Below, one piece after another: positions 1 through 64,000 of a stretch of 64,000 bases of DNA. The notes beneath the pieces are model-generated. The model did not search any database, was not told where the DNA came from, and saw only the letters and a program-made list of their open reading frames with translations. Both the position numbers and the translations under genes were made by a program. The first letter of the stretch is position 1. Each line of letters starts with the position of its first letter. Source of the stretch: Amoebophrya sp. A120 (taxonomy: Eukaryota; Protista; Dinoflagellata); assembly GCA_905178155.1 (NCBI GenBank), contig CAJINV010000009.1, forward strand, positions 1,746,659 through 1,810,658, written 5' to 3'.

Positions 1-250
1 GCCAAGCCAAGCCAAGCCAAGCCAAGCCAAGCCAAGCCAAGCCAAGCCAAGCCAAGCCAAGCCAAGCCAAGCCAAGCCAAGCCAAGCCAGGCAGGAGCAA
101 GGCAAGCCAAGCCAAGCCAAGCCAGGCAGGAGCAAGGCAAGCCAAGCCAAGCCAGGCAGGAGCAAGGCAAGGCAAGCCAGGCAGGAGCAAGGCAAGGCAA
201 GCCAGACAGGAGCAAGGCAAGCCAGGAGCAAGGCAGGCCAGGAGCAACCC
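1..250. repeat. (GCCAA)n pentamer array degenerating inward
   Basis: 17 perfect GCCAA copies at 1-85, then interspersed GGCAA, GCCAG and GCAGGAGCAAG variants to about 250. Confidence 0.95.
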
Positions 251-2598
251 AAGACGCACGGCATGGCGCAGCGAGACGCGCCGCCCGCGGAGACGACAGT
301 GGCGCTACGAGAGCACCAAAAAGACGAGTGCAACAATTTTCATACCGTCGCGATTCGCAAAAAAGCGCGCAAAAACGCAACGCAAAATGGTCCGCCCCGC
401 GTGCGCCGTAGCACCGGGCGAAACGAAAAAGCAGCAGCCGCCCCAGGCAAGACAAGCCGCATCGCTTGAATTGCCAGAGGCAACGCCAACCACGAGCGGA
501 GTGCCTCCATTCCGAAAACAGGAAGCGCGACGCTTCCGCTGTTGTCACGTAGCGCCCAAGTCGCAGCGTGCCACCGTGATTCACTTTTTACCTCCCAGCA
601 CTCAACGGTCTCAAAAACAAATACGACTACTTCGCTCACATTACAATAGTAATTTCCACCGCCCCAGCTGCCCCCACACAAACGAAGTGAAAAAAATTAT
701 ACCGGTCTTTTGATGAAATCAACTACATGTTGTGCATTCTTGTGCTTTTTTTTCAAAGTGAACAGGAAACGGAAGAGCTGCAGCACGTTCTTGATCAAGT
801 TGCAACATTCAAAAAAGCAGGACCATACGATTGCACGAATACGAAAATCGTCATCACCCACAACTTGTCCTGAGCTTCTGATTCGAGGAAAATCAACGAC
901 ATCCACATTGCGAAAAATGCCAACCGACGGTGCAGCTGCAACCTCCCACGATGCACGATTGGAAATTTAATATAGTTTAGTTAAGGTACTAGTTATGGAA
1001 AACGATAGAATCCTGCATCAAATCTTCACGACGGTGCCTCATGGGCCCCCTCCAACGAAAGGGCAACCTCTGTGTGCATCAACCCGCCACACCCAGCATA
1101 GTAGGGCATCGTCATGTCGTGCTTGTTTACCACAAAATGCACGAAAAATGTGTCGCAACGGGTAGACACGAAGAAGAAGAACAGACACTGTCTACAAATT
1201 TCAAAGACTCTCGAGCCCGAGGTGGACAAGAGAGTAACGACTCCCTGACTGGTTCTAGTACTAGTAGAGAGCTCATGCGTTTCTATTTCGTAGAATGGAA
1301 TTCGAATTGGCTGCGCATTTGTTCATTTTCGAGTTTTCACGCCAGTGGCTGCAAGGGAAAATTTAGATCATCTGGGATACAGATGCTGTTGCGTAGCAAA
1401 AGCGTAAAGGCACTATAAATGGAAGGGCTTCTCGTCTGTAGTCGATGCCCTACGATAGAAGGCAAGTGACGGCTTCTGTGCGTGCTTTCGTTCCTATTCC
1501 AGATGCTGCAAAGTAGGCGACGTGAGAAAGCATACCATCGTGCAGAAAAACGACGACGAGAGATGTTGTATAGTCTCAATCTGGCTGTCCTTGTAGACCT
1601 TATGCTGTCGGGGAACGAATAGTGAATTTGATTTCGCGTCCGGGTCTACATGCGCATGCCGAAAAGGGTAAGGGTAGTCAACGTACTAGTGTACTCGCGA
1701 TCTTCATCTTCGTGCCAATCTTGGTCTAGACATACATTGAGAACTCCACGGAACAGATATAGAAGAAGGTTGCATTTTTTAAGAGCAAGAATCAAAATGA
1801 TATAGTTACAACCATAACGGGGGGTCTATATTAAAACTTCAGAACTTGTAGAAAACTTGTCGAAAACTTTGAAAAGCAGAGAAAATAGACGACGCGAAGC
1901 CACCAAGGGCCGGCGCTCCTTTCTTGGCGCCGTGCCGCCGTGTTTCGTGGTCGTATATGATGGCCGACACAAGGCGAGCGCGCTGGCGCCGGTCACACGT
2001 GAATCGCGGGCGGAATCCTCTTAAAAAACTGCTAACCTCTTACGCGCTTGGGCCGCGTGGCATGCTGCTTCGTGATAGGTTTCGACCCCGGGGCCGAAGC
2101 TGACGGCTGTACTTTTTACATGCGGCGCCCACCGTCGTGGGCAACCTTGTGCACCAAGGCACGGCGCAGGGTCAAAGACGCGAACATCTAAAGCATTGCT
2201 GAGGGTATTGCTTTCGCAGGATCTGCGTGGCGATTTGCGCACGTTCTTTTTTGCACTTTTACGCTGCTCCTGAAAAATGGAAGCCGAGGCCCCCACGCCA
2301 CTTTCCCGACCACCCGTTTTTTTGTCAAGGGCTAAACAAGCTAAAAAGGAAACTTGGCCAGGACTTTTAAAAAACTTCGAAAAGGGGCACCGAAACAGTT
2401 CCGGGCCCTAGCAGAATCCGCCGCGGAGGGCTTCAAGAAGAGCCGCCAGGCTAGAATCTCGGCAGAGGTTTTGCCCGGCTCTTTTCCGGCGCATCAAAAG
2501 AGGACAGCGAAAGCCTTCCGCTTTTTGGCCCCCGCCATGCCCTCGAGCCAAAATCAGAATAGCCTCATCGCCAGGCTCTACCTCATCCCCCGCGGGCG

Positions 2599-2920
2599 TC
2601 CTCGAGCCGGCCGGCTGTCAATCCAACAGCCCCCCCCTCTTCTACCTCGCGCCGCTGTCCCCCTCTTCTACCTGCCTCGCGTTGCGCCACAGACTCCAAC
2701 TCTTCCAGGCGGGCCCAAGAAGGTAGTGGCTTCCGAGTAGAAATAAATCCCATCTCCGGGCTGTGCTGCGTCTTCCACTTCCTCGAGTCGGCCGGCTCTA
2801 AATCCCACAACCCCCCCCTCTTCTGCGTCGCGTCGCAGTCCTCTTCTTCTACCTCGCGGGGCGTGACGCACTCCAACTCATCCCGAATTTGCATTGCTGC
2901 CTGAGTGGCTTCCGAGAGTA
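2599..2920. repeat. Imperfect ~180-bp tandem duplication inside the TIR element
   Basis: CCTCGAGYCGGCCGGCT occurs at about 2600 and 2781; GTGGCTTCCGAG occurs at about 2726 and 2906. Confidence 0.7.
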
Positions 2921-5160
2921 GTCTCTCAAGTCGGGAAATAAGTATAGTGATACCCAATCCAGTACCAATCCCCAACTCCAACCCATCCCGGAACTAAGAC
3001 CCAAGCCCACGCATATCCCTCCCTTCGCCATCCGATCTAATATCCAAAAACCCAAAAGCTTGACTAAGCGAACCCCATTCATCGCAAAAGTGCCGGCATT
3101 GACAAAACATAACAAAAAAACACCACCAGCATACCATCGGCGCTGGAGCAATGCTGACTTTGGCACGGTGGTACGGCGGAGGCCAAAAAATGCGACTTTT
3201 TTGCATGCTGTGCTGTTTCGGCGAGCCCGAAATGAGCCCGAAAAGAGTTCGAAAAAACTTTTTTTCTGGCCTCCCTTCTCGAAGCTCCCCGCGGCGGATT
3301 CTGCTTGAAACCGGCACTGTTTTGGTGCCCCAAGTGAAAGCTTTTAAAAAGTTTTTCAAAAGTTTTTTTTTCGGGAATTAGCTCGGGATTCATTTTTTTG
3401 TTCATCCCATGGCCGCCCTGGCTCTTTTTGGCCATAAAAATCCAGAATTTGGAAAAAAAAAACCTAAAAAATTCTTCTGGGGGTCTGGGGCCGCAAACAG
3501 GAGGGGGCCCGGCGACACGTCGGCCGAGACAGGCTCCCTGGTGTGCTTGCAATATCACGCGACGGCCTTGCCATGTCGGGGGCGAAATCCTCGCGCGGCA
3601 CGCCCACAATGGTTCTGCCCGTGCTTCCCAAGCCCGGAAGGCTTCCAAAAATGCAACCAGGCCGCCGCCCCGGGCCTGGTGAAATAACACAGAAAAACCC
3701 ACGCGACTGGCACGCAAACCACTTCGCGCGGGCAGTCGGAATATGACGCGGAGGGCCTATGACGACCGGGCCATGAAGAAACGAGGCCCGAAAACGGAAA
3801 CGCGGCGTGGAGGTTTCCTACGAATCTGCCCAAAAAAAATTTCAGAAAAATTTCAAAATTGACGCCCGGACGATGGATGGGGCGTCAAAACACCTCAAAA
3901 CAAATTTCAGAATTTGCCCGAGGGCGCAAAATCCCACACGTTTGCAATGAAGTCCAAACTTCTGAAATTTTATCTGAAATTTTTTTTGCGCGTTTGAAAT
4001 TTTGTCTGACATTTGTTTTGGTTGTCCGGGCGGATTTTCTTCGGAAGAAGAAATTGCCCGGCAACAATTTCATTTTTCGGAGAAACCCACCCAGACAACC
4101 CAGGAAACCCGGAACACCACTGCGCCAACACCCTCCAACACTGCGCCCCCCACAATACTCCCCACCCTACCCTTCCACACAGAGCTGCCACAGAAAACTC
4201 AACAAAAGGAAAACGAGGGCGAGACCGCCTACAAACGACCACGCCACTCGGGGCCAGGCCATTGCAGGCCAAAACATGCGCCGGGCGCAAGCTTGCTGCA
4301 GACGGCCCACGCCGGAGATTACCCACGCAAGAGAATAAAAAAGACGGGCACAACGCCGAAAAGTTTTTCTTTGGATTTTTTTCGCTTTTTTTTTGGATTT
4401 TGTTTGCGAGGCGCTTGGATTTTCTTTGCGTTTTCGGCTAAGGGGCAAAATGTTGCGAATTTTTGAGGGCCAGAAAAGCGGCGTCGTGCCATCGGTTTTG
4501 GTTTTTCACATATAGCGCAAAAATGCAAAAAAAAAACTTTTCAAAATGGACGCACAGGTCGCGTTTTGCCTCAGGATTCGGGCAAAAGTTGAAAAAGCGC
4601 GCTTTTTTGCCTACGCGGTGCCGCCGTGGATAACGTTACCCCCCACGCTATTCGTCGCATGTAAAATATGCAACCTTTCGCCCCGGCTCCGGGGTCCAAA
4701 CCTATCACGAAACAGGGCTGCACGCTGTTCAGACGCGTAATAAATGACAAATCTGCTGAGAAGATTCCGCCCGCGATTCACGTGTGACCGACGGCAGCGC
4801 GCGCGCCTTTTATCGGTCAACATATATGACCACGAAACACGACGGCACGGCACCACAAAGACGACAAAACCTGAGCCGCGAGCTTTGCCGATTTCGCAGG
4901 CAATGCCACCCTGCTTCGTGTCTGGGTAGCGCTTCTTTTGTACTTTTTGAAGACTCAACAGCCCAACTCCTTTCTGGCAGCGTGCCGCCGTGCCTGGGGT
5001 CAGAACAGGCGCCAAAAAGATAGCGGAGGTCAGAGTTTGCTTCTTCGACTGCGCCGCTTTTTCTTGTAGTAATTACAAACGCAACGCGGCGCAGGGGCGC
5101 GCCCCCTGGATCTCTCCAGACACACCTCTCGCGGCCGGCGCGCTGCGCCTGAGAACCGAG

Positions 5161-5246
5161 GCCCTAGGCCCTAAGCCCTAAACCCCAAACCCTAAGCCCG
5201 TGCCAGGTGAAAAGGAGGAGGGCCAAACCCTAGACCCTAGACCCTG
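5161..5246 (+). repeat. Degenerate telomere-like CCCTAAA heptamers
   Basis: CCCTAGG CCCTAAG CCCTAAA CCCCAAA CCCTAAG, then CCCTAGA twice. These are variants of the complement of TTTAGGG. Confidence 0.6.
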
Positions 5247-6642
5247 CTAGCCACAAAGGAGGAGGGCTGGCCCCGGATGGGGGGATGGCCACCCCAGTGC
5301 GTTGGCCCCTCGGTCAAATAAACAACATGGCCACCCAAGTGCGTGCCTGGGGCAACTCTGCACTGTTCCGAACCCGCTGCCAAGCTGTTGGCGTTATTTT
5401 CTTATTTTCGCCAATGCCTTTGCTTTTGCGGCGCAAGGGGATTCCTGAGCCAGGCTAGGCTTTTGGGCTTTGTTTTTAGTGCTAGGGGTCTCTCTTTGAT
5501 ACTACGAACAGCGAGCAGATCGCTTTGGTCCTTGGCCTTGACCGCGAAGCACGCCGATGCTGCACGTTGTGCCACCAGGCTCGGCGCGGCCCCAACCTTC
5601 TCTGATGCGGGCGCTTTTCACTCAGGTGAAGTGCGCAAGCTGGGGACCCACGAAAAACGCAGGGCCCCATCGGTCACACAGGAACCACGATGGCAAGCTG
5701 CGGCCCATTCTCGTGCTGGCCGTGTGGTCGCTGGCTACGAAGTTTGGAGAAAGCCTCGCGGACGAGCAGGCCTTCAGGAAATTCAAAGTTTTCAAAAAGT
5801 TTTCCAAAAGTTCTGGAGCCGATGACTAGACCCCCCGTTATGGTTGTAATATAGCAATGAAATCTATGAAGATGACGTCGACTAACGATATTCGTATTGC
5901 GTTTGTATGTTGCATTTTTTTGAAATTCGAATTCGAAACTGTACTACGTCTTGCTGGAACTGAGAAAAGAATATATAATATCCTACATGAAGCTGCTGTA
6001 TTTATTTGGAGTGTTGTATAGAACGGCGAAGATGAGAGTAAAAATGTTTTCAACGTTGACGTCGTGGAAGAACGTCAACATGGATAAAGTCGTCTTGACT
6101 GGCTCGCTGCAGATGTGAGGCAGTGCAGCATGCACGCTTAAAAAAGCCGTGGTGTGCTACATCTACAACACGTCGAAAAGATCCAGCTGCACGTCCGTCA
6201 ATGCGGCATGAGAATGAAAATTACCATGCATTACTTAGAGTGGCAAAACATCAAAAACAGACAGTGCAAGTATATTAGTCAAATGCTGGACGACGTCATC
6301 TCGTGGATGTACTGAAAATGCAAATATATTGTAGAAATTGGGGGGGGCGGCGGCCGGGCGGTTGTGGATGCGGTGGGTTTTAATTACGGTTGCTTTATTG
6401 TTCGACTACGTAGAGTATCTATTGATGTTCTTGCGCTTTCTGTGGTTTAGGTGTCTTCTTGCTAACAGTGTCTACTTCCTCCTGGTGACGTTGTGGCAGT
6501 ACGTAGCAGCGGAGCAGCACTCGTTGTTCAGTGTAAAAAGGATTCAAAGTCGTTTTTGATCATCGTTCTTCGGTCAAGTAGACGACGACCCTAGGCGGCG
6601 GAGCAGTAGGCCAGCTCGTCGTCATCGAGCAGCTCGAATTCC

Positions 6643-7533
6643 TCAGCTTCGTCGTCTTCCGGGGCTTCCTCGCAGAAGATAAAGTCGTCGTCTGTTGTAA
6701 CGGAAAGGCTTCTTGTTTTTCATTTTCTTTTCGTTTCGCATTTTTCCCCTCGACATATGGGTATGGCCAAAGGCTGTGTATCTATTATCTAAAAGAGTTA
6801 TTTCAATATCAATTAAATTCATCGGAAAAAAAAGAATACGAGTAGTACCTTCATCAGCATTTTTGTCTTCGAAAAATTTCCAGCCAGCGGCTTCCCATTC
6901 GTCATAGAATTTCCACCCCACGCACTCCCAATCCGCGCGCTCGGTGTCGGATTTCGGGGGCTCGCCGTAGGTGGCTTCCGCAACGTCCTTGTACCATTGC
7001 GCGCCGGTTTGCTCCCAATCCGCAATCTCCTCCTCGGTGGGCTCGTGGAAGGTCTGGCTTTCCGCATCGCAAAAGTACGTGTGAGATTTCTTGTAGTCGC
7101 TGCTGGCGCTGCTGTTCCACCAGTCGAAGTGCGCGCTGTCCGGTTCAGCCGACCAGGACCAGGAGCTGTGGTAGTAGTCGTCCTCGCGCTGCTCGTTCTT
7201 GTAGTGGTACTCATCTTCGTCGGTCGTCCACGCGGCATCCTTCTCCTCCTCCGGCTGCTGCTCATCGTCTTCCTTCATCTTCTTGCTGTAGAACTTCCAG
7301 CCATTGCTGAGCCACTCCGCGACGTCCGAGGCCTCCGCGGGCTCGTAGTCTTCCTCGTTTTTGTAAAACTTCCAGCCAGCAGCAAGCCAGTCGGCCAGTT
7401 CCTGAGACGTCGCCACGCGGGTTGTGCTGTCAGCATTTTTTCCGTCAAACGATTCACTCTCGTCACAGCTGCGGTCTTCACTGTGGAATTTCCAGCCGGC
7501 GGACAGCCAGTCTGCGAGTTGCTCGATCGTCAT
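6643..7533 (-). CDS. Acidic Trp-rich repeat protein, unknown function
   Basis: 296-aa ORF with coding-like codon usage and six copies of a (D/E)WxxxGWKFY-like motif. The AT-rich 3' part below about 6850 is less certain. Confidence 0.75.
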   Translation of the reverse strand: MTIEQLADWLSAGWKFHSEDRSCDESESFDGKNADSTTRVATSQELADWLAAGWKFYKNEEDYEPAEASDVAEWLSNGWKFYSKKMKEDDEQQPEEEKDAAWTTDEDEYHYKNEQREDDYYHSSWSWSAEPDSAHFDWWNSSASSDYKKSHTYFCDAESQTFHEPTEEEIADWEQTGAQWYKDVAEATYGEPPKSDTERADWECVGWKFYDEWEAAGWKFFEDKNADEGTTRILFFPMNLIDIEITLLDNRYTAFGHTHMSRGKMRNEKKMKNKKPFRYNRRRLYLLRGSPGRRRS

Positions 7534-7649
7534 GACGTTTTGCTAATGCATGGCAAAAGTACCGCACTACTAGAGCAGAGCTGGAAAGGAACTGAACACG
7601 AACAAAGAATTTTCATGACAAGTTAGCTTTAAATCGAGGAGCGCTTGCG

Positions 7650-7708
7650 CGCGCTTTGCCAAAGCGCGATGATCTGGTAACCAAAGCGGCTTTGGTTACC
7701 AGATCATC
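7650..7708. repeat. Two abutting perfect palindromes
   Basis: CGCGCTTTG-C-CAAAGCGCG (7650-7668) and GATGATCTGGTAACCAAAGC-G-GCTTTGGTTACCAGATCATC (7668-7708). Confidence 0.9.
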
Positions 7709-7774
7709 AAAGCTTTCAACTGGAAAAGAAGATGAAGATGGATTTCTCATACTCATGCACTATTTCTATCTGTA

Positions 7775-8704
7775 TTAGTATTGAATTCCAAACCAATAAG
7801 CACAACAAGGGTGAGCGCGATATTTTTGCACTGGATATTCTTGGTCGTCCGAGGATTTATTTTCATCGTCAGTGATGTCGATGCACTGCTCGACGTTGTC
7901 GGTCTGGGTCGAGGATTCGACGTTGTACTTGTAGCTGTGTCCGCCCCACTTTGTGTTCTCCTGCTGCTCGTTTTCGTCGTCGTCCTGTTCCCAGAAGAAC
8001 TTGTTTGCGGACATGAAGCCGGACCAGTCATCACTGTCATCTTCCGCGTCGAGCTGGTCCTCGTCATCTTGCTCGACCGGTGCTTGTTCTTGATGCGCGT
8101 CGCACTCGGCGTCCTTCTGCATGGTCCACCGCCAGCCGTTCAGGTGCCAGGTGTTCGGATTTTCCGGATCGTAGTGCTCTTCACTGGCCGCGGAAGCGTT
8201 GGCGCTGCTCTCGTCGTCCTCATTCCACCAGTTGTACTGGTTGTCCTTGTTGTGGTGCTCTTCGTCCCAGTTCCAAAAGTCATAGCCGTACTTGTTGTTA
8301 TTCCACGAGTACTGGTAGAGGTCGTCGTAATCCTGGGGCGCGTAGAAGTCGTTGTAAGAGCCGTAAAAGCAGTCGAAGTTGCTGTCGTACTTCTTTTTCT
8401 CCTCTTTCTCCTGCTCTAAGGCCAACAACGTGGACGCCAGGGCGGCCTCGACATCCGTGGTGGCGGAAGCGAAAGTGCAGCACAGGGAATCCGGTTCCGG
8501 TTCTTGTTCGGCAGATTTTACCTTACCATGCTCCGTTTCATCGTCCTCCTCTTTGCGCTCGTAGGTCTTCCAGCCGGCCAAGTGCCAGGTGGAGGGGTCC
8601 TCAGCGTTGTATCCGTCCACATGCTTCCAACCACGCGCCGCCCAATCCGCAGCCTCTTCTTCGCAAGATGTGCGAGACTGGGTCACCAACTCCATCGCTG
8701 TCAT
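7775..8704 (-). CDS. Acidic Trp/Tyr-rich protein related to its neighbour
   Basis: About 309 aa from the first ATG. Motifs ADWAARGWKH, STWHLAGWKTY and NTWHLNGWRW; D/E/N/Y/W-rich. Confidence 0.75.
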   Translation of the reverse strand: MTAMELVTQSRTSCEEEAADWAARGWKHVDGYNAEDPSTWHLAGWKTYERKEEDDETEHGKVKSAEQEPEPDSLCCTFASATTDVEAALASTLLALEQEKEEKKKYDSNFDCFYGSYNDFYAPQDYDDLYQYSWNNNKYGYDFWNWDEEHHNKDNQYNWWNEDDESSANASAASEEHYDPENPNTWHLNGWRWTMQKDAECDAHQEQAPVEQDDEDQLDAEDDSDDWSGFMSANKFFWEQDDDENEQQENTKWGGHSYKYNVESSTQTDNVEQCIDITDDENKSSDDQEYPVQKYRAHPCCAYWFGIQY

Positions 8705-9899
8705 TGTCAAGTCTGGCTTGCTTTGATGCTGACGACTGTCGCTGTGTTGAGACTAGCCTAGATTTTTATGACGTTTTTCTTTTTTCCAACAACGCAGGAC
8801 GGAAAAAACCTAGAACTTTTTCCAACTCGTTGGTCTGGAAGTTCGTTGTAAATGGTTGGAAACAACGTCGAAATTAACGAATGTAGATTTATTTTTGAAA
8901 CGGGCAAATAGAAGATGAGTGGCTGTTTCCACATTTTCGATGCGTGCGTTTTTCATATTCATATTCGTTTTCAGTACAATGGACGGTGGTGGAATCAGTA
9001 ATTTGCGATGGCAAAAAACCATTGCACGAATGCCCGGAGATATTAGGGACGACTTTGTAATGTACGACGAGAGTGAAAATAGTCATGTACGAAGTCTACG
9101 TCGAGTGGCAAGTTGCATCATTTGCCACGATGTGGACGGTGCTTTTGTTTTTCTACCATACTAGGGAAATATTTGATCTACCACAAATAACAAGACCCGG
9201 ACGATGAATCAACGATGTTCCCTATCGATTCGACTACGACTTCTTCTTGTTTGTTTCATATTTCTACAAATCGGACGGCATCTTAAGATCCATGCTCATG
9301 CGGTATTGCTTGCCGCTTGACCGACTGGACTTGTGTCTGGCGCTATCAACAGATTCTGATTCAATGAGTGCGCGTCTAGGCGATACTTGTAATTCCGAAA
9401 AGCCTGCTGCTCCTGACCGCATTTTTAAAGCGGTCACGACCGAATTCGAAAGTTCTGAGTCCTGTGCTTTAGATACGTCCACTTCTAGTACTCGATTACC
9501 ACAACCACCTAGTGATTTTTTATGTCAAGACGCTTTATTACGGCAACATCGATGCACGCCGTCTGTCAGTCGCAGATTTCCTGTTTCATGCGCGATTGAA
9601 GTACGCACACAGAAAGTAAGAACAAGCTGTCATCCTCGAAATCGTGTTTGCACGGACACGTTTTCAAAGCACAATGCCCGTAGTTTTTGTCTTAGCTGCG
9701 GAGCCTGTGCCCGTGCCAGGCCGAGGCACTGACTTGTTGTGGATTCATTCTTGCGTTGGTCATGGTCGCTTCGTCATTTTACAAGAACATCACTTTATCT
9801 TCGCTTGAACTTGATGCGGTTTGCTGTGTCTGTATCTATTGATGTCGGTCCTAGTATACCGGCATGCACACTTCTCGCAGTGGTCGTCGTCCTTGTATC

Positions 9900-12800
9900 C
9901 TACAGGCGGAACGTGAGATCGTTCCCGAAAGTGACCTTCAGACTGCTGCGGCCGCCGTTTTGCTGGATTAGGCGGTCGCGAAGCCGCGCGCCGCCGCCCA
10001 CGCTGGTGTATTTTTGACTGGAGAACTTCCGCACAAACAAGTCCAACGCGCTCGCCCCGGCGCGCTTCACCAGGGCTTCGTCATTGTTTTTGTACAGGTG
10101 GCACTTGTTACACTTGTTGCACTTCGTCCAACTTGGGTCCCACACGTGCTGACAAAAGTGATCGTACCCCGTGACCTTGCTGTTGCACACGTAGCACATG
10201 GCCACATGGCAGTCGGGGCACCGGATCTTGTTGCAGCCGTCGCCCAGCGTGATGGGGAGCCCGCAATCCACGCACCGCCGCATCTTCTGCCTCGACATCT
10301 CTTCCTGCATGTAGTGCAGCAGTGCCTCGAGGTTCGGCACCTTAATCCGGTCCAGAAAGGGAAGCACGCAGTCCAGTCGCGAGGACGGCGTAGTTGCACT
10401 CGATGAACTAGAGGACGAAGCAGTTCCAGAACCCGTCGCGGTGGACCCAATTTCGTGAAAAACGGGGAAATAGTGCGCTTCTTGGTTGCACAGGTTGCAG
10501 ATCAGCATGCCGCAGTTAGGGTTCGTGCAACGTAAGTTCACTGGGTAAACACGAGCGGTATCCTCTGCCGCGCCACCCTCAGTTTGTGGTCCTCCCGCTG
10601 CCGTATTTTGCGAAGATTGCTGACCGCTGACGGCGGTTAGATTCATGTTCCAGCCAGTATTCGACAGCAGCGCGTTGTTTTCGAAATCCCCCAGCACCGG
10701 CAAGTTAGACCGCAGGTCGTGGGACAGTCGGGCCGTGAAATAGTGGACTTTCGCGCGTTTCTCGGGCGGGAGGAAGTACTTGGCTAGCGTGTGCCACAAC
10801 TGAGGAATGTAGATGTAGAACAGGTAGATGAAGGCGGCAATGCTGTAGAAGACGAACACTAGCCAGACGCAGAAGCCGAAAAAGTACACCACTTCCAAGA
10901 CGAAGCTGCAGAACAGGTCGTACGGCAGGGCCACGAAATCTCGGATCTTGGCCCAAGTTGCGGACACACGAGTGTGGTGGGCGGTCAGAAGAGCATTCAG
11001 CGTGGAAAACAGATCGAAAATCTGGTAGTTTCCGCCGTCCGAGTGCGGTTCTTGATGGTCGTCCAAGCTCAGCTTGACAGACTGGTTCCCTGGCATGGTT
11101 TCCTTTGTCAGCCGGTACGCATTTTCATTCAGGTCCTCGAGCAATTGTGCGTGGTACGCTCCCGCTCGGACCTTGCTCGCGGAGAGCAATTGTATGTCGT
11201 CCGGTCCTCGAGTAGTTCCAGTTGTGTCTTGATCGTACAACATCGCTCCTTGTTGTATTCTTTCACCAACATACGACCACCCGGGGCTGCTGGAGGATTC
11301 CTCCGTCGCGATCCAGGAGGTCCACAGGACGAAGCGCATGAGTCTGAACACGGTGGAAAAAATCGGGTAAACGAAGCCGCTCCAAAGTCTGCCGGGCAGC
11401 GCGAGGAAGTACCCGCAGAGGAGGTAACACACCAAGATGTCGTAGAACAGGTACCAAGTGCGGTGGGCAAGGAAGGAGAACGGGGGAATGTACACCAGTA
11501 GGTAGACGGTGAGGTAGACGGCGAGAAGGAAAGGCACTGTGTACTTGAAGAAATCCCAATTCGTCAGGACGTCCTGGTACACCAGATTCGCGACGGGCGC
11601 CGGTGGTACGGCCTGGTGGCCGCAAAACGGGCAGGAATGCACGTTGGACAGCTCCGGCGGGGGCAGCACTTCTTCGCAAAACAGACTCAGCGCATCTATC
11701 GAAGAAGATGCGCTGCCAGGAGCTGTGGGTGTAGTTTCTGGAGGAGGTGCAGCTGCTGGCGCTCCTGCTTGCGCGACGTCGGGTTGACCCCCTTCTCTGT
11801 GGCGCAGCGCGTTGTTCATCTCCCGCCTCGCAGCGCGCCGGGCTCGAGCGTTAGCTAGGGCGTCGCCAATCTCGATTAGGAGGGGGAACCGCGCATGCAA
11901 GCGTTCCTCGAGGTTGTTGCACAGCTGCAAGAGGCGAGCGCGCAGGTGGCGCAGCTGCCGAAGAAGGTACTTCAAGCCTCGCTGTACCACAGCCCATGAG
12001 GCTCCCAGCCGGCACGTGCGAACGAACAGGTTGCAGGCGAAGGAAAACGTGGACCAGAAAAACCGCATCTCCTCGGCGTCAATGTTTAAGTGATCTTTTC
12101 GGACGACGTCTTTCACTTGCTTCATGATCTTTTGAAAGTACTGCCGTCGGTGCACCGACTGCTGCTTCCGGCTCTTGTTTGCCTGCAGCAAATGCAAACG
12201 CTGCCACCAATTTTGCAGCTGTCTGATGGAATTGTTGGTCTTCAGGGAATGAGACGCAGATGACAGCACTGTGAATTTCAATTTTTCCGATTTTTTGGTG
12301 GTCGTCCTTGTGTCTGGTCGGCGGGTGCTCACGTCTACCGCTGTTGGCGGCGTAGCTGCGTCTGGCGGAAACAGAAACGCCACGGGATCCTCGTTTGCAT
12401 GGTCTGCTTCTCCTTGAGCAGGTCGAGCATGCCTATCCGGCGACCTCGGCGACGAGGGCCCTCTGGTTGGCGAAGTATCATCGCCAGCAGCGTCCAACTC
12501 TTCCAGGCTTTGCAGCGAATCCAAGGTGAAACACCCGGGGCAATCGCTAAATTCCTCGCCCGCCTGGGGACACAGCAAGCGCTGCGCGGCCGCGTTCCGC
12601 TGGATGATTTTCGTGCCATATTCGCCGCTGACGAGCTGTTGAATGTACTTCTTCACACACGGCTTGCAATACACATGCGTGCCCTCGGTGCAGGTGATGC
12701 AGTCGGATGCCGTCAACTCGTCGTCGAAGCAGAACCCGCAGGTCCAGAAATTTTCGTCCGAGCTCTTCCGGTGCCGTGCTTCGCCTTCAAAGTTCAGCTT

Positions 12801-15518
12801 GCGATCGAGCTCCAAGGCGGCGCTTTTGTCCTCCTCCAGTTGCTTCGCTCTCCATTTCCGCTGCAGTTCCGGCGGCGCGTTTCGCAGCCGCTCGTTCGCT
12901 TGCCGCTGGGCGTTGGTCAGATTGTCGCTTTTCGACGGTGAAGTGGAATAAGAGGGCTTGATGGTACTACTATTGTTGTAGTTGCGCGAGGACGAGGCAG
13001 CTGCGGACGCGCTGCCGGGGAGACACGACGAGGAGGTGCTGCTTTTGCTTCTACCTCCAGAAGCGCTTACCACAGCATTCGTGCGCCGCCTTACCGTCAT
13101 TTCTGTTTCTCCGCCGGGACTATTTCTAGACTGATCCTCGCGAGCGAAAGACGGCGACGCGGATGAGCTGCTGGTCGTGGCGCTGTCCATTCTAGCAGTG
13201 GTTGAAGCTGGTGCTGCATCTGGCGCTGCGTCGTCCTGCCCGTCGACGAGCTCGCTTTCGGGGTCTCCGCCGAACAGCATGCGGCCCATGATTGTGAAGA
13301 AGTTGTTGTTCGCCGCTTCTCTTTCCTCCAGCACCTCGGTTTTCCGCTTTCGCAGGAACGACAGGTTTTCCGCCTCGAAAATGGGCTCTAGATCCCAGTC
13401 CTTGCAAACCAGGCAGTAGTTGAACTCCTTCAGGATCTGCCGAAGCCGTTTCACCGGAATGTGGCTGTACTCCTGCTGACACCAGCGCAAAACTTTCTTC
13501 TCCTCACTGCCGCTCTTGAAGCCGTGCTGATTCAAGTCTAGGGGGAGTCGGTTTCTGGTGCTCGTCTCCTTCGCGAAGTTCAACTGGTCGATTTTTCCCT
13601 GCAAAAATTCCACCTGCTCATCCCGGTCCACGCTGTTCAGCCGCCCGCGAAACAGAAACTGGCGCAGGTTCGAGTCCGCGCGGTTCTTGGCGCGGAACTC
13701 GTTTTGCTCGGCCGCGGTCTGGAAATAGAGGCTGGCGTGGTCCACCTCTTCTTGCAGAAGCAAGGACGTGACGACCGGCATCGTCGAACTGGCGCTGATG
13801 GCTTCTTTCAGGTGCTGGATCTTCACCAACGGGAAGAGTCGTGCCAGATATCCGAGTTTATCGTTGTTCGAAGACAAATTTTCCGCGAGCATGCTGTCCA
13901 GTTTCACGATGATGTGGCGGTGGCAGTAGCGCGAAAACATGGAGAAGGTGGTCAGCAGAGAAACATCATTGCGGGTTTGAATAAAGTCCCGCAGCGGGTC
14001 GGCAGCGTCCCTCAGCGTTTCGACGAGGTCTTCCACAGCGTGCTGAGATTGGCTCGGGGTCCTCGCGCTAACACGAGTGTTTACTTTAGCAGGTGAGGTG
14101 GCTGCTATTGCATCTTCTTGTGGAGCAGCGCGTTTACTATTCGGTGAAGCGATCCCACCTTCCTTTTTGCCCACCGATGGCAGCAACGCTCTCTGTATTC
14201 GTGCCGGGTCGTCTACGTGCTTGCAGAAATGTAGGCCAAGGTAATGTTGACTATGAGCTCCTTGTCCACCGTCGACATTTATGACCGCAAACGAATACAC
14301 GCAGGCCATGACGGAAATGCCGTCATCGAAGTCGACGCGCCTTGAGCAGGCGCCGCACCACGGAATTTCGGCTTCGTCTGCGTCCCAGGTGCGGGAGAGA
14401 TTTTTCATCTTTCCGTCGTCCAATTTCACGGCGAAGTCGAAGTCGGATTCTAGAAACCACTGGCGCTCAAGCGCGCTCAGCTGCTCGCTCGTTTTGCTGC
14501 TTTTGTAATTCCGCGGAATGGAGCCCTGCAGCCGGCACGGCTTCGCCCGGGGCGGCCAGAAGAACTGGGCGCAGGACTGCAGGCTCAGGGCGAGGTAGTG
14601 CAAATCGTCTACCTTCGTGGGCCCGTCGTTGAAGCTTTGCAAGGTTTTGGCCGATTCTAACACTGCGGCGCTGTCGTCGTCCAGCATTACCGACAGCGGG
14701 GAGTAGGTCTGGCTCTGGTCTTGTTCCTCACGAGGTTGTACATCGTCTTTGGCTAGACGTATTTCCTCGCTCTGCACCTGCGAACGCGCTGATAAATCTA
14801 CCGCTGCGCGCCTGTGTGGAGTTGAAGTTGTGCCACCAGATCGGGATGAGCTCGTGCCAAGCTTTTGGCTAGTAGGTGATGGCGGTCCTCGGGGCGGGGC
14901 GACCACAGCGGGGTTGATTAGCCAGCCTGTTGGCCTGCAAGCCTTGAGGAGGTTTTTAGAAAAAAAATCCCTCTCTGGCGTGCCAGTCGTGGGAAGGGGG
15001 TCGTTGTTTGGCTCAGCATCAACACCACCACTTCGAGCGCCGTCCGGGGCTTGAAAAATTGGAATATCAGCGGTCAGTCTGTCTTGATTCTCTGCAGCTC
15101 TGCCCAAGAAGCTCTGCAAATGCTTCAGCCGCTCGTCCACAATGGCCGTCGTTCGGTCGTCTTTCTTCAGTGCAAGAAGCCTCTCGCGTGCGGCCAAAGC
15201 ACTATCAGCATCGGCGTTGCCCCTTCTGGCACCTCCTTCGACGTTTCCGTAAAGCCAGTCTGCAGCGCCAACACGTTGCTGCTTTTCTTGTTCTTTTTTC
15301 TTCTCGTGCGCGGAAAGTGCTAGCACGTCGGCGTTCTTGTGTGCCACGTCGTTCTGGGTGTAGGCGTGCACAGCGTGATAGATTGCGGACTTTTCCAGGT
15401 CCGGGTAGTAGTAATTCCGGTAAAATTCGTAAAGTTGCTTCTCATGCGGTGTACAAAATTGCATGGCTGCCTCCACATCCACGGGCGAGCCGCTCTCGCG
15501 GCTGCCGGAGTTACCCAT
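9900..15518 (-). CDS. RBR (RING-IBR-RING) E3 ubiquitin ligase, RNF216/TRIAD3-like, with transmembrane insert
   Basis: 1872-aa ORF. RING1 is CGFC...CTEGTHVYCKPC...CP. IBR is CPFC / CTNPNC..ICNLC...H. RING2 is RRCVDCGLPITLGDGCNKIRCPDCHVAMCYVC followed by YDHFCQH. The N-terminus MGNSGS fits an N-myristoylation motif. Confidence 0.9.
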   Translation of the reverse strand: MGNSGSRESGSPVDVEAAMQFCTPHEKQLYEFYRNYYYPDLEKSAIYHAVHAYTQNDVAHKNADVLALSAHEKKKEQEKQQRVGAADWLYGNVEGGARRGNADADSALAARERLLALKKDDRTTAIVDERLKHLQSFLGRAAENQDRLTADIPIFQAPDGARSGGVDAEPNNDPLPTTGTPERDFFSKNLLKACRPTGWLINPAVVAPPRGPPSPTSQKLGTSSSRSGGTTSTPHRRAAVDLSARSQVQSEEIRLAKDDVQPREEQDQSQTYSPLSVMLDDDSAAVLESAKTLQSFNDGPTKVDDLHYLALSLQSCAQFFWPPRAKPCRLQGSIPRNYKSSKTSEQLSALERQWFLESDFDFAVKLDDGKMKNLSRTWDADEAEIPWCGACSRRVDFDDGISVMACVYSFAVINVDGGQGAHSQHYLGLHFCKHVDDPARIQRALLPSVGKKEGGIASPNSKRAAPQEDAIAATSPAKVNTRVSARTPSQSQHAVEDLVETLRDAADPLRDFIQTRNDVSLLTTFSMFSRYCHRHIIVKLDSMLAENLSSNNDKLGYLARLFPLVKIQHLKEAISASSTMPVVTSLLLQEEVDHASLYFQTAAEQNEFRAKNRADSNLRQFLFRGRLNSVDRDEQVEFLQGKIDQLNFAKETSTRNRLPLDLNQHGFKSGSEEKKVLRWCQQEYSHIPVKRLRQILKEFNYCLVCKDWDLEPIFEAENLSFLRKRKTEVLEEREAANNNFFTIMGRMLFGGDPESELVDGQDDAAPDAAPASTTARMDSATTSSSSASPSFAREDQSRNSPGGETEMTVRRRTNAVVSASGGRSKSSTSSSCLPGSASAAASSSRNYNNSSTIKPSYSTSPSKSDNLTNAQRQANERLRNAPPELQRKWRAKQLEEDKSAALELDRKLNFEGEARHRKSSDENFWTCGFCFDDELTASDCITCTEGTHVYCKPCVKKYIQQLVSGEYGTKIIQRNAAAQRLLCPQAGEEFSDCPGCFTLDSLQSLEELDAAGDDTSPTRGPSSPRSPDRHARPAQGEADHANEDPVAFLFPPDAATPPTAVDVSTRRPDTRTTTKKSEKLKFTVLSSASHSLKTNNSIRQLQNWWQRLHLLQANKSRKQQSVHRRQYFQKIMKQVKDVVRKDHLNIDAEEMRFFWSTFSFACNLFVRTCRLGASWAVVQRGLKYLLRQLRHLRARLLQLCNNLEERLHARFPLLIEIGDALANARARRAARREMNNALRHREGGQPDVAQAGAPAAAPPPETTPTAPGSASSSIDALSLFCEEVLPPPELSNVHSCPFCGHQAVPPAPVANLVYQDVLTNWDFFKYTVPFLLAVYLTVYLLVYIPPFSFLAHRTWYLFYDILVCYLLCGYFLALPGRLWSGFVYPIFSTVFRLMRFVLWTSWIATEESSSSPGWSYVGERIQQGAMLYDQDTTGTTRGPDDIQLLSASKVRAGAYHAQLLEDLNENAYRLTKETMPGNQSVKLSLDDHQEPHSDGGNYQIFDLFSTLNALLTAHHTRVSATWAKIRDFVALPYDLFCSFVLEVVYFFGFCVWLVFVFYSIAAFIYLFYIYIPQLWHTLAKYFLPPEKRAKVHYFTARLSHDLRSNLPVLGDFENNALLSNTGWNMNLTAVSGQQSSQNTAAGGPQTEGGAAEDTARVYPVNLRCTNPNCGMLICNLCNQEAHYFPVFHEIGSTATGSGTASSSSSSSATTPSSRLDCVLPFLDRIKVPNLEALLHYMQEEMSRQKMRRCVDCGLPITLGDGCNKIRCPDCHVAMCYVCNSKVTGYDHFCQHVWDPSWTKCNKCNKCHLYKNNDEALVKRAGASALDLFVRKFSSQKYTSVGGGARLRDRLIQQNGGRSSLKVTFGNDLTFRL

Positions 15519-16195
15519 GGCTTATGTATGGTTTGAAGGACAAAATCTTCTAGCTGCCGGTGGCGATAAACATGTCGTGATTCATATGCTTATGATCATT
15601 TTCAACAAAAAAACCTGTGTAGGTACTACTGTGAGATGTTGATAAAGCAGTAGAGAGACATGTCGATGGTGTGCTTCAAGCTTCGTCTACTACAGATCCC
15701 GAACGGAAAACTACAGAACCACTTATAGACTCCGGCTTCAGGAGGTCCAGCTCGTAATCGCGAAAGCGAAAGTTTCGAAAGCGTTTCACTTTCAAGATGA
15801 AAACGAAATAAGTCATAGACACCATGAGTGTAGGTCCAGGTAGTGTGACAGACACATCAAGTACAAAGGTCGTAAGCGCGACCTGGTCTTCATCAAAATG
15901 ATTTATAAATCAAAGATATACAATTACGTGGAAGATAATGAAGGAAAGAGCCATCGTGTAGGGGTCCCTGGTAAGGAAATAGGAACTCATGCTCTTACAC
16001 CGCAACCTGTAGTGAGGACGATCAACTCAAAGCCAGAGCCAAACAAGCAGATAAATATAGATAACATCATTGCGACAAAGACATGATCACGATTTCGATA
16101 CTTGCTGTTTCGAAGCGAGAGTGCTGCTCAGCGAACAAATAAAACTTTTGGACCCATCACGGATGCTTACAGTCGTAAACCAAAACCATTATTAT

Positions 16196-19100
16196 ACTAC
16201 TACTACTACAACTGTTTCATCGCGTGGTCTGAAATTCTTGACTCCTCTGTTTTCTTGCCTGCGATGTACAGCGTATTGCTATCCTTTTTTGCCCGTGGCG
16301 GGCCTCACTTCAGGTAATGGGCTAGGCGGTGTTCCAGGTCCCTGTGTGTCTGTCCTTCTGAAAAATGACACCCAGCACCGTCGCTTCTTCCATTCCCGAA
16401 TTCTCACAGAAATTAAAACTACTGACGCGGAAGCTTACTGAGCCTTGTTCCGATTGCGCTGTGAGGTTGTACTTGGACCTGGGCCGCTTTGTCCACACTT
16501 TCCCGCTGATTTGTGCTATTGTTTCCCTTGCTTTTTCCTCCTGTTCTTGTCTCTGCTGCTCCAGTCGTTGTCTTCGCTCCTGCTCCATCGCCGTGCGTTT
16601 TGTGGTTTTTGGTTGTCCTGCTTTCTGTCCTTTTGCTCTCTTTTTCGGCTGTATCTTCCTCTTTGCGTTCAGCGTCGCCCGGATTGCTATCCCGGTCGGC
16701 TTTTGTTCCTTGATTAATTCCAGCGTTAGCCCAAAGGCCTCGAGGTCTTGCTTTATCTGTCGACCCCGCGGCGTGTTTTTGTGGATTTCTTTCTCTATTC
16801 TGCCTACTGACCCTTCTTTCCAGTCGCCCCTGCAGGCGTGCGCCACCCAAGCAATCCGCTTGCCCTGCACTTCGTCTTCTATGAGCTGCACCCCCAGCTC
16901 TTCGCATAGTTCTGCCCTTGACCGGTCTTCGTTCCGGTAATGCCCCCCCAGGATCTGGCGGAGCGCGTTGTGCTGGAATTTGCGCAGTGCTGTGTCGCCC
17001 GCCGGCGACAGCGACCACGCTTCTGCGTTGTATAGCACTACACTAAGAGACAGGGATCTATACAGTTCGGCTTTCAAATGCGGGGGGAGGCTGCGATCCC
17101 GCCAAATTGGCTGCAGCTGTTTGACTACTCCCGTGGCTATCCCGCAGCGCCGCGCAACTTCTGTGTCTGTGGTGCCGTCTTGCGCCACCTCTGTTCCTAG
17201 GTACTTGAAGGAGGGAACGGCCTCGACCTCCCTGCCGTTGTGCCTTAGTTTGCGCGCGTGTTGTGGCTTTGTTGCTTTTGGCTTGCTTTTCTTCTTTTGC
17301 TCTATGAGCCTGCAGGTTCTTAGTGTGCGGAGCTCCTTCACGGTCTTGTTCGGGCGACAGAAACCCGTCGCCTGGTGGAACAAGAGCGCAGTTTCGTCTG
17401 GCAAAATGTCACCGCACTTTTCGCAGACGAACTCGTTGCGAGCCTCCAAGACGTGCTTCTTCCTACCTAATCGCATCAGCCGGATGCTTTCGCCGTCCTG
17501 GGTGGTAGCCCAACCTGACATCTTGGATGCGATCGCCGTTACCCCGGAGGCGGGGTCGTCCCAAACTATTAGGTGTGTGGGCGCCAGGCCGTTGTAGGAC
17601 TGGCTTGCGGGCGGGAGGCGGTCCGCCTCTCGTCTCCACTCGTCGGCCCAATCTACGCCGCTCCAGTCTATCATCCACCCCTCCGCACCGTCTAGGGCGC
17701 ATCTCTCCATCATTGCTTCTGGATTTTTCCTGCTTTCTGCTTCTGGATTTACTGCCATCAGCTTTGTTTTCTTGACATTCAAATCAAGCCCCACGAAGCG
17801 GCAGGCGCTTGCTAGCTCCCCCAGCGCAAACTCCGCCTCGTTTCTGCAGTTGCTTTTGATTACCAGGTCGTCCACGTACCCCAGCCACCGAAGTGCCTGG
17901 TCTTCTGCTTCCTCCCTGGTCCAAAATTCTTCTTCCACCATGGTGGCAACGAATTGCTTCATTGCCCAGTCGACGCAGATGATGAACAGAAGCGGGGACA
18001 GGGCGCTGCCCTGCCTTATCCCGCACTTCTGCTTGAATTCTGCAGCAAATTTCTCTTCCCCGAGCCGGATCTTGATCCGGGCGTTTCTGTCGTACATGTC
18101 GCGGAGTATGCGACAGATGTTCTCCGGCATCCCCTGCTGCCGGCAAATCCGGTGCAGCACCGGCCATGATAGAGAGTCGAACGCCTTCGCAAAATCAATA
18201 AAGGTGTACAGGGCCCGCCGACCCTGCTTATTGCTGGACTCAATATCTCGCAGGAGCTGGAAGACCGCATGTCTCGTCGATAGGCCCCGCCGGCAGCCTT
18301 TTTGCCTTGTGTCGAGGCACTTGCTGGCGCCTTTTTCAATCCGGCGGAGTATTACCAGGCTTACTAGTTTCTCCCCGAGCGAGATCAATGCGATGGGGCG
18401 GTAGTTTTTTGGGTCGGCCCTGATCCCGTCCTTGTGGAGCATGGCAATCACGGCCTCGCCCCATTCAGGGGGTAAGTCGTCCCCTCTGAATATGCGGCGG
18501 ACCAGGGCGACCAGGACTGCTTGAACAGTCGGGCACTCTCGTGCGAACTCAGCGGGGATCGGACCCGCAAAGGCCCGGCCGCTTTTTAGCTCGCGGAGCG
18601 CAGCTACTACTTCCTCCTGCGAGGGGACTGCCTCGAGCCCCTCGCACCAGTCTTCTTCCGGCTCGCTTTTTTGAATTTGTTCTTCGCACCGCTTCCAGGT
18701 GCGCGTTTGCCGGACACACTCCGGCGCTATTGGTCGTTCTTTTCCAAAAATATCCCCCCAGAATTCTGTCCAAATTCTGGCGGGCCCCGGCAGCTCTTGC
18801 TGTCGCCCTCTTGCCCGCCCGGCAAGTTGGCGCACTGTTTCGTATACTACTCTCGTGTTCCCCGAGTCGTCTGCCCGCTTTAGTGTCTGTATTTTCTCCT
18901 CGACCCACCGCTGCTTGTCCGCTTTTACCAGTTTGTTGATTTCCCGGGTGAGTCGCGCCACCTTCTGCTTTTTCCCTTTCGCGGTCTTCCTCTCCCCGAT
19001 CTTCTTCCAGGTCTCTTCTGAGATCCAGGGCTTCTGTGGGCCCGCAGGCGCGAGTTTTCTTAGTCGCTCCAGGGTTGAAACAAGGTCGGTCTCGAATCGT

Positions 19101-20065
19101 TTCCACCATTCGGCGGCACTAGTGTCACCGCGCTCCATGTCTTCGATGACTGCAGGGGTGTACTTTTTTGCAAGTCTGCTGTCGGCCTCTTGTGCTTTTT
19201 CTCTGCTCCGGACCACTCCTGGTGGTATTTTCCTCTTCGCCGGCTTCTTTATAGCGCTGATCTTCATCTCCAGCGTCACCAGGCGGTGATCGCTGGAGAT
19301 GTTTGTTTTTTCCACCACCTGCATCTTTTGGAACAACCCCCGGTCCCGGTGCGACACCAGGACCCTATCATATTCCCGCTGCCTGCGCCCCTCTGCTTTC
19401 CAAGACCCTTCGAAGGTGAGCCGCTTCCGCCACTGTTTGCGGCACAGACTTGACAGGTCTGTAAGCTGGCATGCTGCTGCCATGGCATGCAGTCTGTCTC
19501 GGTTGTCGGACTCCAGTGCGAAACTGCTGTGCAGCCCGCATCTGCCGACGACGTAACTCAGGTTCGACTCTATTAGTTCGAGCTCCGGGCCCCCAAGCTC
19601 GCAGTTGTGGTCGCCGCCCACTACAATAATGTCATGCCTGCTGTGCTGCTCGATGTCGTCCTTCAACATTTTGTAGTAGGCGTCTTTTTTCTCCGGGCTG
19701 GCGGTGTTGGTCGGCGCGTAAACACTGTATAGATGTACCAGCTTCCCGTAGAAACTCCGTATCGTAATCCGCATCATGCGCTCCTGCTGCGCTTCGGAAA
19801 CTGTTACTACTTTGATGTTTGCCCGCACCAGCACAATGGTGCCGCCGATTGCTGCGCCAGTGCTGTTCGGCACTGCCCCGCCGCCGTAGGCTTTGTAGCC
19901 GCCGGGCCACAACTCTCCCACTAGCCACGCGCGAACGCGCGTCTCCTGCAGGAGAACTACGTCCAGCCGCTGTGCCTGCGCGTCTTTGATGAGCATCAAA
20001 AGCTCCGGGGACCATCTGTTCCTGCTTTCTTCTCGTGTGCCAAGTGTCCGGACGTTAAATTAATT
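16196..20065 (-). mobile_element. RTE-like non-LTR retrotransposon, 5'-truncated
   Basis: 14-bp TSD AAAACCATTATTAT at 16182-16195 and 20066-20079. (GTA)n 3' tail at 16196-16209. Single endonuclease-RT ORF. Confidence 0.93.
16322..20059 (-). CDS. APE endonuclease + reverse transcriptase ORF of the LINE
   Basis: APE motifs FNVRTL, LQETR, SVYAPT, GDHN, SDHRLV. RT motifs NYRPIAL, FIDFAKAFDS, GIRQGSALSPLLF, YVDD, FKYLG. The frame is open to 20059 but has no upstream start. Confidence 0.95.
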   Translation of the reverse strand, partial: FNVRTLGTREESRNRWSPELLMLIKDAQAQRLDVVLLQETRVRAWLVGELWPGGYKAYGGGAVPNSTGAAIGGTIVLVRANIKVVTVSEAQQERMMRITIRSFYGKLVHLYSVYAPTNTASPEKKDAYYKMLKDDIEQHSRHDIIVVGGDHNCELGGPELELIESNLSYVVGRCGLHSSFALESDNRDRLHAMAAACQLTDLSSLCRKQWRKRLTFEGSWKAEGRRQREYDRVLVSHRDRGLFQKMQVVEKTNISSDHRLVTLEMKISAIKKPAKRKIPPGVVRSREKAQEADSRLAKKYTPAVIEDMERGDTSAAEWWKRFETDLVSTLERLRKLAPAGPQKPWISEETWKKIGERKTAKGKKQKVARLTREINKLVKADKQRWVEEKIQTLKRADDSGNTRVVYETVRQLAGRARGRQQELPGPARIWTEFWGDIFGKERPIAPECVRQTRTWKRCEEQIQKSEPEEDWCEGLEAVPSQEEVVAALRELKSGRAFAGPIPAEFARECPTVQAVLVALVRRIFRGDDLPPEWGEAVIAMLHKDGIRADPKNYRPIALISLGEKLVSLVILRRIEKGASKCLDTRQKGCRRGLSTRHAVFQLLRDIESSNKQGRRALYTFIDFAKAFDSLSWPVLHRICRQQGMPENICRILRDMYDRNARIKIRLGEEKFAAEFKQKCGIRQGSALSPLLFIICVDWAMKQFVATMVEEEFWTREEAEDQALRWLGYVDDLVIKSNCRNEAEFALGELASACRFVGLDLNVKKTKLMAVNPEAESRKNPEAMMERCALDGAEGWMIDWSGVDWADEWRREADRLPPASQSYNGLAPTHLIVWDDPASGVTAIASKMSGWATTQDGESIRLMRLGRKKHVLEARNEFVCEKCGDILPDETALLFHQATGFCRPNKTVKELRTLRTCRLIEQKKKSKPKATKPQHARKLRHNGREVEAVPSFKYLGTEVAQDGTTDTEVARRCGIATGVVKQLQPIWRDRSLPPHLKAELYRSLSLSVVLYNAEAWSLSPAGDTALRKFQHNALRQILGGHYRNEDRSRAELCEELGVQLIEDEVQGKRIAWVAHACRGDWKEGSVGRIEKEIHKNTPRGRQIKQDLEAFGLTLELIKEQKPTGIAIRATLNAKRKIQPKKRAKGQKAGQPKTTKRTAMEQERRQRLEQQRQEQEEKARETIAQISGKVWTKRPRSKYNLTAQSEQGSVSFRVSSFNFCENSGMEEATVLGVIFQKDRHTGTWNTA

Positions 20066-21339
20066 AAAACCATTATTATTATTTATTAAGTTTCAAAAAA
20101 TGCGCTAGCGGAGGTCCCAAAAAAGGGGGGGGCAGAGCCTAGATTTGCGTCTCACCTCGCACGGGAAGATGCGGCTCCCAGGTACCTCGTCAGCATACAA
20201 AAAACACGGAGAAAACATGTCGTGCGTGCAGTCGCTCAAGTCGTAATAAATAAAAGAACTATCTGCTAGCCAGCCAACAAAGTCGGCTATGGCAGCGATT
20301 GTCCAGGTTTCACGGTCTGTCTTTCTCTGCGGGTTCACTTTTCAACTTCTTTCACCGGGCTCTCTTGTGGCACGAAACTCTAGGTAGGCTAGTTCGACTA
20401 TTTCTAGGTAGCTCTAATCTAAACATAAAGATCTACTCGTCGCTGATTTCGAAAGGCAGAAAAAGTCGCTTTTTTTTGTAACGGAGGAGGCGGAATGAGC
20501 TACAGGTCGGGGAGATAATGTTTCTCTTAACAAAGACAGGCTGATACTGTGCTAAGGGAAAAGGCAAAGCTAGAGCAAAAGTGAGCGAGTGCATGATTTT
20601 CTTATCGGGACAAGGTGAGTTTTACAAAAAAGGAAAGTAAAGACGAGTATTAGGTCGAGGGGTTAATAATACAACGCTCGCAAGATCCGCTTTATCACCA
20701 CTAACTAAAGTTACACCTACACGCTCTCCCCAACACGATAGTACTACTAAAATCTCCTTTGTTCAACGATAAAGCCGCCTTTTAGCTGGTTTGAGCGTTT
20801 TGATGGCATGGATACCCGTATTCTGGCTACAGGTCGAGCTAAAAACGAAAATAACGAAAAAAAAAGGGCAAACTTGCTTTCAGTTTGGCCTTTAACGCGC
20901 TAACTACAGCAACGCGCTTCTGACTTCTTACAGCTAACCACCTTGTTCTAAACCCGTCCCTCCGCACCGCCCGGAGCCCCCGGTTAAAACCCTTCGTTTA
21001 CCAGCTGGTGACTAATCGCCCGGAAAGACAGCCGCCGCTATGTGGATAAAACGTACCCGAGTCCAGGAGCATCGCGAACAAGAACGTCAGGAGTATGGTT
21101 TTTGAAAAAAAACACTCCCTTGGGGAGCGGGATGCGAAACAAAATGCCACTTTTAAGCTTATGCTAAATGAAAATAAAAAACTACACGCGCTACTACAAT
21201 TCACTCTTACGTACTGAAACACTGACAAAAATCCCGTAGAGACTAGACTTCGACATGAGGTCTACGCTGTGACTTTGTTTCGCAGACGAACCCATGGGAG
21301 CGGCAAGATTACATATCATCGAGTCGGAAAAGCAGAAAG

Positions 21340-22950
21340 CTACCCGATGCCAAGTCGATCGCTCTTCTTGATGACAATCTTTTTCTTTCCTCGACCAGCA
21401 GCAGGTTGCTGAGCTGCTTGATCACCAGTCTTCCTCCTCGGCCCCCTCTTCTTCCGCTTAGCAAGATGAGGCGCGGGGTGTGCTAGAATCGAATCCCGAA
21501 GAACAACTGCAGCAGCTCGCGCTTTGCCGATGTCATCACCATGGTCCTCGACATAAACAGTTCGGTGGATCGACTCTTTGACCCCAGCAGGCGTGATGAC
21601 TGGCACGATGACCCGAAAACACCCCTTCCAGCTGCTGGCAGCTGCACTAGCTCCGGTCTTCCACCACGTTATCCCCTTGAGCCCAGCAAGAGTATCACTC
21701 TTGGGCGGTGCTACCTTTCCTGGCATAAATGCAGCATCAAGGAGCATTTTCTTCTTTGGCTTTTTACTTTTAACAGTTTCGGTCGGGGGAGCAACTGCAG
21801 GGCGATCGAGGATGGAGACAAGAACTTCATCGGCTTTCCGCTGCTTGATGGACCGCATGTGCCGGAACGCCGTGAAGAAAGAGCGAAACTTTTTACCAGC
21901 AAATGCCGGGACCCGAAGGGGCGCAACAGCAGGTCTGCCTCCACCAGCATCATCGTCAGAGGATGAGGAAATGGACACCGTAGAAGACGAACATGCATCA
22001 GAGTTGTTGTTCAAATCGCGCGCCCAGGACCATCCAATTACTTCGAAGTCGTCAAACCCGTCAAAAGCGTCATCCTCACGCTCAAGATCATCACCAGCGC
22101 CTTCAAGTTTACTCCGCTTCGTCTGCTTCTGGTTGAAGATCGTCTCACACTCGGCGCAGAAACATAGCACACTGCCGATTGATCCGCTAGCAGGGTTGAC
22201 GTCGACCTTGTACTCACTAAACTGCACAACTTCGGCCTGCAGGGCGAGATACTGCGACGCAACTTCTCTCTGGTGTTCCTCAGCAGCACCAAGAACTGGC
22301 TCACAAAAGAGATCATCATCACCAGGACCGATGGCACTAGAAGCAAGAAGATCACGATCATCGTCAAGAAGGAATAGAGACCGATACTGCGACACTGAAC
22401 AGAGGGACACGAGTTTATTTATCATCTCCTTCTTCTTCGTAACCGGTGCGCCGTTTGCGTTGATAGCAGTGGATACATCAGGAATGGACTTGACGTGCTT
22501 GACCTGTGCCTCAACGTCAGCCCAAAGCTGCAGCGGGGTTCCTAGGCACTCGGGGAGGTGCCACCCCCTACCCGGTCGGAGCGGACAAAGCTGCTGGTGG
22601 TGAAAAATCCGCTTCAACTCGTCAAACCTGTGAAGCTGTCGATGAAGAGCCCCGACAACTACCGGCCTGCGCTGCATGGCATCCCCGCGGAACTGGATCG
22701 CGAAGCGGGTATCACTGAGAGGAGCGGACACAATCTTGCATGTCGGGCAAGAGCTGTACCCGGCGTACCCCGGCGCAACTTGAACGTCATGGATCTTCTT
22801 CAAGTCGGGATCACTGAACTCGCCGCCATGGCCGAACCAAGCGAAAGCAGTACGCCCGTGCGGGTCGATGTCAAAGCAATCATCTTCAGCCCCGAGCCCT
22901 TGGTAGTGGTCAGCCCACCACTGTCGCTCCTTCTTGATGACCTCGGGCAT
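21340..22950 (-). CDS. Hypothetical protein with Cys/His motifs and a C-terminal AP2-like DNA-binding domain
   Basis: 536-aa ORF. KGITWWK...WKGCFRV...HRTVYVEDHG..IGKARAAAVVLRD resembles AP2. It also has CPTC and CAEC pairs and a basic NLS-like tail. Confidence 0.6.
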   Translation of the reverse strand: MPEVIKKERQWWADHYQGLGAEDDCFDIDPHGRTAFAWFGHGGEFSDPDLKKIHDVQVAPGYAGYSSCPTCKIVSAPLSDTRFAIQFRGDAMQRRPVVVGALHRQLHRFDELKRIFHHQQLCPLRPGRGWHLPECLGTPLQLWADVEAQVKHVKSIPDVSTAINANGAPVTKKKEMINKLVSLCSVSQYRSLFLLDDDRDLLASSAIGPGDDDLFCEPVLGAAEEHQREVASQYLALQAEVVQFSEYKVDVNPASGSIGSVLCFCAECETIFNQKQTKRSKLEGAGDDLEREDDAFDGFDDFEVIGWSWARDLNNNSDACSSSTVSISSSSDDDAGGGRPAVAPLRVPAFAGKKFRSFFTAFRHMRSIKQRKADEVLVSILDRPAVAPPTETVKSKKPKKKMLLDAAFMPGKVAPPKSDTLAGLKGITWWKTGASAAASSWKGCFRVIVPVITPAGVKESIHRTVYVEDHGDDIGKARAAAVVLRDSILAHPAPHLAKRKKRGPRRKTGDQAAQQPAAGRGKKKIVIKKSDRLGIG

Positions 22951-24295
22951 CGCGTGCTTGTCGGTGAGGTAAAAATCGAACCATGTTCATGATTCATTTG
23001 TGCAAGTTCTTCACCATCAAGGCTTATTCTCAGTCTCTTCTTCGCTCAGCTTGCGTCATCACGAGGACGAGCAACTACCCACTCATTCACTCTTTGGCAC
23101 ATATTCGCTGCTTTTCTTCTCGGTTTCAAGAAGCGTTATTTGGAACACAAGCAGTACAACAACTCAATCGCAGCCATCAAATCACACAACACATCGCCCT
23201 CGCTATTATTTATTTGAGATTTTGTATTTGTTTTCTGGTCTATTTTGCAGTAGATCACGCAACAGATCTCGGGAACGCATCGCGTCGGAAGGGGACCTTC
23301 ATTCATATTTGTGTGCGAAATTGTTGTTACTTTCTGATATCAAATAATTTGAATTTCATTTTCAACTCAAAGAAGGTCAAATGAAGTTCAAAAGTATCAC
23401 CCAATTTAGCCATTGGCGTACTTAGAGTGACCGCTTTCTAATAAATCTGCAAAGAAAGAGAATGAAACGCGATTTCCATTTGGTAGAAAATCGAAGCGAA
23501 AACGCCAGTGCCGGCGAGTTATAGTAAAGTTGGAGAACATAAACAAACAAGCAAATTAGTTCTGATTCTGGAGAAACCTCATCTGACAATCAACAGTTGT
23601 TGGCTTTTGGAATAAGTACTTATCTGTCATCGACGTCAATGCCATAAAATTGGCATCTGAAGGCGGCATATTCGTGAAGTTCTCTGATAAGGTAGATGTC
23701 ACTGGCACCGAGAGACAGGCGAGACCCCACAAAACACTGAGTCACACAATCACATGCACTTACTAGTTCAGATTCGTTATTTCTGTTGCCTTACGCTTGC
23801 GGTACCGCTAGAAATGCGGCCCACACGATGGAGGAACCACAACCACCAGGGTTTCTCTGCTCCTGTATAGAAGACTGGACCCCCTGCTGGAAGATGAAGC
23901 TACCAGTACCAGCACGAAGTAATAGGTTAGAACATTTTACAAATTAAGTACAACTTTCCGATCGGATTGTGATTCGGATTCCGAATCGGAGCGGAGCAAT
24001 GATCTTCAAAACAATATAAAATTACTACTTCTACCTAGTATTAACAGCAAACACACCGAGGTGGGCATGCCGTTTATCTTTTTGCTCTACAACACTTCAG
24101 GTGATATACTTGAATCGATTCAATCATACACAGTGTCACAAGCAGGGAAACCAAAAAATCTGGAAAATAGTTCAAACGGAGGCGGCTGAAAGGACGAGCT
24201 ACCAACTGATCCGAAGAATCATAAAATCTTGATCTTCCAAATGTTGCATACTAGAAACCACGGCAAAAAACAGTCAAACTACTACAGGTGTTGCC

Positions 24296-26221
24296 CTACG
24301 AATCCCAGGAAATCTGAAAACTCAAGATTTTATTGGGCACCTCCTGGCGAAACTGCATTCCATTGTGGTCTTCATAAAACTCGCGCAGGATGTCCAGGAC
24401 GGCTTGTCGATGCACCTCGAGTCCCGTGGCGCGCGCGTAGACAGCTCCATTTCCCACTGCCGCCTTCTCCTCTTGCTGGAGCAACCGCTTCCACTGGGCC
24501 GACTGATACAGCTTCGCCATTCCTCGGCTCTCCCACGTGGGAAAGGCCGCCTCAAAGACCTCCGCGCCGACCGTAACACGCACCTGAAACATGTCGACCA
24601 AGGGCCCGATTTCCCGCTGGTGCTCGTCCTTCGCGACATACTTACACCGGAGTTGCTCAGCAGTGCACACACTGAGCAGGGAAAAGGAGAGGAAAGAGTT
24701 CTTGCTAACCCTTTTCTTGTCGTGCTCATGGAAGGCGACGTCAACGGATCCGTGCATCTGCGAGGCACCTGTATCAAATTGATGCATTCTTGACGATAAC
24801 AAGTACAGCAAATGAGCATGAGGACATCTTTTTCCCATTGAGGAGTCGCTGGTTTTGATGTCCATGTTCCAAAAGATCTCTGAAAAAAATCAAAAGTTCG
24901 AAGTGTAAGCGAGTGGGAGGGACTGGGACGAGCATATCAACATGACTACCAAACAACTTCTATCGAAGTTGGCAGTAATCATCCGCGCGCGAGCGGCCGA
25001 TGAATTCATTGTACCAACCCGTCGGCTCTGAATATGCAAAAAATAAATACACATAAGTACGCAATGGAATTGCACAGCAGCATCTAGTTATGAATAGCGA
25101 GCACACACAGACACACACGCACAGACACACTACTTACCTGCCAACGTTGCAACCTGGACGCACTTCGCAAATGTCCCGCGCAAAACCGGAGCCAAATGCT
25201 CCGCGCGTTTCGTCACAGCGATCTTCGTGAGATAGGCCGGATTGAGCAGGACATCGTCGATCGGATTAAGGTAGTCGCCGATCTTTCTCAAGCAGTCGAG
25301 CGGAAGCACAGGCGGTTGCTTTTTTCCAGCTGCCCTTCGCGCGTTCAAGTATCGCGTTTGGTTTTCCGCCAGACTCATGTTCAAGGCCACCCACGAAGTC
25401 CGGTTGCTTGGTAGTCGTACGTGCGCGTTGTACTTCTCAGCTGTGTTCAGCTCTTCGAGTCTGTGCACCCTCGAAGGAACGACTGGCCGCGCGCCACTAT
25501 TTGTGGTCTCGTTCTCGTCAGTCTTGCTACTCTGCCTTTCTTCCCGTGCCAGTTTTGGACTGACTTGACTGTTTCTCGACGTTACCCACACAAGACAGCA
25601 GCCCGCTAATTTACCTGAAGGCAAACATACAAACTAAAACTCTACTGAAGTCTATTAATATTATTAATAATGCAGCTCACGAACAAGACCCAGTCGCAGT
25701 CCCGTGTAGTCATAGCAACGTCACACGTGGTTCTAGTACTAGTACCAATCCATGACAGACGATAAAAACGATAATTAATGCGCTTCTTGTATTCAATGCT
25801 TTCGATCGATATGCATCATGTCGGTACTTTATTGTACGCCAATGCGTGTATACTCTCATACAATCAACATGAAAACAACCATAGGTGAAAACGACTGATG
25901 AAGAGACATATAATTTTTACGAAGATGATTTATACCTTGCAACTGGCCTCCTCCCTTAGTGATGGAGAATGAAAACCGGCCTTCCTCAGCAGCACGACGG
26001 CACGCGATGTGATTATGCAGATCCTCTTCGAGCGGAACGCGAAATTTGGCCAATTTTGTTACACGCTGCATCGTCTTCAGGGTCTCTTTTGGCCCGAGGC
26101 TTTGCATTTGTTGTGTCAATTGGTCGTGGTCGCGCGTGTAGCCTTGGATGAAGGCGGCGCAACGCTCCTCAACCCATTTGCCACACTGCGACGACACGCC
26201 CGAGGGCGCATGATTTGACAT
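24296..26221 (-). CDS. Possible multi-exon hypothetical gene or gene relics
   Basis: Three protein-like minus-strand ORFs (25856-26221, 25130-25624, 24296-24865) and a consensus donor CAG|GTAAGT near 25137. No domain recognised. Confidence 0.3.
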
Positions 26222-26877
26222 TCTGCGGCTTTGTAAGGATTCAAGACGGGAAATGAAGTCAAGCCTACGACTGGAAAAAATACGCTTCTCGAAAGCTCAC
26301 TTTTACTTTCTCAGACTGTACCTACTAGAATTGTCGTACATAGCATATTGTAAGCGAGAGCCATCACTTAGTACAGTCTCTCTGTGCAGTAAAATCTGCA
26401 CGTTGATGTTATAATACAGAAAAGAGCGGCAGCAGCTAGATAGCGACTTTGACGTTCTCTCTAGTTTGTTTTCGATATCGCTTTGGATTTCGGCTTCGCT
26501 CTCGCTGCCGATTCAATACAATTTGGTTTATTGATGCCATCAACAGCGAGGAGAGGCTGCAGCTCTGTCTCTGAAAAAGACGATTGTGGATCTTAAAAAT
26601 GAAAAAGCGAAGAAGGCGAACACCAGCAGCAGCAGCCGAAAGTCCGGCAACAACGTTCACTTTTAATTTGTTGCTGCTCTCATCTAGAAACAACAGTTCC
26701 AGCTCGGGAGCGGGAAGTCTTCGACTACTCGAACTCATATTCGAATCAAGGCCGTCCTTTGTCTGGTGAACATGAAGAGAAGCGCTCATCTCATTCGCTT
26801 GGCATTACTCGCGACGTAGTTGTTTAACACAGATTGCTTTTGCGATGTATGTGCAAGTAGTTCATCTTGCTCACCTA

Positions 26878-29800
26878 TCATTTCTTCTTCCCCTTCCCCT
26901 TCTTCCCTCCACCTCCCCCAAACTGCCCGCGAATTGCCGTGGGCGGTAATACCTCGTCCGGCCCGACGGGTAGTGTTTCGCCCGGGCCCAACCGGCTCTG
27001 CACGTACTGCTTGAGGTCTCGCAAAACCTTCACCTGCTCAAGCTTTTGCTTCGACAGGAGATCCCAGTAGATGCCGGTAGGTTGTGGCTTTGCCTTTTTC
27101 TCCCGGGGAATGCGGATCACTTTTGTCGGCGTGAGAATGATGTCCACACAAACGTCGTGGGGAAGCAAGTATGGTTCTTGTGAGCCCGGCACGCTGGCTC
27201 CTTGACACGATGCTGATTTTTCCGGTAATAAAGCGTTTTCAGCATGTTCTCCCACTCGTCCCTCGTCGCCGGCCGCGCTGTCATCCGTCTGTTTCTTTCC
27301 TGGCGGAGGTGGTATGTCCGTGCAGAGTTGGCAATCGTGGACGTGGGTCAGGACCGGCGTGTTCTCGTCGATCTGGCCCATCATTCGCAGCACGCCGTAC
27401 TCGATCTCCGCGAAGCCCTCGCCTTTGCCTATCCGCGCGCCGTTCTCCGGGTTTACCGCGACGCTGCCGATGACCACCAAATCCACCTTCAGGCTGATTT
27501 CGTCAAAGTCCAGCCGCTTCCCGATCGCGTTCGCGCCGCCGCTTGTAGACACGTAGGCGAGCGCCTGGCTCAACGAGTTTTCGTTTTCCCGACGCCACGT
27601 TTCGAGAATCGCGGGCGTGATCTTGCTGAAAAAGCCCTTCAGCAACCGCGGCTGCGGGACCAGCAGGGTCTTGTTCTGCTTCAGCGTGTTGAACCGGATC
27701 TGCTTCTGTGGTGTGTCCGGGTTCACCTTAACGACAGTGGCGGCGATGAATTCTGGAATGTTCAGAATTTGCTCCGCGGCGCCGGCGGCGTTCTTGAAGT
27801 TGGGAATCCGGTGGTGCACGGGGCGCGGAAATTCGGCGAGATTGTGTTTCTCAAGGTAGTCCCAGATACGGTGCCGGATCGCCCATTTCCAGTCGGTGTT
27901 GGGCCTCGTCGTCGTGGTGCTGGAGGCCGAGGACAGGAGCACGTCCGACTTCGTCTTGGAATTCGGCCGAGGTGGCTGGGCGGTGCTGTTTTCTTTCTTG
28001 CCGCTCTGAAGATCGCCTGGGCTGGAAGCGTGCTTCGTCGCGGCCGCTGCGTCTATCTCCTCGGTTTCAGCATCTTCACAGTTGGCGTTTGCCGGTGCCT
28101 TACCCTTGTTCCAACGCCCCCTGCCCCGCGTGCGGGGCTTTTTTTCCTTCTCGTCCGCACCGTCTGCGCGGGCCTGCTCAGTGACAATATCGTCTTCGGC
28201 GCGAAGAGCCGTGGGTTTGTTCAGTTCCTTGCGGAGGTCCGCGCTAGATGAAATAGCAGCAACGTTTTTCCGCGCTTTTCCGTCATCCTCACTTCTGCTG
28301 CTGCAACTAACGAAAGGCACCCCCTTCCCGTTGTCTGCCGAGAGGTTCGCGGTTGTAAGCAAATCTGCACCTCCGACATGCGTCGCGACCAGCGCGTCGG
28401 CGAAAGCCCTACCTGACCGAAAGGCCGCACCTATGTTGTTGCCGCACAGCCAGTCGCCCACGACGCCTAGCCTGTGCTCAGCCTCATACAAGAAGCCTCC
28501 GGTCGCTCCTGAGTCGCTTGTCGTGACCGGCAGCTGATTCGCGGGAAGTGCTGCGCCCCACAGCTGCAGGTGGCGGACCTTCACATCAAAATCGACGTTT
28601 TTATCTGCGACGGTGCTGCTACCGAAGCCAAAGCTTATAGCGACAGCGTCTGGAAGGTTTGTGCAAAATTCGCGAAATGCTCTGCATACCGCAGTCGTGA
28701 CAGTCTCAAAAACGTCATTCGGAATGTTTTCTTGTGGGCACTTATGCTTGCTCGCAAATTCAGGCGTTGTCAGAATTGTCCAAAATTGGGTGCTTTCTTT
28801 CCCCGTCAGCTTGATGTGGTCATGAAGATCTTTTTTCTGGCCATACTTTCGGCTGTTGTTAGCCACAGTTTTCAGAACGGGATGGTTTTCAATGTTGAAA
28901 AGCCAGGGCGAAGATGAAGCGCCCTGCGGTGCAGGAAGGGTCGTCCCGACACCAGCACCAAGATTCGTTTCCAGCACGATTGAGAACTGCGATAAGATGT
29001 CCAGTTTGTTGCTGCTCGGACGATACGGCTCCGCAGCCTTACCTTTACCTTTTCCTTTGTTGCTGCCTCGTATCGCGGGGTCAAAGTCAAAGCTTAAGTT
29101 ATCTTTTTCTTTCACTGTCTCCGATTTCATCTCCTCCTCCTGGCTCTTTCTTCTCGCGTCCGAAGCCTCGTCGCCGCTGACGAATCGGCATTTGAGATAT
29201 TTAGACGCAATCTGGGAGTGCCGGATCCAAGCCGTGTCGATGAGTCTGGTGGCACATTTGCCGCAGTGCGCAATCACCAAATGCGTGTACTTCTCCTTTC
29301 GCCACGTTTGGTTCTCCTTAAGCAGCCAATGGTCTTTCGCGAAGTAAATTTCGGAAATCCATGTCTTCAAGTGCAGGGGGTATCGAGGACAAGAATTCAC
29401 TAGATACTGCGGCAGTGCAGCGACGCCTGCGTGAGCGATCGCACCACCACCAGCCTCAGCACGAACCGTTTTCGGATTTTTCCTTGTCTCATCGGATGAT
29501 ATGTTTGTGGCAGTCGCTGCGGCGGACCTGGCACTTGTTGGCAGAAGTAACACGTCCTCTTTGATGTCAGCTAGCCTATTGCTATTGTCTGCCTTGTTTC
29601 CTTCTACAGCTGCGTTATAATTTCCGCCCTCTGTGACTGTGCGCGTTCGAAACTGTTTTCCTTCTTTTTTCTGATTCTGGCCGAGGCAATACTCCAGGTT
29701 GAGAACTTCTGTTTTCGGATCGACCCGCCGCACAATCCCGGCGTCCAGGAGTTCCTGGGCTTCTCCTTCGGTGAACCCGCGGAAGACCTGACACGCATGA

Positions 29801-30054
29801 TCGACAGCGACGGCGGAATTGTCGAAAACTCGAGAACTGCACCGCCCGCCGGGGTAGACCTTGCCCGTGTCGAAAACGGCGCACTTGATGCCTGCGCCAC
29901 TCAGCCTGTGTGCCAGCGCTAGCCCCGAAATGCCACCCCCGATAATTGCCACATTGGACGACACGCAGTCGTCAACAGCGGTTGCGCTTTTGCCCTTCTC
30001 GTCTCCATTTTTTGGCGTATTTGTATTTCCGACATTCTTGGTGTGGCCCCGCAT
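26878..30054 (-). CDS. Fusion of a renalase-like FAD oxidoreductase and an MTHFSD-type 5-formyl-THF cyclo-ligase-like domain
   Basis: N-part: AIIGGGISGL, GGRCSSR, DHACQVF, GDWLCGNNIGAAFRSG. C-part: IWDYLE..FPRPVHHRIPNF, VKVNPDTPQ, VDLVVIGSVAV, GARIGKGEGFAEIEYG, VHDCQ, HDVCVDIILTPT. One uninterrupted ORF. Confidence 0.88.
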   Translation of the reverse strand: MRGHTKNVGNTNTPKNGDEKGKSATAVDDCVSSNVAIIGGGISGLALAHRLSGAGIKCAVFDTGKVYPGGRCSSRVFDNSAVAVDHACQVFRGFTEGEAQELLDAGIVRRVDPKTEVLNLEYCLGQNQKKEGKQFRTRTVTEGGNYNAAVEGNKADNSNRLADIKEDVLLLPTSARSAAATATNISSDETRKNPKTVRAEAGGGAIAHAGVAALPQYLVNSCPRYPLHLKTWISEIYFAKDHWLLKENQTWRKEKYTHLVIAHCGKCATRLIDTAWIRHSQIASKYLKCRFVSGDEASDARRKSQEEEMKSETVKEKDNLSFDFDPAIRGSNKGKGKGKAAEPYRPSSNKLDILSQFSIVLETNLGAGVGTTLPAPQGASSSPWLFNIENHPVLKTVANNSRKYGQKKDLHDHIKLTGKESTQFWTILTTPEFASKHKCPQENIPNDVFETVTTAVCRAFREFCTNLPDAVAISFGFGSSTVADKNVDFDVKVRHLQLWGAALPANQLPVTTSDSGATGGFLYEAEHRLGVVGDWLCGNNIGAAFRSGRAFADALVATHVGGADLLTTANLSADNGKGVPFVSCSSRSEDDGKARKNVAAISSSADLRKELNKPTALRAEDDIVTEQARADGADEKEKKPRTRGRGRWNKGKAPANANCEDAETEEIDAAAATKHASSPGDLQSGKKENSTAQPPRPNSKTKSDVLLSSASSTTTTRPNTDWKWAIRHRIWDYLEKHNLAEFPRPVHHRIPNFKNAAGAAEQILNIPEFIAATVVKVNPDTPQKQIRFNTLKQNKTLLVPQPRLLKGFFSKITPAILETWRRENENSLSQALAYVSTSGGANAIGKRLDFDEISLKVDLVVIGSVAVNPENGARIGKGEGFAEIEYGVLRMMGQIDENTPVLTHVHDCQLCTDIPPPPGKKQTDDSAAGDEGRVGEHAENALLPEKSASCQGASVPGSQEPYLLPHDVCVDIILTPTKVIRIPREKKAKPQPTGIYWDLLSKQKLEQVKVLRDLKQYVQSRLGPGETLPVGPDEVLPPTAIRGQFGGGGGKKGKGKKK

Positions 30055-31171
30055 CAGATCGGGCCATAAATTAAAGACAACTTCAATTATATAACTCGTC
30101 GGGGACGGGGACAAAAGAAAAGAGAGAGAAAATAACGAAATGAAAAATGCGAGGGTGGTGGAGAAATGACTCGATACGTCTACGTCCTGATACTGATCGT
30201 AGAGAGATGAAGATTGATGTAGTCGTCGATGTAATCTGAGTATGTTGACGAGAGCTCATGCTCGATGTCAGTCCTGGTGGAGCCTAATTTTTCACAGAGA
30301 GACACAAATGTCTTACTTTTTGCCAGGATTCACGCCGACATGGGCATCGCGGTGGCGACTTTTTCCTTTCGTGGCTCATCAGATCGAGAAGGAACTTGTC
30401 TCGTCGACCACGTTGAAGACAACAGAAGATGCACTGCATCACTTAAAATAACCACTGAAAATAAATGGTGCGTGCGACCTTCTCCTGAAAAGACCGACAT
30501 ATTACGTCCTCGCGCGCCGTCATAAACAATACCCAATTCATTTGAATTCCTTCAACGTGATTTATTTTTTTTTTGGATAATAGAACATGAGCGGCGGACC
30601 TCGCGCCACGCGGTTTCTGGCAACAGCCAACGTCTGAATTCGAGCCTGGAGCTGGCGACCTTTATCAGGTTACAACAAGATAGCCGACATGGATTGGGTT
30701 CTGAGGAGCACAACAGTCGTGCGGTGTACGTGTACAAGTCTGCTTTACAATCATCATTATCATCATCTGCTTGTAAAAAAAATCGGGCCAGCACTCTCGT
30801 CTTTAATGCCAGCATTTTCTGGCGTGCGGGCTACGGTCTGAAGCTAATAAATCCTTCTGAGACCACGACGAGTAGGTCCTTTGTAAGAGCTTGCATAAGC
30901 TTATACACCGTTGCGAGAGCAGCAAAAAAATCAATATCAACATAAAGATATACATAAGGCAGTGCACTTTCCTTAGCACTTCACCTCAAAAATGCATGCA
31001 GCATGGCTCATTCTGAACCTGAACCACCTACCAAAAAGGGCATGCTAATGCGTCAGCAAAGTTCAAAACAAAATCAAACTTGTCGTCTTGAGTTTTGCGG
31101 ATTTATTTTGCCATCTACGAACGTACGTTCATAGAATGGTCCTTCTCAAGAATCACGGTGGGCGTCTCTAG

Positions 31172-32704
31172 TTATTGTGCTTGGTTCTTCTGCCCTTGCA
31201 TCCTCGCGGCTGCTGCGGCTTTGGCCTGCGCAGCCCGTTGCGCTCGCGCAGCTTTCTCCTCCTCCAGGAGCCTTTTCCTTTCCGCCAGTATTTCCTTCTG
31301 TTCGTCCTCCCGCTTTTTGCGCTGCCGCTCTTCGTTTAGCAAGTGCGCCTCTCTGGTGCGCCGCGGGTCAGCTTCCAACACAGCGAGTGGGCGAGGCAGC
31401 TCATTGTTCGCCGCGCGGCTCTTCTCCACTGCTTCTCTGAACGAGGAGGATGATGACGACGATGTAGCAGGAGCTAGCCCACCTTCATCTGGGTTCCCAA
31501 ATCGTGCGTGCGGTCGGAAGAGGCAAGCGTCCCGATCGCGTTGCTTTTCCTCATCGGCCCGCCGCTCCCCCTCTACGCGCCAGGCCACGCAGTCCACACG
31601 CAACGCATCGCCGTCCAAGCCGACCCGCTCCCAGGTTGGCAGCAGTCTTTTGTAGTAGCCCGAGGAGGGGCGTCCCACTCCGCGGCTTCCATTGATAGTA
31701 CACACAAGCCGAGCCAGCCTCTTGATTAACACCGGATCCAATGGCTCTCTAAGAAGTGACGGATCTGCAGCTGGTTCGACATAATGCTCCTCAGATCGAG
31801 TGTGAGCGTCTCCTTCGCGAAGAGCGCTTCTACGCCTTCCATCTCCAGGATTATTTCGTCTTCGTGGACTTCTACTTCTACCATCTCCGGAAGATTCGTA
31901 GTGTTCATCTTCGCTGGCCTCTCTGTCGTCGCCGGGGCTTCCCGGACTGTGAGCCTGCCCCTGCTCCACCGGGTTTCCAATCTCGCGACAAACCGGACAC
32001 CTCAAAGACTTCTGTCGAGAAGTCGTGTTCCTCCAGCTGAGCGATGCTCTGCTCAGCATGCCAGCCACGCATTCCAGGCAGAAAACGTGCTGGCACGGAT
32101 CCAGGAATACAAGCTGGTCGGGATGTACCTCTTCAACAAACGTCTGGAGGCAGACGCTGCAGTCTCGCTGATCATAGCGCTGGCGAGCACGACTGAGTCG
32201 GTGTAAGAAGCCAATCGTGGCCGCCGGAAACGCGGTGTCCTCGCCAGGAACGTGTTCGTCCCCTTTCGCGGGGTACGGTACCGAAAATTGAGTAGCGACG
32301 GGATCCTTCCCATACCTGAGTTTCGTGAGCAATGCCTTTGCGACCCTGTCGCCCTGGTTCAGAAGCTCGTTGGCAATAGTGGCTCCACCTGTACTCCTGC
32401 TGCAACCCGCAGAACTTGTTGCAGGAGGAGTAAACAAAAGCGACCCGCTTGTCTTGTCATCATCTCCGTTTGGGTGCCTCCAGTGCAGATCTCCCGCGTA
32501 GAAGGCACGGACTTCCGCGCTTTCACGGGCCTTCGCTTCCGCATTTTCGGCATTTGCGTCCCCCTTGGCGGCGTGCTCGAGTTTCGAGGATGCCAAGCGT
32601 AGGGCGGCACGGTTCACGATTTGCAGAGCATTCTTTAGCACCACGGAATGCAGCTGGGGAATGTAGCCGCGGTCTTGACAAACCAACGACTTGCGCTTTT
32701 GCAA
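31172..32704 (-). CDS. C3HC4 RING finger protein with C-terminal coiled coil (probably the 3' part of a longer gene)
   Basis: CSVC...PCQHVFCLEC...CPVCR motif. The ORF has no ATG start. Confidence 0.8.
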   Translation of the reverse strand: MQKRKSLVCQDRGYIPQLHSVVLKNALQIVNRAALRLASSKLEHAAKGDANAENAEAKARESAEVRAFYAGDLHWRHPNGDDDKTSGSLLFTPPATSSAGCSRSTGGATIANELLNQGDRVAKALLTKLRYGKDPVATQFSVPYPAKGDEHVPGEDTAFPAATIGFLHRLSRARQRYDQRDCSVCLQTFVEEVHPDQLVFLDPCQHVFCLECVAGMLSRASLSWRNTTSRQKSLRCPVCREIGNPVEQGQAHSPGSPGDDREASEDEHYESSGDGRSRSPRRRNNPGDGRRRSALREGDAHTRSEEHYVEPAADPSLLREPLDPVLIKRLARLVCTINGSRGVGRPSSGYYKRLLPTWERVGLDGDALRVDCVAWRVEGERRADEEKQRDRDACLFRPHARFGNPDEGGLAPATSSSSSSSFREAVEKSRAANNELPRPLAVLEADPRRTREAHLLNEERQRKKREDEQKEILAERKRLLEEEKAARAQRAAQAKAAAAARMQGQKNQAQ

Positions 32705-32770
32705 CGGAATGCCAACGCGCGCTCGTCATAGACGCCGAACTCGTCGAGCCTGGTGTAGAACCACTGCTAC

Positions 32771-33365
32771 CTGACGCGGGAAGGTCGTGCAAGCCAGGCG
32801 GTCCTTGATCTGCGCAACCAGAAGTGGCTCGGCACGGAGTCGAGGAGACCGCAGGCGGGCACGGAGTTCCACCAGCCGTTGGGCACGGGGTTGGCTCGAT
32901 TTTTACAAACCCCAGCACATCTTCAAGAAACTTTCGGCAGGCAGGATTCCCCCAGCAATCGCGTAACGGCTGCGATTTCTCCCAATTCAGGTCGCCGAAG
33001 TCCGGTGAAGGCTTTGCTCCTGGAGACGAGGCGGGCTTTTGCATTTTCAGAGTAAGTCCCCCCGGTCCATGTGCATCCTCTTCGTCTGCACGCATGCTGG
33101 CGCACATCTTTTCCAAGTTGGTGGTGACTTTCTGCAGAAACTTAAGACGCTCGCCGGCGGCGTGAAAATCATCGGCTTCTGCATTGACGAGGTGCTTGAC
33201 AAAATCGGCGAAAGTGTTGGAGGTTCCTGTATCACCAGCGCGAGCCGCAACAACGGGGGCTGTTGTGTATGTCAATAGATAAAAGCAAATCAGGCACAGA
33301 CTGCTGCGCAGAAGCGGAAGCGGTCGCGCGCCGGACGGATCAGGTTTCCGTTTCTCCCAGCTCAT
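32771..33365 (-). CDS. Probable 5' exon of the RING gene, with a signal-peptide-like segment
   Basis: Reads MSWEKRK...SLCLICFYLLTYTTAPVVAA. A 49-nt GT-AG interval (32722-32770) would join it in frame to the RING ORF. Confidence 0.4.
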
Positions 33366-34696
33366 GGTGGGAGTTGTGATCCCAATATGAAGCATCTTCA
33401 CTGGGTGGCTCCAATGCGTGCCTATCGTCCTCGGCGCCCTACAACTGCAACAAATGTTTTTGCTGCAAATCAATCGGCGGGCTGCTCGCTTCTTCAGGCG
33501 AACGATATCTATGTTCCTGCTTGTTGAAAAAGAATGACGTGTGCGCTTCTTAAGGTGAGCGGGAAAAATCCTCTCGCATACTACTAAGCAATCCTGAAGG
33601 TAAGAATATCTGCAGAAGAGTGAACCCCTCCGCACACCAGGTGACGTTTCACCGCTTGTTGAAAAAGAAAATCAAAATCATGTTGAAGTTGATAAATGCT
33701 GACCGGCACGGGGTTCAATCACAAAAGATAAAGATGTATTCTATTCATTGGTTGTAAGAAAACCGTTTTCTGAGAAAATGAAAAATCAAAATTAGAAAGA
33801 CTGTATGTGCAGCTGGTACTGCATCTATAGTTTCATCGCACGTAGAAAATGAAAAATGAAAATCCAAGCGGCACTGCGTCATTGATTCCAAAGTTTCTTG
33901 CTGTTGCTGCGCTGCACATGCAATTGCAACAATCTCACGCTGTGAATCGGGTCTTTGACTTTGGATATGGTAGTCGTTGCCAGACGGATTTCTGCTGTGC
34001 TCCTTGTCCAGGCTCCAACACAAATACTAGTGCAGCGCTTTGAAATCAGTTTACTTATAGGAGTGTCGACACTACTACTTCTACTAGACGGGATCTCGAT
34101 CTGCTTGCTTCTGCATCTGTACCTGTAGTCGTAGCTACAATACGCATTAAAAAGCCTGTCGGTCTTCGATGTACTCATGTTAATACATGTTCTTGATCCA
34201 CATCAACATCCACCTGATCTTGTCTACTCGCAAGAAGCGACCACGGAAAAGAAGGAGCGACCTTGTCTTCACGGCTGTCTTGTTCAATGATAATTAGTAG
34301 TTCCCAGCACTCTTGGTGGTCTTGTCACTGTTACTTTCTAATTCTAGGCAAGGAGAGGGACAGCAAGAAATTGGATTGAGGTCCAGGCGGTTTCATCCTT
34401 GGTTTGATTACACAATGTAGTGCTACAAGGCAGTCGCTTGAGTCTGACGAAGGTCGTCAAAGAAACTAACACGGCTGACGGCGACAATCATTGAGATCAA
34501 GGCCTAGATATCTGGTGGTGATGGAGAATAGTATCGGGAAAGCAAAATACTTCGTGTTCGTTTTTTTATTACGAGTATCAAATTTCACTGGAGACCATGT
34601 TAATACCTATCGTTATCAGCTGTGCAAGAAAGAAGGAAACGTAAACAAAGTGGCTATCGCTCCATCTGTACTTGTTCTGTCCGTGAAAGTAGAAAG

Positions 34697-36751
34697 TCAG
34701 CTCGGTTTGGGTTTTGGTTTACACTTCATGAGGGCCTGACGGACGCAGGTGCAGACCACATCACCATGCTGGTTAAACATGGTGTGCTCCAGCGTGACGA
34801 TGCCCTGGCCCGGCCTGGATTTGGACTCTCGGTTTTCCAGCACCACGGTCTCCGCACACAGCGTGTCTAGCGGGAACACTGGTTTCGGAAATACCACCTT
34901 CGAGAAGCCCAGGTTCGCGATGGTGGTGCCATGTGTCGTCTCCAACACTGTCATGCCCACGAGCAACGCGAGCGTGAACATCGAGTTGAAGAGCGGCTTT
35001 CCGCCAAACTCGCTAGATTTCGCCGCGAGCGTGTGGTCCAAGTGGATGGGGGCCGGATTTAGGGTCAGGCAAGTGAAAAACACGTTGTCCGCTTCGGTCA
35101 CGGTGCGCGTGAGCGCGTGCGGAATCTTCAGTCCAACGCGGAGCTCCTCCAGGAACTTCCCGTGGTAGACCGGTTCTGGCGGTTTTCGCTTCAAAGCCGC
35201 TTGTTCCGGCTCAGTTGGCTTATCATTTATTTTTGCACGACCCTCGTTCTTCATCGACACAGTTGTACTCTTTGGTGCAGGGTCTTCGGCGCGCCCACTG
35301 ATCTCCACGCCGGACTGCTTTCCTCTTTGCAAAATCTTTTTCGCGCGCGTGTAGTGGGGGAGGTCCACCATTTGGTTCTTGTATACCACGGCGCCTTTCG
35401 TAGCCTCCGCGGACTCGAACAGTGCCACAATTTCCTCCGCCTCCTGCATTTCCATGCTGGTCGGCGAGAAGAGTTTCGTCAGCTGCTCAATCTGTAGCGG
35501 GTGCAGGGAGAGCTTCCCGTCGAACCCCATTTGCTTGGCCTCGGTGGTTTCGTGCGCAAAGCCCGACCCATCCTTCACGTCCGTGAAAACGCCATCGATG
35601 GCCTGGATATTTGCGGCTTTCGCAGCGAGCAGACACTGGGTTCGTACGTTCTGGAATACGGGGAGGTAAGAGGACGTGGACGATGTAGTTGACGGATTCT
35701 TTGAAGATACGGCTCCCATGTTGATCGTCTCCACTGCGCTTGTTCGCGTGCTCGTCGCTCCGATCGCTGCGGACAGATCTTCGCACCCCCAGGTAATTGC
35801 TGCTATCCGGTCGCTGCCCGCGGCGATCTCCTGCAGATTCAGCACGGCCAGGGGGGTCTCGGTCGCGATGGGCAGAAGGACGTGGTCAGGCCGGAGCAAA
35901 CCGCTGTTCTCCAACAGATCCAAGTCCTGTTTCGAGCTGATCTTCGGCAGCATGAAGCCATCGGCAAGCTGCGCAGCTCGAAGATCGTCGTGCCAGAACT
36001 CGGAGTCCAGCGGGTTGATGCGCACCAGAATTTCCGGGTGGGGGAGCGAAGAGCCCGAGCCTTCTCCTTTGCCGTGAGCAGAAAGAGATGAAACAAGAGA
36101 GGACGATGAAGTTCTTCTTGCGTCGATGTTCTTCTGTAGGAAGTCTTGCACCAGCTGCCGGCCGCGCTGCTTGTTGGGAAGTAGCACCGAGTCTTCGAGA
36201 TCCAACACCAACGTGTCGGCGTTCAAGCTCAGACATTTCTGCAGGAACTTCTCGCTGTCCCCGGGGACAAAGTGCACCGACCGTCGCAGACGGTTTTTCT
36301 TGTCGGGGGGTATTCTAATGGTCGTACTGAACAAGCACGATTTCTGTAGTTGATGTGCCGTGGTTGCACCAAACAAACGGGACGAACAAGCTCGGTTTGT
36401 GAAGAGTGTGCGGTTGGAGAGGCTGACGAAATGTTGATGTGCTTCACTGCAAACACTTGTTCTGCCCGTACAACAGCGAGAACTGCTGTTGATAGCCGCG
36501 CTTGCGCGCAAAAACAATGGGAAGGAGGTCGTGGACAGTGCAACAGGCCGTCTGCAAGATTGATACTTGTAGGAAGGGTAAGTAGAGTGGTTTCTAATCG
36601 AGGACATCCTTCTACTAGCACTGCCACATTGGCGCTGCTGCAAACTCGAGCAGACCGCAACTACCGGGGCCTCGGGCGTCGGGTTGAACGAGGAGGCTCG
36701 GGCGCCACTCTTTAGCAGCGACTGATGAAACTGGAGACGGAGAGCGACCAT
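34697..36751 (-). CDS. CitE/HpcH-family acyl-CoA lyase fused to a MaoC (hotdog) hydratase, with a transit-peptide-like leader
   Basis: CitE motifs [47 protein letters not shown]. MaoC motifs [48 protein letters not shown]. The leader from MVALRLQ is Ser/Arg-rich and poor in acidic residues. Confidence 0.9.
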
Positions 36752-39050
36752 CTTGCTTGTACAAACAAAGGTAGATAGTTGTAGAGCACAAGAAGAACAG
36801 GCACCACTACAACTTGCCCTTATCTTTATCCAAACCCGTAGCGACGGAAGATCGATGAAATACGAATACCAGCTTCTTTCGTCATTATTTCCATTTCCAT
36901 TATACATTTGACTTTTGTCTGTTGCACATCCACTTACTACAAACATATTGAAGTTGATTTGTTTCTCATCATGTACCGCTCGCTGATGCCTCACGCACCT
37001 CTCTCGTCGTTTGCGCTTGCTCTTCACACTGATGCACCACCACTGGATGTCGTTGGTGCCTAAACTACATCTACAGCTTCAGGTGCTCGCTTAGAAATTT
37101 GGGAAAGGAGCCAGCGGACGTTTGGACGCTCAGAAAGTGAATTTTTCCTTCCCGCAATGGCAAGAGATCACATCATCTAAGAACATCAATCAGGGGAACG
37201 CGAACGTAGAAGTACGAAATAGCGATAGACGAACACCTAGACCACGCACCAGAATGTTGCGGGGGGTCGTCTTGCAGCTTTTGGAGGCGGTCACGAGACG
37301 AGTGCGACCTACTGGCTTTGTTCGAGAAGTCTATAGCTTTTTCTTTCTGTAAGTGTAACATGTACAAGTAGTGGAAAAGGTAAGTATTACACTTTCCAAG
37401 TACATGATACTTGTGTTGGTTCTTTGGGGCTCCTGCTCAGTCTGGGATTAGAGCAGAGCTGTCTTGATGAAGTTCATCATACATAAAATTGAAAGGACAC
37501 CGCAGTAGAAGTTGTAGAGGACGGCAAGTAGCTTCTTGCTACTGTGTTGACTAATTTCGTTGATGATCTACAACTTGTGGTCCGAGACCAAGTTGTGGAC
37601 CACGAGATATCTTTTACAGACCTCCTGACCCTGCTGAGTACCTCAGGTCTTCAAAAAGTCGGCGCTTCCTCTACTAATATAAATATATACCTTCTACTTC
37701 AGTAGTTCTAGTACTAGTTCCTATAACTACCCTTAGAGTTAGACTTGGCAACGAAGGTCTAGATTGTCCACTTCAACTTCTGGGGGGCAGCTGCGTATGC
37801 GGCGGGATAGCGCCGGGATGCATCAGGTTGCTGGTGCGGCAATCCATCACATACGGAGCAGCAGCGCCCCACGCCATCCAAAGACCTTCTTTGTATATGG
37901 CTTTTACCGATCTCTCATCCTTGAATAGTAGTGATTCTCTATCTCTTTCGTCACGTCATGCCCTTGATAGGGAAGATCCACCCAAAAGCAAAAGGTCAAA
38001 CACCCGCGCCAAAGCTACTTGTGCGAAACCAAACAGAAACCCCACTGAATGCATAACAAGTACCATCGGCCCGGGTGCATGGGTATTACCCGCAAGAAAA
38101 AGGTCAAAAAGTGGCGCAATAAGTTGTCGTGCAAGCTACCGCGCTGGGTGTTGTTTGGACCTTCCAGATCAGAGAAAAATGGTTTCCTGGACGTATCTAT
38201 AATTTATCGCTTGCACCACGAACGGAACGAACCTGGCCTCTACGATTCGCGTTGCTTACTCTGTCCAAGAAACACGCATGTCAGTGACGAGATCGAGACA
38301 AAGCATTAGCGAGCAGTCTTAGTGTCTGTGTCATACTCATAGTAGACCCGTCTCTCTCTCGGGTGGATTGAGAGAAAAAGCGTGTCAATGAAATAAAATC
38401 ATACATGTGAAGATAATCATATGTAGCTTTTTGTGTTGTACAGTACTTCCATGAGTTTATTTTTAGTCTTGATGTTCTTTTTTCTGACGTCGCAATACTG
38501 GCTGTAAGTAACGAATTATGGCTGCTGATGGTGCTCCTGCGTCGCAACTTCCTTTTTTCGATAAAAAAAGAAAAAAGAGAGACGCGGTCACGGAGATCGT
38601 ATAACTACAACTGTCTGCAGAAATAAATCATACACGTCGATCAAAAGAGAGAGGTGGTCACGGCAGGAGCAGTCGTAACCCTAACGAGAGCTGCAACTTG
38701 CTCACTTCTCGTTTCGTGGGCCTTGACAGTGTGCAGCAAGCTGTGGCCCCACCAGCAAATCAAAAATCAGTCAAGGCGGCAGCTCCACGTCAACCAAAAG
38801 TTTTTGCAGCGGCACTGCACGCACCTCTTGCAAGAAAGTTCAGAGGTCCACCTTGTCCGCGTCGTGCTAAAGAGTGTGAACCATATGCATATACTCCTTT
38901 CCGATGGGTCTTAAGTCTTCCGTAATTTATTTTTATTATGATTTCTAGCACCACTACCTCTTTCAGGTTACCGCCCAATGAACTTGAGAGCCAGCATTCC
39001 TCGAAGCAAAAAAGTATAAAAAAGGAGCGTGCGGATGCGAGTGCCGTTCC

Positions 39051-41483
39051 TTAGATTGGGTCTGGCCTCGGCGTTCGCAAAGTCGCACGGCCTTCCTTCG
39101 CGGCGACCCACTCGTTAAGAAACACGACGTCGCTCCCGATAGTGGGCAGATTGAGTCCGCAGACCGAGATAAAGTCGTAGCCCTCGTCAAGCGTGGACAA
39201 ATTGATCTGGCCGCCATTCTCGGTGAGGTCCGGGTTGTCAACGTCACTCTCGCTTTCGCGGCCGCGCGGCATGTCAAAGCTATTGCGGCGACCACGTGCG
39301 TTTCTGTAGGCGGCTTTTTTGCGCGCCCGCCAGTGGTTCGTTGCCCCAAAAAGATAGGTTCCTTCGTCGTCCAGGTTTTCCTTCAATTCCCAGCGTACCT
39401 CCTTCTGTCGCCGAGCGAGTACGTCATTCAGGCTCGTTTCCTTCTGTGCCCCGGAGGGACTGCCGCGCGTCATCACTTCGGGCATGATTGCGGTACCGGT
39501 GTTCTTCATATAATCATCGAAAGCTCGCAAATTGTCTGCATACTCAGGGCTCCGCCAGTCGGCGGCCAACCGAGCTTGTCGCGCGCCTGCAGTCCGACTC
39601 CTGCGGACATCCCAAAAGCGGTCAAGGTAGAAGTTCTGCTTTTCCCTCAGGGCATCCGCATCCAATGCCACGACGCACTCCTCTCCAACGCGCGTTTCTT
39701 TTTTCACCTCCGTCAGGCTAAATAACCCTTGCTGTAGGTTCGTGAAGTAAACTCCGGGTCCGAGAATGGCATTTGCTGCGTCATTCGAAGGCCTCAATGT
39801 GCCGGAGGTTCTGATCGCTAGATGAAAAGTAACGATGGTGTAATGATACAGAATCTTAGGCGTGCCGAAGATCGTGCGGTCAAATCCCCAGTGTCCCATG
39901 CCCATTTTGTTGGCGTCAGAGTGCGGATTGTTGAATGTTTTCGTGCCGCTGGTGGGGTTATTCCACGTGTCATTGCTCGTTTGCATGATTCTGCGTCCCA
40001 CGCGAATGCGAGCCAATACAAGCGCCCAAAACATTGTCATCACGAGTTTGCGCATCTTCTGCTCGGATAGTACGTAGTACGTGGAGACCCAGGCTGCGCT
40101 GTCGGCGTCCGTGATGCCTGTGGTGTCCAGGTCGTATTGCTGGAACAAATCGTCCATGTCTTGGTGGTGAACACGGACGGACAGCAAGTCCTCAAACCGG
40201 GCCTTCAGGCGGTACTTGAGCGCGTTGACTTGCAGGGCGTTCCAGCTACTCGACCAGCTTTGGACACTGCTATTCCACACCGTGTTCAAGTCCTTCGGCC
40301 GAGTATATTGCTGCGGTGCCTCGGCGGTGCCCGTTGTCAACTGGTCGGTCAGTTTGGAGATGGCCCACTTTTTGTCCCAAATGGTATCCAAATACCAGGT
40401 TACACCGTTCATGGACTCGTAGTAGGTAGTATGCCAAATACTGACAGCAAACGGCACGATCGAAAGAACTTGCTTGTACGCGAGGTGAACGCGGTCCTGT
40501 GTGATGTTCTCGCGGAAGTGGTGCTTCAGGGTTTCGTTCGCCGTAGCGTTTAGAATTGTATCCGCACTCCCACCGGCCTTGAACGGATCTTTTTCGTGCG
40601 CGTCATACGCTAGCCAGCGAAGCCACGTGTCGCGCGCCGCGCTTCCCCGGTTGGCCTGCGTCGTAGTCCGATGAGAACCAAAATTGGTCAAATTGGCTGG
40701 CTTCGCCGCCGGCTTCGGACCAAATTTGGGGGTCGTCACCGCAGGCAGGTCTACCGCATCGTCTGGGTCGTTGCTCACGATTCTGCTGAGCTGTTTCGGA
40801 GCCGAGCGATTTCCAGCGGGCGGGCCCGGCGGCGGCGGCGGATTTGTCGGGCCCGGGGGCGGGCCCGGTGGCGGGCTTGGAGGACTTGTTCCGGGTTGGG
40901 GATTCGGATTTGGTCCGGGTTGGGGATTTGGATTTGCCGGCCCCGGCTGGTTGGGGTTATTGTTAATGGAATTCGCAGCACAAGCAACGACAACGGCGAT
41001 AATACCGCCGGCCACAAGAACCGACCCGACGACGATCAGAATGATCACCCACACTGGACATCCACACCCGTTCCGCCCACGAGGTGGCTCGACTACCTCT
41101 TGCTCGTCAACAAGGTGAACTGTTCCGTCTTCGGCATAGTAGTATTGCGGAGGTTGAGCAGGGCCCTGCGGAGGAGGAGTCCTGTGGTCGGTGTAGTACT
41201 GATTTTGTGCAGCCCCTTGTTGCGGTTGTTGCTGGTACTGTTGAAGAGGAGCAGGAGATGGAGCAAGCAACGGGGCCGCCTCGCCGACGCCTCCGGTATT
41301 ACCTTGATAATGGTAAACATGCTCTACTTGAGCGGCAGGCTGCTGTTGCGGTTGCAGATGCTGCTGCACTCCAGGACCCTGATGCTGCTCAGGCTGCGCG
41401 ACATGGCCGACACTAGTCGCTTCCCCATGGAGTTCTTCGCCTGGACCGGCGTGCGCCACGATATTTTGCTGGTTTTCTTGCAT
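39051..41483 (-). CDS. Single-pass membrane protein with Pro-rich stalk and putative HYD1-type ADP-ribosyltransferase domain
   Basis: TM segment VWVIILIVVGSVLVAGGIIAVVVACAA, then a PNP/PPG stalk, then LYHYT..IRTSGTLRPS..GPGVYFTNL. Confidence 0.7.
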   Translation of the reverse strand: MQENQQNIVAHAGPGEELHGEATSVGHVAQPEQHQGPGVQQHLQPQQQPAAQVEHVYHYQGNTGGVGEAAPLLAPSPAPLQQYQQQPQQGAAQNQYYTDHRTPPPQGPAQPPQYYYAEDGTVHLVDEQEVVEPPRGRNGCGCPVWVIILIVVGSVLVAGGIIAVVVACAANSINNNPNQPGPANPNPQPGPNPNPQPGTSPPSPPPGPPPGPTNPPPPPGPPAGNRSAPKQLSRIVSNDPDDAVDLPAVTTPKFGPKPAAKPANLTNFGSHRTTTQANRGSAARDTWLRWLAYDAHEKDPFKAGGSADTILNATANETLKHHFRENITQDRVHLAYKQVLSIVPFAVSIWHTTYYESMNGVTWYLDTIWDKKWAISKLTDQLTTGTAEAPQQYTRPKDLNTVWNSSVQSWSSSWNALQVNALKYRLKARFEDLLSVRVHHQDMDDLFQQYDLDTTGITDADSAAWVSTYYVLSEQKMRKLVMTMFWALVLARIRVGRRIMQTSNDTWNNPTSGTKTFNNPHSDANKMGMGHWGFDRTIFGTPKILYHYTIVTFHLAIRTSGTLRPSNDAANAILGPGVYFTNLQQGLFSLTEVKKETRVGEECVVALDADALREKQNFYLDRFWDVRRSRTAGARQARLAADWRSPEYADNLRAFDDYMKNTGTAIMPEVMTRGSPSGAQKETSLNDVLARRQKEVRWELKENLDDEGTYLFGATNHWRARKKAAYRNARGRRNSFDMPRGRESESDVDNPDLTENGGQINLSTLDEGYDFISVCGLNLPTIGSDVVFLNEWVAAKEGRATLRTPRPDPI

Positions 41484-42613
41484 TTTGATTTTCAAATTAT
41501 GCCGATGATGAGAAGACAAATATTCTGCAACAAAATAAGCACCAAACTTGCAGGTGAGACAAAAGATGCGCAAAATATTATATTGCTATTGTACAAAATA
41601 TAAGTAAATGGAAGATAGATAAGACGACGGCCTGTTCTATGCAAAATCAGACAGGCCGATCAAAGAGCGGAACAATTTTTATTTTTGATTTGAAATCTTA
41701 CACAAAAAAGTTTGCAGTTCGAGTTATTCTTGTTCTTTATGGCAATACATAGCAATATGAGTGTCGTTTTTGCAATTGATGTAGCACACAGCCAAAAAAG
41801 TGATGAAATGACAATCAGAATAAAAACGTATATATATGGCGCAAGCTTCTTCGGTACTGTAAAAGCTACCAAGGTCAGAATAAAAACAAAATGACTGCGT
41901 TTGATTGACAATGCACAGAGTGGTGAAACAAACTCGACGTTGGGCCGTCCAAAAACCGATTGCGCGAATGAAAAATCAAGATCAACTGAATTTCCAATTT
42001 TTAATATTAAAAGCGCAGCTTCATTATGATCGAAAGGAGTTCGTTATGAAGTGGATCTTTGGCTTTGCCTGTATTACTGGTCTACTTGCTTTATCTTATG
42101 CTTTCTGGATCAGGATCGCTTTTGCTGCCTTTGGTTTCGCTTTCAATTTCACGAACGACTAAAAATATAGGATCGGATCGCTTTGCTGCGCATGATCGCT
42201 TATAATTTGCGCGATGACATACAGGAGAGTAAGACAGAACCTGAACAGGGTTATCGATCTTCATCGACCTCCCAGGAATGCTCTTTTCTTTTAAGTATTC
42301 AATTATCAACAGTACCGCAGTTGATCTTGATGACAGCGCGTTTTGCATGCTGCCCTTGCTTACTTTTTCAGCATGCTGGCGGTCAACACTTCATCATCAT
42401 CTATGTATCTATATTTGCAGGTTGTTCAACGTACGTGCAGATGAAGCTCGCTAGCGATTTTAACTTTTTCGATCATTCCAGCTCTCGCATTGCAAAGCTG
42501 AAGCTGGTATAAAAAAGAAAAAACGATATAGATGATAGTGATACTTAATAGTGTACTTTATACGAAAGGAAAAAGATAGGTAAAGAAGTAGAGGAACAAG
42601 CGTGGCTGCAGCG

Positions 42614-43054
42614 CTATCCATACTTTACAAGCCAAGACTTTGACCTGACCGGCCTACTGGGTCGACCAAATTGCACTGATCCTTTCCCGTTCTGGTTCTG
42701 TCCCTGGCTCAGTTCCGGCTTATCCCACTGCGCCGTCCTGGTTTTACTGTTGTAATAATAGCACACAGGTTCTTCCGTCCCACCCTGCAGCTGGATCACG
42801 GGCTGCCCCTTAGCTTGGACCACGAACCAGGTGTGAGTTCTGTCCTCTGGCACCTTCTTAATCAATTCGTGTTTTGTGTGCACGGCAGCCTGCGTCCGGT
42901 GCTTTTCTTGCTGGAAATCCACCGCCTTTTCGTGGGTTGACCGGATCACTTGGGCGAGAATCTTCAGCTTGTCCTTCCGGGGAAGATCGCTGATGTCCTT
43001 GGACGTCCATGAGTCCTCAAGGGCGCTATTCAGACCCATAATTTCAAAAGACAC
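42614..43054 (-). CDS. Small WW-domain-like protein (5' end uncertain)
   Basis: W...YYYNSKTRTAQWDKP matches the WW signature. Confidence 0.55.
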   Translation of the reverse strand: MSFEIMGLNSALEDSWTSKDISDLPRKDKLKILAQVIRSTHEKAVDFQQEKHRTQAAVHTKHELIKKVPEDRTHTWFVVQAKGQPVIQLQGGTEEPVCYYYNSKTRTAQWDKPELSQGQNQNGKGSVQFGRPSRPVRSKSWLVKYG

Positions 43055-43939
43055 TTCTCCTCTTTGGCCTTATAATCCAGTCTGAACTTCTTATTTACCC
43101 GGTTCCAGGAAGGACGAGGACTATGAGGCCGTGCTTGGTGATGTTCAGAAGCGGAAGCAGAACCCACTTCGAAAACTTAATAATCTCATCAGGCAACAAC
43201 AGAAAATGAAAACTAACAGGAGGGTTCTTACATATTAAAATGGAAAACGATATTGAGGGTAGGCCACTGGCGCTGAAAAACTTCATTGAGTCCGCAAAGA
43301 AGAATGTGTTCTACCTACACACTGAGAGAAGAAGAAGAACATGTAGCGCAGCTGCTTTTTTATCGTTGGTTTCTTCTACTTCATCAGATGCAGGAGTATT
43401 ACCGAAACTTAAATTTTCAGCAGAACGGCAGCAACCGAGAGTGGCGAAGATGGCACAGATTTTAGTGCGACAATGAATCGACCGAAGCATTTATTTCACA
43501 GAAATCAAAAACTTCGAAAGACCGAGGACGCTTTTATTTCCACCAGTCTCAATTTCTTCATCTTTTCTGCAGCACCAGGTTAGGACTAGGCTGCACGACT
43601 TTGCAGTACAGGAGTGCAAGTAATACAACTGTAGATGACCACTCACACGTCATGTTGTTATGTAGTGTTGCGCCGCGAGTGTGAGAGCACTTCCGAAGCT
43701 GGTGCGAACACGGACAAGCGCCTGTTTTTGAGGCAGCACCAGACCAGTCGGTGAACGCGTATAATAGCGGGTATGTTATAAATGTAAAGCATAAGATTTT
43801 GTCTTTGATAGCCGTATTGACCACGGGGGAGACAGATATAAGCAGTACGATCGCGGTCGAAAACAAGTAGCTTGTAGTAGACCGGTCTTCTGTCTAGGAA
43901 GTCACGGACGAACTTGTTCAAAAATGTGAATGCACCATT

Positions 43940-46900
43940 TCACCTGCTTGCGCCGGCACCAGTCGCCCGAGCTGAGGCAGCGCTATTATATGATCCCAAG
44001 CCGGATCCTCTCGAGAGTGGAAAGCTTTGGAAGCTGAGTCGTGCAACATCCTTTGTAGGAGGTACAACAACGGTGGACGTTGCTGTTGTCGCTTTCGCTG
44101 GTTGATCAAGTTTCGCTGGCAAGGATAACATCGACTGCGGAACAAGCTGCAGCTCCTTAGAGAAAGAACGCTGTTGCCCGATTACAACTTGGTTTGCTTT
44201 TAAACGTTGCAGCGTAGAAGCGATTTCCTGTTTTCGCTGTTCCACAGTCATCTGATTCTCGTCGTGTTTGGTCGTCTTTGCATATGTGCTTGTTGTAGTA
44301 GGTGCTGCTGCAGCTCCTGCTTCACCATCTGCGTGAACCAACACGTTGCTTTCCTGCGAGAGCTTGCTGGCGCTGACAACATTTCTCGGGTATAATATGC
44401 CTCCATCAACGCTCACGCTGTCTCTAGCAGCTCCGCCTTTTAATGGCACCTCCTGGAGCTGCTTCGATGAGGCTCGGTTGGAGACGGGAACTGGCGCTTT
44501 TTTCTTCGGTTTCAAGGGCTTTGGAGTTGGCTGGTTTGTGCGAGTCGAGGGAGCCGCTGGGACGGTTCCACCGATAGTGCTTGGGCTCGCCTTTCTACTC
44601 ACGGCACTCGTGGTATTTATTGTGCCTTCCCGCTGTCGTGTAACAAGTGAGGAACTGCCAGAAGCTGGAGCTGCTGGTGGTTGTGAGCGCCCCCGCCTTG
44701 TTGCGCCAGCAGTGTTGGCGAACAAGTTTGCAGCTGCTATGGGGGCCATTTTGACGGAGGTTCCATTCCTCGTCTCTGCAGATGAAGACAGGGCTGCCGC
44801 TGCGGTCATCTGGGGCTGTTGGCGTTGCACTTCCACGTTTGCCGCCACGGTGCCACGACTAGGTGGATCTGCTTCCGCCGAGTGCGGCAGGGACGTTTTC
44901 GAGGGAGTCAAGGTGATCATCTTCAGCCCGCCTAGGGTTTTCCCCCCGAGGTCCAGCGCAGCTTTGGGCTTCGGAGAGATGAGCGGCGTGGGTGGTTTGT
45001 TCAGCGCCAGTGCGGTAGGGTCTAGCACACCGCTGGGAGGCAGCAGGTTTTTCACGTTGCGGGCTGCAATCGCTTGCTGCTGAAAATGCGAGTGCAGGGA
45101 ACCGTTGTTCGGCAACGTCACCGGGGGGACTGGCATGACGCGTGCGGACATCGGTAGACTGAGCTGCGACTGCGAGCTACCACCTGGCCCACCGCCGGCA
45201 GTTGACGAAACCTTCGACTGCAGTGGCGTTGCTCCTAACAAGAGCTGAAATGACGTCGAGGGGCGCGCAGAGGCGGGTCTTGTCGATACCGCAAAACTCT
45301 GCAGAGGCGAAAAAGTTGGTAACAAATCCCGCTGTCCTCTCTCCTGCAAGGCAGAACTAGTGGCAGGCTCGTCTGGGGGCGCGTCGCGCGGTGGAGCCGG
45401 TTGTTCGTACGGCCCGCTCGGGGAAGAGCGTCCCACAGCACGAGCACTGCGCCTCTTCTCGTTATTTGCAGCCGGCGAGATCGGTGCAGCCGCGGTCGCG
45501 GCTACTTCGCCCGTCATGACTTGTGGACTTGCAGAGCGGCGCAGTGCTGCAGCCGTGGGTCGACTGGAGGTTTGTCCTGGAGAAAATTGGAATGATAACT
45601 GGGCGAGCGCTGTCGTCGCGGACGAGTGCGAGTTGTCGGTTGCTTGTTCATCTATGACTGCAGGGGCGACTTTATGCTAGTGCAAATCTTCCTTCCGGTT
45701 GTAATCCATTTTGTTCAGGGCATGCACAGCAACAGAGACGAGGGCTGCAAGAGAGTGGACTCTGCATCATGATAGATAAACCAACGCCCGATTCATCGGA
45801 GGCTATTCCTGCTTTGAATCGCTTTCAGAATTTATCACGCAAACAGTGGCAAAAGTCAGTTTCAGTACGTGAGGTTGCGACAACTTTGCAATGCCAATGA
45901 CAAATGAGGCGGGGAACAAGCGGAAGGGGGAGCAGCTGCGCACTCTCATACATTTCCTTGACTTGTTCTTGGCCTGTGTGTTTCATCTTGTTCTGTTCAG
46001 ACGGGGGCTCCTTCGTTTTTGTCGATGTAGTCGAAACCTTCATCATACTTGCGGCGCTCGGCATCTTTCCACCTTCTGCCATACTACTGCCCGAACCCGC
46101 AAAACCGGCGCCGATCGTACCAGCCGTAGCTGCTGCAAACGGGTTGTTGTTGAAGACTCTGGGCGTTCTCGAGGCGGAAGCCTCGCGCGCCGTGGCTGCA
46201 TTCGTCAAGATCGCGGTGATCTTGTTACTAAGAACTCCGCCGGCCGCCGCGGAGGAAAGCGACGATTGTTTCTGCCGCTGCTGCAGACTGAAAGTGTTGG
46301 CCTTCGATAACTGATCGGCAGATGCGGCGAGCGCTTCCGCGGTAATGACGGTCTTGGACGGGACTGACGAAGCGGTGTTTTGCAGAGCTTGTTGTGGTCC
46401 ACCGGTGGTCCTCGATGCCGGCTTCTGTAGTTGACTTGTAACTGAAAAAGACGATGAGTTGGGGTCTGCTCCTTCCGGTGCTGACCCGCCTCGTCGTAAT
46501 TTGTGTTGTTCCTGAATCCGATCTCTCTCGGAGAGTTCCCGTTTTTCCAACTCAAGAATTTGCTGCTCGCGCTCCAGATTCTGCTCCCACTTTCGGAGCC
46601 GGTCCTCGTCTTGAGTGAGCTGGTTTCTTCTGCCGCCCACGAGGGACGCCTGCAGATTGGAGTGCGAGTAACCGTGTTCACGTTCAGGATCTTCTTTATC
46701 TCTGCTGCTGGGCAACGCTACGGCTACACTGAGACTGAGTTCCTTCTCTGCCTCGTCGAGTTTCACACTGAGCTCCTGTTGGAGGTTCAGCACCTCCTCC
46801 CACCGCTCTGCCAGCTCCGCTTCTTTCTGCGCCAGCTCTTCCTCCCTTTTCAGCAAAGCGGCGGACTTTCTCTTCATTGCTGCCTTTTCCTTCTCAGATG

Positions 46901-49900
46901 TTGAAGCTCCACCACCTCCTTCGATGGGTGAAGCGCGGCTATCAACATCGTGGGCAGCTTGATGTTCAGCTGTTTTCTTCGTTCTATTCGCCTGGTTCTG
47001 TAGTTCCCTCTCCTCGAAGAGCTGCTTCAGTTTGCCTTTCCACTTTGCCTCCAGCTCCTTGACAGCGTTTTCCCGCTGCTGCAGCCTTTCCAACGTCTCC
47101 CGCCCCTGCTTCGCCAACTCTTCGAGTTCCTGCTTTCTCAGTCGGTTTTCCGCGAGATCCATCATTTGTTCAGTGCCGGTTGCAGGTCCAGAACCCGGAA
47201 CCGGGCCGCTACTTGTTGGAGACTGAACCCACAACCCCCCATCGCTGCGCCCCTCGAAAACCTGGCTGCGTTTCTCGAGTTTTTTCGCGAGTTGCTCCAC
47301 CTCGTCCAGCTTCGCCAGCATCTCTCTGCGCCCGAGAAACACGTCTTTGGGTGAGTAAAACTTTTTTTCTCGCGCGTGGAAGACGACGGCTGTCGGGTCT
47401 TGAACCCGGTCGTCCTGGCCGTGCAGGAGAAACAAAATCTTCTCCTCAACGCCCTGCCAAACTGCAGGCCAGGCGGACAACGGGACGGAGGGATTCTTCA
47501 GCATAACAGCCGGCGCGTTCTGGTTCTCTGTGCCACCAGTCGGGAACATGCTGCTGAGGTCGGCTCGCCCGCCCGTTATGTTGCCGTTTTGCAATGTCTG
47601 CAGCTCGAGTTCCTGCTGCTGTTCCTGTTCCCGCTGCAGTGCGTAAACAGCTTGCATCACCGAAAGGTTCGCTGCGTCGTTCCACACCGCAAGTGCGCGT
47701 GCTGGTTCGAAAACCCTGGCAGACTGCAGCTCGAATAGGTACGGGCCCAGCTGCACCGTGTCGTGGTTCCGGAGGCAGATCTTGCCCAACTGCATGCGGC
47801 CGTTGACGAAAATTTCGAAAGAATTACCAACGTTCTCCAGCGTGATGGAAGAAAAGCCTGTCGCACATCCCTCTTCTGTGTTCACATGGTGCGTCACGCG
47901 CACATGAACCTCACAAGGCGAGCGATTGTTGGCGGAGCCAGAATTGATGTCCGCAGCCAGTGCTGCTCTCGCGTTATTTGGCGCTGCTCCAGTACGAGGA
48001 TTTGCAGCCGATTTCTGTGGTTGGACCGGAGCTGCGCCTGTTATGGCCTCGAACTGTTGCGCCCAGCTTTCCAACCGTTCACGGTATCGCTCATCCAGAA
48101 TCCGTCTCAGTTTCATCCGGATAGGTGCGTACCGGCCCTGGAGAACAGAGCTTGCACTTGTGTCGTCAAAGTACGCCGCAACCTTCGCCATACTTTCGCA
48201 CCCGAAATCCAACACGTCTGGCAAAGTGATGAACTCGGAAGCCGAAGCTTCGCGGAGGTCGTCGGCGTAGTGCGAGTTATTTGCTAACGAGTGCCTGTTC
48301 GTGTTGTTCGAGGGTGCTGCGCCAGCTGCAAGGCCCTGCTTCGGTAGTTTCCGTGTGAGAATCAGGTGCAACTCAGAACCTGGTTGCAGCTCGTACCTAA
48401 CCGCACCCGCCAAGCTGCGATCGAAAAGTGGCAAACTGGCCAAGCACGGCGGCGGGGCTTCGACAGTGCTCGGACAGTCAAGGATAGTTTCCACACTCGT
48501 GTCGTTGTTTTTGGCCAAGCGGACGACGTTTCCTGAAAGTAAAGAAGAACGACTGCCGTGTGTTACGTGACTGTCTTTTCTCTTGCTCTTGCAGAACTGA
48601 TGCCTTTGATTCAGCTGGTAGAGCAAACCCAGAGCTTCCTCCGAAAATTCGTGCATGGACGACTCTTGCAGCGATTGCAAAAGCGCGAGGTGTGAGGAAT
48701 GAGCCGCCGCAGTGGCGGCTGATGTCGGACCCTCGCTGTTTTTACTCGCACTCGCTCTGCTGGTTGTACCGGGTTTGCTCGCAAGCGTCGAGATGGTCGG
48801 TCCTGCGGGCCCTACTCGCGTGTGCGGGCCAGTCTTTTGATTGTAGGCATGATGCAATGCCATTTGCGATCTCTGAACCTCCTCCGCCAATTGCTTGGCG
48901 ATCGCACCGCGCTTGCTCGACAGGTTCGGCGCCACCTTTTGCAGCGTGGCGTCGATATTTTGGTACCGATCGTTCAGGTGGAGAGCCAACTGCGCGAACT
49001 GCATGGTGTCGAACAACTTTGTTCCGGGACCAGTTTCCTCCACTCCAGACGAGGCAGCGGATGACACATTGGCGCCTGCGCCACTTCCTCCTGCTGCAAC
49101 ACGACTTCGACGGCACCCGAGCACCGTGCCCGCTACCGTGAAGCTCGCGAATCTCCGACGGGCATCGCCGAAAAACTGGTCTAGCAAAACAGAGAGCTTC
49201 GACCGGTTCGAATCCCGTATGTGATGATCGGCTGAGGACGCCCCACTGCCCAAGACACGGCGCTGCACCCCCGGTCCCGCTTTCAGCGGCGAAGCGAGGC
49301 TTTCGCGGTGCTGCTCCGATTCGGATTTGGGCGGGGCTGCGGACAGGAGGTCGACGAACTGCTGCTGCACGGAGTGCTGTAACTCGGCCTGCACGGCGTC
49401 GCTAGCGGGGTTCGTGAGCGGGGCGAGCTCCACCACCGCAAGTTGCGCAGCTAGATTCCCGGGGAGGTTCCAATGATCGATCAGGTACACGCGGGCGACC
49501 GGGCGCTTGTAGAATGGTGCAGCCTCTTCCACTTCGTGAGCACCGGAAAGATGACTGATGGTGTTGTACGTGTTTTGGAGGTATTAGTATTGACGAGCAG
49601 ATTGGAGCCATATTTCTTTACGTAGCAATGATGTTGACGTAGCGCAGACGTAGCTCATCATGAACTATCCACAGCACGACCGCCGAAAAATCTTCCGTCG
49701 ACAGGCCTTCACTTTTTCAAAAAGTCGCAGTCGCACGAGAAGCAAGGCATTTAAAAAAGTTACCTCCCATACAGTCCCTGCTTGAAGACTGCGAAGTCGA
49801 GCAGATTTGAGAAGTCGTTGGGGTTTCGGGCTTGAATTTTGCTGACATTCCGCACGTGAATGGGCAGGTCAGGGTGTTCCACAAGTTGGAAGGGCTGGTA

Positions 49901-52267
49901 ATCCTCGGAAAAGTCCTTCACGTTCAGCAGATCGCGAATCACGTCCTCTTCCAGTACCTCAAAAGCCTGCAGGGCCACGTGGGGCGCATGCTTGACTTCG
50001 CTCGGAGCGGAACCTCCTACTTCGGACACGACCCGACTAGAGCCTCCACGGGATGATCCTCGATCCTGCTTGTTTGCAATGCCGGCGTCGCCCCCGTCGG
50101 CAACCGTGTTCGCCAAAGAGCAGCTTCTGGCCACCATTTCCGCGAAGCGCTTCTTGAAGTCGCCGTAAAAGACCACCGCAGTGTTGATGCCTTGGGATAA
50201 AAGTGATCTGATCTGGTCGATGTCCGCCACCCCCTGGAGCAGACGCGCGGTCTGCAGACCCCTTTCGTCCTGCGTGCTCGGTGCCGTTGTACCGGCTGAT
50301 GGAAAGAAAGCAGAGGAGGAGGTCGCGGCAGAGTCACCCACGAGGAGTCGACCCACAGCTGCTGAAGAAGACGCAGTGTTTGTGTGATCAGCCTCATCTG
50401 AAGTGCTCGCTGCTTTAGTACTCCGCGTCGAGGACCCTACGGTGCCTCCTGCGCTAGTGCCGCCCCGTCCGGACCCGGCGACCATGCGCACTTTTACATC
50501 AGCAAAGGGGCCGAAAGTTCGTCTTCTCGCACCGCCCAGCGACACCATCTTGTTGCCTGAGTGCGTTTCCACGCCGAACTTAGAAACCGGTATAGCAGCG
50601 TCGTCGCGGTCAATAAGAACGCGGACGTCGCAGTAGCTCCTCGCTTGTTCGCTTATGGACCGGGAATTCAATGTTTTTAGAAACGGTCGCTCGTCCAATT
50701 CCCAATCGGGCGCCATCATTTCAGTATCTCCGGATGGCCATGCCTGCACGGCTGAGCTGCCGTCTATATCTCTAGTACCGTCATCGAACCCAGCTTCACT
50801 TCTGGCTCCAAGTCCAGACGTACCAGACAGCATGCTCGCCAGTGAGTAGTCCTGGTCGTTTTTTTGAAATTTGGAAAACTTTGGCAGCTCGTGGTTGGAC
50901 GGCTTTCGGCCAATGTGGTGTCTCCGGTCGTCCTCCAAGTTGGCCTGCTTCAGCACGAAGTCGTTGTACTTCTTGATATTTTCCTGGTGCTTTTTCAGAG
51001 GGACGCCAGTAATGGACCTGGTTACCGTTGTGCCGATGTGGTTCAAGTCAGACCGCAAGTTCACGAGTAACGACTGGCCGTTATCGGCGGTGTCGCGAAA
51101 CACGTTCTGCTCTTCCTGTAGCCGCTTCAACTGCGAAAACGATTTTTGCCGGCTGGAGTACTGCTTGCGCTTCGCGAACGTCGACGCGGACATGTCGGAC
51201 TGCTTCGACTTCAGGCTGAAACTGGTCGAGAACGCTGCTACGGAGCTCGAACAACTGCTGTCATTGTCCTGTTCGGTCACTTCTATTTCTCGCTCGGAGG
51301 TAGTCTGCTGATTCGACTGCTGGTCCACAAGCGCACCACCATCTTCGCCTGTTCTCCCACCAGGGGGAATTCTAGTGCTTCGAAGCTTGCTCGTACGGCT
51401 GGCGGTGTATTTGTTGGCGATTTTCACTTCCAGATCTTTCGGCGCAGCGGGGGGACCTTCGATCAACGTCTCCTCGGTTTTTAGCGGACGCCATTCCTTT
51501 ATGCTGGGAATCTTGTCAAGAAGCTTGTGTGGACTCGAAGTTCTGGCCGAGGCGGTGTTTATTTTCTGGGGGCTTCGCAAAGTCGCCTCCGGCGTCAGGA
51601 TGCCCGTCGATCCCCGAGCTTCTGGAGTCGATGCACCGGGCGCTGTGGTGGTCCTGCGCGCAACATTTCCATCTGGTCGCTTACCTTTCCCAAGGCTATT
51701 GCGATTGGTGGTCGCGCCAGTGCTATTGTTCGTGATTGTCGTTGCATAGCTGCTTTTCGAGGACCCCGGAGTTATTCTGCTTCCAGGTACAAACGCACCT
51801 TGGCGTGGCGTGCTCGTGCCGGCGGAGACGGCGCCGCTAGCAGCAGTTGCCGGCTCCTGAGAGGCGGCGGCACCCGTGTTGTGCGTAGAGGTCTTGTTCG
51901 CCGCACGGGCATCGACCGCGGCAGCGATGCCCGGCGTCGTGGTCGAGGTCCCGAGTGTGACAGTCACGCTGTCTTCGTAGGTGTTCTCGATTTCGTGTTC
52001 TTGTGCCACCTGCCCATTGTATTCAGGTTCATCAGGAGCGGCCCCAGGACCGAGAACCTCGCTCTCTTGCTGCTGCTCCAACGTAAGGTCCTCGTAGGCA
52101 GATGGAGATCTTGGCAAAAATGTAAATGATTGATGACTGTCATCGGGAACATGTTGATCGGCGTCCAATTCTTGGTGACGCAGGGCCAATTGCTCTCCAC
52201 GCTCCTTCTCCTCGGCGACGGCCTGCTGCAGAGACGCAATGCGAGCTGCCCACACATCGGACGACAT
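43940..52267 (-). CDS. Large multi-exon divergent kinesin-like protein with FHA-like domain, coiled coil and low-complexity tail
   Basis: Three collinear ORFs. Kinesin-like motifs SLLSQGINTAVVFYG, FEVLEEDVIRDLL, LVEHPDLPIHVRNV. FHA-like IFVNG...LRNHDTVQLG. GT-AG intron 49555-49763 joins the first two ORFs in frame; a second intron near 45680-45960 is unresolved. Confidence 0.6.
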
Positions 52268-54457
52268 GGAACGGATGTCGTTGTCGACCTTGTTGTGCCC
52301 TTTAATTGCCCTTTACCTGCTCTAGCAGAAAAAGAAACTGGAAGTGCCTTGTGACTTTGCTTCTACCTTCCGCCAAACGCAAACACTAGTCCGCGTCGCG
52401 TACAAACAACTGTTGATCTTTGTCGTTGCGCAAGGAATTCGGCCTCAGTATTCATGGATGCGGCTAGGTTCGTCACGAAGGTGCGGCACTTCTTTCATAA
52501 GAAAATTGACACAAGCAGGCACGGCTAAAAACATCATCCGAGAAATGATCGCGCGAGCCATGTGCATCTGGTGGCGCTGCAATGCTTTAGGAAAGTGACA
52601 CAATATCGCTCCGGGCTGCATGTGCTCGCCGATCTCGATCAGACAGGTCCTCGATGACGACGTAACTTGTACGATCTGGGCACTTTTGCACTCACGCTAA
52701 CATCGATCAAAAATACATGATTTCCGTTTATCTCGTGGCTCCCTCGGCAGCGATTTTGGTGTCAAATTGTATCTCACGACGCTCAGACAACTGCAAGTTG
52801 CACGGGTAACTAGGTTTCTGAAGGAAAATTCTGGTGGTTCGACGATGAGATTGAGATTCTCGACGAGGGAGCGCGAAATAGTACTGACTACAGGCGGCAC
52901 CACGCGCCAACGCCATACACGCCACCGGATGAACGAAGATCTTCGCGGCGAGGAATCCCTGGTGTTTTGCTGCGCGAACAAATTTCCTCTTCTTGGCTCT
53001 CTTCCGTGACCGTGGCTTCGTTTCGGCGGGCGTTGAAATATAATTTTCAAAAAGCCCAAACATCAAAAATCTACTTGCTTCTTTATTTTTAAAACAAATA
53101 CTGGCCGCGAAGAGGGCAGCATACGTATTGGTTTCTTCTTTTTCAACCGCCTACCGAGAGCTGCTTTTGGCACGGTGCCAGCTAAAGAAGATAGAGCTTG
53201 AGCTTCTGTTCATCTTCCGTCGATTCCTTGTCTACCTCCAGTTTTTGTTTCAAACAAATCGATGGACTATCGTCGTTTTATGCATCGTCTTTTTTTGAGG
53301 AAGAGGCGCAAAAAATTGTGTGAAAGTGGTGAACTATCTGAGGCATCGCGTTTTCAAGTGCGACAAGGCGAGACATTTAGGAAATCGCTGCCGTTTTTTC
53401 CTTTGGTCTTGCGACGCTACGGTGTGTCTGAGTATTCTAGGGAAAAGAAAGAGCAAAAACACGCTAAAGATCGTTGCCAGGTCGTCGCGTACAGGCGACT
53501 ACTTGTTGGAAAGCATCCTGCTTTTTTTCTTGTTTCTGGGCTCCATGGGATTCAGGCGAAAATCTTACCATACCCTCGCAAGACCTTGTTTGAAAAGAGC
53601 AGCAGAAAAGACCAACAAGATCTTCCAACAGGTCTTGAGAAGGCCTACGCCTAACAAGACAAATATTAGTATAGTCTAGCAACTGAAGTCATCGCATTCG
53701 GGTCGTATTATTCTAATTCTCCACGTCGAACGGGACCCACTTCGAAAAGATTAAAAAATATAGTCCTGCGGCGAAAGGGCAAAACCACGAAAGATGACGA
53801 CGCTACGGGCACCTTATTTCTGGCGTGATCTTTCAAATGGAAGAGACAAATCCTCCCTCTGTGGAAAATGTTCAAAAGTCGAAAAGAAAAACCCCGATCC
53901 ATCCGTTTGAAACCTAAAGCACGGAACTCTTGTACCGATTTTTTGTTGTTCAAAAAAATCTATACTGTGACTGACTTCAGACGATGAAAACACGTGTCTT
54001 CTAGTTTTGCAGTCGTCCCAGATATAGTTTCGTACATAAGTACCTTCTTGGTGCTAAGTTTTAGCTAAAAATAAAAATATAAGCAAGGAAGTGCTGCAGT
54101 TGTTTTGGATGCAGTGTCAGTACCTTAAAAAAGCTGTCGTGCCTATATTCTCTACCGTCTTCCAAAAATCGAAAGCGTTCTTTTATTTATCTCGATCTCA
54201 AAAAATAAAAAACTCGAAAGCCTCTTTGGTGAAGGTGATGCGACGCATCTTGTTCATAACGGAACATACTGGCAGGAGTAGTGCTCGTGTAGCTTCAGAT
54301 ATTAGTAAGTACAGAATCATGGTCGTGGTCCATAGAATGTCGCAGCGAAGGACATTTTCGAACCCCGCGTGGAAGATCTTCATGAGGCGTCTATCATTAT
54401 TGCGAGGAGGAGGACTGCTGTAGTGGTGTTCCGTGACCTTCTCCGACTCCGTCACCA

Positions 54458-56305
54458 TCAGTTACGCCGATGACCTCCGTCGTTGACAAGAGTTTCCACC
54501 CTCTGCAGGAACCGATTGACATTTTCGGATAGATTATTTTGCCCCTGAAGAAGCGTTTCGTGCCCTCCAGAAAGGCTCTGCACGCTTTCGGCCAGGTGTT
54601 CGTGACGTCGCAGCAGGGTATCGTGCAGGCTTTCTTGCCCCTGGGAAACCTGGTCTTGTCGCTCGATTAGGCTCTGCTGTCCCGCAGCAAGCTGCTGCTG
54701 CCCTTCGCGCAGGCGGTCTTGCCCCTGAGAAAGCTGGTCTTGTCGCTCGATCAGGCGCTGCTGTCCCGCAGCAAGCTGCTGCTGCCCTTCGCGCAGGCTT
54801 TCTTGCCCCTGAGAAAACTGGTCTTGTCGCTCGATTAGGCTCTGCTGTCCCGCAGCAAGCTGCTGCTGCCCTTCGCGCAGGCTCTCTTGCCCCTGAGAAA
54901 ACTGGTCTTGTCGCTCGGTTAAGCTTTGCTGTCCCGCAGCAAGCTGCTGCTGCCCTTCGCGCAGGCTTTCTTGCCCCTGAGAAACCTGATCCTGCAGCCG
55001 GTCAACCAGAATGTCGACCCTGGCGCCCTGATCCGTTCCCATTTGTGCGATTTCCCCCCGCACGGTTTCGAGGCCGGCAGCAAGCGATGCTGTGCCTTCG
55101 GCGATACGGGACTCCAAGTCTGCTCCCTGGCCAAGCAAAGTATCCCCTAGTCGTAACTGGTCCTCCCGTAGATCCGAGGTTGCCGTTAGTACGGCCGCAA
55201 TGTCGTTTCGAACCGTGTCAAAGCGTGCGTTCGTATTCCCCGCGTGCTCCGCCATGCTGTTTTCCAACGCGGTGTGCACGTTTTCCACGGTCTGCTGCAG
55301 TTCCGTTTGCACTGTCTCGATGCGTGCCGATAAATTAGTAGCGCCCTGGTCAACGATGCGCCGCAGTCCCTGCAGAGTCGTACGCAAACTAGCCAGCTCG
55401 TTGCTCCACTCGCCACCGCGGGCGTCTATCAGTTCCTCGGTAGCCTGAATCTGGGTCAACAGGGACGCAAACTGGGATGCATTGGATTCCTGTGTGGCCT
55501 GCAGTTGCCTCTGGACCTGCGTGTCCACACTGGATGCCTGCTCAGACTGCAGCTGCAGCAATTGCTCATGCCTGTGTTCCGTGTGCCACGCGGAAACAAC
55601 CAGCCCGACGGCAAGAAGTAGGATACCGAACAGAAGAGCGAGCAGGGCTGCTCCGGTGCTTGTTTTGCAGGATCTCGACCCAGCAGCAGGTGATGTTGTA
55701 GTAGTTTTTCCTTTCGTGCTGGGACGGACGATAAGGAGATCCTCCTGAGAGCGCTCATCATGATCTCCCAGCGCGGTACAGCCTCGCGTTCGTGCTGTTG
55801 TCGGATTCTTTGTGCCACCTCCGAGCTTGGCCTTGGTCTTGATTTTGCTCTTCGTTTTGCCGCTTTGTCTTTCTTCTACATTATCTTGACCTCCTTCCCC
55901 TTCACCAAGAGGAAGATGAGGGAGACCCTCAACTTTTTCCCGTTCCAAGGCGCTAAGATCAATACTATAATCGTGCTGCCGAAGTGCTTCTTCGAGCAAC
56001 GGCACGTCCTCGCCGCCGCAAGTGACCTCCACTCGTACCAGCTCCTCCTCAATCTTGTTTCTCGCTCCCGCTCCTGCAGCTGCAACATGCATTGCGCATA
56101 TCTGCTGTATCTTGCTGTTGTCGACGGTTTCTGCTTGCTGTGGCTCGACGCCGGGCGGAGAGAAAAATGGTGACTTAGAGATTGACGCTCGACACCTGCG
56201 CTTGTCCTTTTCGTTTTCCTCGTCTTCGTCTTCCAGCTCTAGCAACAATGCGACCCGCTCCTCACCGTCCATCCTGATGTTTTTATCACTACAACTTCTT
56301 TTCAT
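54458..56305 (-). CDS. Single-pass membrane protein with a long heptad coiled coil
   Basis: 615-aa ORF. TM segment ALLALLFGILLLAVGLVVSAW followed by a Gln/Leu-rich coiled coil. Confidence 0.8.
   Translation of the reverse strand: MKRSCSDKNIRMDGEERVALLLELEDEDEENEKDKRRCRASISKSPFFSPPGVEPQQAETVDNSKIQQICAMHVAAAGAGARNKIEEELVRVEVTCGGEDVPLLEEALRQHDYSIDLSALEREKVEGLPHLPLGEGEGGQDNVEERQSGKTKSKIKTKAKLGGGTKNPTTARTRGCTALGDHDERSQEDLLIVRPSTKGKTTTTSPAAGSRSCKTSTGAALLALLFGILLLAVGLVVSAWHTEHRHEQLLQLQSEQASSVDTQVQRQLQATQESNASQFASLLTQIQATEELIDARGGEWSNELASLRTTLQGLRRIVDQGATNLSARIETVQTELQQTVENVHTALENSMAEHAGNTNARFDTVRNDIAAVLTATSDLREDQLRLGDTLLGQGADLESRIAEGTASLAAGLETVRGEIAQMGTDQGARVDILVDRLQDQVSQGQESLREGQQQLAAGQQSLTERQDQFSQGQESLREGQQQLAAGQQSLIERQDQFSQGQESLREGQQQLAAGQQRLIERQDQLSQGQDRLREGQQQLAAGQQSLIERQDQVSQGQESLHDTLLRRHEHLAESVQSLSGGHETLLQGQNNLSENVNRFLQRVETLVNDGGHRRN
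54624..54992 (-). repeat. 84-bp coding tandem repeat (28 aa), just over 4 copies
   Basis: Near-identical QDQFSQGQESLREGQQQLAAGQQSLIER units with period 84 (e.g. 54813 vs 54897). Confidence 0.95.
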
Positions 56306-57276
56306 TTATTTTACCAAAAAATCGCGGGAAAAAAGTTTAAGCTTTAGGTTTCGTGTTTCGAAGGTGGGTCTTCCACGCAATTTCTGCACGCTACAGAGAC
56401 GCGTCTGAGGCTGCTAGCAAAGCTAAGGGCACACAGTCTGCGAAGGCATTGCCAAGCAGACTTCGTAAAAAGAAGTAGACAGGATCCCATCGGGGTAAAC
56501 ACAAGAAGGACAAAAAAGAAAAAAATCGGATTGCCAAAAACAACACCAGAGACGGAAATCATGATCATCGGAAAGAAGCACGAGCATGACGTGAATCAGT
56601 ATCAAAGGTGCTCCAGATCGCACATGTTTTCGGAGAAAAGCTTGCTGTTGCTCCATTGGTTGCGACTCGCGAACATCTGGTACATCAATCGATGATCGAG
56701 TTGCGCTTGGCCTCAACCCCCATGGATTCGTTTCCTCATTCAAGACAAGGACGTTAGCGCGACAAAGTTTTTTTTTCGGCCGGTGTGTACAGGTGATATA
56801 TTTGGTCTGCTTCAGCGTCTGTAGTGTGACGAGTGGTAAGAACCGAGCTTGTCAGCTGTTGGTTCCGGCGGGACTGAAGGGCTTCAATTGTTCATTCATA
56901 TTTTATATATGGTACTACATGATACAAGATTAGCAGAAACACAAATCGGCAGGCACGATGATGCTATTTTGTACAGGGGCATTACCAGCAATGGCATTGG
57001 CAGACTCCAACTTCAACCAATCCGTCAAATCAACTTGAACTTAAAAGGTAAAGGATAAGGTGGTTAACAAGGTTTAACAAGGTAAAGATATTAAAGGTTA
57101 AGGTTTAAGTTTAGCTTTTTGCGTTTTTCCTTGAAAGATCATGATCATGTGTATACAGTGAGTATATGCGCGTCGTCATATCAATCGTGAGTCAGCATCA
57201 ACGAAGCTGCGTATTTCCAATTTCATCCAAATGCTGCCATACCAGCACTCTTTTTCGACTACGTCGTTTCATCAAT

Positions 57277-60200
57277 CTACTTTTTCTTCTTCCCACCGCC
57301 GGCCTTGGCCTTTTTGTCCTTTGGACCCTTCGGACCGGCAGCTTGTGCCCTCAGGGCGGCCTCTATCCACAGAAAAAAAACCCATCCCCATCCATTTTTT
57401 GCATGACAGACACGGGATTTGATGTATGTTTTGCATGAAAAATTGGATGTCGTGGATGGGTGTTTTTCCGGGATAGCCTCCTCCGCGGCTTTCTGGCGTT
57501 CCAGCTCCAGCCGCTCCTGTATGAGAGTGCACAACTCCCCCTCACCCTCATTTGTATAGCATGAACGGCAATCATCATCATCATGTAGTGGACACCCGCA
57601 CCCAGCGCCACAGGTCAAGGATCCCCTCCCCGGGGGGTAGGCGAGCGGCAATACAAGCATCAGCAAGAGTGCCGGTTTTGCATGACAGATTTGCAGTGGA
57701 GGGTGGTGCTATTTGGGCTACCAGAACTTGTCATGCAAACAGTCGAAGAGGCAAAGGGAAGGGTGGATTGGGTTTGGGTATTTTGCATGACAAATGAGGG
57801 GGAGGGGGAGTTGTGCATTGTCATATCCTGCTCCAGCTTGTCCTGTTCCAACGCCGCCGCCTCCAGCTCCTCCTCAATTTGTCTCTGCTTGGCCTCCCGC
57901 TGCAGCCGGCGCTCCTCCAGCCGGCGCAGCTTCTCCTGCTTGCGCTCCTCCTCCTCCCGCCGGAGCTGCTCTTCCTTGATCGCCTGCAATTTGATGGACT
58001 CCGTGATGTCCGGCGCGTTCAGGATCATGTCGTCCGGGTCCAGTTCCACCGGGCGCAGCTCCGCCAGCTGCTCGCTGGACATGGTGGTCAGCTTGTTCTG
58101 CGAGGCGATGGTCTGGTTCGAGGACTCCCCGCCCCGGCCGTACAAGACGCCGATCTCCCGCTCCAGTTTGTGGAAAATCTGGGAGTACTTTTGGTCCTGC
58201 TGCCAGTCGTCGACGCTCAGCTGCATGTCCCCGATGCGGCGCCCGAACTCGCTGGTACCCAGACTGTTGTTGTAAAACACGTTCCGGAGAGTATCCTCAG
58301 CAAAAACGTCCCCACCCCATAGTCAAGTTGGGAATCTGGCAACACAAATCTCCAAGTTTTGGAAGCTGTGCATGACAAGTCTCCCTGTGCAGTGTAGGGC
58401 TGGCTGGCAAGGAAAGCCGCATGAGAAAGCCATTTTCCCATCGTTTTTACAGCATTACAAATTCCAAAACACGATTGGAAATTCCTCTCATGGAACTGCG
58501 CATTGCAAATGTTCCTGTCATTGCACATGTGCATGACAACTCTGTCGTGGGCACATTTTTACTCAGAATAGAGCGCGCTCAGCTCGAACAGCTGGTCGGC
58601 CACGTCCTCGTCTCCGTCGTCGTAGTTGATGCGCTATCCTGTGCAAAAGTATCGCACTCGTACGAATTGCAGTTATGCATGACAAATTTCCTTTCCAAGG
58701 TAAAACAGCATGACAAATTCAATTTTTCATGCTGAGAAAATTTGTAATGAAATTTATACTAGTACGATGGTTTTGCAATTCATATGTGCGCCCCCGCGGA
58801 CACCAGCATGTCAAAAATCGCCTTCCGGCCCAACTTCGACGCCTCGATGATGGGGGTCTGTCGGTAGAAGTCCTCGACCTCGAGCAAGTTCACGTAGATT
58901 TTTTGCTTTTTGCGCACCGTCAAGCTCGCGTAGACACTTTTCGCGTTCTCCTGCTCCTGCAACAGAATCTCACGCTGCAAATCGTCTAGCTCTTTGCGCA
59001 TCGTCGGGCTGTTGCTGTTCGTGTTAGTAACGTTCAACAACTTCAGCATTTTCGCGCTCGGACTGCTCGGGGCGGCTGCCGCAACACCAGCGTCATCTTC
59101 GTCGTCAACGTTTTCTGTTGTGAGTTGCTGGTTCAGGACATCCGTTCCTCCCGTGTTCTTCAGGGCCTGCGCCACCACGTCCGCCTTGAAGCGTGTCCCT
59201 TTCGGCCAGTCGGACTTGGCATCGAGCAGCAGCTCGTCCAGTGTGGGGATGGGCGGCGGGGCGAGCTCTTTGCGAATGCGGACGTTGTAGTCCTGCCGCC
59301 GCTGCCACATCCCCTCGCACTCGACGAGCAAGTCCCTGTACTCCTGCAGTTCCTCATCCAGCTCCTTTCGCCAGTCTTCCGCTTCGAACTCGGGCGGGAA
59401 AACCTTCATCTCGTCAACTTCAATCTTCATCAGCTGGGCCTTGGACGGAGAAAGAGCACTTGCTGGTGATGGTGCAGCGTTCTTCTCACTCTGCGTCTGC
59501 CCAATCTGCTCGTTATTATTTCCGCCATTTTTGTCCACTATCTCGACATTCTTCCGTCCAGTGCTAAGTGGGGTGTTGGCAAATTGGACGGCAGCATGCG
59601 TGCCCTCGGTGTTCATCGGATCACTTTCCAGTAATTGCGGTAGGGCGACGTCGACATTGCCTCCTGCATTTTTCCTTTTCGGGTCATTGTAATCAGCTTC
59701 CGTAATTTCTATTTCATTCTTTCTTGCTTCATCAATTTCGCCATCTTCACGCTCTACTTCCCTCGTCTGTGGTCCGCCCAAGGTTTCTTCGTCGCCACTG
59801 ACTGCAGCCGTGCGGATTATTTCGCTTGCTCGACCGTCTTGATGCCGATCTACGTCAGGCGCACCCGCGGGAATAATGCGGCCATGTTTAGTATTAGTCC
59901 CCTCTCCACCAGCAGCATCTTCTTCATCAGGCTCTAGCGTTTTCTCCGATTCGAGACTATGTGGATGCAGAGCTTGGCCTTGTTGCTGATGATGAGTATG
60001 ATCCCTAGCAGCTACAACAACCGTCGCCGCATGCTGTGGGGATGTCGAGCTTGACGACGCCGAGGCTCCGCGATTAGAATTTGCCGTTCTGTTACTGGTT
60101 TCTTGTTCACCTCCCAACAAGATTTGCGACATGAAGGGATAGTCTTGCGCGTTGGCCGCCGCCCATTTTTTCTTGTACCGCTCGACGGCGCCCAAAACCA

Positions 60201-60729
60201 GTGGCTTGTAGGCGGTTTCTTCCTCGATTACGTAGTCCTTTACCATCGAATCCAGAAACTTGAGCAGTTGCTTTTCAGATTCTTTCGTGGAATCGTTCTC
60301 CAGCTGGTCGTCTTCCCGGAAAAACCCGCCGGCCACCATCGAGTCGATGCCGAACTTCCCGCGCTTCCCGGCCTTCATCGGGTCGAGGTAGTGCTGCGCG
60401 TTCAGTTCCAGAATTTTGGAGCTGAGCACCTTCATGTTGTACCGAATGGCGTAGTGGAGCAGCGTGCGGCCGAACTTGTCCTGGAGGTGAAGTTCCTTCT
60501 CGTACAGTTTCGAGTAGAAATCGGAGGAATAGGGCCCGGCGCGGAGGTTGTCCGTCGTCATCAGCATCTCCATCAACTCCTCCTCGCTCATGCCCTTTCT
60601 CAACGCGTAGATCATGCGGGAACCGAACTCCTGGAAGTCGATGTCCTGCGTGTGCAGCGAGTGGAACCGGGGTACCCGTCCATCCAGCACGGCCCCCGAG
60701 GGAATCAGCGTTTCCGTCACGAAAGGCAT
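57277..60729 (-). CDS. Ankyrin-repeat protein with C-terminal coiled coil; five exons, 861 aa predicted
   Basis: Ankyrin motifs DKFGRTLLHYAIR and QTPIIEASKLG...LVSAGAHIN. Exons 60729-58785, 58629-58571, 58286-57826, 57514-57476 and 57358-57277 total 2586 nt with no internal stop. Junctions can slide within the 5-nt repeats. Confidence 0.85.
57364..57475 (-). mobile_element. Introner A (112 bp)
   Basis: TATCC...GGATA inverted ends. Perfect direct repeat GAGGC (sense strand) on both sides. Can be spliced as a GC-AG intron. Confidence 0.85.
57520..57825 (-). mobile_element. Introner B (306 bp)
   Basis: ~36-nt inverted arms (TATGACAATGCACAACTCCCCCTC vs TATGAGAGTGCACAACTCCCCCTC). Perfect direct repeat CAGGA. 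Can be spliced as a GA-AG intron. Confidence 0.9.
58292..58570 (-). mobile_element. Introner C (279 bp)
   Basis: 24-nt arms (TATTCTGAGTAAAAATGTGCCCAC vs TATCCTCAGCAAAAACGTCCCCAC). Direct repeat CGCTC/CTCTC. Removal plus 5 nt restores the frame (..SALRNVFY..). Confidence 0.85.
58635..58784 (-). mobile_element. Introner D (150 bp)
   Basis: ~34-nt imperfect arms with TAT...ATA ends. Direct repeat GCACA/GCGCA. Removal plus 5 nt restores the ankyrin-type GAHINYDD. Confidence 0.85.
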
Positions 60730-61623
60730 TGTGGTCGTCGTGCTCCGGAAGGAGCCCCCGTGCTAGCGTTTACAGCTGTTTACCACCGACTGAAGACATG
60801 CATCAGAAGAAAAGATGATCATGAAACAAGGGCAAACCGGTATGATAGTATAGATGAAAGCGAGGTTGTTGTTTTGGTTGAAAAAAAATCCCTTATAGTT
60901 TTACCATTCATCAGCTAAGATGGAAAGGCGGATATCAGCGTTGGTATTTGCATGATCACAACAAAGGATGCGACTTACAGAGCAGGACATCAAGGTAACA
61001 ATACTTGCGCAGGTTGCAGCGCCAGAACCAGAAGAGTCAGGTGGTTATTCATTACTTTATCAGGGAATAAAGGAGAAGCAGGACCTGGACCGAGAGGACT
61101 CAATGAAACATACCAACTGCTCCCACGGGGCGGACGATATAATGTTTCGAAAGCGATGAAAATGGCGAGACGAGTTGTGTGTAAAAACCACGATGCGATA
61201 CGACGCCCGCCCAGCCCAGCATGCCATAGCGAGCCATGAATTGCGCGACAGGGAAAGATCCGAATCACGAACAAAAGTATTATACAGGCACTGGTGGTAC
61301 TTTTTCATCTAGCGTAGCGCTTCCCCTCTGGTGCTTTTTCTTTGAAGCGGCAGAATTATGGGATCACAGCAGACAACCGGTGACCGGTGACCGAGACCGG
61401 ACCGAGATCGAGAGAGTGTTTGTACCTATGACCAGAGGTCGCGCAGACTCTACGAACAGAATTTTTACGCGCGGCAGAAGCTGCCTTTGCCCAACTGCTT
61501 CAGCAGTTGACCAGTCTACACCGTCACACGCGCAGCTTCAATCAGAAGCCTACACGTGACACGTTGTCAGCATGCCTGAAGATGACGAGCTCGAGCCGAG
61601 TTGTGCCTGCATAGTCAACAATT

Positions 61624-61962
61624 TCACGCTTCGCCTTCGAGTTTTGGAAGGTAATTGATTGTGAGAACGATGGCGCCGCTGCTCATCAGCATGCAGAATG
61701 AGGTCCATTGGTTGCTCGAGCTGGCTGCCACAAAGACCGGCCAGCCGCGAGGGGCGGCCCGGGCCTCCCTTGAGTCAAACGTAGAGATGAGCATCACGCC
61801 CGCGAAGAGCAACAACATGCAACCCAGGACGCATATGTACGGCGCCCGGCCCATCCGAATATGTTGCCGGATCAGGCTGCGGATGGTTTGGCGAATCGCC
61901 GCTACCACTTCCTTCACCTTCCCCATCACCGTCCTCGTTCCTCCCCTGGATGCAGGCGGCAT
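61624..61962 (-). CDS. Possible small membrane protein or exon
   Basis: GC-rich coding-like ORF with hydrophobic segment YICVLGCMLLLFAGVMLI. Confidence 0.35.
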   Translation of the reverse strand: MPPASRGGTRTVMGKVKEVVAAIRQTIRSLIRQHIRMGRAPYICVLGCMLLLFAGVMLISTFDSREARAAPRGWPVFVAASSSNQWTSFCMLMSSGAIVLTINYLPKLEGEA

Positions 61963-62878
61963 GCTGTGGCCGTCTGCTTACAGTTCCAAAAATTGAACTC
62001 AAGATGACTAGGCTGTTCCGGTCCCCCGAGGACGGTCTTGTGCGCACTTTTTAAGGAAATAGGACGACCGCTGCACCAGACTACACGGGAATCCACAGAT
62101 CATGTAGGGGTTTATTGCATTTCCATTTACCTCCTTAACGACAAACACGCCGCAACTAAGCGACAAGGGTCGCAATTTATTTCTTTTCTGAGTTGTTGTT
62201 GTACTATCTAAGTTAGACTGATAAACGGAAGATAGAAGAGATGAGATGCATTCTTATTCTTTCTCTTCAAACGCCACACTTCATCGCGCGTGGCCGCGAC
62301 GACGACCACCGCTGGCCACGATCGTGCTTATTCAACGGGATATGTTGTTGACAAGCAGGTCGCAATGCGTACTTATACGGAACTCGTGTTGGTGAAAATG
62401 AAGATCCTAGTACGCTTTTTTTTCTATTTGGTCGTTCCCTCTCGACGCCGGAACAAGTAGCCGCAGATGACAATACCGCATCCGTACTATACCGTATCGA
62501 CTCTCACTGCCTCGAATAAGCAATAACTTGATATGGAGGCATGCCGCACGAAGAAAAGCGGTCTCTGAAGAGGATCGTCGTTTGCGAATGCGAGAACACA
62601 GGAAATAGTGCGACTATGAGTTGTACAAAAAGTAAGATGACGTTTCCTCGCTAGTGGCGGGATCATACTGAGTGTGTGTCGCAGTCGCTGATAGTACACT
62701 TTATCATCGCTCTATCATCTTCATGTCGTCGTTGTCGCTGATGCTCAGTATGCTATCATCCAAGTTCATCGTTCCAAAAATACAGAAGATTGGAGGAACG
62801 AACTGTGGAACAACTGAAACTGTTGAAACTGTCATCCTACAATTTCATTATTCTCACTTTGAAAGCGTTAAGGTTTGC

Positions 62879-63688
62879 TTACAACTGCGCCCCGTATTGT
62901 GAATCCAAAAGAGCCAGCCAGCGGTGGTTTTTCCCGAGCGAAACTCGCCAGCAATTCCGGATCTTTTCGTGCAGAACTGCTTTCAATCGGTGGTCGTTTC
63001 GGTTTTTTACTAATGCTTCGCGATTTCGGTCCCCAAGCTCAGCGTCGTCCCCCTCGCGATCCCAAACTTCCTCGAGATATTCCTCCAATACGACTCCGAC
63101 GTAGGGATGGCAAGAAGAGTAGAAGGCCGCGCGGGAAAGTGGACTTTTTGTTGATCTTCCTACTGTCTCTGTCGTGCCGTCAAGAGAATGGTCCTGGGCG
63201 GTATCGCCACGCGCATCACAACTCTTTCCTGAAAAGAAGTTTTCAACGTTATCGGCATACAATTGGAATTCGCGGTCGCGCCGTTTCCCGAGCGCGCCTA
63301 GTGCTTGAATCCGGAGTTGCACCATTCTGTGCACCAGGTAGTGATGTTTTGGCAGCCGAATCGTGTCGAGATCGGAATCCCGAAGAAAGTCCTGCAGCAC
63401 ACGTAGGGTCAGGCCGTTCCCGCCGCGATTAATCGCGTCGTCGAACGCCCGGCAAACTTTTTCGCAGTAATGTTCCTCCTTGGAGAACGGTACTGCCCAC
63501 GAGGGGGCGTTTTTTTCTGAATAGCCTTTGGTTTTTTCCATTAGCACGTGCAAGAACCGGAGCGATCCTTGAACGCCGATTATCATCAAGAAAAAAACGA
63601 GCATGCCGTTGTGGCTGGAATGACTATATATAACAGTTCGAATAGTGCGTGTGCGCTGCATCAACAGCAAGTGCGAGTGCGAGCTCAT
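62879..63688 (-). CDS. Hypothetical protein (start uncertain)
   Basis: 269-aa ORF on the gene-bearing strand with a hydrophobic N-terminal segment. No domain recognised. Confidence 0.45.
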   Translation of the reverse strand: MSSHSHLLLMQRTRTIRTVIYSHSSHNGMLVFFLMIIGVQGSLRFLHVLMEKTKGYSEKNAPSWAVPFSKEEHYCEKVCRAFDDAINRGGNGLTLRVLQDFLRDSDLDTIRLPKHHYLVHRMVQLRIQALGALGKRRDREFQLYADNVENFFSGKSCDARGDTAQDHSLDGTTETVGRSTKSPLSRAAFYSSCHPYVGVVLEEYLEEVWDREGDDAELGDRNREALVKNRNDHRLKAVLHEKIRNCWRVSLGKNHRWLALLDSQYGAQL

Positions 63689-64000
63689 CTTCTTACTTAC
63701 ATAACAAAATGAAAATCTGCATTGCTGCAGATATCATATTAGCTTTTGCTTTCGTATTCCTCCATCTGCATCTTCTTGTTGACCTGGAGTTTCACTTTTT
63801 GTTACTTTTACATAAAAGGCACTGGCACACTAGTTCTTTTCTCTTTGATATGAACGGGGCCGGCCAGATACTGGTGAACTTCGGCGGGCCAAAACCACTC
63901 CGCTGTGCTTTCTGAAATTTCGCTTATTTTTGTGCTCAACAAAGACACGGCTGTGCGGGTGTGGTCTCCAGACAGGATCGATGGCGATGGTTCACGTGTG

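Follow-up and report, generated by a model that had tools for sequence, protein, structure and literature searches.

How introns that lack a GT-AG pair are cut in an organism with no detectable U1, and how such introns arise, are the questions raised by a gene in a 64,000-nucleotide stretch of Amoebophrya sp. A120 DNA (hereafter the window). Nearly all spliceosomal proteins and the U2, U4, U5 and U6 RNAs have been reported in A120, U1 has not, and 35% of its introns are GT-AG (PMC7789003). The gene contains four inserts, A to D, each of which begins with TAT, ends with ATA and lies between two copies of a 5-nt repeat. The features are as follows, in window positions:

57277 to 60729, minus strand: host gene, 861 aa once the four introns are out; the protein has ankyrin-like repeats, and its C-terminus is coiled and rich in lysine
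57359 to 57363, minus strand: downstream 5-nt repeat copy of A, GAGGC in mRNA sense
57364 to 57475, minus strand: insert A, a 112-nt TAT...ATA hairpin; 117 nt are absent from the RNA-like form and the frame is open
57476 to 57480, minus strand: upstream 5-nt repeat copy of A, GAGGC in mRNA sense
57515 to 57519, minus strand: downstream repeat copy of B, CAGGA
57520 to 57825, minus strand: insert B, 306 nt with 36-nt arms; 311 nt are absent from the RNA-like form
57826 to 57830, minus strand: upstream repeat copy of B, CAGGA
58287 to 58291, minus strand: downstream repeat copy of C, CTCTC; the mismatched base is intronic
58292 to 58570, minus strand: insert C, 279 nt; 284 nt are absent from the RNA-like form
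58571 to 58575, minus strand: upstream repeat copy of C, CGCTC; the mismatched base stays in the RNA
58630 to 58634, minus strand: downstream repeat copy of D, GCGCA; the mismatched base is intronic
58635 to 58784, minus strand: insert D, 150 nt; 155 nt are absent from the RNA-like form
58785 to 58789, minus strand: upstream repeat copy of D, GCACA; the mismatched base stays (His in the public protein)
57401 to 58715, no strand assigned: eight copies of an internal 8-mer, GCATGACA/TGTCATGC, every one within the inserts

An initial annotation had described inserts of 112, 306, 279 and 150 nt with TAT...ATA ends and 5-nt repeats, whose excision with one repeat copy each gives a single 861-aa frame. 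The coordinates bear out the sizes and ends, and the frame is reproduced on the minus strand. The repeats are perfect at A and B and have one mismatch each at C and D. Inverted arms of 24–36 nt had also been claimed: stems do close all four ends, and that length is valid only with gaps because ungapped arms vary (36 nt at 92% in B, 30 nt at 77% in D, a 14-nt core at 93% in A). Insert C has 15 of its first 20 nt paired, and the predicted folds of A to D, in which stems close the ends of all four, have z-scores of -5.5, -6.1, -3.3 and -4.5.

A scan of the window with the combined rule of TAT ends, 5-nt repeat and paired arms returned four matches, exactly A to D, against a mean of 0.1 and a maximum of 1 on 100 block shuffles. 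Allowing any terminal trinucleotide gave 30 matches, compared with 7–8 in two shuffles, and no TAT-ended match in the window beyond the host gene. Candidates at 33607–33730, 63581–63850 and 52729–52880 failed the repeat or the arm test and were rejected. The 8-mer copies start at 57401, 57680, 57729, 57785, 58370, 58531, 58677 and 58708, seven of the eight in sense polarity, and the remaining 63 kb of the window holds two more. Six of the eight insert arms carry the motif TAT + 7 nt + AAA; B has CAC in place of AAA.

Evidence for removal comes from assembled contigs of two samples of one study, runs X1 and X3, which were classed as RNA by guess. An X3 contig of 3255 nt starts at 60888, 159 nt upstream of the ATG, continues past 56800 and skips 117, 311, 284 and 155 nt, with no foreign letters in its listed pieces. 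By its record positions, the first X1 record agrees with X3 at the junctions of A and B. Each insert is therefore absent from the transcript-like X3 contig together with one repeat copy, and the earlier proposal that the inserts behave as introns stands.

Two other runs, X5 and X6, behave like genomic DNA. X5 contigs span the right border of A, the left border of C and the right border of D with at least 31 letters per side and 0 differences, and X5 record 10 (57800–58328) runs through one insert, an exon and a second insert without branching. Further X5 contigs end or start exactly at a border and have unlike flanks: among those listed, for four of the eight TAT/ATA borders, at least 113 do so at 57520, at least 139 at 57825, at least 84 at 58292 and at least 82 at 58635. 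Taken with the joined transcript-like contigs, these border contigs show that the inserts are real, multi-copy, bounded by TAT and ATA and removed from the transcript-like form. Some X5 and X6 joints link a B-like end to a D-like start; a reading of these as circle junctions was dropped because letters intervene in the listed cases. Three raw RNA runs (2026) gave 0, 0 and 2 reads, too few to judge the gene, and a search of viral contigs with the B arm returned no match.

The public model of the host gene (GSA120T00004290001/CAD7959962.1, 900 aa, Amoebophrya sp. A120) is, letter by letter, the window gene minus B, C and D, with the register seen in the transcript-like contigs. Insert A is translated in frame by this model, its 117 nt giving 39 extra amino acids, and is either an in-frame intron that the model overlooks or retained as a minor form. 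In-frame elements can thus go unnoticed in the public A120 protein set. Ankyrin matches of the host protein are weak and fall below the Pfam cut-off, its Atlas look-alikes are ankyrin proteins, and insert D splits one of its ankyrin-like repeats. A homologue search with exon 1 as query found the protein's own A120 record and no other relative.

The initial annotation had left room for novelty. TAT...AAA ends, 3–5-nt repeats and hairpins are, however, in print for A120 (PMC7789003), and because the rule seen here matches those published introner elements, the inserts are a real feature of an already known class; the finding as such is not new. Farhat et al. (2021, PMC7789003) report 29,850 copies in 1954 families, with non-canonical introns, hairpins, arms of TAT + 7 nt + AAA and direct repeats of 3–5 nt, a 5-bp repeat serving as the example in the legend of Fig. 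S19. Like the published elements, A to D have ends joined as a hairpin by an inverted repeat (at least 8–20 nt), leave the RNA without GT-AG (as judged from contigs of runs classed as RNA by guess) and are repeated in the genome (at least 82–139 contigs at the four listed borders). The inserts are almost certainly A120 introners. Whereas that study gives repeats of 3–5 nt and calls the cut positions variable (legend of Fig. 3), the duplication found here has a strict length of 5 bp and one register fits the informative junctions. Insertion in both orientations, the shared 8-mer and the omission of A from the annotated introns likewise go beyond its text, though its figures may differ.

The A120 families of Gozashti et al. 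(2025, PMC12130899) are similar in belonging to the TIR DNA class, in placing many introns in one gene and in having mostly non-canonical ends, and many are described as 'co-opt both' for their splice sites. Apparent duplication lengths there range from 2 to 6 among 21 of the 58 A120 rows, and the filter used demanded a common 5'-3' orientation. Four short insert motifs had no match in 14 supplement files of that paper. In the text of PMC7789003 and PMC12130899 we found no statement of a strict 5-bp duplication, insertion in both orientations, a fixed register, parity of GT and AG between sense and antisense, or the 8-mer; such statements may stand in figures, in supplement rows or in subscription papers. 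The accessible part of a tunicate paper (PMC13326754) does not mention Amoebophrya.

To what kind of element do the inserts belong? They had been taken for one MITE-like family. Common sequence among them is confined to short patches of up to about 30 nt, and each has its own relatives at 83–94% identity; judged by sequence, A to D represent four separate families, which have their ends and an internal 8-mer in common. The MITE-like, multi-copy character itself is upheld by the X5 border contigs and by a strict 5-bp duplication. More specifically, the B-arm pattern was found at 85 loci, all in one related assembly, JACKZZ01. Of 83 anchored elements, 72 with a paired far end were kept and 11 dropped. 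In this B family test, partners were picked by arm score alone, without use of the repeat. Identity between the flanks was 0.914 at 5 nt, compared with 0.23–0.34 at 2–4 and 6–10 nt (72 elements). The 5-bp duplication was perfect in 47 of the 72 and had one mismatch in 21; two pairs of loci are duplicates. Elements of the B family are mostly 200–260 nt long.

A separate scan of the loci, which did require the repeat, yielded 129 distinct elements. For 90 of them a codon model gave a confident strand; the other 39 were dropped from strand-dependent counts. Among the 104 elements with enough flank, excising the insert plus 5 nt left the frame open in 72, compared with 46–50 at out-of-frame offsets and 4 when the element was retained. 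A retained element would disrupt the frame in 89 of the 90 stranded cases. The motif TAT + 7 nt + AAA is present in 91 of 106 non-B arms of this second assembly, and GCATGACA in 113 of the 129 elements; a further 117 matches to the motif fall outside called elements and probably belong to uncalled ones. Pfam assigned names to only 3 of 118 exon frames. The smallest of 54 gaps between neighbouring called elements is 37 nt, a minimum that may reflect assembly bias. The first repeat base falls at codon position 3 in 43 of 90 elements, and repeat base 1 is weakly biased towards C and base 5 towards G.

Individual loci can be read against known proteins. The exons of locus L018 align without gaps to an orthologue in strain A25, colinear at the protein level. 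Locus L080 (positions 1–1424) is a DEAH-box helicase (DHX36-like) gene with three TAT elements within 770 nt, two of which have mismatched repeats, at positions 4 and 5. Its last two exons match DHX36 residues 145–180 and 182–222, so that they too join in colinear order. Homologue searches with L080 and L020, aimed at telling register 3 from register 4, gave no match.

Relative to the coding strand, B family copies divide 21:20 between the same and the opposite orientation (41 copies, strands inferred from codon use), and the split stays even at three margins of the strand call (22:21, 17:17 and 11:12). The D family divides 7:7, again with inferred strands. Because random strand calls would also split evenly, the calls were checked by other criteria: ORF length supports 23 of 27 calls, and homology five of five. 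Four of the five homology-checked copies are opposite to the B copy of the window. Splicing of such opposite copies is deduced from frames and homology in JACKZZ01 rather than from RNA; in the four window inserts the 8-mer points mostly one way. The sense polarity of GCATGACA seen in the window was rejected as a general property, with 83 sense and 79 antisense occurrences in the 90 elements.

The presence of relatives in both orientations within genes suggests excision by shape and distance, which is likely to operate here instead of normal splice signals, and it speaks against a strand-specific branch or acceptor signal. It also bears on origin. Reverse splicing is expected to yield a single orientation. 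Spread by that route is disfavoured because both orientations occur, and for the same reason we infer a DNA transposase; insertion at the DNA level is very probable. A fixed 5-bp duplication and either orientation (strands inferred) are also what characterizes MITEs and other TIR transposons, and the elements are most likely non-autonomous DNA transposons. Neither an empty site nor an autonomous element came to light in the sequences analysed here. Farhat et al. did not find a transposase in A120 (PMC7789003), and an integrase-like TIR element reported there, family 38, is a lead only (PMC12130899). The MITE introners of Micromonas, Aureococcus, Symbiodinium and Polarella similarly have inverted ends and a target duplication and leave the mRNA unchanged (PMC9860276, PMC11282704).

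What, then, marks the cuts? The initial annotation had found no GT donor at any insert border, possible GC-AG and GA-AG pairs at A and B, and no canonical pair at C and D, and a table of registers agrees on each point. At A and B these pairs occur at register 3, one of several registers that their perfect repeats allow. Insert C is cut after repeat base 2–5 (joint 58286–58571, 3 letters of slack) and has neither AG nor GT in any allowed register. Insert D is cut after repeat base 3–6 (joint 58628–58784); an AG at register 1 is passed over, and no allowed register gives AG. The further claim, that A and B use the GC-AG and GA-AG drawn from their target, fares less well. Of 90 elements, 8 offer a G.-AG pair on the sense strand and 7 on the antisense strand; because such pairs are about as frequent on either strand, those of A and B are probably due to chance. 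The same parity holds for GT-AG (3 vs 2) and for any AG (37 vs 32).

Repeats whose two copies differ carry the information on register. At both C and D, the base retained in the contig is that of the upstream copy. For the two L018 junctions, comparison with the A25 orthologue scores registers 3–4 best (233 vs 225–229). Where copies differ at position 4, the upstream base gives the likelier codon in 7 of 8 elements. The codon test offers only a weak hint for register 4, because it shows no signal at positions 2–3: the upstream base is favoured in 4 of 8 cases at position 2 and in neither of two cases at position 3, where RNA and orthologue point to the upstream copy. At mismatches, C directly follows ATA in 8 cases vs 1 (p 0.04, uncorrected), from which we claim no bias. 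A single fixed register, with the cut behind repeat base 3 or 4, is fairly probable; its basis is two junctions seen in RNA, two compared with the orthologue, and one stop codon.

Because a mismatch marks the retained copy, existing A120 DNA and RNA reads can set the register genome-wide. Mismatches between the two repeat copies are found in about a third of the elements (46 of 129) and mark which copy reaches the mRNA, rendering the splicing question testable with data that already exist.

Taken together, we consider it probable that the inserts are A120 introner elements inserted by a single DNA transposase, with putative removal by a divergent spliceosome that places its cuts at a set distance from the terminal stem. 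A dimeric transposase would bind the TAT ends, perhaps also the shared GCATGACA motif, and make a cut staggered by 5 bp into which the element could go either way round. In the pre-mRNA, the arms would pair on whichever strand is transcribed and bring the two repeat copies close. Both cuts would then be made at a shared offset, behind repeat base 3 or, with a slight preference, base 4, so that a single repeat copy would remain and the mRNA would be restored. At register 4, TAT would provide donor positions +2 to +4 (N-U-A-U) in either orientation. Spliceosomal donors typically have U at +2. We lean towards spliceosomal chemistry for this putative removal, in which the remaining U2/U5/U6 machinery would be placed by the terminal stem. 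In Table S4 of PMC7789003, T is the second base of every top-ranking A120 site, a pattern that could come from aligner preference.

More tentatively, and somewhat short of probable, we hypothesize that the TAT introners of A120 are made by one transposase that duplicates 5 bp and spliced by a ruler blind to both sequence and orientation. Under the corresponding rule, held with the same reserve, every such stem would be cut 1 nt ahead of its TAT and 4 nt beyond its ATA. If the ruler is true, any insertion into an exon, in either orientation, is an instant perfect intron, and the published 'variable' splice sites are alignment slippage inside the duplication.

Three other accounts were weighed against the spliceosomal one. 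The elements and their insertion could be the same, with an endonuclease cutting beside the stem and a ligase joining the exons. Neither cut has a conserved dinucleotide, the substrate is symmetric and orientation-blind, the stems of A, B and D close the ends on either strand, and U1 is undetected in A120 (PMC7789003), all of which would suit such enzymes; the antisense fold of C, on the other hand, closes its ends poorly. A route of this kind has been proposed for the nonconventional introns of euglenids, a lineage unrelated to Amoebophrya. Those introns have ends united by a stem, as in the predicted folds of A to D, and junction repeats that blur the cut, and a MITE origin has been proposed for them (PMC3935182). 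The euglenid introns, however, carry CA/TG at +4,+5/-7,-6 and pyrimidine|purine junctions (PMC3935182), whereas the elements here have TAT/ATA ends and random junction bases; at registers 3 and 4, A to D have AT, or T plus C, G or T, at +4,+5, and the CA/TG pair is missing. The U at +2 under register 4, like that of spliceosomal donors, and the nearly complete set of spliceosomal proteins together with 35% GT-AG introns in A120 (PMC7789003) also stand against an endonuclease and ligase, which we regard as unlikely.

Alternatively, a permissive spliceosome might take the GC-AG and GA-AG of A and B and near-matches elsewhere, the hairpin being a relic of insertion. Such pairs are indeed on offer at register 3 in A and B, and splice sites from target duplication are known for other introners (PMC9860276). 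Micromonas-type introners carry or co-opt GT, GC or GA together with AG (PMC9860276, PMC11282704), whereas C and D are excised with neither, D ignoring an AG on offer, and orientation is irrelevant here. The donor and acceptor of a canonical U2 introner are therefore lacking at C and D, and the 8 vs 7 of 90 elements offering G.-AG contrast with the 89 of 90 frames that retention would disrupt, making splice-site co-option quite improbable. Least credible, to the point of being barely worth entertaining, is that DNA is the source of the joined contigs, through an allele free of the elements, a retrocopy or programmed excision, with no splicing of RNA. X1 and X3 come without a record that they are RNA, and the X5/X6 joints were judged from the best 15 of 268. 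The unbranched insert-exon-insert X5 contig nevertheless argues against this account, as do the X3 contig, whose start lies 159 nt upstream of the ATG and which is free of all four inserts and, in its listed pieces, of foreign letters, and the published genome-wide RNA-seq support for such introns (PMC7789003).

The surroundings of the gene differ in character along the window, in which an Rfam search returned no match. The window begins with a GCCAA-type satellite (1–247), and its first 6 kb are poor in ORFs, with long inverted repeats lacking TAT ends at 2419–3296 and 3832–3986 and a short telomere-like array of CCCTAA type at 5161–5199. From 9900 to 56305 the minus strand carries ten long unbroken ORFs of 548–1873 codons, none of them with a TAT element; the four elements are all confined to the final 1.5 kb of a single gene, in a stretch whose GC3 is near 0.9. 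On the minus strand, an open ORF of 1245 codons at 16322–20059 has endonuclease and reverse-transcriptase domains and resembles a LINE-like element. Two apparent fusions, also on the minus strand, join an FAD oxidoreductase to a 5-formyltetrahydrofolate cyclo-ligase (26878–30255) and an HpcH/HpaI lyase to a MaoC hydratase (34697–37078). Finally, an 84-bp tandem repeat of 4.4 copies occupies 54621–54988 within a 615-codon ORF.
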